From a virus: a stretch of DNA of 32,143 nucleotides. A program made the translations under genes and the position numbers. The stretch is from IMG/VR virus record IMGVR_UViG_3300017713_000040, one strand, 5' to 3'. A model generated the notes under the pieces. The model did not search any database. It was not told where the DNA came from and was given only the letters and a program-made list of their open reading frames with translations. Within the stretch, counting starts at the first letter, position 1; each line of letters begins with the position of its first letter. Below are positions 1 through 32,143 of this stretch, one piece after another.

Positions 1-123
1 CAGATCCGTGCTATAATTGTGGTATGAAAACATTTAAAAAAACACAGACCATGTTAGATAGGGTAGACCCGGTCAGGATCCGGAATCACATCGTGTTCCT
101 TGATGGCCAGATCAAGGCCTATA
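1..123. repeat. End duplication copy 1, identical to 32021-32143; closure overlap of a circular or permuted genome
   Basis: Bases 1-123 re-occur base for base at 32021-32143, giving a unit length of 32020 bp. Confidence 0.9.
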
Positions 124-266
124 AAGATATGCTGTATCACCTACAGAACAAAGAGACCACTGATGCACTCGCTAAATGTGAGCAAAATCTCGAAGTCATC
201 AGACACAACAAGGAATTGTTGAGAGTAGCAATGGGTTGGCCCAGCCTGATCAAAAAACCAGCCTAA
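24..266 (+). CDS. Hypothetical early protein, leaderless candidate
   Basis: 80-aa ORF. Its ATG lies exactly 6 nt after the TATAAT (12-17) and there is no SD. No recognisable domain. Confidence 0.6.
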   Translation: MKTFKKTQTMLDRVDPVRIRNHIVFLDGQIKAYKDMLYHLQNKETTDALAKCEQNLEVIRHNKELLRVAMGWPSLIKKPA

Positions 267-279
267 CGCGAATTTGCTG

Positions 280-310
280 ACGCAAAAAAAAAGCGGAACG
301 CAAAAAAAAA
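280..310 (+). repeat. Two copies of ACGCAAAAAAAAA (280-292 and 298-310); phased A9 tracts, UP-element-like
   Basis: Direct 13-mer repeat with an 18-nt period, ending 2 nt before the -35 at 313. Confidence 0.7.
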
Positions 311-312
311 CC

Positions 313-342
313 TTGACCAAACCCGGGGATTCCTGCTATAAT
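313..342 (+). promoter_or_regulatory. Sigma70-type early promoter: TTGACC-N18-(TGc)TATAAT
   Basis: TTGACC lies at 313-318 and TATAAT at 337-342 with TG at 334-335. The ATG of ORF 353 follows 10 nt downstream and there is no SD. Confidence 0.65.
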
Positions 343-352
343 AAATACACAT

Positions 353-793
353 ATGCCAAGTTGGAACAAAGGAAAGACAGGACTGGAAGCGGGTTGGACA
401 CCTGAGAGGCGCCTTAAGGCCTCGGAGAAACAACGGCAGTGGATCCGCGACAACCCAACCAAGCAGTTCTGGAAGTTCAACAAAGGCGTATGGAAGACAG
501 GACCCGATCCGGAGGTCCGTAGGCACTACTACAGGTATATGAGGATGAAATGTCAGGCACGATACTGGTGTCAGGAATGGACCATACTGTGGGAAGACTA
601 TCTGGATCTATTAAAAAGTTCATCAGGTTCGTGGGGTCGGACACGGGACTCCATAAACTTGGTGAGGCAGGACAAGGCACAAGGCTGGCACATCCACAAT
701 GTGAAGTTGATGAATCGCACAGAAGCAATGAAGAGGCCTCGATTGACCGACAGCAAAGGCAATGTGGTCAGGAGGAAGAAGCGGAATGGATAA
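353..793 (+). CDS. Early protein with homing-endonuclease-like DNA-binding motifs (NUMOD3-like WNKGK); no catalytic motif seen
   Basis: 146-aa ORF. The N-terminal WNKGKTG..WTPERRLKASEKQ resembles NUMOD3 motifs, with a second FNKGVW copy. The C-terminal LVRQDKAQGWHIHNVKL resembles the DRxD..GY..NV tail of HNH-family proteins, but the Cys/His ligands are absent. Confidence 0.5.
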   Translation: MPSWNKGKTGLEAGWTPERRLKASEKQRQWIRDNPTKQFWKFNKGVWKTGPDPEVRRHYYRYMRMKCQARYWCQEWTILWEDYLDLLKSSSGSWGRTRDSINLVRQDKAQGWHIHNVKLMNRTEAMKRPRLTDSKGNVVRRKKRNG

Positions 794-977
794 TCAACAA
801 CGCACAAGATTCATGAGTGACTGGATAAGGTCACAGGAACAGGTCAGGATCCAACAGGACCGTGACAGATGGTTAGAGAACCGACGACAACAACGAGAGG
901 CACAGCAGGAATACAATTACCAAAAAAACAAAAGGAGCACAGATGCAGGTGGCGATAGTAAAGATCAGCAAAATTAA
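786..977 (+). CDS. Hypothetical Q/R-rich small protein
   Basis: The internal ATG at 786 is preceded by GGAGGA (772-777). It overlaps the stop of the upstream ORF. 63 aa. Confidence 0.45.
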   Translation: MDNQQRTRFMSDWIRSQEQVRIQQDRDRWLENRRQQREAQQEYNYQKNKRSTDAGGDSKDQQN

Positions 978-1227
978 CAGCCAGTATGGTGGTGAGATCA
1001 TCAGATTGGATGGACATCACCAGGACGAGACGGGTCAATTGGTCAAGGGATACTGTTTCATAGATCCCAAGAACGACAATTGGCATCAATGGGTCGAGAC
1101 GATGGAGGCCGCGGCGACGAATCGTGGCAAATACATCTTGGTTGATCACATACACATGAAGAACAGGGCCAAGGGCATATGGGACGCGGACAGCCGACCA
1201 CAGGTCATAGACATAATCAACAGATGA
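943..1227 (+). CDS. Hypothetical early protein
   Basis: 94-aa ORF with AAGGAG 5 nt upstream of the ATG. Confidence 0.55.
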   Translation: MQVAIVKISKINSQYGGEIIRLDGHHQDETGQLVKGYCFIDPKNDNWHQWVETMEAAATNRGKYILVDHIHMKNRAKGIWDADSRPQVIDIINR

Positions 1228-1421
1228 AACAGGTTTTCAACATAGAGACAAACACAGGAACTGACCCAGAGGTGTTCGTCAAACAGGCGGGCATACCGTT
1301 CCGTAGCATACAATCATTCTATCATCCAGAGATGGGTTGGTTGATATCATTGGACCACGGCATCGTGACCTGTGATGAGAAGAACAAGACCATAACCTAC
1401 CACAATCCGGACACAGAATAA
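1224..1421 (+). CDS. Hypothetical early protein
   Basis: ATGA start/stop overlap with the upstream ORF at 1224-1227. 65 aa. Confidence 0.45.
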   Translation: MKQVFNIETNTGTDPEVFVKQAGIPFRSIQSFYHPEMGWLISLDHGIVTCDEKNKTITYHNPDTE

Positions 1422-1476
1422 ACACTTGCATTTTGGTGACCGGGACCAAATATAAATATCTATATTAGGAGAAGCC

Positions 1477-3237
1477 ATGCCAAGCAAAGCCAAACTCACA
1501 ACTCGTGAAAGAACCAGTTCCAATGTCAGTTCGGACAACCTCAACAAGGGTTCGGAACTATCACACGCAGAAGCAGACAGTAATTTCATCAATCTAAGGG
1601 ATCAGAGCATAGCCATATCAGATGGTTCCGCATCAACAGACATAGAGGCCGGAGAGACCATAACATTCTCGGGTGCCTCAGTTTCAGGCAACACGGTCAC
1701 GGTGCCAACAGGTGCTGGAATGACCATAGTGGGTGATGATTCATCAGGCACACTTATAAACGGTGGCGAAACTTTAAAAATAGCAGGTGGCACCAATGTC
1801 ACAACCGCGATGTCCGGTGACACAATGACAATAACAGCATCAGGTGGCGGTGGCGGCAGTAGCATGACCGTGCAGGACGAGGGTTCAGCACTCTCAACGG
1901 CGGCCACAACTTTGAACTTCGTTGGCGCAGGGGTCACAGCATCAGGCACGGGAGCAACCAAGACCATTACGATAGCAGGCGGTGGTGCCTCGGGTGGCAA
2001 CCTAGGAGACCTACAGGTCAACGGAACCGTGATGTCACCAGTCGCTACCAATTCCGATCTAACACTTCAAGCAAACGGCACCGGCGATATAGTCATCGCA
2101 GATCTGCACTTCAACGAAGCAGAGGCCACAATCAATTCACAGGCCAGCAACTCAGCAAGTATCACAATGAAGCCTACCACAGGCAAGGACAGAGATGTGT
2201 TCATCCTAAACGCAGGCACCGTATCATACGATGCCAATAGTGCAAAAAATTCAGAATTCAGGATGTATGTTAAAAGCGGAAACACTGGAGGATCAGGAAG
2301 ACGAGGTGCACTTTGGCTCTATGACAGTAATTCATCACAGTCCAGCAACAATTTTATACTTGGCACCAATGCAGATGCAGATGTGAAAGGTATAAGTTTG
2401 GTTGCCGGCGGTGGCACATACGGCAGGATAGAATTGAACATAGACGGATCCAACAACACTGATGTCAATCTTGTATCACACGGCACTGGTCGAGTCAAGG
2501 CCAACACATTCAAAATCAACGATGAATACACATTTCCAACAACAGATGGATCCGCTGGTCAGGTATTACAGACGGACGGGTCAGGTAATCTCAGTTTCGC
2601 AACCGTATCCGGTGGCAGTGCTTCAACCGGTGACATAACATTCAACGGTAGCACAATGATATCACCTTCCAACGGTGACATAACTTTGGATCCATCAGGC
2701 ACAGGTGACATCAACCTCAGTGCCCGTGAGGTGTTCATAGGAGATTCAACAACGGATTCAGCGATCATATCAACAGAGACAGACAGGGCCTTATTCCTGG
2801 CACAGAACATGAACCTGGCCAGCGACTTCAGTTCAAACGCAGGTGGTTTCATCAACATAGCCAGCAACGGAGTATTGATATTCAGACCAGCCGATGGCAA
2901 CCAATACATCTACAACGAAGCCTCAACGGTGGTTATTGGTAGGAGTTCAAATGCCGCCAGTATGTTGACAGGCTCTGGAAGGTCCCTGACCACACTGACC
3001 ACAAACGGATACACCAATACATGGGAACCAAGGATACTCTTGTCACCACCCGGAGCCACGGCTTCATCAGGAGACAAAGCAGAGAGCAAGATTACAATGG
3101 ACGCAGGTGACACAGGCAGTGGATCAATTGAAATGACCACAGTAAGGATATTGATGACAAGATTACCTACCAGTGATCCCAGCACAGCAGGACAACTTTG
3201 GAATGATTCTGGCACATTGAAGATTAGTGCAGGTTAG
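1477..3237 (+). CDS. Tail fibre-like protein (Gly/Ser/Thr-rich, beta-helix-like repeats)
   Basis: 586 aa with AGGAG SD. The N-terminal ~45 aa are paralogous to ORF 3304 (SKAKL.TR..TSS.V.SDN..K...L.HAE.DSN.INLRDQSI). Composition is G/S/T/N-rich. Confidence 0.8.
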   Translation: MPSKAKLTTRERTSSNVSSDNLNKGSELSHAEADSNFINLRDQSIAISDGSASTDIEAGETITFSGASVSGNTVTVPTGAGMTIVGDDSSGTLINGGETLKIAGGTNVTTAMSGDTMTITASGGGGGSSMTVQDEGSALSTAATTLNFVGAGVTASGTGATKTITIAGGGASGGNLGDLQVNGTVMSPVATNSDLTLQANGTGDIVIADLHFNEAEATINSQASNSASITMKPTTGKDRDVFILNAGTVSYDANSAKNSEFRMYVKSGNTGGSGRRGALWLYDSNSSQSSNNFILGTNADADVKGISLVAGGGTYGRIELNIDGSNNTDVNLVSHGTGRVKANTFKINDEYTFPTTDGSAGQVLQTDGSGNLSFATVSGGSASTGDITFNGSTMISPSNGDITLDPSGTGDINLSAREVFIGDSTTDSAIISTETDRALFLAQNMNLASDFSSNAGGFINIASNGVLIFRPADGNQYIYNEASTVVIGRSSNAASMLTGSGRSLTTLTTNGYTNTWEPRILLSPPGATASSGDKAESKITMDAGDTGSGSIEMTTVRILMTRLPTSDPSTAGQLWNDSGTLKISAG

Positions 3238-3303
3238 AATCAATGACGGCATATTTTATGGGAAGAATAAATCAATAAATAATCTTTATTAGGAGAAACC
3301 AAA

Positions 3304-4887
3304 ATGGCTTCAAAAGCAAAACTAGTCACAAGGACAGCAACTTCAAGTTCAGTCACATCAGACAACATCGCCAAGGACGCGGCACTTACACACGCGGAAC
3401 TTGATTCGAACTTGATCAACCTTAGAGATCAATCAATTGGCATAGTTGCAGACGACTCTGCAACGATTGACATCAAGGCTGGCGACTCATTATACATACA
3501 GGGTGGAACAGGAATAACCACTTCAACAAATTCAGATGGCACAGTGACCATCAATAGTGCAGGCTCTGGAGACATCACATCAGTGGTGGCAGGAGATGGC
3601 CTAACAGGGGGAGCAACAACAGGCGACGCCACACTCAACATCGGCGCAGGCACAGGTATAGATGTTGCCGCGGACGCAATATCAGTAGATGTATCAGACT
3701 TCTTGGCAAACGGTTCAAACAACAGAGTGGTCACTGCCACAGGCACAGATGCTCTAAATGGTGAGGCCAACATGACCTTTGATGGTTCAACACTAGGAGT
3801 CACTGGCAACATCACAGCAACAACTTCAATAGCCAACGACGCTGTATCTATAGATGACAATGTAATCAAGACAACAAGATCCAACGATGACCTTTTCATC
3901 GAAACCAATGGCACTGGGACTTTGACACTACAAGCGGGCGGTGGTGATTTCAGTAATTTTTCAAACGAATCAAGATACACCAAAGGAAACAGGATGTATT
4001 ATGAGGATCTGAGTCACACGCTCGGTGTTGACAGGGACTACAGGAACTCAATGGTTATGAAGTTCAAAGCCACAACAGGACAGACAAGTGGTAGCAGTAA
4101 TGACAGGTTCAGAAATATGGCCAATGTTGACTACGATCTCAACGGATCAACTATCACAAGTGCCAGCAGTTATCTGTCTAGAGGACCAATGGCCCTTTCA
4201 GGTGAGGCAACATTAATGAATTCTAGTAGTTCAGATTCCGCGGCCAAGAATGCAACTGGCTTACAGGGTGGTGTGTATCTTTATACTCCTAACAGTGCAG
4301 GTGACATAACAATTACAGGAACCAACTCAGGTATAGCGTCCCACAGCAGTTGGATGGATATTGATGCTGGCACAGGATCAACGATAACAGTTGACAACGG
4401 CTACTCATACTATTCGACAGGCTTCCAATCATATGGAGGAGGCACGAAGACAATGAATAATTTCTATCACTTCTTTGCCAACACGAGTTCCACAGATCCA
4501 ACAAAGGAATATGCCTTCGTCACAGAAAATCCATTGATGTGTAGTGCAGTTGGAACTTTAGAGTCATACAGGGAGAAGGTGGCCACATTGACATCTAGTT
4601 CAACGATTTCAGTTGAATGTGATCAGGCACCAGTTCATAAAGTCACATTGGCACAAAACACGCAGTTTGTTATACAAGAGTTGGCCGCAGGACAATCAGT
4701 CACAATAATCATTACACAGGATGGCACAGGATCAAGAACAGCATCATTTGGAACAGGAGATTCTACAGCAGTCAAGTTCGCCGGCACATATTCAGCACTA
4801 TCAACAGCGGCTGGTGCCATTGATGTTGTGACTATCTTCAACGATGGAACCAACTACTTAGGTAATTGTGCCAAAGCATACGCATAA
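3304..4887 (+). CDS. Tail fibre-like protein, paralogue of 1477-3237 at the N-terminus
   Basis: 527 aa with AGGAG SD. It shares its N-terminal module with 1477 and its C-terminal ~85 aa with ORF 5987-6541. Confidence 0.8.
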   Translation: MASKAKLVTRTATSSSVTSDNIAKDAALTHAELDSNLINLRDQSIGIVADDSATIDIKAGDSLYIQGGTGITTSTNSDGTVTINSAGSGDITSVVAGDGLTGGATTGDATLNIGAGTGIDVAADAISVDVSDFLANGSNNRVVTATGTDALNGEANMTFDGSTLGVTGNITATTSIANDAVSIDDNVIKTTRSNDDLFIETNGTGTLTLQAGGGDFSNFSNESRYTKGNRMYYEDLSHTLGVDRDYRNSMVMKFKATTGQTSGSSNDRFRNMANVDYDLNGSTITSASSYLSRGPMALSGEATLMNSSSSDSAAKNATGLQGGVYLYTPNSAGDITITGTNSGIASHSSWMDIDAGTGSTITVDNGYSYYSTGFQSYGGGTKTMNNFYHFFANTSSTDPTKEYAFVTENPLMCSAVGTLESYREKVATLTSSSTISVECDQAPVHKVTLAQNTQFVIQELAAGQSVTIIITQDGTGSRTASFGTGDSTAVKFAGTYSALSTAAGAIDVVTIFNDGTNYLGNCAKAYA

Positions 4888-4900
4888 TAGGAGAGCATAG

Positions 4901-5809
4901 ATGCCATTAGGTTTTAGCAAAGCAGTTTTCGGACAAGCCGCCGCGGCTGTGAGTGCAACAGGCGGCAGAGCATTCACGCACAACGGAACATCATCAAGCA
5001 GTTCAGGTAATTTCACACTCAACAAGGCGGCCACATACACGGTCAGTTATAGTTCAGCACCATTCAATGATAGCCAACATTACAGCATGGTGTTTTGGTT
5101 CAGACTGGCACAGGAGGGCGGCAACATAGACGACCCTGCCACAAGATTCATCTACATGACAGACAGTGATCAATCCGATCTATGGGGTATGGTTTTCGGC
5201 AATGGCACAAATGTCACTTATATGAATTGTTTAAATTCATCAGGCAACAGGTTGGTCCATCCATATGGATCCACATATGCCAACAACACACCATTCATGT
5301 CAGCCATAGCGGACGGCAGTTGGCATTGTATGATGGTCAGTATGGACAGTGATGCCGGCAACGGTATCGGCAGTTTCTACATAGATGGTTCAAGCACCAA
5401 TGAAGCGTCAGGAGGTGCCTTGACCAGCAATTTGAATTCAAGTGATTTCAAATACATCGCGTTGAGAAACAACAACGGCGGACACAACACATCCTACGGA
5501 ACAAGTTTTGAATCAGGCGCAGGCTTTGAACTTGGACCTGTATGGTTGTATGATTCATATCTTGATTTCACAAGTTCAACAGTCAGAGGGTATTTCTACA
5601 ACTCATCAAACACTGACGGATATGTTGATGGTGGTTCGGACGGCACATCAGGTGGAGCACCCACGCCGGAAGTCTACATGAAACACGGCGAGACCACACT
5701 TGAAGTGGCAGGCGCTTCATCACCAACTGTGAACACGGTCTCACACAACAGTGGTGCCATCGTGATCATACCAACAAATGAAGGTCCAGGATCAGGAGAC
5801 ACCATATAA
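4901..5809 (+). CDS. Concanavalin A-like / LamG lectin-domain protein (putative receptor-binding accessory)
   Basis: 302 aa. The pattern YSMVFWFRL ... GSWHCMMVSMDSDAGNGIGSFYIDGSS matches the Laminin_G_3-type signature (fT.s.W.. / W.hv..t.d / lY.DG). Confidence 0.65.
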   Translation: MPLGFSKAVFGQAAAAVSATGGRAFTHNGTSSSSSGNFTLNKAATYTVSYSSAPFNDSQHYSMVFWFRLAQEGGNIDDPATRFIYMTDSDQSDLWGMVFGNGTNVTYMNCLNSSGNRLVHPYGSTYANNTPFMSAIADGSWHCMMVSMDSDAGNGIGSFYIDGSSTNEASGGALTSNLNSSDFKYIALRNNNGGHNTSYGTSFESGAGFELGPVWLYDSYLDFTSSTVRGYFYNSSNTDGYVDGGSDGTSGGAPTPEVYMKHGETTLEVAGASSPTVNTVSHNSGAIVIIPTNEGPGSGDTI

Positions 5810-5976
5810 TGTATAGATTAACAATAGAATCAACAGCACACACTTTTGACACACTGGCGGAGATGGTGACTTGGTTGAAAGCCAATTACACAGATCCTTT
5901 ATCACACGCATTCGATGTGGCGAAACAGGTGGATGGTTCTTGGGTTCCAAACCCAGATAAATTCAGTCTATTATAG
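5809..5976 (+). CDS. Small hypothetical protein (55 aa), below the ORF-track cutoff
   Basis: TAATG overlap with the upstream stop (5807-5811). The ORF ends just inside the AGGAGG of the next gene. Confidence 0.4.
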   Translation: MYRLTIESTAHTFDTLAEMVTWLKANYTDPLSHAFDVAKQVDGSWVPNPDKFSLL

Positions 5977-5986
5977 GAGGACAACA

Positions 5987-6541
5987 ATGACAACTTGGCC
6001 AACAGCAAACAAGGGATCGACAGCACACACGGACAGTGATGACGACAAACCAAGACTTGCCAGACCGGAAATAAACAAGAACATCTCTAATGTCAATGAC
6101 ATACTTGATTTCTTTGAGGGTGGCTCACCGGCGGATGGAGACATATTCGTCTACAACAGTTCAAACGCCAAGTTCGAGAAGAACACTTCAAACACAAAAT
6201 TCACAAAACTGGTCCAGACTCCAAAGGAGACCATCAACGCGATATCTGCCACTTCAGGTAGTGTCAATGTTGATGCCACGGCGGCACCAGTCCACACAAT
6301 GAGTTTGACAGGCAACACCACATACACATTCACCAACATGACAGCAGGCACGTCAACACTGTTGATCATAAAAGTCAATGCCGCTGACAAGACAGCAACA
6401 TTCACATCAGATGGATCAACATTGGTCAAATTCTCAAACGGTGCTCCAACACTGACAACATCATCATCACAGATAGACATCGTATCAGTTTTCTTTGACG
6501 GCACAGACTACATAGGTTCTATCACACAAGGGATAAGATAA
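5987..6541 (+). CDS. Short tail fibre-like protein
   Basis: AGGAGG (5975-5980) lies 6 nt before the ATG at 5987. The N-terminus (MTTWPTAN...ARPEINKN) is paralogous to ORF 25970 and the C-terminus to ORF 3304. Confidence 0.7.
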   Translation: MTTWPTANKGSTAHTDSDDDKPRLARPEINKNISNVNDILDFFEGGSPADGDIFVYNSSNAKFEKNTSNTKFTKLVQTPKETINAISATSGSVNVDATAAPVHTMSLTGNTTYTFTNMTAGTSTLLIIKVNAADKTATFTSDGSTLVKFSNGAPTLTTSSSQIDIVSVFFDGTDYIGSITQGIR

Positions 6542-7311
6542 TGCCTTTCGGTAGCAGGAGGTTCTTCACAGGTAGGACATTCAATCCGGAGGTCACCACA
6601 ATCACATTTGATTCACCACAGGGTGTTGGTTCAAGCCAACCCAAATTTTTCACATCGGCCTCGGTATCGGGAGACACAGCCGGCAACACAGTCAAAGGCA
6701 ACGGCACCTACACCGCACTCAACGGTGGCACCGCTGACCTTGAAGGTGGCATGACAGGTGGCGCCAACAACGCAATCGTTGTTCCTCTGACTGAGGGCAG
6801 GTCCTACACCATCAGATTAAGGAAGACACTGCTCAACACATTGTCAGGTGGAGCACATCCATCAGCATCATATCCATTCCAGGTTTTCGCACCCAAACTT
6901 TCAACCACCAATGCAGATAGCGATCCAGTCAATGTTGTTTCGCAAACTCCATTCATCCAGTTCAGATATGACAGGGTTGCTAATAACTCAGGTGCCACTG
7001 CATTCCAGACCAATTCACAATTCTTTCAATTGACCAATCACGACAGATCGTCTGATGTGATGGCCAGCAACAGTGCACCTTTTCAACATATCTTCCAGTT
7101 CAGCACGGTGGATAGCGGCACAGGCGCAGATAAGGCAATGGACAATGACACATTGACACTATCACAGAATTTCGTGGTTGCCTCGGGCGACAATGATACT
7201 GCCGCCGGGGGAACAGGTTTCACTGCCAAAGGTCTGTGTCTATCATATGAGATAGATAACAGTGGATCAGGACATAATGGTGATGTGGTGATTGAATTGT
7301 TTCAGAGTTAG
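6541..7311 (+). CDS. Hypothetical virion/fibre-block protein
   Basis: 256 aa, TAATG-coupled, with G/S/T/N-rich composition like its neighbours. Confidence 0.6.
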   Translation: MPFGSRRFFTGRTFNPEVTTITFDSPQGVGSSQPKFFTSASVSGDTAGNTVKGNGTYTALNGGTADLEGGMTGGANNAIVVPLTEGRSYTIRLRKTLLNTLSGGAHPSASYPFQVFAPKLSTTNADSDPVNVVSQTPFIQFRYDRVANNSGATAFQTNSQFFQLTNHDRSSDVMASNSAPFQHIFQFSTVDSGTGADKAMDNDTLTLSQNFVVASGDNDTAAGGTGFTAKGLCLSYEIDNSGSGHNGDVVIELFQS

Positions 7312-7384
7312 ATTTACGGTTAGCAGTGATATTGTAATAAATATTTAGGTAATAACAAATTACATAACAAGGAGAATATACATC

Positions 7385-7873
7385 ATGTCAGCATCTTCCA
7401 ATCACTTGGAAAATAAGTTATTAGATCATGTTTTAAGAGGCGGGTCTTCGGACTACGCAAATCCTGGTAATGTATTTCTTGCTCTATTCAGTGGAACGGC
7501 GAGTGATGTGTTAGCGGCTCTTGAGGCAGGAACAAAATCCAAGTCAGGCACAGGCAACTGGGGTCACTACGAGATCAACAACGCGGGTTATTCCAGAGAG
7601 CAATTGACTTTCGGAACAGACGCTTCAGGCGGTAGCATATCCACAACAGGAAACGCAACATTCACAACAGCGACAGCAAACTATCAAAATTCAGCAAGTT
7701 CTGGATCAACGGTGACTTGTATCGCAGTTATGGACTCGGACTACACAGCAGACGCTTCTTCAGAATCTTTAGGTAATGTTTTGTTCTATGGGCAACTTGA
7801 CAACGCCAAGGAAATTTTGAATGGAGACACCTTTCAAGTGTCAACAGGAAATTTGACTATCTCTTTAGCATAA
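7385..7873 (+). CDS. Conserved phage fibre-locus protein of unknown function
   Basis: 162 aa with AAGGAG SD. The pattern N.LLDHVLRG...FLALFSG...YSREQLTFG...N...F......V.....MDS....GNVLFYG.L......NGDTF.V..G.L.I.L looks like a recurrent phage family seen next to tail fibres (recollection only). Confidence 0.6.
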   Translation: MSASSNHLENKLLDHVLRGGSSDYANPGNVFLALFSGTASDVLAALEAGTKSKSGTGNWGHYEINNAGYSREQLTFGTDASGGSISTTGNATFTTATANYQNSASSGSTVTCIAVMDSDYTADASSESLGNVLFYGQLDNAKEILNGDTFQVSTGNLTISLA

Positions 7874-7891
7874 TAAAGGGGGAGTAGCCAA

Positions 7892-9229
7892 ATGGCTATA
7901 AAAGGTCTAGTTGATTTAGAAGCCTACGCGATAGGCGGCTATGCAACTCCGGAAACATACTATCATATCAGTTCAGGCGAATATGTCGAACACGATTACT
8001 CTGTCTTAAATTACACCTTCGAGGCACAGACACTCACGAGCAGTTTCAGTGTATCTTGCGAGGGATCAACAGAAGTCAATAGTGCAATACTAACAAGTTC
8101 ATTCACGGTATCAGCGGCTGGAGTCAAGTTTGACTTTGGTTCCGCCACAATAACATCATCTAGTTCTGTGTCAGCATTTGGTGGCAGGATCAGAACAGGA
8201 CAGACCAATCCAAGTGCATCAGCCACGACCACACAGAACGCGGTGGCAACCTTCGATGGTTCATTGTCAGCGGTCAGCAGTTTCACAAACAGCACCAACG
8301 CCATATACCAAGCATTCAGTGAAAGCCTGACACTCAACGCATTCGTCACACAGATACAATTGGCGGGTAAATTGATTGAGGCAGGCACGAGTATCACACC
8401 AAGGACTTCAGAATACACTTGGGCGGACTTCAAAGAGAGCGATGTCATAGACAGGGCATGGACAGATTGGTTTGGTGATTCTTGGGGTGGGGAGAAGAGA
8501 ATAGTCCTAGTAGGTGCCGCAAGTGTGTTAAAAGCATTAGGTGGATACAGGGCATTCGCATCAGGCAATATGGCGACATCAGCGACGATGCCAGATGTCA
8601 CCATGAACAGGATAAGAAGTTATTCAGCGAGTCCAACAGCAACAACTTCATCAAGTGTCAATGGCAATGCGACATTTGGTCCAACCAAAGAAGTCACGGC
8701 ATCGGCAACACAATCAACAGATGGCAAGAGGTTTAGAGGTGTTTCATCAGGCGGCAATCCATTCCAGATGCCAATGGGCACATTCAGTTCTTCTATAAAC
8801 GGAATATATTTCAGAGCATCAGGCAGTGGCAATCCTGTGGCAGTGGCCAGTGTCAGCGGTGTAGGTAGTGTGACATTTGACCTTGCATATGGACAAGGCA
8901 TAACGGCCGCGTTCAGTCAAAGCACAGACGCAAACTTCACGGCACAACTACAACCAACTGAATTATTTGCTCTATACAGCACATTAAGTGAAGGAAGACT
9001 GATATCACCAGCAGATCCTTGGAACACAATCATCGTTCCGCAGGAACTTAGAACAATATCAGTGCCGATAGAAACGCGACAGTTCGTGGTTCCAGAAGAA
9101 ACTCGCTTAAATAAAGTTAACCAGGAGACGAGAGTGGCACAAGTGCAACAAGAAACAAGAACTAGGAAAATATTCAAACCTGTTTATACTAACAGATCAA
9201 GTATTCCAAGGGTAAGGAGTGAAACATAA
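7892..9229 (+). CDS. Repeat-containing virion/fibre protein
   Basis: 445 aa with GGGGGAG SD. It has three 20-aa repeats near the N-terminus and five 9-aa x-x-E-T-R-x-x-x-V repeats at the C-terminus. Confidence 0.7.
   Translation: MAIKGLVDLEAYAIGGYATPETYYHISSGEYVEHDYSVLNYTFEAQTLTSSFSVSCEGSTEVNSAILTSSFTVSAAGVKFDFGSATITSSSSVSAFGGRIRTGQTNPSASATTTQNAVATFDGSLSAVSSFTNSTNAIYQAFSESLTLNAFVTQIQLAGKLIEAGTSITPRTSEYTWADFKESDVIDRAWTDWFGDSWGGEKRIVLVGAASVLKALGGYRAFASGNMATSATMPDVTMNRIRSYSASPTATTSSSVNGNATFGPTKEVTASATQSTDGKRFRGVSSGGNPFQMPMGTFSSSINGIYFRASGSGNPVAVASVSGVGSVTFDLAYGQGITAAFSQSTDANFTAQLQPTELFALYSTLSEGRLISPADPWNTIIVPQELRTISVPIETRQFVVPEETRLNKVNQETRVAQVQQETRTRKIFKPVYTNRSSIPRVRSET
8024..8203 (+). repeat. 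Three tandem 60-nt (20-aa) coding repeats: A.(L/I)TSS(F/S)(S/T)VS...
   Basis: AQTLTSSFSVSCEGSTEVNS / AILTSSFTVSAAGVKFDFGS / ATITSSSSVSAFGGRIRTGQ. Confidence 0.65.
9038..9172 (+). repeat. Five tandem 27-nt (9-aa) coding repeats with an E-(T/L)-R core
   Basis: PQELRTISV / PIETRQFVV / PEETRLNKV / NQETRVAQV / QQETRTRKI. Confidence 0.8.
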
Positions 9230-9573
9230 TGGCTAACTTAACGGGATTCAAAACCGACAACAAGGGCCTATACATAGAAAAGGCCGCAGGTGCCAACATC
9301 AAGTATGGAGTTGATTTCACAGACTACCTTACGACTGGTGATGCCATATCATCGGCGTCTGTTGCCATAGAAACCATTTCAGGTGATTCATCACCATTGG
9401 CTTTACCAACAAATCCATCAACTGATGTCGTGGTAGCAAACGCACTTGTGAACATTAGACTAAACGGCGGTAGTGCCGGCAACATCTACAATGTGGATGT
9501 GACCATAGTGACATCAAATGGTGACACTGATGTAAGAAGATTTAGAATAGCAATAACGGACAAACATTTATAA
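9229..9573 (+). CDS. Small virion-associated protein (beta-sandwich-like), function unknown
   Basis: 114 aa, TAATG-coupled on both sides. Confidence 0.6.
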   Translation: MANLTGFKTDNKGLYIEKAAGANIKYGVDFTDYLTTGDAISSASVAIETISGDSSPLALPTNPSTDVVVANALVNIRLNGGSAGNIYNVDVTIVTSNGDTDVRRFRIAITDKHL

Positions 9574-9878
9574 TGGCTGACTCACCTAAACACTACAAAC
9601 TAGACAGAGACTTGATATTCAAGTTGGCTACACTTCATTGCACACTCAAAGAGATAGCGGATGTGGTAGGCACTTCTGTGACGACACTAGAGAAAAGATA
9701 TTCAGGCATCATAGACAAAGGCAGATCAGAAGGTAAGAAAAGTTTGAGAAGAGCACAGATGGAGAAAGCATTACAGGGCGATGTGAGAATGCTGATCTGG
9801 ATGGGCAAACAATACCTAGATCAAAAAGACACACCAACAGATCAAGAAAATACAGCACCACTTCCTTGGGAAGAATAA
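9573..9878 (+). CDS. terS: Terminase small subunit candidate (HTH)
   Basis: 101 aa directly upstream of terL. It has an HTH-like stretch LKEIADVVGTSVTTLEKRY. Confidence 0.55.
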   Translation: MADSPKHYKLDRDLIFKLATLHCTLKEIADVVGTSVTTLEKRYSGIIDKGRSEGKKSLRRAQMEKALQGDVRMLIWMGKQYLDQKDTPTDQENTAPLPWEE

Positions 9879-9887
9879 TTACTACAA

Positions 9888-11126
9888 ATGAAACTATCTG
9901 AACCACAACAGGTAGTGGCTAAGGATGATAAGAGATTTAGAGTATTAGTCACTGGCAGACGATTTGGCAAGACAACATTAGCAATAAGAGAACTTTGTTA
10001 TGTCGCTAGGATACCCGGACGGGTATGCTGGTATTGTGCACCATCCTATAGGCAAGCCAAACAGATCGCGTGGGTCCAATTGAAGAAGATACTACAAGAC
10101 CTAAGATGGATAAAAAGGATCAACGAAGCAGAACTCACAATATTTCTCAAGAACGGATCAAGGATATGTTTAAGAGGTGCCGACAATCCTGATTCATTGA
10201 GGGGTGTTGGTATTGACTTCTTGGTAATGGACGAATGTGCTGATATCAATGAAGAAGCATTTACTGCCAGCCTCAGACCTACACTATCAGACACAAAAGG
10301 CAAAGCATTGTTCTGTGGCACACCCAAAGGCATGAACTGGTTCCACGAATTATATCAAAGGGGACAAGACCCTACAGAAGGTGAATGGTCAAGTTATCTA
10401 TACACAACAATTCAGGGCGGCTGGGTAGATCAAGAAGAAATAGAACAAGCAAAAAAAGATCTAGATGCCAAGACATTTAGACAAGAATATGAGGCTACCT
10501 GGGAAACCTATTCGGGCATAGTGATGGCCTCTTTCAGCATGAAAGACAATGTGAAACATTTTGAAGTGCCTGAAGATGTTACAACATTATCTATTGGGAT
10601 GGACTTCAACCTTGATCCTATGAGTGCTGTGGTTTCTTATATCAAAGACAATATAGTATATGTTTTTGATGAGATACAGATATGGGGTTCGAACACACAA
10701 GAAATGGTTGATGAGATACACAACAGATACAAGAACAAAAAAATTATAGTTTATCCTGATCCAGCCTGTAGGCAGAGACGAACTTCGGCAGGTGGTAAGA
10801 CGGACTTGTCAATATTACAGAATGGAGGACTTGCCTGTCGTGTGCCAGCGAGGCATATGGCCATCAGAGACAGGATCAATTCAATGAATTCCAAACTATG
10901 TTCGTCAGCAGGCATACGGAGTGTTATCATCCACCCGCGGGCGAAGAACACAATAAATAGTTTAGCAAAACAATGTTATAAAGAGGGAACATCTCTGCCA
11001 GACAAGACACAAGGATTAGACCATATGAATGATGCTTTAGGATACTTAATTTCATTTCTATATCCTGTGACGAGAGATTTATCAACAACAACACCGGCGA
11101 GATTCACCGTTAAGACAGGAGCATAA
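9888..11126 (+). CDS. terL: Terminase large subunit
   Basis: 412 aa. Walker A is VTGRRFGKTT and Walker B is IDFLVMDECAD. A C-terminal nuclease-like half follows, and the portal gene comes next. Confidence 0.9.
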   Translation: MKLSEPQQVVAKDDKRFRVLVTGRRFGKTTLAIRELCYVARIPGRVCWYCAPSYRQAKQIAWVQLKKILQDLRWIKRINEAELTIFLKNGSRICLRGADNPDSLRGVGIDFLVMDECADINEEAFTASLRPTLSDTKGKALFCGTPKGMNWFHELYQRGQDPTEGEWSSYLYTTIQGGWVDQEEIEQAKKDLDAKTFRQEYEATWETYSGIVMASFSMKDNVKHFEVPEDVTTLSIGMDFNLDPMSAVVSYIKDNIVYVFDEIQIWGSNTQEMVDEIHNRYKNKKIIVYPDPACRQRRTSAGGKTDLSILQNGGLACRVPARHMAIRDRINSMNSKLCSSAGIRSVIIHPRAKNTINSLAKQCYKEGTSLPDKTQGLDHMNDALGYLISFLYPVTRDLSTTTPARFTVKTGA

Positions 11127-11130
11127 CACA

Positions 11131-12690
11131 ATGGCAAACCAAGATTATCTTTTAAACCAAAGTCCAGAAGATCAAAATTATCACACAGAAGGCTTGCCAG
11201 TCCACAGCGAATATTCAGCATACATTCCAAGATGGCAGTATCTCATAAGATCATACCTTGGTGGCATCCAATACAAAATGGGCAAATACCTTACTAGGTA
11301 TGTGTATGAGACCGAAGGAGAATTCACAGCAAGGTTAAGACAGACACCATTAGACAATCATGTCAAATCTATAATACACATCTACAATAGTTTCTTATAC
11401 AGGAACGAACCAAAGAGAGAACTAGGCAACCTCGAAGGATCACCTGAGGTAGAGAACTTCTTGAAAGATGCTGATATGGAAGGTAGAAGTTGGCAATCAT
11501 TTATGAGAGATGTCAACATTATGAGTTCAGTGTATGGCCATTGTTGTGTCTTAATCGATCGTCCAGAGACGACGGTTGGCACGAGAGCAGAAGAACTTGA
11601 ACAAGGGATCCGTCCCTACGCAACCCTGTATACCCCCGAGAACATCATAGATTGGCATTGGGATAGATTACCATCAGGACATTACGAATTACAATATGTA
11701 AAATTCTTAGAACAAGATATCAGAACAAACAGGAAGTCAGCGGCTTACCATGTAAGAACTTGGACAAAGGATATGATATATCTTGAATCATATGATTCAA
11801 AGAAGGAAGAACCATTAGAATTAGTTGAACAAAAAGTAAATCCATTAGGCGTTATACCTGCAGTATGGGTGTATGCCAACAGGTCACCAATCAGAGGCAT
11901 CGGAGTATCAGACATAGGCGACATAGCAGACAACCAGAACTTCTTATTTTCACTTTATTCAGAGGCAGAACAACTTATAAGATTAACAAACCATCCAACA
12001 CTTGTAAAAGACAGAGAGACAGAAGCATCGGCAGGAGCAGGCGCTATAATAACATTGAGTGACACAGTCACGGCAGAAACAAAACCTTATCTATTACAAC
12101 CAAACGGCTCAAACTTAGACGCGATACTAAAAACAATCGACGAGACAATCAAGAACATCGACAGACAGGCACACCTAGGCGCCATCAGGGCAATCGAAAC
12201 AAGACAGATGTCAGGCGTGGCAATGCAATCAGAATTCATTCTATTGGACGCGAAACTCTGTGAGAAAGCCAAGAATTTAGAATTGGGCGAAGAGCAAATT
12301 TGGAGAATGTTCAGCCTGTGGCAAGGACAACCTTGGACAGGATCAGTGAAATATCCAATGGCTTTCCATATCAGAGACAAGAACTTGGATATGGACCTAT
12401 TACAGAAGGCGGCGGCCACACAGAGAGATTCAATGAATGCCTCGCCTGATGTGAAACAAATCATAGACAACAAAACCAAAGAAATACTTGCCAAAGACGA
12501 AGACGAGTTAGCAGATATGACCAACCCACAACCATTAAACACTACAACAGACCATCCACCAATGGCCAATGTAGATGACATGGTCAAACATCTAAGAGAG
12601 ATGGTAGAACAGGGTTATACGGATGAACAGATCAAACAACTTCATCCAGAGATGGCAGGATACTTTGGTAATGAAACCCAGCAAGACTAA
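11131..12690 (+). CDS. Portal protein
   Basis: 519 aa immediately after terL with GGAG SD. The size and position are canonical for a portal. Confidence 0.8.
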   Translation: MANQDYLLNQSPEDQNYHTEGLPVHSEYSAYIPRWQYLIRSYLGGIQYKMGKYLTRYVYETEGEFTARLRQTPLDNHVKSIIHIYNSFLYRNEPKRELGNLEGSPEVENFLKDADMEGRSWQSFMRDVNIMSSVYGHCCVLIDRPETTVGTRAEELEQGIRPYATLYTPENIIDWHWDRLPSGHYELQYVKFLEQDIRTNRKSAAYHVRTWTKDMIYLESYDSKKEEPLELVEQKVNPLGVIPAVWVYANRSPIRGIGVSDIGDIADNQNFLFSLYSEAEQLIRLTNHPTLVKDRETEASAGAGAIITLSDTVTAETKPYLLQPNGSNLDAILKTIDETIKNIDRQAHLGAIRAIETRQMSGVAMQSEFILLDAKLCEKAKNLELGEEQIWRMFSLWQGQPWTGSVKYPMAFHIRDKNLDMDLLQKAAATQRDSMNASPDVKQIIDNKTKEILAKDEDELADMTNPQPLNTTTDHPPMANVDDMVKHLREMVEQGYTDEQIKQLHPEMAGYFGNETQQD

Positions 12691-12827
12691 TTCCTTAAAA
12701 ACAAGAATCTACAAGATTGAAAAACTTCTAGAGCAGTTGAGACGAAAGTCTTCTCGAAAGGTGAAATGCTTTTTTAAGGATTGGGTCGGATGGTGGGCAA
12801 ACAAATTAAACATAGGAGGACCAGCAA

Positions 12828-12935
12828 ATGGCCAAAAAAGCAAAAAGCGGAAGTAGGAGGATGAGTAGTCCCTACACTGCACCAAAAAGAATGGGCAAGA
12901 AATCTCGTGGTGGCAAGAAAAAACGAAGAGGTTAA
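12828..12935 (+). CDS. Hyper-basic 35-aa peptide (MAKKAKSGSRRMSSPYTAPKRMGKKSRGGKKKRRG)
   Basis: AGGAGG (12814-12819) lies 8 nt before the ATG. It is below the ORF-track cutoff and overlaps alternative-frame ORFs on both sides. Confidence 0.4.
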   Translation: MAKKAKSGSRRMSSPYTAPKRMGKKSRGGKKKRRG

Positions 12936-13272
12936 TTGGTTAGAATACTTTGCTTCAATCACATCCGTGTGTCCTTGGAGCAAAGCATACTGGCTCAAAC
13001 AGAAGATTGACATACGAAGGTGGCGTGGTGAACACAACATCGTGCCACTGGGCGATTATGTGGCCAGGGTATGGATACACCCCAACGCCAGTAGCAGGAC
13101 ACTCTGCAACATACATTATAGATTGAACACTTGGACCAAAAATGAGGAATGGTTGTATTCACACCCCATACACAAACGACATTCAACACCTGTGCCGGTT
13201 CTAATACAGCAGGATCAACAGACATTAAATAAAGCACGACAACGAATAGGAAATGTCTACATAGACCAATGA
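12907..13272 (+). CDS. Hypothetical Trp/His-rich protein; start uncertain (GTG, no SD)
   Basis: 121-aa ORF whose 3' end is ATGA-coupled to the next gene. There is no internal ATG, and the frame is closed upstream at 12862. Confidence 0.5.
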   Translation: MVARKNEEVNWLEYFASITSVCPWSKAYWLKQKIDIRRWRGEHNIVPLGDYVARVWIHPNASSRTLCNIHYRLNTWTKNEEWLYSHPIHKRHSTPVPVLIQQDQQTLNKARQRIGNVYIDQ

Positions 13273-13721
13273 ACCCAACACTAGATCATAAACACCTTAT
13301 AGTAAGAGCAGAAGTAAATGCTCCACCCCTGTTCAGAGACAGGCAGAAGATAGATGACGAGATGAAAAGCCTTATCAAGGCAATTGACATGAACATCCTG
13401 TCAGGACCACACACCGCTTGGTCAGACAAAGACGGCAATGAAGGGTATAGTTCGGTGGCAATCATAGACACCAGTTCAATAACCTTACATAGTTGGATAT
13501 CAGGCGTGATTCAATTGGATGTGTATTCCTGCAAACCTTTCGCGATCAAGAAAGTGTTTATGTGGTTGGCACAATTCGAGATTGAAAAACTAGATTACAA
13601 ATTCATAGACAGGAACAACGGCTTCAAGAACATAGATGACAATGAACTGAGTTGGTGGGACAGCGAATACTACAACAAGATTGAAAAACTTAAGAAAAGA
13701 GATCCTTTCATATACAAATAG
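13269..13721 (+). CDS. S-adenosylmethionine decarboxylase (SpeH/class 1b, pyruvoyl-dependent) family protein
   Basis: 150 aa. HKHLIVRAEV.. and GYSSVAIIDTSSITLHSW...QLDVYSCKP align with SpeH GRHL.aEfy.. and GvSgvvvisESHltiHTWPE...aiDlftCge. The processing Ser, the downstream His and the Cys are kept, but the preceding Glu is Thr. Confidence 0.65.
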   Translation: MNPTLDHKHLIVRAEVNAPPLFRDRQKIDDEMKSLIKAIDMNILSGPHTAWSDKDGNEGYSSVAIIDTSSITLHSWISGVIQLDVYSCKPFAIKKVFMWLAQFEIEKLDYKFIDRNNGFKNIDDNELSWWDSEYYNKIEKLKKRDPFIYK

Positions 13722-13733
13722 GAGAAGATAACA

Positions 13734-13997
13734 ATGGCAAAGTATCAAGGCAGAACAGTGACACTGAACAAACCATTCAGGACGCCAAACGCATCAAAGA
13801 AAAGTGCTGTCTATGTGAGAAACAGATCAACAGGCAAAGTGAATGTGGTAAGGTTTGGCCAGAAAGGTATGAGCATCAAGAAAAACATACCAGCAAGGAA
13901 GAAATCATTCATAGCAAGATTCACACCAATACTACGAGCGGTCAAAGGACAGAAAAGTCTTTCGCCAGCATACTGGAGTCTAAAAGCATGGAGGTAG
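13734..13997 (+). CDS. Small highly basic protein of unknown function
   Basis: 87 aa with AGGAG SD. It is K/R-rich (KPFRTPNASKKSAVYVRN..GKVNVVRFGQKG...ARKKSFIARF). Confidence 0.65.
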   Translation: MAKYQGRTVTLNKPFRTPNASKKSAVYVRNRSTGKVNVVRFGQKGMSIKKNIPARKKSFIARFTPILRAVKGQKSLSPAYWSLKAWR

Positions 13998-14003
13998 ATA
14001 GTA

Positions 14004-14084
14004 ATGGATTACAGATTCACATTGATACTCTTGACCTTGTTAGTGCTGATGGCACTCTTTCTTGATCCGTCATACAGACCTTAA
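14004..14084 (+). CDS. 26-aa single-pass membrane peptide candidate (MDYRFTLILLTLLVLMALFLDPSYRP)
   Basis: GGAGG (13990-13994) lies 9 nt before the ATG. There is a TAATG junction with the next gene and a 16-residue hydrophobic core. Confidence 0.35.
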   Translation: MDYRFTLILLTLLVLMALFLDPSYRP

Positions 14085-14383
14085 TGAAAAGAAGATTATA
14101 TAGACAACCAGTCGAGTCAGCGAGACACGAACAATTCAAAAAATTATGTTTGGAATATTTTTCCAATCAAGAGAAATTAATGAAGAACCCTTCTATGAGA
14201 TTTGCCACAAGGGCAAGGAAGGCTCTTGTTAATATCAAGTCTGTGGCACACGCCCTTGGACTTGAATTGCTGTCGCTCTATGCTCCATCACAGAACGAAG
14301 GAAAGGAACCTATCAATCCTTTTAACTACAAAGATGGTCGTATGAGCGGTAAATATAAACACAACGGGTCAGATCAGACCTAA
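14084..14383 (+). CDS. Hypothetical basic protein
   Basis: 99-aa ORF coupled to the upstream mini-ORF. Confidence 0.55.
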   Translation: MKRRLYRQPVESARHEQFKKLCLEYFSNQEKLMKNPSMRFATRARKALVNIKSVAHALGLELLSLYAPSQNEGKEPINPFNYKDGRMSGKYKHNGSDQT

Positions 14384-14404
14384 ACAAAAAAGGAGAAAGT
14401 GACG

Positions 14405-15115
14405 ATGACACAAGAAGAATCATTGACAGACACTAAAGTTGAAACCACTGCTGTTCAACCGGAAGTCATAAAAAATACTCCATCGCAGGATGAGGTATCA
14501 ACAGAACCTAAAACCTATACACAAGAACAAGTTGATGCCATTGCTTCCAAAGTTCGAAAGACTGAAGAATCAAAGGTGTTAAGAAAGTTCGACGGTGTAG
14601 ATGTTGAGAAGTATCAATCCTTAATTGCTAAAGAAGAACAGGCCACAATGGCCGAGCAAAAAAGGAAAGGTGAGTTTGAAAAGATCTTACAGCAACAGGC
14701 TGAGAAAGCCAATGCTAGGATTAATTCACTCACAGGTGAACTGACAAAGATCAAAGTTGATGGAGCGTTATTGAATAGTGCTTCAACAAAGAGAGCGATC
14801 AGTCCTGAACAAGTCGTGAGACTTGTGAGAGAACAAGTTAGAATGTCAGAAGCCGGTGATGTAGAAGTAGTCGATTCTAAGACTGGACAAACAAGATACT
14901 CTGACACAGGTGAAGCCTTGTCTGTAGATGGATTAGTAGAAGAGTTCTTAAAGAGCAATCCTCATTTCGTCCAGGCCGGACCAGCAGGTGGCGGTAGTAA
15001 ATCTAACACACAAACTGATGCTCCTCTAGATGTTGATATCGCTAAACTGGATATGACAAATCCAGAACACAGAAAACTTTACGCCGAGTATCGTAAGAAA
15101 CAAGGCATAAGGTAA
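14405..15115 (+). CDS. Scaffolding protein candidate
   Basis: The ATG at 14405 lies 9 nt after AAGGAG (14390-14395). The protein is charged, E/K/A/Q-rich and helical in composition, and sits directly upstream of the capsid gene. Confidence 0.6.
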   Translation: MTQEESLTDTKVETTAVQPEVIKNTPSQDEVSTEPKTYTQEQVDAIASKVRKTEESKVLRKFDGVDVEKYQSLIAKEEQATMAEQKRKGEFEKILQQQAEKANARINSLTGELTKIKVDGALLNSASTKRAISPEQVVRLVREQVRMSEAGDVEVVDSKTGQTRYSDTGEALSVDGLVEEFLKSNPHFVQAGPAGGGSKSNTQTDAPLDVDIAKLDMTNPEHRKLYAEYRKKQGIR

Positions 15116-15146
15116 TATTAACAACTAAAAACAAAGGAGAAGAATA

Positions 15147-16007
15147 ATGGCTGGAGAAATCAAATCATTAACTTCAACATTAGATGATCTTTTAGCACCC
15201 ATCGTCCAAGAGGCGATGTTCGTTGCATCAGAAAGATCAGTAATGAGAAACCTTGTAAAAAACTTCACTGTGCCAAGAAACGCAGGAAAAGTTTTACAGG
15301 TTCCAATCTACCCGGCGCAAACAGCGGCGGCATTAACAGAAGCAGACGACATCACACTAGGTGCAATTTCTACTTCTAAAAAAGATATCACATTAGCAGA
15401 AGCAGGTATCGGAACAAATGTTTCGGACTTGTCTCTTAACTTTTCAAGTTCAAATGTGATCGCTGATTTAGGAAAATTGTTCGGTGAGGCTGTTGCTAAG
15501 AAAATGGACCAGGACTTAACTGCTCTATTCTCAGGCTTCTCAACTTTCGCACTAGGTAACGCAACTGACACTCAATCAGAGATGACAGCGGCTCACTTAT
15601 TCGCGGCGGCGGCAAAACTTAAAAATGCAGGTGTGCCAGGACCATACTTCGGTGTGTTCAACCCGGCGTCAATCTTCAACATGAAGAAAGTAATGACATC
15701 TACATTCGTTCCACAAGGTAACACGGGCGTTGTAAACGAAGCAATGACTGAAGGTTATGTGGGAAGAATCGCAGGTATCGATATCTTTGAATCTTCAAAT
15801 GTTGTGGCTGACTCGGCTACATCATGCGTTAATGGTGTATTCGCAAGAGACGCCTTAGGTTTAGCAATCGGTAATGATATCCAAATCAGAACGCAGAGGG
15901 ACGAAAGTGCCAGAGCGACTGAGGTAATTTGCACTGCCACATACGGCGTGAGTGAATTACATGACACATACGGTATCAAAGTGCCAACGGACGCAACTAT
16001 ATCATAG
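15147..16007 (+). CDS. Major capsid protein (HK97-fold expected)
   Basis: 286 aa with AAGGAG SD. It follows the scaffold and is followed by the clearest intrinsic terminator in the genome. Confidence 0.8.
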   Translation: MAGEIKSLTSTLDDLLAPIVQEAMFVASERSVMRNLVKNFTVPRNAGKVLQVPIYPAQTAAALTEADDITLGAISTSKKDITLAEAGIGTNVSDLSLNFSSSNVIADLGKLFGEAVAKKMDQDLTALFSGFSTFALGNATDTQSEMTAAHLFAAAAKLKNAGVPGPYFGVFNPASIFNMKKVMTSTFVPQGNTGVVNEAMTEGYVGRIAGIDIFESSNVVADSATSCVNGVFARDALGLAIGNDIQIRTQRDESARATEVICTATYGVSELHDTYGIKVPTDATIS

Positions 16008-16034
16008 TAGGGAGATAATCCTCGCTCATATGTT

Positions 16035-16068
16035 AAAAGGCCCTGTAGAAATATGGGGCCTTTTTTTT
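16035..16068 (+). terminator. Rho-independent terminator after the capsid gene
   Basis: The AAAAGGCCC (16035-16043) / GGGCC (16056-16060) stem is followed by T8 (16061-16068). Confidence 0.8.
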
Positions 16069-16084
16069 ATCTTTAAATAACAGT

Positions 16085-16624
16085 ATGGCAACAATAGTTT
16101 GGCTCAACGGCCCATCAAGACAAAACCTAACCAACACCTTACCAAGACAGAAAATCGAGATAGGTTGCAACTACATCTTGAATGATCGACAAGTGGATCA
16201 TGTGTGTTGTTTCGATCGACCTATGATGAAAAAACTTGTAAGACAGGACAATGTGAAATACTGGACAAGGAACTACTATGCCACACCAAATCAATGGCAT
16301 CGTGTAGAACCAATCGCAGGTAAGTTCAAAGTAGATGCACAAAATTCAGGCATACTGGCAATCAAACTGGCACACAATCTCACAGACAGGAAAAATGAAA
16401 ACATCTATGTATTAGGCTGTGACTGGGGCATAACAAAAGACACGGTTTATGACTATGGTGACATCAGAGGCAAGGCAAAACCTTTAAAACATACTAATCA
16501 TTGTATCAAGCATCTATTCTATATGAATAAAACAGACAACAACATATTCGTGGTCAATGATGATAAGCCTGATGTCACAATACCGGTTATAACAATAAAA
16601 CAGTTCTTAGAAAAACTACAATAA
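16085..16624 (+). CDS. GT42 (Cst-II)-like / DUF115-like putative glycosyltransferase (moron)
   Basis: 179 aa. VWLNGPSRQNL..LPRQKIEIGCNY matches Cst-II IIAGNGPSLKEI..LPNDFDVFRCNQ. NSGILAIKLAH...NIYVLGCDW matches TSGVYMCAVAIALGYKEIYLSGIDF. There is no SD, and the gene lies between a terminator and a hairpin. Confidence 0.45.
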   Translation: MATIVWLNGPSRQNLTNTLPRQKIEIGCNYILNDRQVDHVCCFDRPMMKKLVRQDNVKYWTRNYYATPNQWHRVEPIAGKFKVDAQNSGILAIKLAHNLTDRKNENIYVLGCDWGITKDTVYDYGDIRGKAKPLKHTNHCIKHLFYMNKTDNNIFVVNDDKPDVTIPVITIKQFLEKLQ

Positions 16625-16676
16625 ATAATAATATCAAGCAGGACTTGATAGTAATACATTAAAGAAGGACTTTAAG

Positions 16677-17126
16677 ATGGCGACATTCGCAACAGACAAC
16701 AACATCAAAGAATATGAACCTGATATTCACAAATACGGAATACAGGACTTTTCAGACCTACACGAAAAGACATTCGACGACATAATTAGACTACTCAATA
16801 TAAAATGGTGGCCCACACAACAATACGGAACCAACGACATCAGTGCCGTTGGCGGTAATCACAAACTTACAAACAGCAAGTTAAATGCTAATCAGTTCGT
16901 GAGAGCGGCCGTGTATCATGTGTTGGCATATTACATCTATCCGAGACTATCTACTTTTGATCCTGATGGTGATGCTTTCACAAATAAGATGAATTACTAC
17001 AAGTCAAAATTTGAAGAAGAATTTGATCTTATTTTAAGAGACGGCGTCCATTACGATCTTGATAGTTCAGGAACATTCACGGATGCTGAAAAACAATCAT
17101 TTCATATGGGGCGTTTAATTAGATAA
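16677..17126 (+). CDS. Head-tail connector/adaptor candidate
   Basis: 149 aa. It is the first gene after the capsid module and is TAATG-coupled downstream. Confidence 0.5.
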   Translation: MATFATDNNIKEYEPDIHKYGIQDFSDLHEKTFDDIIRLLNIKWWPTQQYGTNDISAVGGNHKLTNSKLNANQFVRAAVYHVLAYYIYPRLSTFDPDGDAFTNKMNYYKSKFEEEFDLILRDGVHYDLDSSGTFTDAEKQSFHMGRLIR

Positions 17127-17563
17127 TGTCGGCAAGAGAAAACATCACAAAGAACATAGTTGATCAACTGGAGAATATGACAGATCCGGCTGTGGCTCAT
17201 GTGTCCAGAGACAAGTTTGATGTGCAGAAACTTGCCATCACACAATTTCCTGCCATACTGGTAGTGACTTCAAACGAGGACAGGGACGACCTAGCAACAG
17301 ATCTAAGACAAGGCAATCTATCAATACAATGTAGATGCTATGTGAGAGGCACACAGATTGACACACTAAGAAATGAAGTCATAGAAAGAATTGAAGAGAC
17401 ACTAGAAAAATCTAGAAACAGAGATATTACATTGGCACAGGCAAACATACACAATGTCAAGACTACAATTTCAAACATAGAAGTCATAGACAGAGAACTT
17501 CCATTAGGCGAAGTGGTTGTGACTGTGAATGTAATTTACACATATAAAAAAGGAGTCGTATAA
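17126..17563 (+). CDS. Head-closure / neck protein candidate
   Basis: 145 aa. The call rests on position between the adaptor and the tail tube. Confidence 0.45.
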   Translation: MSARENITKNIVDQLENMTDPAVAHVSRDKFDVQKLAITQFPAILVVTSNEDRDDLATDLRQGNLSIQCRCYVRGTQIDTLRNEVIERIEETLEKSRNRDITLAQANIHNVKTTISNIEVIDRELPLGEVVVTVNVIYTYKKGVV

Positions 17564-17781
17564 TGGCTACAAAAATGTATAAAGAAGAGAAATTCAAAAT
17601 GGTCCGAGGCATGGATGCCAAGGCACATTTGGATGATGGTTGGACCTTTAAACCATCTGACACATCAACACCTAAACCAAAGAGAAAATACAAACTCAAG
17701 GTAAAGGATGTTGAAGTAATAAAACCCGATCCTTTAGAGGTCAAGGATCAAGACATTGAGGAGATAAACAATGGCGACTAA
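17563..17781 (+). CDS. Small K/P/D-rich hypothetical protein
   Basis: 72 aa, TAATG-coupled. Confidence 0.5.
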   Translation: MATKMYKEEKFKMVRGMDAKAHLDDGWTFKPSDTSTPKPKRKYKLKVKDVEVIKPDPLEVKDQDIEEINNGD

Positions 17782-18208
17782 CGAAACAACCTACACAGGT
17801 GAATCAGGCGTTATAAAGTTTACGGACAACTCTTCATCTTCTGTAGTAGGTGTGGCATCAGTTAGATCTTTCACGATCGATCAAGAACTTGACGCCATTG
17901 AATCTACAGTGATGGGAAGTGGGGCGAGAACTTATATCCCAGGTTTAAGACAATTTTCTGGAAGCATGGACATCTATTTTAGAGATGATACAGCCGCAGG
18001 TTCAGGAAACATCAACTTGTTTGATGCTGTCAACGAGGGGACTACAACTTCATTAATTGAATTGTATCCATCTGGTGAGACAACAGGTATCAAACTATCA
18101 GGAACAGTGATCATCACAGGTCATTCTATCACAGCAAACTTTGATGGAATGGTTGAGGCGAGTGTCACTTTCCAAGGCTCAGGTGCATTAACAAAAGCAA
18201 ATTTGTAA
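17771..18208 (+). CDS. Major tail (tube) protein
   Basis: 145 aa with GGAG SD. The pattern ..V.S.S...D.E.D..EST.MGS....YIPGL..FSGS.D.YF.. is typical of small siphophage tube proteins, and the gene lies upstream of the chaperone and tape measure. Confidence 0.65.
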   Translation: MATNETTYTGESGVIKFTDNSSSSVVGVASVRSFTIDQELDAIESTVMGSGARTYIPGLRQFSGSMDIYFRDDTAAGSGNINLFDAVNEGTTTSLIELYPSGETTGIKLSGTVIITGHSITANFDGMVEASVTFQGSGALTKANL

Positions 18209-18513
18209 TGTTATCAGTCCTTTTCAAATCGGGAAAAGCAACCGCTGATCTTAAAAAATCAATTGATCAAACGGTTCGCTCAATAGCCAAGGATTTCTTC
18301 ACTTCGGTGAAGAGATTGACACCAGTAAGGTCTGGTCTCGCTAAACGAAGTTGGAAGTTGAAACAAAAATCAAATTCCAAGTATGCTGTGGTCAATCCAC
18401 AACCATACACAAATCGTTTGGACAAAGGCTATTCAAATCAGGCACCTGAAGGGATGACGAGACCCGCCCTATCAGAGGTTAAAGACAAATATAGAAACAG
18501 GAGAATAAAATAA
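18208..18513 (+). CDS. HK97 gp10-like head-tail joining / tail-terminator-like protein
   Basis: 101 aa. The motif LTPVRSGLAKRSW resembles the tPvrtG.lr.sw motif. Confidence 0.45.
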   Translation: MLSVLFKSGKATADLKKSIDQTVRSIAKDFFTSVKRLTPVRSGLAKRSWKLKQKSNSKYAVVNPQPYTNRLDKGYSNQAPEGMTRPALSEVKDKYRNRRIK

Positions 18514-18857
18514 TGTCAATAACAGAAAAAATAGCAAAACACTATCAGACAGCAATCGGTGGTGAATTAATCAAATACCATGTAGATGAATGGGAAACTG
18601 ACATCTACTTCAGAAGCACTTATCCGCTCAAAGATGAAAGCAAGATACTGCAACTTCAAGCAGAAGGCAAGACAGTAGAGGCATTGGTCGAGAGCATAAT
18701 AGCAAAGGCTCGAGACAAAGATGGTAAGAGATTGTTCTTCGATGCTGACAAAGTTAAATTGATGAACGAGGCAGATCCTATGACTGTGGTCAAGGTAGCC
18801 ACGGCAATCAATAATGCTAAACTTACTGCTCAGCAGGCTTCTATCGCAAAGGAATAG
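18513..18857 (+). CDS. Tail assembly chaperone (G-like)
   Basis: 114 aa, acidic, immediately upstream of the tape measure region. Confidence 0.6.
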   Translation: MSITEKIAKHYQTAIGGELIKYHVDEWETDIYFRSTYPLKDESKILQLQAEGKTVEALVESIIAKARDKDGKRLFFDADKVKLMNEADPMTVVKVATAINNAKLTAQQASIAKE

Positions 18858-18883
18858 GTGCCAGTGTTGAGTTAAGGTTTGTA

Positions 18884-19042
18884 ATGATGCTCGCAGACAG
18901 GCTGAAGAAGTCTGTCCAAGAAATATTACAACTGACAACACTGGAGATAGAGATGTGGGCAGGTTATCTGATGTATGAGGACCAAGAGAGTAAGAAGACT
19001 ATGAAGCAACAGAAACAACAAACGAAGGCTAGGAGAAGATAA
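18884..19042 (+). CDS. Tail assembly chaperone T-like segment; independent 52-aa ORF or -1 frameshift extension from 18513
   Basis: The -1 frame is open from 18821 to 19042. A candidate slip site is A_AAG at 18848-18851. The motif EIEMWAGYL is present, and there is a TAATG junction with the tape measure gene. Confidence 0.4.
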   Translation: MMLADRLKKSVQEILQLTTLEIEMWAGYLMYEDQESKKTMKQQKQQTKARRR

Positions 19043-20868
19043 TGGCGAAGACTGATCTACTGATCAACATAGCGGTCAAAAACCAACAGGCATTAGGATC
19101 AATCAATAATCAATTGACCCGAATGTCAGGTTCTGGTTTGAAACTGAGCACGGTGCTAAAAGGTGCCGCGGCTGGTTTGGCGGCCTTTGGAGCGGTTAGG
19201 ATTGGATCATTCATTGTCAACACAACTAAAGAATTTGAAGACCTAAGAACCACATTGAGTTCAGTCACAGGTAGCACTGAACAAGGTGCTGAGGCATTCA
19301 GATTCATTAGTGAGTTCGCTACCAAGACCCAGTTTGGTGTTGATGACCTAACAAAGACTTTCATCAAGTTGAAAGCGGCGGGTATTGAACCAACCGAAGA
19401 ACTTCTAACAACATTCACAGACGCGGCGGCGGTGACTAATGACCAGATAGGATCATTAGAGGCTGTCACTGACTTGTTTGCCAGAACGGTAAAAGGTGGT
19501 CTAGGACTTGAAGAGATACAGAGACTTGGAGACAGAGGTATTCCGGTGTTGGCTATCTTGGAAGAGAAACTAGGACTCAGCAGGGCAGAAATATCGGAGT
19601 TTGGTAAGACGACAGAGGGCGCCGCGGCGATAACCAAAGCATTTGCTGAAGGTATCAATGAAAGATTTGGTGGTGCGACTCAGAAATTAGTATCAAACTT
19701 ATCTACAGAATTTTCCAACGCCAAGATCGCTCTACAGGGCGTGGCGGATGAATTCGGTCAAGGTATATCACCAGCATTGAAAGATGCCGTTGGTGGATTC
19801 ACAGCATTAGTAAATGAAAACAGAGAAACAATTTCAGCACTAGGAGAACTTACAGGCTTTGCCTTGAAGGCATTAATATCTGGATTGAATCTTGTCCTCA
19901 AGGCAATTGGCAATGTCATAGACTTCTTCAAAGATTTCGTTGGCACAGTCAAAGACACAATACAGGCAGTTAAGGATTTCAAGAATGATGTAGTTAACCA
20001 ATTCGAAAATATGAAAAAAGGCATCGGAGACAAGATGTCAAATGTTGGCGACAGCATCGTAGGAGGATTTCAAGACATCTATAACAAAGTAGTTGGCAAT
20101 TCAATCGTGCCTGACATGGTCGATGATGTTGGCAAAGAGATGGACAGGTTGGCATTCAACGCCGACAGGAGTCTAGGCACATATAGCGACGCGGTTCAAG
20201 AAAACATAGACAACGATGTCATACTTCAGGCTCTACACAGAACAATAGGAGAAGGGTTCACACCATTAGAAGGCAAGATCACGGCAGTGGCGGCAGGTAT
20301 GTCAGCATTCAAAGACACAGCGTCAAGCGCCTTGACAGATGTTATAATGGGCACTAAATCATTGAGAGATGCTTTGGGTGAGATAGTAAATTCAACATTA
20401 AGAGCATTGATACAAGGTTTCATTAATTTAGGTATCACAATATTCATATTGGAACCATTAGAAAGATTTTTAAGAAGACAAGTTGACACACAGAAAAAAT
20501 TAAACAGAGAATTAAAAGTAGAGATAGCACTTAGATCTATATTGGCTATGTTTGGCGGAGGCGGCTTTGGTATTCCGTTCTTTGCTGATGGTGGTAGAAC
20601 AACTGCCAACCAACCAATCATTGTGGGTGAAAGAGGACCAGAATTATTTGTTCCAAACACTTCAGGCACAGTGGTAGCCAATGACGAACTTGGTGTCAAC
20701 AGAGGCAATGCTAGTATGGGCGGTGGCGATGACATCAATGTCACTTTCAACATCAACACACTAGACGCAAGTGATTTCGATTCATTACTAACAACAAGGC
20801 AAGACTTGATCATAGGGTTGATCAACAGAGGTCTCGCTGAAAGAGGCAAAAGGAGTCTAACAGCATAA
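19042..20868 (+). CDS. Tape measure protein
   Basis: 608 aa. It is helical and Ala/Gly/Leu-rich with hydrophobic segments, and sits in the canonical position. Confidence 0.85.
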   Translation: MAKTDLLINIAVKNQQALGSINNQLTRMSGSGLKLSTVLKGAAAGLAAFGAVRIGSFIVNTTKEFEDLRTTLSSVTGSTEQGAEAFRFISEFATKTQFGVDDLTKTFIKLKAAGIEPTEELLTTFTDAAAVTNDQIGSLEAVTDLFARTVKGGLGLEEIQRLGDRGIPVLAILEEKLGLSRAEISEFGKTTEGAAAITKAFAEGINERFGGATQKLVSNLSTEFSNAKIALQGVADEFGQGISPALKDAVGGFTALVNENRETISALGELTGFALKALISGLNLVLKAIGNVIDFFKDFVGTVKDTIQAVKDFKNDVVNQFENMKKGIGDKMSNVGDSIVGGFQDIYNKVVGNSIVPDMVDDVGKEMDRLAFNADRSLGTYSDAVQENIDNDVILQALHRTIGEGFTPLEGKITAVAAGMSAFKDTASSALTDVIMGTKSLRDALGEIVNSTLRALIQGFINLGITIFILEPLERFLRRQVDTQKKLNRELKVEIALRSILAMFGGGGFGIPFFADGGRTTANQPIIVGERGPELFVPNTSGTVVANDELGVNRGNASMGGGDDINVTFNINTLDASDFDSLLTTRQDLIIGLINRGLAERGKRSLTA

Positions 20869-21452
20869 TGGCATTATTCACACCAAACAAAGGATACAAG
20901 GCATTGGACTGGCAGTCTAACACAAAAAGCAGGGTGACGACGGCTGTGTCAGGCAAGGTGCAAAGAATTAAAACAGGCGCACAACATTGGAGTTTCAAAC
21001 TACAATCACCTTCTATGTCAAGGGCAGAGTTAATGGCTGATTATAGTTTCGTTGTTCAATTGGATGGACAGGTGACATCATTCACTATCATACCACCGGA
21101 GATAGGAAGTGCAAGAGGCACAGCATCAGGCACATTGACCAATGATGCCACAGTGGCCGCAGGACAGAGTGCCTGTCAGACAGACGGTGGGTCAGGAACA
21201 ATATTAAAGGGAGATCTAATCAAGTTTTCAAACCACGACAAGGTATACATGGTCGTAGCGGACAAAACTATCTCAGGCACAAATGACGCAATCAATTTCT
21301 ATCCACCTTTGGTGACAGGTATTACAAATTCAACCACTGTGACTTATGACAATGTCCCTGTGAAAGTTTATATGGACAAGGACGAAGTAAAATTCATCAC
21401 ACAAACGGATGGTGCCTTCAAGTATGAAATAGTTTTGAATGAGGAGATATAA
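20868..21452 (+). CDS. Distal tail / lambda M-slot minor tail protein
   Basis: 194 aa, TAATG-coupled to the tape measure gene. Confidence 0.55.
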   Translation: MALFTPNKGYKALDWQSNTKSRVTTAVSGKVQRIKTGAQHWSFKLQSPSMSRAELMADYSFVVQLDGQVTSFTIIPPEIGSARGTASGTLTNDATVAAGQSACQTDGGSGTILKGDLIKFSNHDKVYMVVADKTISGTNDAINFYPPLVTGITNSTTVTYDNVPVKVYMDKDEVKFITQTDGAFKYEIVLNEEI

Positions 21453-21454
21453 AG

Positions 21455-22036
21455 ATGGCAAGAAGTATAGCGTCAGCGACTCAGACAAAGTTAGCAGGCA
21501 GTTCAGTATTTGTTGCTGATCTGATTGAACTACAATTATCTACAACACAATACCTAACAACCACAAATATCAACATTTCATTTGATAGTGCCACGGCTCC
21601 AGACGCCGGCACACAAACTTATTTGGCACAAGGACAATTTTTAAGTTATGGCAACATCGTTGAGACAACCGACCTAAGGATAGCAGAGATAGATATGGAA
21701 TTCACCGCCGTTGACACAACAACAATCGCTCTACTGACCAACAATGATTACATCAACAAAAGGGTGGTGATCTACAGAGCAATCCTAAATGATGATTACT
21801 CATTTGGTGCCGATGATGTGTATCTTGTTTTTGATGGTAAGGTCACTGGCTATTCAATCAGAGAATCAGACACCACAGCGACGGTCACAATATCCTGTGC
21901 ATCACAGTTCGCTGACTTTGAAAGAACAAATGGGAGAAAAACAAATCCGGCTTCACAGAATGTCCATTTTGCAAATGACAAAGGGATGGAGTTCGCACCG
22001 GAGTTAGTAAAAGACATAAGATGGGGGAAAGCATAA
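21455..22036 (+). CDS. Lambda gpL-like minor tail protein, lacking the Cys-rich C-terminus
   Basis: 193 aa. VFVADLIELQL..TQYL.T.....F.....TYLAQG...YGNI.ET.DLRI..IDMEFT parallels gpL vvLwEiDLt...erYff.....v.w.G..Y.pyPi... Confidence 0.55.
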   Translation: MARSIASATQTKLAGSSVFVADLIELQLSTTQYLTTTNINISFDSATAPDAGTQTYLAQGQFLSYGNIVETTDLRIAEIDMEFTAVDTTTIALLTNNDYINKRVVIYRAILNDDYSFGADDVYLVFDGKVTGYSIRESDTTATVTISCASQFADFERTNGRKTNPASQNVHFANDKGMEFAPELVKDIRWGKA

Positions 22037-22500
22037 TGAACATAGTTAGGGTATTAGACAAAAAAGACATCACACAGGTTTTGGATCTAGCATACAGAGC
22101 CGTTGTAGAAAGAGGTTGGGTTGATAGAGATTTCGACAAGACCAATTTCAATATACAGGTAAAAAACATTTTATCTTTAGAGAGCAATCTAGCATTTGGT
22201 CTCTTCAAGGATAATGTGTTGATTGGATTTGCCGTGGCACAGTTAGATCAGTTCCCTTGGAACACAAAAAGGAAATGCCATATTGATCTGATACACATGG
22301 ACACAGAACACAGACACGAAGCATACTACCAATTGTTATTGGACACGATATATGCTTTCTGTCGAGAAAATGAAATAAGACACATCAGGACAAGTTCGGC
22401 TTCTTATCTGTTCAACAATAAACAAGATAGGATATCGTTCTTGATCAAGAATGGATTTGACGAGGTTGATATAAACTGGGAGAAGGTAAGTGACTATTAG
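22036..22500 (+). CDS. GNAT-fold protein with a degenerate acetyl-CoA (motif A) loop
   Basis: TAATG start at 22036. The GNAT strand/helix pattern is visible (VRVLDKKDITQVLDL ... NVLIGFAVAQLD ... CHIDLIHMDTEHRHEAYYQLLLDTIYAFCRENEIRHI ... FLIKNGFDEV). R/Q-x-x-G-x-G/A is replaced by HRHEAY. Confidence 0.45.
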   Translation: MNIVRVLDKKDITQVLDLAYRAVVERGWVDRDFDKTNFNIQVKNILSLESNLAFGLFKDNVLIGFAVAQLDQFPWNTKRKCHIDLIHMDTEHRHEAYYQLLLDTIYAFCRENEIRHIRTSSASYLFNNKQDRISFLIKNGFDEVDINWEKVSDY

Positions 22501-22945
22501 ACCGTTTGTAAGAAAAGATCTAAAACAATGTTGTGAAATGGCACAACAACAGCACACCGAGAGCCTGTGGAGTCATCTACACTTCGATGGTGAGCGTGTT
22601 AAAAATTATTACCTCAACAGCATTGGCAATCCAAACTTCTGTGTGTTGGTGGCGGAACAGGATGGTGAAATAATAGGCGGAACTGCCTGTGGATTGAATC
22701 AATATGATTTTTCTTACAACACCTATGTCCAAGACATTTTCTTTTATGTCAAGCCTGAATTCAGGACAGGATCATTGGGTATAAAATTATACAAACAAGT
22801 TTATGAATGGGCCAAAGAGAAAGGTGCCTGTGAAGTTTATATAGGTTATGGATTTGGCAAAAACAACAAACAGATGGAGAGGTTCTATGAAAGATTAGGA
22901 TACGAACATCACATCGATTACTACAGGAAACCAGTTATAGCATGA
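22490..22945 (+). CDS. GNAT family N-acetyltransferase
   Basis: 151 aa with a GTG start overlapping the upstream stop. Motif A is YVKPEFRTGSLGIKLYKQVYEWAKEKGA, and the C-terminal part reads N.....FYERLGYE. Confidence 0.65.
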   Translation: MTIRPFVRKDLKQCCEMAQQQHTESLWSHLHFDGERVKNYYLNSIGNPNFCVLVAEQDGEIIGGTACGLNQYDFSYNTYVQDIFFYVKPEFRTGSLGIKLYKQVYEWAKEKGACEVYIGYGFGKNNKQMERFYERLGYEHHIDYYRKPVIA

Positions 22946-25059
22946 AGATCTACAACAAGATAGTCTTTGACAAAGACGACAACATCATAGAAGAAGATTC
23001 TTATGAATACTCAGGTCCAGTGGCACATTGTGGTGGCGGCAATCCTATCAAGAAAATTTTCAATCCAATAAAAAAAGTTTTCAAAAGTATTGTAAGAGGT
23101 GTGGGTAAAGTTTTTAGTGGACTTGTTTCAGCAATTACATCACCTTTTGGTTTCGACATTGACACACCAGATTTTGGAATAGGCACAGACCAAGTATCAG
23201 ACATCCAAGGAGTGATGCTGAACAAACAGTCAGCGATAGAACACATTCCTGTTGTGTATGGCACGAGAATGGTAGGAGGCACTCGTGTTTTTGTTTCTAC
23301 AAATGGATCAAACAACAAGTATCTTTTCGTTGATATGGTTATGGCAGAAGGCCAATGTAATGGCTTCACAAAATTATTAGTTGATGACACAGAGGTGCCT
23401 TTGACTTCATATGCTCACGGTGTGGTGGCATCACCATCATCGGGAGATTTCAAAGACAGAATGAAAGTTCAGTTCTTTGATGGCAGAGACGACCAAGTCA
23501 GTGCCAGTGATGGTTCAGGAGTGTTCGCTAACATAGACAGTTCAAACGGTGCTCCCGGTTGGACCAATCTACACAGATTATCGGGACTATGCCATATCGC
23601 TTGTAGATTCGAATGGAAAGAAATCAAGTCTCAAGATGACGCAAACAACAATCCTTACACAGGTGGCATACCAAACATAAAATTAGTGCTTCAAGGCAAA
23701 AAAATATTAGATGCCACAACATTGAGTGGCAGTCATTCAACATTGTATGACAACGAGACAAAGGTGTTTGACGACAATCCTGTTTCTGTTTTGCTTGACT
23801 ACATGAGATCGAGCAGATTCGGAAAAGGCTTGGCCAATGACGCATTTGATTTCGCTAGTTTCAAGACGGCGGCGGACCTTTGTGAACAGACCGTGGCATA
23901 CACTTCTTCAACAACGGGCAAGGCATTCACTTGTAATGCAGTGGTCAATACAGCCAACAGTATCTTGGCCAATTGTAAAATATTGTTGATGGGTTTCAGA
24001 GGGATCATGCCATACCAACAGGGCAAATACAAATTACAGATCGAACACGGCGGAGACAACACAGACATCACAGCAACGCCAACCAATCCATCCACTGTAT
24101 TCTCAATCACCAATGACCATATCGTTGGGGGAATAAGTCTAGAAGGTGAACACAAGAACGCAAAGATCAATAGATGTATTGTGACCTTCGTTGATCCAGG
24201 CACAGACGACAATGTTTCATACCAACCAAACCAAGTGGTGTATCCTGAAGAAGGTAGCGCCATTGATGTGGCAATGCTGGCAGAAGATGATGGCAAAAGA
24301 TTACAGAAAGAGATCGTGTTGCCAACGGTGACCAGCAGAGAACAGGCCTTACAATATGGAGAAGTATTCACCAAGAGATCAAGGACTTCAAAATATGTGA
24401 CATTCGGCACGACACTGGCAACATCGAACACAGGTGTTGGTGACCTAATCAACATTGAAAATGAACACATAGGATTGAATGGTATATTCAGAATAGTTGA
24501 AATGAAGATAGATGCCGGTGGTGACATAATCATCGGTGCTGTTGAACACCAGCCAACAAACTATGAGATAGCGGCAAAATCAATAGCGGCCACTAGGCCA
24601 ATCATAAATTTACCAAACCCAATTGGCTTGGTCAATCCGCCAACAGGCATCGTTTACACATCTTTTGGTTTTTCAGGTGCAGGTGTGATCACCTTAGTGG
24701 TTAGACCCATTGGTGAGATTAGGTTTTCGCCAAGCACTGACACAAACATCACTCATTATAGGTTTGGCGTCAAGATGAAAGGTTCTACAGAATCAGAGGT
24801 AAATTATTTTGACAAATCTGTATCAACTTTGACCTTTGACAGCACCAATAATCAATTTGTCTATCAGTTGATGGCGTCGGATGTCAAGACCAAAGGCGGT
24901 GTAGATGCAGAAGGCACGATTAGAATATATGCTATCAACAACCAAGGCAACCAATCCGCACCAGCGGAGTTGGTCGTGGCCAAGATAGCATCTATAAAAC
25001 AGAATGTTGTGACTCAACAGGTCACACAGTCATCAACCAATGTTAATTTGAACCCATAG
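22942..25059 (+). CDS. Central tail fibre / host specificity protein (lambda J-like) with a gpI-like N-terminal segment
   Basis: 705 aa. IPVVYGTRMVGGTRVF resembles the gpI C-terminal LPVLYGEMRVGSRVV. NPVSVLLDYMRSSRFGKGL..DAFDFASF..AADLCEQTV resembles J NNMAWCLWDMLTHPRYGMGKRLG...CDQSV. Further J-like blocks follow. Confidence 0.8.
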   Translation: MKIYNKIVFDKDDNIIEEDSYEYSGPVAHCGGGNPIKKIFNPIKKVFKSIVRGVGKVFSGLVSAITSPFGFDIDTPDFGIGTDQVSDIQGVMLNKQSAIEHIPVVYGTRMVGGTRVFVSTNGSNNKYLFVDMVMAEGQCNGFTKLLVDDTEVPLTSYAHGVVASPSSGDFKDRMKVQFFDGRDDQVSASDGSGVFANIDSSNGAPGWTNLHRLSGLCHIACRFEWKEIKSQDDANNNPYTGGIPNIKLVLQGKKILDATTLSGSHSTLYDNETKVFDDNPVSVLLDYMRSSRFGKGLANDAFDFASFKTAADLCEQTVAYTSSTTGKAFTCNAVVNTANSILANCKILLMGFRGIMPYQQGKYKLQIEHGGDNTDITATPTNPSTVFSITNDHIVGGISLEGEHKNAKINRCIVTFVDPGTDDNVSYQPNQVVYPEEGSAIDVAMLAEDDGKRLQKEIVLPTVTSREQALQYGEVFTKRSRTSKYVTFGTTLATSNTGVGDLINIENEHIGLNGIFRIVEMKIDAGGDIIIGAVEHQPTNYEIAAKSIAATRPIINLPNPIGLVNPPTGIVYTSFGFSGAGVITLVVRPIGEIRFSPSTDTNITHYRFGVKMKGSTESEVNYFDKSVSTLTFDSTNNQFVYQLMASDVKTKGGVDAEGTIRIYAINNQGNQSAPAELVVAKIASIKQNVVTQQVTQSSTNVNLNP

Positions 25060-25067
25060 GAGAATAG

Positions 25068-25940
25068 ATGTCGGGAACAGGATTTTTTGATGTAGGACAA
25101 GCAGTTTATCTGCCCAAGGACACATTGACTTGGGCCAATCTAGGATCATCACCTTACGGCAGTTGGGACTCCTACACAACATGGTATAAGAATCTCACAT
25201 CAAGTTCAACCGTGGCATTCACATCTGCCATCATTGACTTTGGTAGGAGTGCCAAGGTGGTGCCACAGATAACTTTATCAACAGCCAAAGACGGCAACCT
25301 TACAGAATCTATCACACTTGACTCTAGTAATGACGACATACCACAGTTCCTTATAGAAGGCAGTGACAACAGCGACATGAGTTCGGCCACATCAGTCACA
25401 TTGACAAGGACATCTAATCCGGACTTCACAAGTCTAGGAGCAAAAAGATATTACAGGGTGACAACGACAATTGACGCAGGTTCAAACACATTGCCTAACG
25501 CGATATCGGGAATAAACATAGATCTTAACACCACAACACAAGAAGAGATAATTGAAAGTTTCAACACGGCCACGGTTGATGACGGTAGCACCACAACAAG
25601 GGTAGTGCCAACAAACAATACATTCACAGACATTCAATTTGTAGGCATAACGCCTAGGACAGAGGTCAGTGACACCGTTGTGACAGGCAGTGGCGGTGCT
25701 GTGTCTTTGTATGTGGCCAGTGGCTATGTCAATACAGGTTATTTCGTTGGTGATACCAGTAGTGTATCAACAGGTTCAATCACATCAGTGCCTTTGGCTA
25801 GATGTGTTAGTAAATCGACTAACAATTTCACTATACAGGTGTATCTGCCTAACAACGCAACAGACACGAACGGCACATTTGATTTCTTGGTCAAAGGACT
25901 GCCTGTGGTGTCCATAAGTGCCGAGGGCAATTTAGAATAG
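25068..25940 (+). CDS. Tail-tip/fibre-associated hypothetical protein
   Basis: 290 aa with AGGAG SD, S/T-rich, directly after the J-like gene. Confidence 0.6.
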   Translation: MSGTGFFDVGQAVYLPKDTLTWANLGSSPYGSWDSYTTWYKNLTSSSTVAFTSAIIDFGRSAKVVPQITLSTAKDGNLTESITLDSSNDDIPQFLIEGSDNSDMSSATSVTLTRTSNPDFTSLGAKRYYRVTTTIDAGSNTLPNAISGINIDLNTTTQEEIIESFNTATVDDGSTTTRVVPTNNTFTDIQFVGITPRTEVSDTVVTGSGGAVSLYVASGYVNTGYFVGDTSSVSTGSITSVPLARCVSKSTNNFTIQVYLPNNATDTNGTFDFLVKGLPVVSISAEGNLE

Positions 25941-25969
25941 TTAAATATAAACAATAGGAGAAACAAACA

Positions 25970-26404
25970 ATGGCTTGGCCAACAAATGATTCAAACATAG
26001 ACACTTCAAACCTGGACGCAGGCACGGCTAATCCTGCCAGTGCTAGACCAAATTTAAAGACAGCACTTGATGAGATCAAGAACATCATCAATGGTCGTAA
26101 TGAAGCGTCAGGTGTTGCTGGCATAGACGCCAGTTCAAAGATTTCAAACGCACAACTGCCTGACACCATAGTCAGTAGCAGTTCAACAGACTTGACATTG
26201 ACACCAACAACAGGAACGGTCAACATCAACTCTGTATTACAGATGAATCCACAATCAAGATCAGCCTTGTATGCAAGATCAGATCTAGCAGATGGTATGA
26301 TAGCAATGGCATCAGATGGTGATTCAACCGTTGATACACCTGTGTATTATGCTGGTGGTGTGTGGAGATATTTTTCAGACAATTCTGAAGTGTCGAGTTC
26401 ATAG
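25970..26404 (+). CDS. Short tail fibre-like protein
   Basis: 144 aa with AGGAG SD. The N-terminus MAWPTNDSN...ARPNLKTALDEI is paralogous to ORF 5987. Confidence 0.6.
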   Translation: MAWPTNDSNIDTSNLDAGTANPASARPNLKTALDEIKNIINGRNEASGVAGIDASSKISNAQLPDTIVSSSSTDLTLTPTTGTVNINSVLQMNPQSRSALYARSDLADGMIAMASDGDSTVDTPVYYAGGVWRYFSDNSEVSSS

Positions 26405-26427
26405 GATTCCTGTGACGAGGTCAGTGA

Positions 26428-26685
26428 GTGCAAAACTTCAACGAGCGATTACAAAAATACGGCTATTGGCGGTGTGAGAAATTGACCCCTAGGGGCAAGG
26501 GCAGTCATATGAGATGCCTCGGAGACAAACATTCATGCCGTTTCATCTTACACAAACAACCACGCAGTGAAGTGACGAAACTGCCACCAAGATACACAAG
26601 AAAAGAACACAACAGATTAGACTCTTACAGTTTCGACTATTTCATCAAGACAGAGATCAATCGGTTGAGAAAACCACCCAAGTAA
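26428..26685 (+). CDS. Small basic protein with weak HicA/YcfA-like features
   Basis: 85 aa with a GTG start 7 nt after GAGG. LQKYGYW....PRGKGSHMRC.......FILHK loosely matches HicA l.k.Gf....qkGSH.......v.vP.H. Confidence 0.45.
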   Translation: MQNFNERLQKYGYWRCEKLTPRGKGSHMRCLGDKHSCRFILHKQPRSEVTKLPPRYTRKEHNRLDSYSFDYFIKTEINRLRKPPK

Positions 26686-26701
26686 TTTGGTCTAGACCAA
26701 A
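26686..26701. promoter_or_regulatory. Perfect 16-bp palindrome TTTGGTCTAGACCAAA (operator candidate)
   Basis: The sequence is self-complementary. It starts at the first base after the stop of ORF 26428 and lies 79 bp upstream of the -35 at 26780. Confidence 0.5.
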
Positions 26702-26779
26702 CCTTACCAACCAAACACTACCAAAACCGCTTCTATTATAGCCTTTAAACTTACACAGACGCCTGTATATCAAAAAGTC

Positions 26780-26807
26780 TTGACATCTGGTAGCATTGGA
26801 CTATATA
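26780..26807 (+). promoter_or_regulatory. Sigma70-type promoter: TTGACA-N16-TATATA
   Basis: TTGACA lies at 26780-26785 and TATATA at 26802-26807. The geometry matches the promoters at 32010 and 27155, with an ATG 6 nt after the -10. Confidence 0.6.
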
Positions 26808-26813
26808 CTTGTG

Positions 26814-27150
26814 ATGTAGGCAATTTTTAGGCAATAGACAACTCAACAAAGGCACAAAGTTTTGGCAGTTATCTAAGAAACTGTGGGGTGTAAAGAACGC
26901 ACCGTCCTAGTAGCACACTATAAAACCTTAAGGCGTTTTAACCAACAAGCCAGTTAGGTGATTTTGTGTGTGAGGCAGAGAGGCCAGGGACACGAATCAG
27001 ACCGACAAACCACTCTCAAAAATTTCGCGTTCTGGTAATCTGAATGTTAGACAAAAATGAATAGGTCCATTGAAGAGAAAACTTTACGAGTCCTTTAGGA
27101 CGAAGTAATCGTCGTCATAGACGACGAACTCAGTGCTTTCGCACTTCGTA
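26814..27150 (+). ncRNA. Candidate ~340-nt non-coding transcript
   Basis: It begins with the start-stop ATG-TAG (26814-26819). All three frames are stop-dense, and the longest ATG ORF is 13 codons with no SD. It ends in a compact multi-hairpin structure (27100-27149). Confidence 0.4.
26817..26835 (+). repeat. Direct repeat TAGGCAAT-ttt-TAGGCAAT (11-nt period) at the predicted 5' end of the transcript
   Basis: Copies lie at 26817-26824 and 26828-26835. Confidence 0.7.
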
Positions 27151-27154
27151 TTTC
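27100..27154 (+). terminator. Two-hairpin structure with competing outer stem, then a T-rich tail; possible terminator or attenuator
   Basis: Hairpin 1 is TCGTCGTC-ata-GACGACGA (27109-27127). Hairpin 2 is AGTGC-tttc-GCACT (27132-27145). ACGAAGT (27100-27106) can pair with ACTTCGT (27143-27149). The tail reads TATTTCTT. Confidence 0.35.
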
Positions 27155-27183
27155 TTGACATCTCAATTGAATTCAATTATAAT
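27155..27183 (+). promoter_or_regulatory. Consensus sigma70 promoter: TTGACA-N17-TATAAT
   Basis: TTGACA lies at 27155-27160 and TATAAT at 27178-27183. The ATG at 27190 is 6 nt downstream. Confidence 0.8.
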
Positions 27184-27189
27184 CGTGTT

Positions 27190-27399
27190 ATGTCAGATCA
27201 ATTAAAATTTTTAAAGAAATGCAATGATCATTGTGAATTGTTTCTACAAGAAACATCCAATTCGTGTCACTACTCGTGCCTGAGATGTCGAGAGCACGGG
27301 TTCATCAAATGGCTCAGTTATGAACAACATTGGGAACTCGCTGAAGTGATGTCACCGCCACAAGGAATACACATCGACGAATATCTAGAGGTTAAATAG
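27190..27399 (+). CDS. Leaderless Cys-rich small protein (zinc-binding candidate)
   Basis: 69 aa. Cysteine spacing is CNDHC(x10)CHYSCLRC. The ATG lies at the predicted transcription start. The GTG start at 27133 in the ORF track lies upstream of the promoter. Confidence 0.55.
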   Translation: MSDQLKFLKKCNDHCELFLQETSNSCHYSCLRCREHGFIKWLSYEQHWELAEVMSPPQGIHIDEYLEVK

Positions 27400-27693
27400 T
27401 TTTGTCCTACTCCTTGCAAAACGAGAGGGACAAGGCAAGATGCCATCTTCTGACAGGCATCTTTCCCCTTCGCTGGGTGGTTCTTATCTAAATCTATTGC
27501 CATACATTTAAATCCCCACCCAGCACTCTATTTCATATCACCTGCATTTATATCTGCTTAAATATAAACGCATCCAACGGTTAGTCATGGTCTCCCAAGA
27601 CTAAGGCGTGCTCTAAAGATCCGTTGGATGCACTTAATAAGTAGGGGACCATCTTGTCGGTGGCCATATCCTTGATGGTCCCTTTAAAAAACA
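27400..27693 (+). other. ORF-free 294-nt spacer folded into at least five consecutive stem-loops; structured RNA leader, ncRNA or ori candidate
   Basis: The stems lie at 27402-27433, 27437-27463 (8 bp), 27472-27524 (9 bp), 27544-27571 (10 bp with 1 mismatch), 27570-27631 (11 bp with a nested 6-bp hairpin) and 27645-27682 (9 bp). Confidence 0.5.
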
Positions 27694-28017
27694 ATGTCAG
27701 ATTTCATAGAACACAACAGACAGAATCACCCAGCGGTGTTGGAACGGGTAAGGAACAACATCATTAGAGAAAGCCAGAACTATGATCGTTGGGAAGAGTT
27801 CATTAAACAGGCCAAATACAACATTCACAGATTCGTCGATGGTGTAGTGGACATAGATCAAGAAGGTTATGAACCAGCACCACAGATCAGAGAAGTCTAC
27901 ATGGATGTGGATGAATGGATGGAAACACGCCATTTCTTATTATGGTTGGCAGAAGGCAAGAACAAACCCAAGTGGTTGGAAAAGGAGTTGGTTTGGCAAC
28001 TACTGAAAGCAGAATAA
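27694..28017 (+). CDS. Hypothetical early protein
   Basis: 107-aa ORF with no SD (A-rich leader). Its 3' end overlaps the methyltransferase frame. Confidence 0.5.
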   Translation: MSDFIEHNRQNHPAVLERVRNNIIRESQNYDRWEEFIKQAKYNIHRFVDGVVDIDQEGYEPAPQIREVYMDVDEWMETRHFLLWLAEGKNKPKWLEKELVWQLLKAE

Positions 28018-29192
28018 TCAACGGCGACTCAGCCATCGAACTCAAGAAGTTCGCAGACAATTCAATTGATGCTGTCATAACAGATCCACCATATGGCATA
28101 GAATTTTTAGCAAAGGATTGGGACCGAAACACAGGCGCAGTGGAGATATGGCAGGAATGTCTCAGGGTATTGAAGCCAGGTGGATTCCTGTTGGCCTTTT
28201 CGGCGGCAAGGACCTATCACAAACTGGCCACCAACATTGAATCAGTGGGATTTGAGATCAGGGATCAGATAATGTGGCTGTATGCTTCAGGATTCCCCAA
28301 GGCACAGGACATAGGCAAAGCAATCCAAAGACGACAGGGTGTTGAAGAGACAATGTCATTGGAAGAGTATGAAAAATTAACGGGTGTGACCAATCTTCCT
28401 AAAGGCAATCAAACATTTGGACACAACGACGACACAGATGGACAAAAATCTGCAGGATTGAGTGGACGGATAACCATACCCACATCACCAGAAGCACAAA
28501 AGTGGTCAGGTTGGAAGACACAATTAAAGCCAGCACACGAACCCATATGTATGGCAAGAAAACCATTCAAAGGTAGTCACATAGACAATGTATTAAAACA
28601 CGGTGTTGGAGCATTAAACATAGATGAGTCAAGGATACCATATATGGATGCAGGCGAGATCAACCCTTGCATCCCCCAAGCAGGTCGTAGGACAGCGTCA
28701 TTTTCATTTGGTCATAAACCAACACAATCAGGTGGTGATGGATCTCCAGAATTTGTTGCCAATGAAAAAGGTAGATTCCCTTCAAATGTGATAGGTGAAG
28801 TAGAAGGTTATCAAAAGTTCTTTTATTGTCCTAAAGTTAGTAGAAAAGAAAGAAATCTAGGTTGTGAAGATATAGAAGCAAAACCATTGTTCAAAGACCG
28901 CCACCGAGACGCAAAAGCATTGGGCAGTTGGGCGGACAAACGAGACCAAGCACACAGGAACCATCATCCAACTGTGAAACCTGTGGCATTAATGAAGTAT
29001 TTGGTGAATTTGGTCACCCCTTTAAACACACACATATTGGATCCATTCGCGGGATCAGGCACAACGGGCATGGCCTGTAAAGAACTGGGCAGGAGTTTCA
29101 CGGGCATAGAGCAGGATCCAGCATATTGTGACATAGCAAGACGCAGGATATCTGCAACAAAAACAGACCCTAAAAACTGCCTTTTCGAGTAG
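27993..29192 (+). CDS. Beta-class (motif IV before motif I) N6-adenine/N4-cytosine DNA methyltransferase, orphan
   Basis: Motif IV is AVITDPPYGIEF and motif I is ILDPFAGSGTTGMACKELGRSFTGIEQD. The preferred start is TTG 27993, 5 nt after AAGGAG (27982-27987). The alternative ATGs at 27915 and 27942 lack an SD. Confidence 0.85.
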   Translation: MATTESRIINGDSAIELKKFADNSIDAVITDPPYGIEFLAKDWDRNTGAVEIWQECLRVLKPGGFLLAFSAARTYHKLATNIESVGFEIRDQIMWLYASGFPKAQDIGKAIQRRQGVEETMSLEEYEKLTGVTNLPKGNQTFGHNDDTDGQKSAGLSGRITIPTSPEAQKWSGWKTQLKPAHEPICMARKPFKGSHIDNVLKHGVGALNIDESRIPYMDAGEINPCIPQAGRRTASFSFGHKPTQSGGDGSPEFVANEKGRFPSNVIGEVEGYQKFFYCPKVSRKERNLGCEDIEAKPLFKDRHRDAKALGSWADKRDQAHRNHHPTVKPVALMKYLVNLVTPLNTHILDPFAGSGTTGMACKELGRSFTGIEQDPAYCDIARRRISATKTDPKNCLFE

Positions 29193-29255
29193 ATCTCAAC
29201 CGCAGGTTGTAAAATATCCCCCAAAAACCCCCATATTATGGCACTTTTCTGCCGG

Positions 29256-29283
29256 TTGACGCTATCGTATGCCGTGTTATACT
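29256..29283 (+). promoter_or_regulatory. Sigma70-type promoter: TTGACG-N16-(TGt)TATACT
   Basis: TTGACG lies at 29256-29261 and TATACT at 29278-29283. An ATG at 29289 follows 5 nt after the -10. Confidence 0.65.
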
Positions 29284-29306
29284 CTAGTATGAACAAAGGG
29301 AGAACA

Positions 29307-30065
29307 ATGTTAGAAAAGAGCACAAAAAAACAATATCCGTTTACACTACAGGCGGACGCAACTTTTAGGTTTGAGCCAGTAGGCGAACAATTGGCTGAAT
29401 GGCGAGAGATGGTAGGTAATTTCTACAAAGATTACCTTGACGCAGGTGATTCATTGAGTGATGAAGCCGGAAGGGGAACCGCGATGATCATACCGGGTTT
29501 GACAGATGACATACACGATTATCTAGTCAAAATAGGTGATGACACAGTTGGTTGGGTTACCATTAAGAGTATGGACGCAATCTTAAACGGTCAGTCAGTA
29601 GGTGAAGATACACGGATAGAAAATGTGTATGTGAAGCCAGAATTCAGAGGCTTTGGTATAGCACAAAGGATCTACGAGAAATGTATCAACGAACACCATG
29701 CCACACAGATACATTTAAGTTTCGCTAGGATTTCAGGCCCTAACAACCAGCAGTATTGGAAGTCAATTGGTTTCAACTTTGTTTCAATCCAGTTGGGCCA
29801 GATGGGTGGCAGACAGGCCCTATGTGCTTTGTTGACAGAATTACCACCAGCGCCTGCCATGAAAGGCCTGTATCATTGGTTAGACAGGGATGGCGTCAAA
29901 AACGCCAAGAGATTCAGTGAGAAGGTTGCTAAAGCCTATATGAGAATGACAGGTAGAAGCAGTGATGAATTACAAGTGAACCAGCACCTTTTGAGACCGG
30001 TGCTAGAACGGATCAATCACAAAGTAGAATACCTTAACCCAGAAATTTTAGAAGAGTATGTATAA
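29307..30065 (+). CDS. GNAT family N-acetyltransferase with a ~90-aa C-terminal extension
   Basis: Motif A is VYVKPEFRGFGIAQRIYEKC. GGGAG lies 5 nt before the ATG at 29307. An in-frame leaderless alternative start is at 29289. The ORF-track start at 29238 lies upstream of the promoter. Confidence 0.7.
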   Translation: MLEKSTKKQYPFTLQADATFRFEPVGEQLAEWREMVGNFYKDYLDAGDSLSDEAGRGTAMIIPGLTDDIHDYLVKIGDDTVGWVTIKSMDAILNGQSVGEDTRIENVYVKPEFRGFGIAQRIYEKCINEHHATQIHLSFARISGPNNQQYWKSIGFNFVSIQLGQMGGRQALCALLTELPPAPAMKGLYHWLDRDGVKNAKRFSEKVAKAYMRMTGRSSDELQVNQHLLRPVLERINHKVEYLNPEILEEYV

Positions 30066-30089
30066 TCAACAACAACAGAGAGAGGACAA

Positions 30090-30821
30090 ATGACAACAAA
30101 GACCTTAAAAACAGAAACAGGACTATCAGCGGCAGACTACATGAGAAAGGCGACCCTAGAAACATCGCTCGAGAAGTTCCATCCGGACCTTCACGATGCT
30201 GTCAGACAGAGACACGAGAGCGTCCAGATAGACGAATCGCGAGGCAGTATGACCACGAGTTGGACATTGGGACAACTATACACGCCAGAGGCCAGCAAGA
30301 AGTTCGCTAGGGAGATAGAGAAGTTCGTGACCAAGAACAAGAGCCGTATCAAGAAGTTGGGCGAGAGATACAGGCACCTACAGGCAGAGATGTCAAAGGC
30401 TGACAAGGCCAGGGATCAATTGAGGAGCAACAACTATGACAACTACCACAACACCAGAGATGCTTGGAAGAACATGGCCAAGCCGTTGGGAATACATCCT
30501 ATACTGACTGACAAAGGCCAGATCAGCAGGAGCAAAATGCAGAAGGTAGTGCAGAAGAAAGGTGAGAAAGAGGCCAAGAGGCTGTTGGATATCTACAACG
30601 AGCAGTATATCCCACAAGTGAACAAGGCGCTGAAGAAGGCACAGGCCAACACCAAAACACTGAGTCAAGCAGACTCCAACAAGATAGAGTCTAGGAATAG
30701 ATTGGTGCCGGAGTGTAATGAGGTGCTGAAACAGTTGGCCCTGTTGAGTGCCAACACCTACGATGCTAGAAAGGACGAATTCAAGAAGATCGAAGGCTAT
30801 TGGGGCAGTGATTACTTCTAA
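30090..30821 (+). CDS. Hypothetical K/R/E-rich helical protein
   Basis: 243-aa ORF with a GAGAGAGG SD-like sequence upstream. Confidence 0.6.
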   Translation: MTTKTLKTETGLSAADYMRKATLETSLEKFHPDLHDAVRQRHESVQIDESRGSMTTSWTLGQLYTPEASKKFAREIEKFVTKNKSRIKKLGERYRHLQAEMSKADKARDQLRSNNYDNYHNTRDAWKNMAKPLGIHPILTDKGQISRSKMQKVVQKKGEKEAKRLLDIYNEQYIPQVNKALKKAQANTKTLSQADSNKIESRNRLVPECNEVLKQLALLSANTYDARKDEFKKIEGYWGSDYF

Positions 30822-30853
30822 AAAGTGTTGTATTTTTACAACACCTACATAGG

Positions 30854-30881
30854 TTGACGCATCGCCAAGATGTGCTACAAT
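30854..30881 (+). promoter_or_regulatory. Sigma70-type promoter: TTGACG-N16-(TGc)TACAAT
   Basis: TTGACG lies at 30854-30859 and TACAAT at 30876-30881. The leader ATGAACAAA...GGGAGAA is homologous to that of the promoter at 29256. Confidence 0.7.
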
Positions 30882-30917
30882 TTAGAATGAACAAACAACA
30901 AAAAGGGAGAAAATAGT

Positions 30918-31466
30918 ATGGGACAAGCGAAGTTAGAATGGAAATTGGACACCGAAGAAGGCAAGGTGACCACACTGGGCCACGACCTGTTCTCGGAACC
31001 AGACAATTGGATATTCAGAGATGACGCAGAAGATCCAGATGAAACACTTGAATTCGCAGAGAAGCAATTGGCGGATCACATATGGAACAAAGGTCGAATC
31101 AGAACCACGGTGCTGATACACGACAATGGTGCCTACGGACACAGAACAGAGATCGAACCCAAGAGATACGAAGACCTCGATCGATTGTATAGTTGGTGTG
31201 CAGAGAACATCACACAATCCGTCTACATGGACACGGTGATCTATCCGTGCAATGACTATGTGTGTGATAATTGTTTCAAGGAAGTGGATGAACCAGAGAC
31301 CAGAGAAGAGATACTCGAGGCAGGTTATGTGTTGAATGATCACTACGATCTAGTGTTGTTGGCACACGCAACACCCGAACAGAGAGGTGCCCACATGGCC
31401 AAGACCGCAGACCCAGAAGCAATGAGCCGGAAGTATCTGTTAGACGCAATAAAGGAGCCAGCATAA
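30918..31466 (+). CDS. Hypothetical acidic early protein
   Basis: 182-aa ORF with AGGGAG SD, visibly D/E-rich. Confidence 0.65.
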   Translation: MGQAKLEWKLDTEEGKVTTLGHDLFSEPDNWIFRDDAEDPDETLEFAEKQLADHIWNKGRIRTTVLIHDNGAYGHRTEIEPKRYEDLDRLYSWCAENITQSVYMDTVIYPCNDYVCDNCFKEVDEPETREEILEAGYVLNDHYDLVLLAHATPEQRGAHMAKTADPEAMSRKYLLDAIKEPA

Positions 31467-31606
31467 TGAGATACAAGATAGTGATCGGCACAGGAGAGAA
31501 CCAAGAGACTACAACTTGGATAGAAGCAGACTCCGTAGCCGAAGCAAGAGAACAAGTGACTATTGAGGTAAGCAGAGACCCAGAGATTGCAGAGCAATCC
31601 GCGTAA
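31466..31606 (+). CDS. Small hypothetical protein (46 aa), below the ORF-track cutoff
   Basis: There is a TAATG junction at 31464-31468, and AAAGGAG (31451-31457) lies 8 nt upstream. Confidence 0.4.
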   Translation: MRYKIVIGTGENQETTTWIEADSVAEAREQVTIEVSRDPEIAEQSA

Positions 31607-31792
31607 GGTTGATATAGTATTACGACCCTAACGACAGCACGATACACACCGTATGACCGTATCAAAGGGTAGCATATCTACGGCTATAGACTGGGTAAGG
31701 CCGACCTTGTGCCAGTCACTGCCAACCATACTACATCCTGTGTCAGCCTACCATACGGCCACCATTGGGCCAGAATTGGAATGGTATTGGGG

Positions 31793-31831
31793 TTGACATC
31801 TGATCATTCTGTGTTATAATTGTATTATAAT
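31793..31831 (+). promoter_or_regulatory. Sigma70-type promoter: TTGACA-N16-(TGt)TATAAT, with a second TATAAT 5 nt later
   Basis: TTGACA lies at 31793-31798, TATAAT at 31815-31820 and a second TATAAT at 31826-31831. Confidence 0.65.
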
Positions 31832-31909
31832 CCTACCGGTGTGACCGTATTACCATCCTATTAGAAAGATCCTGCTAGGGTGGCTCACGGTTCTGACGGT
31901 GGCACCAGG

Positions 31910-31938
31910 TTGACAACCGTTTGGTAATAGTGTATAGG
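31910..31938 (+). promoter_or_regulatory. Weak promoter candidate: TTGACA-N17-TATAGG
   Basis: TTGACA lies at 31910-31915. The -10 at 31933-31938 lacks the final T. Confidence 0.3.
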
Positions 31939-32009
31939 CCGTCCCCTGAAATGGTAAACTAGGGTGGGCCTAGTAGCATTGTAAAAATATCTACCAAACC
32001 GGGGGTCAA

Positions 32010-32037
32010 TTGACAGGAACCAGATCCGTGCTATAAT
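32010..32037 (+). promoter_or_regulatory. Sigma70-type early promoter: TTGACA-N16-(TGc)TATAAT
   Basis: TTGACA lies at 32010-32015 and TATAAT at 32032-32037 (= 12-17), preceded by an extended -10 TG. The ATG of the first ORF follows 6 nt after the -10. Confidence 0.75.
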
Positions 32038-32143
32038 TGTGGTATGAAAACATTTAAAAAAACACAGACCATGTTAGATAGGGTAGACCCGGTCAGGATC
32101 CGGAATCACATCGTGTTCCTTGATGGCCAGATCAAGGCCTATA
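32021..32143. repeat. End duplication copy 2, identical to 1-123
   Basis: Exact repeat of the window start. It includes the TATAAT and the first 100 nt of ORF 24-266. Confidence 0.9.

Follow-up and report, generated by a model that had tools for sequence, protein, structure and literature searches.

What are two GNAT genes doing between the hub genes of a viral tail-tip module? The question is raised by the IMG/VR virus record IMGVR_UViG_3300017713_000040, the whole 32,143 nucleotides of which are referred to here as the window. The module, encoded entirely on the plus strand, starts with a tape measure protein of 608 residues (19042..20868; PF20155 TMP_3, E 3e-17; phrog_973) and a distal tail protein, the T5 pb9-like Dit (20868..21452; phrog_1302, E 4e-25), whose match to the pb9 B domain PF21430 is sub-threshold (26.9 bits for a cut-off of 27). 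An L-like protein with a baseplate-hub N-terminal attachment domain follows (21455..22036; phrog_2048, E 1e-29; PF09931 sub-threshold at 22.8 bits, cut-off 26) and shares 35% identity with the HTVC202P protein annotated 'minor tail protein L'. GNAT-A (22036..22500) and GNAT-B (22490..22945) then lead into a 705-residue J-like central hub or tail-tip protein (22942..25059; PF13550, phrog_31, phrog_5616). This is the order already read from the DNA by a first-pass annotation, in which Dit appeared as an 'M-slot' protein, and it is confirmed by Pfam and PHROG; the third GNAT which that annotation placed at 29307 is likewise a real domain (ORF 29238/29307..30065, Pfam E 1.2e-6).

The pair is tightly embedded in its surroundings. 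The L-like stop codon TAA (22034-22036) overlaps the GNAT-A ATG at 22036 in a TAATG; GNAT-B begins with a GTG at 22490, preceded by GAGAAGG and overlapping by 11 nt the end of GNAT-A (stop TAG at 22498-22500); and the GNAT-B TGA (22943-22945) overlaps the J-like ATG at 22942 in an ATGA. These three junctions, all described earlier, were found as such in the sequence. The GNAT-A start is itself ambiguous, an in-frame ATG at 22021 being the sole possible start in many orthologues. With these overlapping junctions, and with no promoter or terminator signal of the pair's own found, both GNAT genes are translationally coupled to, and co-expressed with, the tail-tip genes, in agreement with the earlier proposal.

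Both products are confidently predicted to adopt the GNAT fold. Against Pfam Acetyltransf_1 (PF00583, gathering cut-off 20.7 bits), GNAT-A scores 23.6 bits (E 6.8e-5) and GNAT-B 52.1 bits (E 1e-13), and both match the 'acetyltransferase' family phrog_1249 (E 2e-10 and 2e-30, respectively). The AF2 models (pLDDT 90.3 for GNAT-A and 92.3 for GNAT-B) both display the GNAT element order β1-α1-α2-β2-4-α3-β5-α4-β6/7; of their 663 and 852 PDB matches at E<=1e-3, all 50 listed for each are GNAT-family proteins. Pfam, PHROG and AF2 thus agree on the two overlapping GNAT-fold ORFs that had been proposed at 22036-22945. Divergent gpK/gpI proteins, the other identity considered, were ruled out by Pfam, PHROG, AF2 and Foldseek: there is no match to any K/I-type family, and AF2 with Foldseek gives GNAT for both ORFs. 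The top PDB neighbours are the polyamine and aminoglycoside acetyltransferases DpA, PaiA, SpeG and AAC(6'), and the structural neighbours also include the N-terminal acetyltransferases RimI, Naa50, Naa60 and NatD. Since these classes are mixed among the neighbours, the fold does not discriminate the substrate class.

The two proteins differ in the parts of the fold that they conserve. In GNAT-B, motif A reads R-T-G-S-L-G, with glycines shifted by one relative to the canonical Q/R-x-x-G-x-G/A; the clade consensus is R-K-G-x-x-A and one large subtype (ERKSIFVP) has no glycine there. The former description of this motif as intact is therefore to be softened to near-canonical. Both family alignments keep D82, an acidic residue on β4, and R92 unchanged; Y86, P89 and E115 are invariant inside the clade, and Y133, located in α4 and kept by the window subtype, in the broader family alignment. 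At the motif A position GNAT-A has R-H-E-A-Y-Y, none of its orthologues has a glycine in the β4-α3 loop, which bears out its description as degenerate, and it lacks the residues invariant in GNAT-B, yet it is conserved. Indeed, conservation in the two is complementary, peaking in GNAT-A at helix α2, on the acceptor side, versus the α3-β5-α4 CoA core in GNAT-B.

Profile comparison shows the two proteins to be each other's closest relatives, paralogues born of a tandem duplication: hhalign aligns their families over 146 columns (probability 98.5%, E 1.6e-15), and on the B-family HMM the window GNAT-A scores 52 bits and the third GNAT 8 bits. Both genes are under strong purifying selection, with dN/dS of 0.04-0.16 for GNAT-A and 0.05-0.20 for GNAT-B, mostly near the values of L and J. 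That GNAT-A could be a decaying pseudogene is ruled out by its dN/dS together with its conservation at over 40 loci, where identity falls to about 20%. The homologue searches gave 28 A-family and 55 B-family clusters, all of single-domain length (83-173 residues), and natural fusions of two B-type domains occur in P0085, P0095 and P0109.

Related phage loci reveal what else can occupy the place between L and J. The A+B pair is kept in more than 40 uncultured relatives of HTVC111P-type pelagiphages, the clade of the window having no known cultured member, and its conservation under purifying selection in so many related loci argues that it is neither a chance nor a transient arrangement. A B-type GNAT stands alone in about 25 distinct HTVC202P-like loci, and the degenerate A alone in L030. 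Two loci, L012 and L015, combine A with an HlyC-type acyltransferase (PF02794, 44 bits), and HTVC111P, HTVC026P and HTVC112P hold the HlyC type alone; overall, the PF02794 matches of same-slot proteins in relatives range from 44 to 60 bits. In the closest outgroups, HTVC202P and L050-L053, the slot is empty, and since these phages build their tail nonetheless, the enzyme is not essential for assembly. Collectively, over about 70 distinct loci the slot contains acyltransferase-superfamily proteins only, plus one cupin; K/I-type proteins were found in no relative examined, and one more distant phage has a DUF6950 protein. In this phage lineage the slot is either ancestrally empty or occupied by an acyltransferase. 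A survey of synteny suggested at the outset has in this way shown the pair to be retained in its relatives, with the same slot acyltransferase-holding or empty in wider ones. A 156-residue ORF ahead of the GNAT in SU10-capsid-type contigs (L061), considered as a possible second case of a degenerate GNAT in a different phage type, showed no detectable similarity.

The gene following the pair offers a clue to its target. The J-like protein opens with a 29-residue leader (MKIYNKIVFDKDDNIIEEDSYEYSGPVAH; 22942..23028), which is conserved in L004, L006, L014, L031, L033 and L035 and absent in relatives whose J starts MGG or MC. Directly behind it lies Cys30-Gly-Gly-Gly (23029..23040), a candidate modification or processing site: all leader-bearing relatives keep this Cys, and in the others the Met-Cys or Met-Gly-Gly starts align with it. 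In the window protein, Cys30 would be internal unless the putative leader removal occurs. B-type GNATs are statistically linked to Cys-first downstream proteins. A Cys-type J N-terminus is present at 46 of the 59 loci with a B-type GNAT versus none of the nine without one (68 distinct loci with L and J; Fisher p 1e-5), and beyond L/J contexts a Met-Cys start comes right after a B-type GNAT in 13 of 32 GNAT clusters formed at 70% identity, the background being 8 of 1013 other ORFs (0.8%; binomial p 1e-19), though all these counts are less independent than they look, given the shared phylogeny of the loci and a locus search that started from patterns of a single B subtype. In five further clusters of the 32, the downstream gene encodes a short leader and then C-GG. 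On the other hand, J starts with Met-Gly in eight A+B loci and in all HlyC loci, indicating that the Cys is not obligatory. Outside L/J contexts, PHROG and Pfam are blank for nine of ten Met-Cys downstream proteins; a transglycosylase domain in one downstream protein and a weak match to P22 gp7 in another give such proteins the look of ejection proteins. A literature search for phage tail or ejection proteins acylated or acetylated at an N-terminal Cys returned nothing relevant. These patterns, drawn from about 150 related phage loci, suggest that the N-terminal residue of the adjacent gene's product, usually Cys or Gly, may be the target of such enzymes, and among the three roles initially offered for the pair the present evidence favours modification of tail proteins.

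The explanation that we prefer, while giving it somewhat less than an even chance, is that the pair constitutes a dedicated tail-tip protein-modifying enzyme, with B catalytic and A non-catalytic, acting on the N-terminal region of the J-like protein. GNAT-B would be the acyl-CoA-dependent catalytic subunit. GNAT-A, a duplicate without the CoA-binding and catalytic signature, would act as its non-catalytic partner and probably provide the acceptor-binding side; its conservation despite a CoA loop degenerate in all orthologues fits such a role. Late in infection, in the cytoplasm, the pair would acetylate or acylate the N-terminal region of the downstream hub during assembly, the presumed target being Cys30-Gly-Gly-Gly once the 29-residue leader is lost, or the N-terminal Cys or Gly in leaderless relatives. 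The modification could ready the amphipathic N-terminal segment of J to assemble into the tail tip or to insert into the host envelope. Another of the roles first considered, the acetylation of envelope or peptidoglycan at entry, is unlikely, as both acetyl-CoA and acyl-ACP are found in the cytoplasm. It is also possible, though we would sooner doubt it, that many tailed phages possess a dedicated GNAT- or HlyC-type acyltransferase that acylates (possibly lipidates) or acetylates the N-terminal Cys or Gly of an envelope-penetrating virion protein, this N-terminus becoming exposed when Met is removed, when a leader is cleaved or through a Hint domain. Such a general maturation module would span siphovirus-type hubs, T7 (gp13, gp14), P22 (gp14, gp7) and many marine podoviruses, and would have become a heterodimer with a pseudo-enzyme in the clade of the window.

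The same proteins could instead be non-enzymatic assembly factors, that is, a GNAT-fold chaperone or scaffold by which the tail tip is loaded with its hub or ejection protein, the fold being vestigial in both. The CoA-loop glycines missing from GNAT-A, and likewise from the ERKSIFVP subtype of B, would suit this role, as would the retention of the degenerate A alone in one relative and the phage HlyC-like proteins, in which the catalytic His of ApxC/HlyC is apparently missing (by manual alignment only; the HMMER alignment is confined to ApxC residues 44-129). T7 gp13, moreover, is annotated as a 'probable scaffold protein' and described in Pfam and the literature as a scaffold or assembly protein. 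We nevertheless consider this role unlikely: GNAT-B conserves exactly the CoA-binding core and D82, the window subtype keeps Tyr133, the swap of B for another acyltransferase family (HlyC) is hard to explain without acyl transfer, and the Cys/Gly enrichment at position 2 of the neighbour points to N-terminal chemistry.

That enrichment also bears on two readings in which the neighbour is not the substrate. Enzymes of the accessory 'moron' type, directed at a small molecule or at the host (polyamine or antibiotic-like amines, a host protein, tRNA, anti-defence), could have settled at a permissive tail-operon junction, so that their position would be uninformative. Their polyamine and aminoglycoside acetyltransferase neighbours in the PDB, a GC content slightly below that of the adjoining genes (0.38 versus 0.42-0.45), the empty slot of some relatives and published annotations as auxiliary metabolic genes (PMC10611076, PMC6918029) speak in favour, and homologues do lie outside tail modules in other phages, namely an SP6-like GNAT directly before the portal gene and an HlyC-like gene in the early region of HTVC103P. 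However, a permissive junction hardly accounts for a slot restricted, apart from the cupin, to one superfamily, for purifying selection as strong as in structural genes or for Met-Cys and leader-Cys downstream starts in unrelated phage types, and we regard this reading as distinctly unlikely. A recent moron with its own signals is ruled out, the GC dip being small and promoter or terminator signals showing no excess. Highly improbable, in our view, is a virion-borne effector, in which one or both GNATs would be packed at the tail tip, ejected, and modify a host component such as a defence protein with the acetyl-CoA of the next host. In its favour, the genes lie amid those of tail-tip and ejection proteins and are translated together with them, and GNAT enzymes with anti-CRISPR or host-shutoff activity are known from phages, such as Rac (PMC7552054). 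AcrVA5, too, is such an enzyme and modifies a host defence protein. But the N-terminal Cys pattern would be left unexplained, the best 150 family representatives contain GNAT-GNAT fusions only and no GNAT-structural fusion, and the closest described analogue, T7 IVP-A/gp13, is reported to be needed for infectious particles but not retained in virions (PMC4819975 citing Kemp 2005), the phiRIO-1-group genes at the IVP-A position being called non-structural as well (PMC4819975). The idea that the GNATs are assembled into the tail tip finds no support in this analogue.

That infectious particles require IVP-A proteins such as T7 gp13 and P22 gp14 has been recognised for decades, yet their mechanism was never assigned. 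In a large group of marine phages that is abundant across the globe, the GNAT family of the window precedes a hub protein, is swappable for an HlyC-type acyltransferase and usually has a downstream neighbour beginning with Cys or Gly, which makes the function of IVP-A experimentally approachable. If the dedicated-enzyme reading holds, phages would chemically modify the tip of their penetration machinery, with consequences for the membrane insertion of DNA channels and for how hundreds of virome GNATs labelled 'auxiliary metabolic' are annotated; A and B would then represent a compact natural partnership of enzyme and pseudo-enzyme born of tandem duplication.

Several known systems resemble this arrangement in part. 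The slot of lambda gpK/gpI and GTA g14 holds small enzymes or assembly factors, not major structural proteins. The pair takes the same place in the tail-tip gene order, between L (or hub-N) and J, as gpK/gpI and the NlpC/P60 peptidase g14, but consists of GNAT folds, unlike those proteins (NlpC/P60 plus JAB; ubiquitin-like). The 'lambda K/I slot' of the first-pass annotation therefore survives as a positional analogy only, the closest outgroups being empty there and the relatives devoid of K/I-type proteins. The HlyC/ApxC toxin-activating acyltransferases (TAATs, PF02794) have a GNAT-like fold, use acyl-ACP as donor and target internal lysines; hlyC lies directly upstream of hlyA, whose product HlyC acylates. 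An acyltransferase gene directly upstream of its proposed target is common to both systems, and HlyC-family genes use the same L-J slot in relatives, whereas the window proteins have no PF02794 match.

Two-domain GNATs such as MshD and N-myristoyltransferase likewise pair an intact GNAT unit with a degenerate one, and fused two-GNAT relatives of B exist. The window units, however, are separate ORFs in different frames, not one two-domain polypeptide, and in the fused B-B relatives both halves keep an R-G-x-x-L-A/S motif, unlike the window pair. Acylation of the N-terminal Gly or Cys of one specific protein, as proposed here, is the chemistry of N-myristoyltransferase and the Rim enzymes, and RimI and Naa-type enzymes of the RimI/RimJ/RimL and Naa50/60 group are among the pair's structural neighbours; no specific sequence relationship to the MshD, N-myristoyltransferase, Rim or Naa families was found beyond the common fold. 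The pseudo-enzyme partner earlier proposed on the model of MshD remains in keeping with the degeneracy and conservation of A, but a better model may lie in podoviruses.

There, IVP-A (T7 gp13, P22 gp14, SIO1 pc40, the cobavirus GNAT) acts in morphogenesis without being structural; this small protein resembles acetyltransferases, and its gene directly precedes that of the first ejection protein (Hardies et al. 2016, PMC4819975; Bischoff et al. 2019, PMC6775973). T7 gp13 reportedly matches acetyltransferases and is required for morphogenesis (PMC4819975). We looked for direct homology linking T7 gp13 or P22 gp14 to either GNAT family and rejected it: hhalign of the gp13 alignment against both gave probabilities below 8%, the window proteins had no match to PF11090 (Phage_T7_Gp13), Pfam at E<=10 and HMM searches gave no link either, P22 gp14 had no match on the family HMMs, and the 50 best BFVD matches of the B model include no protein named T7 gp13. 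The sole gp13 signal was a weak phmmer match to spermidine acetyltransferases (E 0.4), and the link of gp13 and gp14 to the GNAT family is taken, as an analogy, from Hardies et al. (PMC4819975). We found no published work tying IVP-A to the N-terminal residue of its neighbour. The window module differs from the podovirus core in being a siphovirus-type tape-measure/Dit/hub tail tip, in having a J-like hub, not IVP-B, as the downstream partner, and in the duplication of the gene into an intact and a degenerate copy. The likenesses are nonetheless several. The window GNATs have about 140-150 residues and the acetyltransferase fold, and are co-oriented with, and directly upstream of, an envelope-penetrating virion protein; the B-family HMM gives the cobavirus GNAT (ICBM1) 86 bits, and in cobaviruses the B family holds the tubular-B/IVP-B junction. 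T7 gp14, which follows gp13, starts MC, the count being six of eight diverse T7-like phages, and P22 gp7 loses a 20-residue leader through cleavage by the host OpdA to begin with KGGKGG. Met-Cys partners and a leader, here putatively cleaved, before a Gly-rich start recur as features of the J-like protein, whose 29-residue leader parallels that of gp7. The IVP-A genes ahead of podovirus ejection proteins are thus a better comparison for the pair than MshD.

The GNAT pair lies on the plus strand, among genes for a tape measure, a T5 pb9-like distal tail protein, an L-like hub N-terminal attachment-domain protein (21455..22036) and a J-like hub protein (22942..25059). GNAT-A, the upstream degenerate ORF (22036..22500), has its ATG within the TAA stop of the L-like gene. 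GNAT-B, the downstream intact one (22490..22945), starts at a GTG 11 nt before the GNAT-A stop, with a GAGAAGG Shine-Dalgarno-like run ahead, and its TGA stop shares bases with the J-like gene's ATG. Rechecked on the sequence, these ORFs and junctions are exactly as described in the first-pass annotation. An in-frame ATG at 22021 may be a second candidate start of GNAT-A, and the equivalent ATG is the sole start available in many orthologues. No promoter- or terminator-like signals above chance were found around the pair, where GC content dips slightly (0.38 versus 0.42-0.45 in adjacent genes).

Both proteins score above the Pfam Acetyltransf_1 threshold and match phrog_1249, and their AlphaFold2 models, built on family alignments, reach a pLDDT of 90.3 (GNAT-A) and 92.3 (GNAT-B). 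At E<=1e-3, these models gave 663 and 852 structural matches to solved GNATs, respectively, and none to non-GNAT folds. The predicted GNAT pair is thus real, with families and structures in agreement, and since the matches comprise GNAT folds only, neither protein is of a gpK/gpI-type fold. Profile-profile comparison of the GNAT-A and GNAT-B orthologue families gave a probability of 98.5% and an E of 1.6e-15 over 146 columns, and the B-family HMM scores GNAT-A at 52 bits versus 8 bits for the third GNAT of the window, indicating that A and B are products of tandem duplication in place. In the freshwater phage DSL-LC06, the lone GNAT occupying the slot, the interval between the L-like and J-like genes, receives similar scores from both profiles (47 and 42 bits), as expected of a pre-duplication form. 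The third GNAT, previously placed at 29307, is confirmed as a domain at residues 93-187 of a 275-aa ORF (29238..30065, probable start 29307; Pfam E 1.2e-6) that adjoins a DNA methyltransferase-like ORF (27915..29192). Its low B-HMM score indicates an unrelated GNAT lineage, in the non-structural region.

In its beta4-alpha3 loop, GNAT-B carries R-T-G-S-L-G, near the canonical Q/R-x-x-G-x-G/A (clade consensus R-K-G-x-x-A). Residues D82 and R92 never vary in either family alignment; within the clade the same is true of Y86, P89 and E115, and in the broader family alignment of Tyr133 in alpha4. GNAT-A lacks these conserved residues, and none of its about 35 orthologues has a glycine in the loop, which reads HRHEAY, HRNPAY, YRSEEN, YNNNQT and others. 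Despite this degeneracy, both copies are maintained: dN/dS is 0.04-0.16 for GNAT-A and 0.05-0.20 for GNAT-B, mostly near the values of L (0.03-0.09) and J (0.05-0.12). In GNAT-A, the acceptor-side alpha2 is the most conserved helix, strand beta4 being equally conserved; in GNAT-B, conservation is highest in the alpha3-beta5-alpha4 CoA-binding core and, among the helices, lowest in alpha2. This complementary pattern matches what subfunctionalisation into a catalytic subunit (B) and a non-catalytic partner (A) would predict. Of the pseudo-enzyme partner suggested earlier for GNAT-A, the degenerate loop under purifying selection stands, and the partnership is plausible. Natural two-domain fusions of B-type GNATs, single polypeptides of 318-371 aa with tandem domains (P0085, P0095, P0109), keep the R-G-x-x-L-A/S motif in both halves.

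The nearest cultured relatives of the window phage are HTVC111P-type pelagiphages, a group described as globally abundant (bioRxiv 10.1101/2019.12.14.876532). An IMG/VR search with the L-like protein gave 51 loci, and a second one, seeded with B-family patterns dominated by one B subtype, gave 80. Nearly all loci with an L identity of at least 50% carry A and B tightly packed between L and J, where the sequence reaches. Of 68 distinct L..J loci, 30 have A and B in the slot, 25 a B-type GNAT alone, 4 a cupin and B, 3 an HlyC-type acyltransferase alone (cultured HTVC111P, HTVC026P and HTVC112P), 2 A and HlyC (L012, L015) and 1 A alone, and 3 have nothing there; the L-J interval is therefore an "acyltransferase slot" in this phage group. 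In a Pseudomonas phage further removed, this position is taken by DUF6950. No K/I-type protein was found in the slot of any relative examined, which, together with the fold of the pair, argues against the lambda K/I equivalence proposed in the first-pass annotation. HlyC enzymes acylate the protein encoded beside them. Since an HlyC-family protein replaces B in L012 and L015, with A retained, the swap argues that acyl transfer is the selected function of the slot. The two GNAT genes are separated by a recombination breakpoint: L008 and L009 are near identical in L and A (dS 0.02-0.03) and highly divergent in GNAT-B (dN 0.26, dS 1.3).

Met-Cys is a strikingly frequent start of the gene directly downstream of a B-type GNAT. 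It is found with three unrelated J N-termini, acidic (MCPNPIDLIED), hydrophobic (MCPSPSSIID...ALGVFAIGWLF) and glycine-rich (MCGGGGGNIID), and in loci devoid of L/J genes, for instance MCGGGGGIPVVDD in L060, MCGSPEPPPP in L071 and MCGGGNP in L082, L090 and L095, with further such contexts in L121, L124, L134 and L143. Elsewhere, a leader of 20-30 residues precedes a Cys and a glycine run (...EPFTLYC then GGGG in L061; ...ICFC then GGG in L075, L081 and L129). The J-like protein of the window has this form, MKIYNKIVFDKDDNIIEEDSYEYSGPVAHC followed by GGGNP, with Cys30 at 23029..23031. Its 29-residue leader (22942..23040 with the Cys-Gly-Gly-Gly end) is strongly conserved (L004, L006, L014, L031, L033, L035), and relatives without it start with MGG or MC at the position aligned to the Cys-Gly-Gly-Gly. 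Among 32 GNAT clusters at 70% identity, the downstream start is Met-Cys in 13, leader-Cys-Gly-Gly in 5, Met-Gly in 7 and other in 7, the background being Cys at position 2 in 8/1013 other ATG-start ORFs of the same loci; the Met-Cys enrichment (binomial p about 1e-19, or 2e-11 for 50% clusters) is drawn from phylogenetically related loci. Within the L..J loci, a Cys-type J N-terminus is present in 46/59 with a B-type GNAT versus 0/9 without (Fisher p 1e-5), and a Met-Gly J goes with every slot that is empty or contains HlyC alone, A+HlyC or A alone. The searched literature yielded no link between such acetyltransferases and the neighbour's N-terminal residue, and as far as it shows, the association of GNATs with Cys- or Gly-first downstream proteins is undescribed.

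Other elements occur at the same places. In four loci (L083:3777-4262, L127:4515-5000, L136:3371-3856, L138:3550-4035), a 161-aa cupin (EHTHPDVD...HGG) follows the L-like gene and precedes a lone B-type GNAT, and J starts with Met-Cys; its match to PCO_ADO, the N-terminal cysteine dioxygenases, is consistent but sub-threshold (E 4e-4, 20 bits versus a cut-off of 27). One J subclade (L021:7053-7712, also L025 and L027) carries a Hint autoprocessing (intein-like) domain at the same N-terminal position, after MGGGS and before KGGGG (Vint PF14623 32 bits, Hom_end_hint 32 bits); canonical splicing seems unlikely because the +1 residue is Lys. In another type of phage, represented by the SU10-type capsid contigs L061, L062, L118 and L119 (5538-7604 in L061), the B-type GNAT is preceded and overlapped by a 156-aa ORF with no known family, and the downstream protein (381 aa, leader ...LYC then GGGG) shows a weak, sub-threshold C-terminal match to P22 gp7 / Gly-zipper.

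Considering the Cys-/Gly-first downstream proteins and the acyltransferase slot, modification of tail proteins is favoured among the roles offered in the first-pass annotation. We tentatively propose, as a reading quite possible if short of probable, that GNAT-B, assisted by a non-catalytic GNAT-A, transfers an acetyl or other acyl group to the N-terminal region of the J-like protein. This would take place in the cytoplasm late in infection, on an N-terminal Cys or Gly freed by methionine aminopeptidase or leader removal. Such a residue would be a chemically natural acceptor, with a low-pKa amine and, for Cys, a possible S-to-N acyl shift, and the purpose could be to remove charge from the amphipathic segment at the N-terminus, or to lipidate it, in aid of assembly or membrane insertion. 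Dedicated GNAT-fold N-terminal acyltransferases are well known (RimI/J/L, NMT, NATs). On the other hand, the slot is empty in some relatives, many J proteins start with Met-Gly, and Cys30 of the window J would become N-terminal only on loss of the leader. Homologues outside tail modules, such as an SP6-like GNAT ahead of the portal gene, also speak against J modification, as does the HlyC-like gene of HTVC103P (L059:6980-7429), which precedes SSB, primase and DNA polymerase genes in the early/replication region, outside any virion module. HlyC-like acyltransferase genes are present in the 54-kb pelagiphages HTVC103P, HTVC104P and HTVC115P, their context being examined in HTVC103P alone.

These outside homologues would suit an accessory enzyme whose target is a small molecule or lies in the host, incidentally placed in the tail module, and published annotations list slot genes as auxiliary metabolic genes; beside the Cys-type J N-termini that accompany B-type GNATs, this seems quite unlikely. 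A purely non-enzymatic assembly factor would fit the degenerate GNAT-A, and is unlikely when set against the HlyC-for-B swap. A virion-delivered effector, for which the place among tail-tip genes could speak, is very unlikely: virion incorporation, raised in the first-pass annotation, is at variance with T7 gp13, reported to be needed for morphogenesis and not retained in virions (Hardies et al., PMC4819975). Envelope acetylation during entry is likewise disfavoured, since acyl donors are cytoplasmic.

The pair is akin to IVP-A, the small acetyltransferase-like assembly genes upstream of the first ejection protein in podoviruses (T7 gp13, P22 gp14), a known but poorly understood kind. T7 gp13 has HHpred matches to acetyltransferases, and P22 and epsilon15 share the T7 gene order, with homologues of both IVP-A and internal virion protein B (IVP-B; PMC4819975). 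In cobaviruses, a B-family GNAT (ICBM1; 86 bits on the B HMM) at the tail tubular protein B / IVP-B junction was proposed as the counterpart of T7 gp13 by Bischoff et al. (PMC6775973). Our profile searches linked neither T7 gp13 nor P22 gp14 to the B family, gp13 giving one weak match, to spermidine acetyltransferases (E 0.4); the IVP-A link therefore rests on Hardies et al. T7 gp14 (L064:3308-4319), encoded directly after gp13 (PF11090), starts with MCWAAAIPIA, and this gene order holds in each T7-like phage examined. Met-Cys is found in gp14 of 6/8 diverse T7-like phages (T7 and L144-L150), including Vibrio and Pseudomonas phages; it is kept in T3, DchS19, PSTCR2, KNP and VP4, and absent in PPpW-4 and SD6 as annotated. 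In P22 (L152:8911-10058), gene 14 (151 aa, annotated "head morphogenesis") is directly upstream of gene 7, whose product loses a 20-residue leader to host OpdA to start with KGGKGG (record annotation), resembling the leader and Gly-rich start of the window J. The window and HTVC111P-type phages (L001, L055-L057) have the siphovirus-like set of tape measure, distal tail protein and split hub genes. HTVC111P-type phages were described as podoviruses by electron microscopy (bioRxiv 10.1101/2019.12.14.876532), so that what they look like and what they encode do not seem to agree. IVP-A is known from podoviruses; here a gene of this kind stands in a tape-measure-type tail tip, where it has duplicated into an intact and a degenerate copy that would act as enzyme and pseudo-enzyme.

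Follow-up and report, generated by a model that had tools for sequence, protein, structure and literature searches.

A 32,143-nt stretch of virus record IMGVR_UViG_3300017713_000040, analysed whole and here called the window (all coordinates refer to it), very probably carries, at 26780-27156 on the + strand, an independent gene whose product is a structured, roughly 335-nt non-coding RNA with predicted ends. We call this product type A RNA and its gene, made up of promoter, RNA and terminator, the cassette. Comparison with related sequences indicates that both the sequence and the base pairing of type A RNA are under strong purifying selection, on the + strand. We think it likely that the RNA works in trans; that it does so specifically by protein binding or as a decoy is a tentative proposal. 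The explanation as a whole, in which an independent gene yields a trans-acting RNA that binds protein or serves as a decoy, we favour somewhat, with most of the weight on its first two steps.

A preliminary description of the window had proposed a dedicated promoter-driven unit without a protein product. That proposal holds up: the unit is conserved above its neighbours, keeps its own promoter and terminator even where it is inverted, covaries in its stems and has no conserved ORF. Its features are not due to chance, since diverged relatives keep its promoter hexamers, AGGCA repeats and hairpins, and do so with compensatory changes.

Distribution and genomic setting of the cassette

The cassette recurs in six marine sequence types. 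Type A loci among the relatives are L011, L030/35/38/44, L033/42/43, L036/37/39-41 and L048; on the last of these our covariance model, R1, scores 105 bits. The preliminary description had staked its reading on conservation of sequence and structure in relatives, and both were found: the cassette is 79-94% identical, against 64-74% for the DNA of flanking structural genes and 35-60% for flanking proteins, and its base pairs covary. It is the best-conserved DNA within a 15-kb neighbourhood, at 79-89% identity in that comparison.

Cassette and protein genes are co-directional in the window, in L011 and in the L036-type genomes. The L030-type and L033-type genomes have it on the strand opposite to all protein genes, where it runs towards late genes from their 3′ side and nothing downstream is left for it to regulate. 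Because both orientations occur, we regard the cassette as autonomous. The different orientations, together with mosaic flanks, also suggest horizontal exchange of the cassette, which could account for part of its high core identity.

These arrangements bear on a reading in which the RNA serves the early genes downstream as a cis-acting leader, either a put/nut-like antiterminator or a riboswitch-like attenuator. The unit does lie directly upstream of early genes, and co-directional with them, in the window, L011, L036 and L048, and its terminator is weak, so that read-through is plausible. Such a leader is nevertheless very unlikely, given that the L030- and L033-type cassettes point into late-gene 3′ ends and that the downstream gene differs among genomes with the same RNA type. 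In the window that gene encodes a 69-aa protein and has its own 12/12 promoter and leaderless ATG (27155-27192, + strand, ATG at 27190), outside the RNA; a role as leader of this particular gene was rejected on these grounds. The 69-aa protein is conserved in L011 and the L036-type genomes and was not found beside the cassette in L030- and L033-type loci.

Upstream, the late operon ends in a conserved gene (26428-26685, + strand) for an 85-aa basic, Cys/His-rich, zinc-finger-like protein, which public gene callers miss. It adjoins the cassette in all 14 type A loci compared. The protein is found by tblastn in L011, L030/35/44, L033/42/43 and L036/37/39-41, and homologous ORFs are present in L012 and L015. 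The cassette sits at a mosaic junction and lies where the late and early modules meet. The terminase small-subunit gene is about 17 kb away.

The phage belongs to an orphan uncultured family related to the pelagiphages, and it is common in the sea: one of its proteins is indexed in 86 blocks of a public assembly collection, and ten seawater contigs that we fetched are 99.9-100% identical in the RNA region.

Beyond the type A loci, neither nhmmer nor R1 detected a type A RNA in the family relatives L012-L029, and R1 had no match in L031, in L032 or in the genomes of DSL-LC06 (L046) and HTVC111P (L047). Other RNA bodies stand behind the same leader in several of these type-A-negative genomes. 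In L012-L018, the type A slot is taken by unrelated structured RNAs (types B and C/D) that follow the same promoter and AGGCA leader. We treat homology in DSL-LC06 as tentative, because its best nhmmer match, although it falls in the syntenic gap, has an E-value of 0.05, and R1 does not recover the region even with filters off. A blastn search with this gap matched only itself, and the parts of the DSL-LC06 description seen (PMC10611076) are silent on the locus. With positions 26400-27700 of the window, blastn found no match among 50,697 phage records. When 185,579 bacterial and archaeal genomes were scanned for 20-mers, the one match was isolated and due to chance, in a Limiplasma MAG; there is hence no evidence for a host-encoded homologue or a prophage copy. 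A loosened motif scan returned mostly unrelated coding sequences and was discarded.

Promoter and AGGCA leader

The predicted promoter is of the sigma-70 type (26780-26809, + strand), with a −35 element TTGACA at 26780-26785 and an extended −10 element TATATACT at 26802-26809. The −10 can be read as TATATA (26802-26807, spacer 16) or as TATACT (26804-26809, spacer 18). The preliminary description had placed a strong promoter here, and our promoter scan scores it 11/12, one of four + strand sites of at least 11/12 in 20000-32143. In every cassette variant, and in the type B, C and D units as well, TTGAC and TATATA never change, and the spacer varies over 17-18 nt. Also present are the two leaderless gene promoters with which it had been compared, TTGACA-N17-TATAAT-N6-ATG at 27155-27192 and TTGACA-N16-TATAAT-N6-ATG at 32010-32046. 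Since the cassette promoter is of the same class as these leaderless early-gene promoters, we infer that type A RNA would be transcribed early, by host RNA polymerase, from about position 26814. Taking the 5′ end from the position of the −10 and the 3′ end from a terminator-like hairpin, the predicted RNA runs from 26814 to 27154 on the + strand, some 335-340 nt.

At its predicted 5′ end the window reads ATG (26814-26816) followed at once by TAG (26817-26819). This start-stop, to which the preliminary description had drawn attention, is shared by L011 only; it is missing in L030, L033, L036, L048 and L012-L018. Other variants have ACATAGGCA, CAATAGGCA, CAAAGGCA or AATCAGGCA at this position, so we read the TAG as part of a conserved (A)TAGGCA motif and the ATG as incidental. 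A regulatory start-stop ORF was rejected, as the AUG-stop is not conserved among homologues or in type B, C and D units.

What is conserved is the pentamer. The 5′ leader (26818-26855, + strand) has three sense-strand AGGCA copies, at 26818-26822, 26829-26833 and 26850-26854, in an A/C-rich context. The whole unit has four, against 0.37 in shuffled sequences (p<0.001), and no copy of the reverse complement. Every related unit, RNA types B, C and D included, has 2-4 copies inside its first 40-80 nt; the enrichment reaches p≤0.01 in 10 of 12 units, and the reverse complement is absent throughout. The repeat additionally heads other RNAs and one mRNA.

The first two copies in the window form the direct repeat TAGGCAAT-ttt-TAGGCAAT (26817-26835), described earlier as having an 11-nt period of one helical turn. 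The repeat stands but its period does not: copies are spaced 9-13 nt apart in the marine units, with the third 21-34 nt further on, and 22-29 nt apart in the DSL-LC06 unit. A strict helical-turn DNA operator was rejected for this reason. Somewhat broader is the idea of an element that acts purely as DNA (operator or iteron repeats, DNA hairpins, a recombination or packaging site) and has no RNA function. The 11-bp period just past the −10 of the window and the position of the cassette at a mosaic junction would suit it. We consider it extremely improbable: the repeat spacing varies, AGGCA always follows a conserved promoter and lies on the transcribed strand, and the G-U pairs and one-sided changes described below fit only a + strand RNA. 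A packaging site would also be misplaced, as pac sites usually lie within the terminase small-subunit gene.

Fold, covariation and coding potential

From 5′ to 3′, type A RNA would fold as the single-stranded A/C-rich AGGCA leader, a small hairpin, a near-invariant irregular rod of about 160 nt, which may contain a pseudoknot, then a variable linker and finally three 3′ hairpins; all features lie on the + strand. Hairpin 1 (26865-26884) pairs CAGTT 26866-26870 with AACTG 26879-26883. Compensatory changes occur in two of the six pairs of this helix, which in L033 is CAAGTT/AACTTG.

The core (26884-27043) is a long irregular hairpin of nested helices, with a mean column identity of 93% over 184 columns in five types. 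Its helices are GGGGT/ATCT; AGAACGC 26894-26900 with GCGTTCT 27027-27033; GTCCT 26904-26908 with GGGAC 26987-26991; GCACAC 26913-26918 with GTGTGT 26966-26971; and AAACC/GGT..TTT. Helices 2-4 are invariant or altered solely to G-U, and helix 5 covaries (ACC/GGT to GTC/GAC). An internal AGGCA is at 26973-26977. The apical hairpin GGC-GUUUUAACCAACAA-GCC (26932-26951) is invariant in five sequence types; L048 has a larger domain in its place and keeps AACCAAACAAGC. GAGAG 26978-26982 and CTCTC 27013-27017 form a candidate pseudoknot that would cross the GTCCT/GGGAC helix. Its arms are invariant except in L036, where G replaces A and a G-U pair results, and DSL-LC06 has a possible counterpart, AAGCG/TGCTT. 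The linker (27044-27083) differs in length and sequence in every type, with indels of 12-26 nt.

Of the three 3′ hairpins, hairpin A (27084-27108) pairs TTAC 27084-27087 with GTAA 27105-27108 and GTCC 27090-27093 with GGAC 27098-27101. Three of the eight pairs of these helices (9 and 10) show compensatory changes, TTAC/GTAA passing to TTGC/GCAA and TTGT/ACAA. The preliminary description had instead paired ACGAAGT (27100-27106) with ACTTCGT (27143-27149) in an outer helix. That helix was rejected: the GT to GC to AC changes in its 5′ arm leave an invariant, uncompensated 3′ arm and are compensated in hairpin A. The two hairpins described earlier at 27109-27127 and 27132-27145 are both there. 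Hairpin B (27109-27127), TCGTCGTC-ata-GACGACGA, forms helix 11, with compensatory changes in seven of eight pairs (GGTCATC/GATGACC, AGACGAAC/GTTCGTCT). Hairpin C with its U-rich tail (27128-27156), in which AGTGC 27132-27136 pairs with GCACT 27141-27145 across tttc, is listed by the terminator scan as a predicted weak intrinsic terminator, and transcription would stop at this hairpin. Here ACTCAGTGCTnTCGCACTTCGT is invariant in all types; L030-type variants have an extra second hairpin, GAGACTACGTCTC, followed by CCTTTT.

Over the whole fold 15 of 67 predicted pairs show compensatory changes, a number reached by none of 500 shuffles, so that the check for such changes suggested in the preliminary description came out in its favour. 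Paired cells amount to 98.5%, against 32-41% with the partners slid. Twenty-seven G-U cells fit the + strand alone; they would be A-C mismatches on the opposite strand and so assign the RNA to the + strand, where pairing is 98.5% against 90.4% on the − strand. The single-sequence fold is no more stable than shuffles (z = −0.85), and its z-score reaches significance on neither strand. Since six marine types and one doubtful freshwater homologue are known, most core helices are invariant and lie outside the covariation test. About 190 nt are nearly invariant, loops included, while the 3′ stems are fully covaried.

One-base indels, and the fact that no ORF is conserved, exclude coding. Within 26814-27154 ATG-initiated ORFs have at most 13 codons, as had been noted, although stop-free stretches reach 26-33 codons. 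GTG-initiated ORFs of 24-26 aa occur, none of them conserved in relatives, and no ORF is common to the variants. Both a small-protein gene and a degraded protein gene were rejected, as the 1-nt indels lie inside the conserved core and no reading frame is conserved.

Nor does the unit fit a family in Rfam 15, the covariance search proposed earlier. No match was obtained at gathering thresholds in the whole window or in seventeen related loci. The sole match at E≤10 in 26300-27800 is a chance snoRNA outside the unit, and five loci including DSL-LC06 gave only chance matches at E≤5. The families covered include 6S, tmRNA, RNase P, SRP, ROOL, GOLLD, HEARO, IMES, riboswitches, ribozymes and group I/II introns, and ARAGORN found no tRNA or tmRNA in the window. 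6S RNA, a rod that has a central bubble like an open promoter and binds the sigma-70 holoenzyme, does not fit: no Rfam 6S model matches, and the consensus rod has one large 3′-sided internal loop (about 35 nt opposite 3 nt) and three extra 3′ hairpins.

Possible modes of action and significance

Type A RNA would act in trans, most likely by binding protein, whether as a ribonucleoprotein scaffold or as a decoy (sponge). A host or phage factor may recognise its invariant unpaired elements: the AGGCA motifs, the junction GAGGCAGAGAGGCC..GGGACACGAAUC..ACAAACCACUCUC and the apical AACCAACAAGC strand. Early in infection, this would affect host takeover or counter-defence. We favour a role in protein or tertiary contacts over simple antisense because about 190 nt including loops are near-invariant, no exceptional target of the apical loop was found on the phage's own transcripts, and the short sense-strand motif AGGCA recurs both in the leader and within the core. 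Roles as primer or origin, antisense RNA or cis-acting leader are less likely than that of an early trans-acting protein-binding RNA.

A trans-acting antisense riboregulator, whose invariant single strands would pair with a conserved host RNA (mRNA, rRNA or tRNA) or a phage transcript, would fit a stand-alone unit with its own promoter and terminator, an orientation independent of neighbour genes and invariant unpaired stretches such as GUUUUAACCAACAA. We judge it unlikely. Typical base-pairing sRNAs keep a short conserved seed, whereas some 190 nt are conserved here, and L048 replaces most of the apical loop. On the + strand of the phage itself, RNAduplex gives that loop no better target than chance (its best duplex has −15.1 kcal/mol, and the best duplexes of shuffled loops average −16.5).

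Another candidate is a transcribed origin or primer RNA similar to ColE1 RNA II, in which a persistent RNA-DNA hybrid, of the kind that RNase H cleaves and Pol I extends, would prime the leading strand by host enzymes and no phage replication proteins would be needed. The preliminary description had recognised no replication genes, and we agree: the + strand has 47 ORFs of 50 aa or more, and among the 38 scanned with Pfam and PHROGs, the whole early region included, there was no replication protein. Like RNA II, type A RNA has a sigma-70 promoter and is a structured, ORF-free RNA of a few hundred nt (here about 340), at the junction of late and early modules, in a replicon without its own replication proteins. 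But it has no antisense promoter of the RNA I kind, the promoter scan listing no − strand site within 26780-27154, and the flanks are without DnaA boxes, CtrA sites or an AT-rich unwinding element. The unit ends in conserved terminator-like hairpins. Its inversion in two lineages would reverse fork direction against all transcription, and the unrelated RNA bodies (B, C/D) in the same slot are hard to square with a conserved origin. GC skew is uninformative on the origin. All told, we find a primer role quite improbable.

Among RNAs that bind proteins, the sponges CsrB/RsmZ and CrcZ resemble type A RNA in having short sense-strand repeats in unstructured or loop contexts within an RNA of several hundred nt; the A/C-rich leader and the logic of protein titration are further likenesses. 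CsrB and RsmZ carry GGA motifs, those of the Csr/Rsm system sitting in hairpin loops and having CsrA/RsmA as their partner, and CrcZ carries CA motifs. In type A RNA the motif is AGGCA, which has GG and is neither the A(N)GGA consensus nor AANAANAA. It is mostly in the predicted single-stranded leader, and its 3-5 copies are far below the motif numbers of classical sponge RNAs, which counts against a sponge. Most of type A RNA is a near-invariant structured core, not a series of hairpins carrying the motif.

HK022 put, lambda nut, P4 CI RNA and P1 C4 RNA are also structured RNAs immediately downstream of an early promoter. These act in cis on an early operon transcript or are processed from one, whereas type A RNA has its own terminator, is antisense to all genes in two lineages, is much larger and has no Rfam similarity.

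Closer in kind are ROOL and GOLLD, which are likewise stand-alone, promoter-driven and highly structured phage RNAs with strong sequence conservation that includes unpaired regions, and which have no known biochemical role. Type A RNA, of about 335 nt against their 580-800 nt or so, has no sequence or structure match to them and differs in its AGGCA leader and in its slot of alternating unrelated RNAs. ROOL and GOLLD are large structured RNAs associated with phages and prophages, of unknown function, for which cryo-EM structures have been described (PMC12286853).

That slot invites a further and rather doubtful suggestion, a modular RNA arsenal in which a shared early promoter and AGGCA 5′ handle are fused to interchangeable, unrelated structured RNA bodies (A, B, C/D). 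Cassettes would swap and invert at one locus, beside a DNA methylase and acetyltransferases. The bodies would be RNA effectors, for example decoys or inhibitors of host defence or of the gene-expression machinery, and a single common factor, recruited by the AGGCA handle, would see to stability, processing or delivery. If true, the arsenal would do with RNA what other phages do with their islands of anti-defence proteins.

A new class of RNA of about 335 nt would be of interest in itself, selection on it apparently being as strong as on catalytic or ribonucleoprotein RNAs. It offers testable objects: the AGGCA handle, the junction that does not vary and, next to the cassette, the zinc-finger-like 85-aa protein. 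It is more unusual for one promoter and AGGCA leader to stand before at least three unrelated structured RNAs in alternation. Their alternation suggests that phage-host interaction in the ocean has an RNA-based layer, one that gene callers and protein-centred annotation miss entirely.

A promoter-bearing unit conserved in marine phages

The preliminary description claimed a promoter-driven, ORF-free transcript of ~340 nt at 26780-27154, and every feature it listed is present at the coordinates it claimed. On the + strand the -35 element TTGACA (26780-26785) is followed by a -10 of TATATA (spacer 16) or TATACT (spacer 18), by ATG-TAG (26814-26819), by the direct repeat TAGGCAAT-ttt-TAGGCAAT (26817-26835) and by hairpins at 27109-27127 and 27132-27145, with a potential ACGAAGT/ACTTCGT pairing of 27100-27106 with 27143-27149. 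The promoter scores 11/12 in our promoter scan and is among four + strand sites of at least 11/12 in 20000-32143; the leaderless geometry (TATAAT-N6-ATG) ascribed to the two comparison promoters, 27155-27192 and 32010-32046, is true of both. The longest ATG-initiated ORF is indeed no more than 13 codons; the unit also contains stretches of 26-33 codons free of stops and GTG-initiated ORFs of 24-26 aa.

To find relatives we used the neighbouring 144-aa protein and DNA patterns. The unit (26780-27156) was found in six marine sequence types, here given as phage contigs and genomes: the window, L011 (94%), L030/L035/L038/L044, L033/L042/L043, L036/L037/L039-L041 (79-89%), and L048, whose apical domain differs and which scores 105 bits with R1, a covariance model for type A (the name used here for the window's RNA). 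The blocks recur in the order promoter, AGGCA leader, core, variable linker and 3′ hairpins. Across a 15-kb comparison the unit is the best-conserved DNA (79-89% identity versus 64-74% for structural genes), and the proteins adjoining it are only 35-60% identical. In L030-type and L033-type genomes the cassette lies on the opposite strand to every protein gene and converges on the end of the late operon. Because the -35, the -10 and the 3′ hairpins are kept while orientation and neighbours change, the unit is, on this comparative evidence, an independent transcription unit without a role as leader of the downstream gene. A cis-acting leader is highly improbable, given the inverted cassettes and a downstream gene that has its own promoter.

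The start-stop ATG-TAG is seen in the window and L011 only. The predicted transcript start in other variants is ACATAGGCA, CAATAGGCA, CAAAGGCA or AATCAGGCA, and from these alignments the TAG is part of a conserved (A)TAGGCA motif. A protein product is excluded at the sequence level because the conserved core has 1-base indels and no common ORF was found among the variants. The idea of a dedicated transcription unit with no protein product is thus borne out by conservation, independence of orientation, strand-specific pairing and the lack of a shared ORF.

RNA structure, strand and the AGGCA leader

Folded as a single sequence, the unit shows no unusual stability (z = -0.85 for the + strand, -1.68 for the - strand), so the case for function rests on relatives. 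RNAalifold on five types predicted 67 pairs; compensatory double changes occur in 15. On this structure 98.5% of cells pair, versus 32-41% with partners slid 1-3 columns, and the observed count of covarying pairs was reached in none of 500 column shuffles. Covariation backs five helices: hairpin 1 (CAGTT/AACTG); the distal part of the long core helix (ACC/GGT to GTC/GAC); the outer (TTAC/GTAA to TTGC/GCAA to TTGT/ACAA) and inner (GTCC/GGAC to GTCT/AGAC) stems of hairpin A, the first of the successive 3′ hairpins A, B and C; and hairpin B, with seven of eight pairs changed. Hairpin C and the basal core helices are neither supported nor contradicted by the alignment, since they are invariant or change to G-U only. 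The outer ACGAAGT/ACTTCGT helix, earlier proposed to compete with the second hairpin, finds no support: sequence changes in the 5′ arm are compensated in hairpin A but not within this helix. GAGAG (26978-26982) with CTCTC (27013-27017) is a candidate pseudoknot crossing the GTCCT/GGGAC helix.

Twenty-seven G-U cells fit the + strand; the opposite strand would give A-C mismatches, reducing pairing from 98.5% to 90.4%, which points to an RNA read in the promoter's direction. This strand specificity also leaves an element acting purely at the DNA level as an extremely improbable explanation.

The repeat period of one helical turn claimed for the 5′ end is not conserved among relatives. In the marine units AGGCA copies are spaced 9-13 nt apart and a third follows another 21-34 nt on; in the unit of the freshwater phage DSL-LC06 the spacing is 22-29 nt. 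The alignments do show a recurrent sense-strand motif: every related unit has two to four AGGCA within its first 40-80 nt, always on the transcribed strand, and the reverse complement was never seen in these units. Of 12 units, 10 are significantly enriched for the motif, and the type-A core holds one more, invariant AGGCA (26973-26977). The leader also heads one ordinary mRNA, in L015 at 6909 (Shine-Dalgarno and a 72-aa ORF), and a short ORF-free unit in L033.

Genome surroundings and alternative RNA bodies

The window is a complete, circularly permuted assembly of ~32,019 bp. Its ends are identical (32020-32143 and 1-124), so the assembly is circular or terminally redundant, and the ORF at 24-266 is the same leaderless gene as that starting at 32044. 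The source is an uncultured tailed phage of seawater with every gene on the + strand; many seawater metagenomes hold the same genome (26405-27914 is 99.9-100% identical in ten contigs). Recognisable genes encode terminase, portal, scaffold, capsid, tape measure, tail proteins, a DNA methylase and GNAT acetyltransferases. Late genes have a TAGGAGA-type Shine-Dalgarno, and early genes are leaderless at consensus promoters. A ColE1-like primer or origin would suit a phage in which no replication protein was recognised in the 38 ORFs scanned (of 47 + strand ORFs of 50 aa or longer: all but nine short ones in the head-tail module, with the early region covered entirely), but neither an antisense promoter nor origin features were found, and cassette inversions and alternative RNA bodies also speak against it, so that we think it quite unlikely.

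Public gene callers called no genes in 26405-27914. We find conserved small + strand genes of 85 aa (26428-26685), 69 aa (27190-27399) and 107 aa (27694-28017), and the stretches truly without an ORF are 26686-27189 and 27400-27693. The 85-aa ORF (GTG start, basic, Cys/His-rich with C..C..H.C) is a real gene overlooked by those callers; tblastn shows it conserved in relatives. In each of the 14 type-A loci compared it adjoins the RNA cassette, and L012 and L015 have homologous ORFs close to their type B and D units. The protein has no match in Pfam or PHROG and could be a nucleic-acid-binding regulator. Directly after its stop codon is a perfect 16-bp palindrome, TTTGGTCTAGACCAAA (26686-26701), then an A/C-rich tract; the palindrome could be the late-operon end or a binding site.

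The second ORF-free stretch, 27400-27693 (+), between the 69-aa and 107-aa genes, has, as read by eye, about five inverted-repeat hairpins, including GCATCCAACGG (27571-81) with CCGTTGGATGC (27622-32), and GGGACCATC with GATGGTCCC before a T/A run. It is 82% identical in L011, appears by eye to resemble L012 at ~7590-7720, and could represent a further structured RNA or a 3′ UTR. Farther on, 31598-32043 (+) has no ORF and includes a 12/12 promoter at 31793 (TTGACATCTGAT...). The promoters at 31793, 26780 and 27155 share the start TTGACATCT; no ORF lies between those at 31793 and 32010, and a second promoter-driven non-coding unit of ~190 nt may lie there. The segment 31630-31779 is 83% identical in L011 (8445-8592), there ~400 nt past the 107-aa gene. 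L011, the closest relative, appears to lack a block of ~3.6 kb (27915 to ~31600) with the methylase, a GNAT gene and others, which therefore looks like an accessory insertion. At 29196-29291 a terminator hairpin (CAACCGCAGGTTG), C-rich tract and TTGACG-N16-TATACT promoter form a conserved module; in the span compared (14000-29300), alignments of it run from 29188-29197 to 29260-29265 with 79-85% identity in L033, L035 and L037. The GNAT gene probably has a leaderless start at ATG 29289, in frame with the called ATG 29238.

At the same locus, behind the same promoter and leader, relatives carry quite different ORF-free RNAs: type B (L012:6806-7125, L014:6816-7125), type C (L013:6938-7340; L017:7990-8409, - strand) and the inverted type D (L015:3505-3934, - strand; L018/L019, in L018 at 7135-7548, - strand). 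Types C and D are mutually homologous and form one family, with 19 compensatory pairs among four sequences, conserved blocks such as ACACACCCTnTnnATTGTGTAG, and a hairpin loop UAGGCWAGG. It occurs in 17 IMG/VR contigs (L068-L084; 14 distinct sequences). AGGCA leader repeats are present in 13 of the 14, as tight tandems in 12 and wider spaced in L077; only L073 is without them. Eight of nine further C/D contigs share proteins with the window, and all nine belong to its phage family. Type A, B and C/D RNAs have no Rfam match.

By portal protein the nearest phages are DSL-LC06 (46%) and the HTVC111P-group Pelagibacter phages (42-44%). DSL-LC06 (L046, OR003941.1) is a metagenome-assembled phage described as an orphan group (PMC10611076); the RNA locus is unmentioned in the passages on this phage consulted there. 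Its genome has a 755-nt unannotated gap at the syntenic position (573-1327), with a -10 element, four AGGCA in the leader and five in the unit as delimited. Two segments resemble the type-A core, e.g. GGGGGTTAAAACACGACCCGTCC and GCGAGGCAAAGCGACCAAGGACA...GATAAACCA. The best nhmmer match in this genome falls exactly in the gap, but at E=0.05, and R1 did not recover it; the gap is a probable but unproven distant type-A homologue.

Possible action and relation to known RNAs

The comparisons show an autonomous promoter-bearing cassette whose + strand base pairing is under selection, as is, very strongly, its primary sequence over ~190 nt, unpaired positions included. Its promoter class is that of the leaderless early genes, which suggests that host RNA polymerase transcribes it early. 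Termination would be at hairpin C, probably leaky in co-directional genomes. The RNA would act in trans, the sole reading that fits both orientations.

The 3′ stems have fully diverged through compensatory change and the core is almost frozen, so the core constraint would be functional and not due to recent transfer alone. Such constraint is typical of RNAs with extensive protein or tertiary contacts and atypical of seed-type antisense RNAs. We therefore favour, tentatively, an RNA that binds protein, as a ribonucleoprotein scaffold or as a decoy, and that would be recognised through its AGGCA motifs and its invariant junction. A base-pairing regulator acting on a conserved host RNA seems unlikely. 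The apical loop resembles the ribosomal-operon boxA (9/12 match; ~0.1 chance probability), a lead only.

Functionally, type A most resembles ROOL and GOLLD, likewise stand-alone, ornate, phage-associated RNAs without a known role; protein-sponging sRNAs likewise have a repeated short motif, as in the type-A unit. Type A lies outside all of these because no Rfam model matched it, and with respect to Rfam 15 it is a new family. Its kind, a phage-encoded structured ncRNA, is already known. To our knowledge there is no close precedent for the arrangement, in which one promoter-leader handle is joined to alternative structured RNAs, unrelated to one another, that replace each other and change orientation at a single locus. 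For these phages it may, with rather low probability, represent a modular arsenal of RNA effectors.
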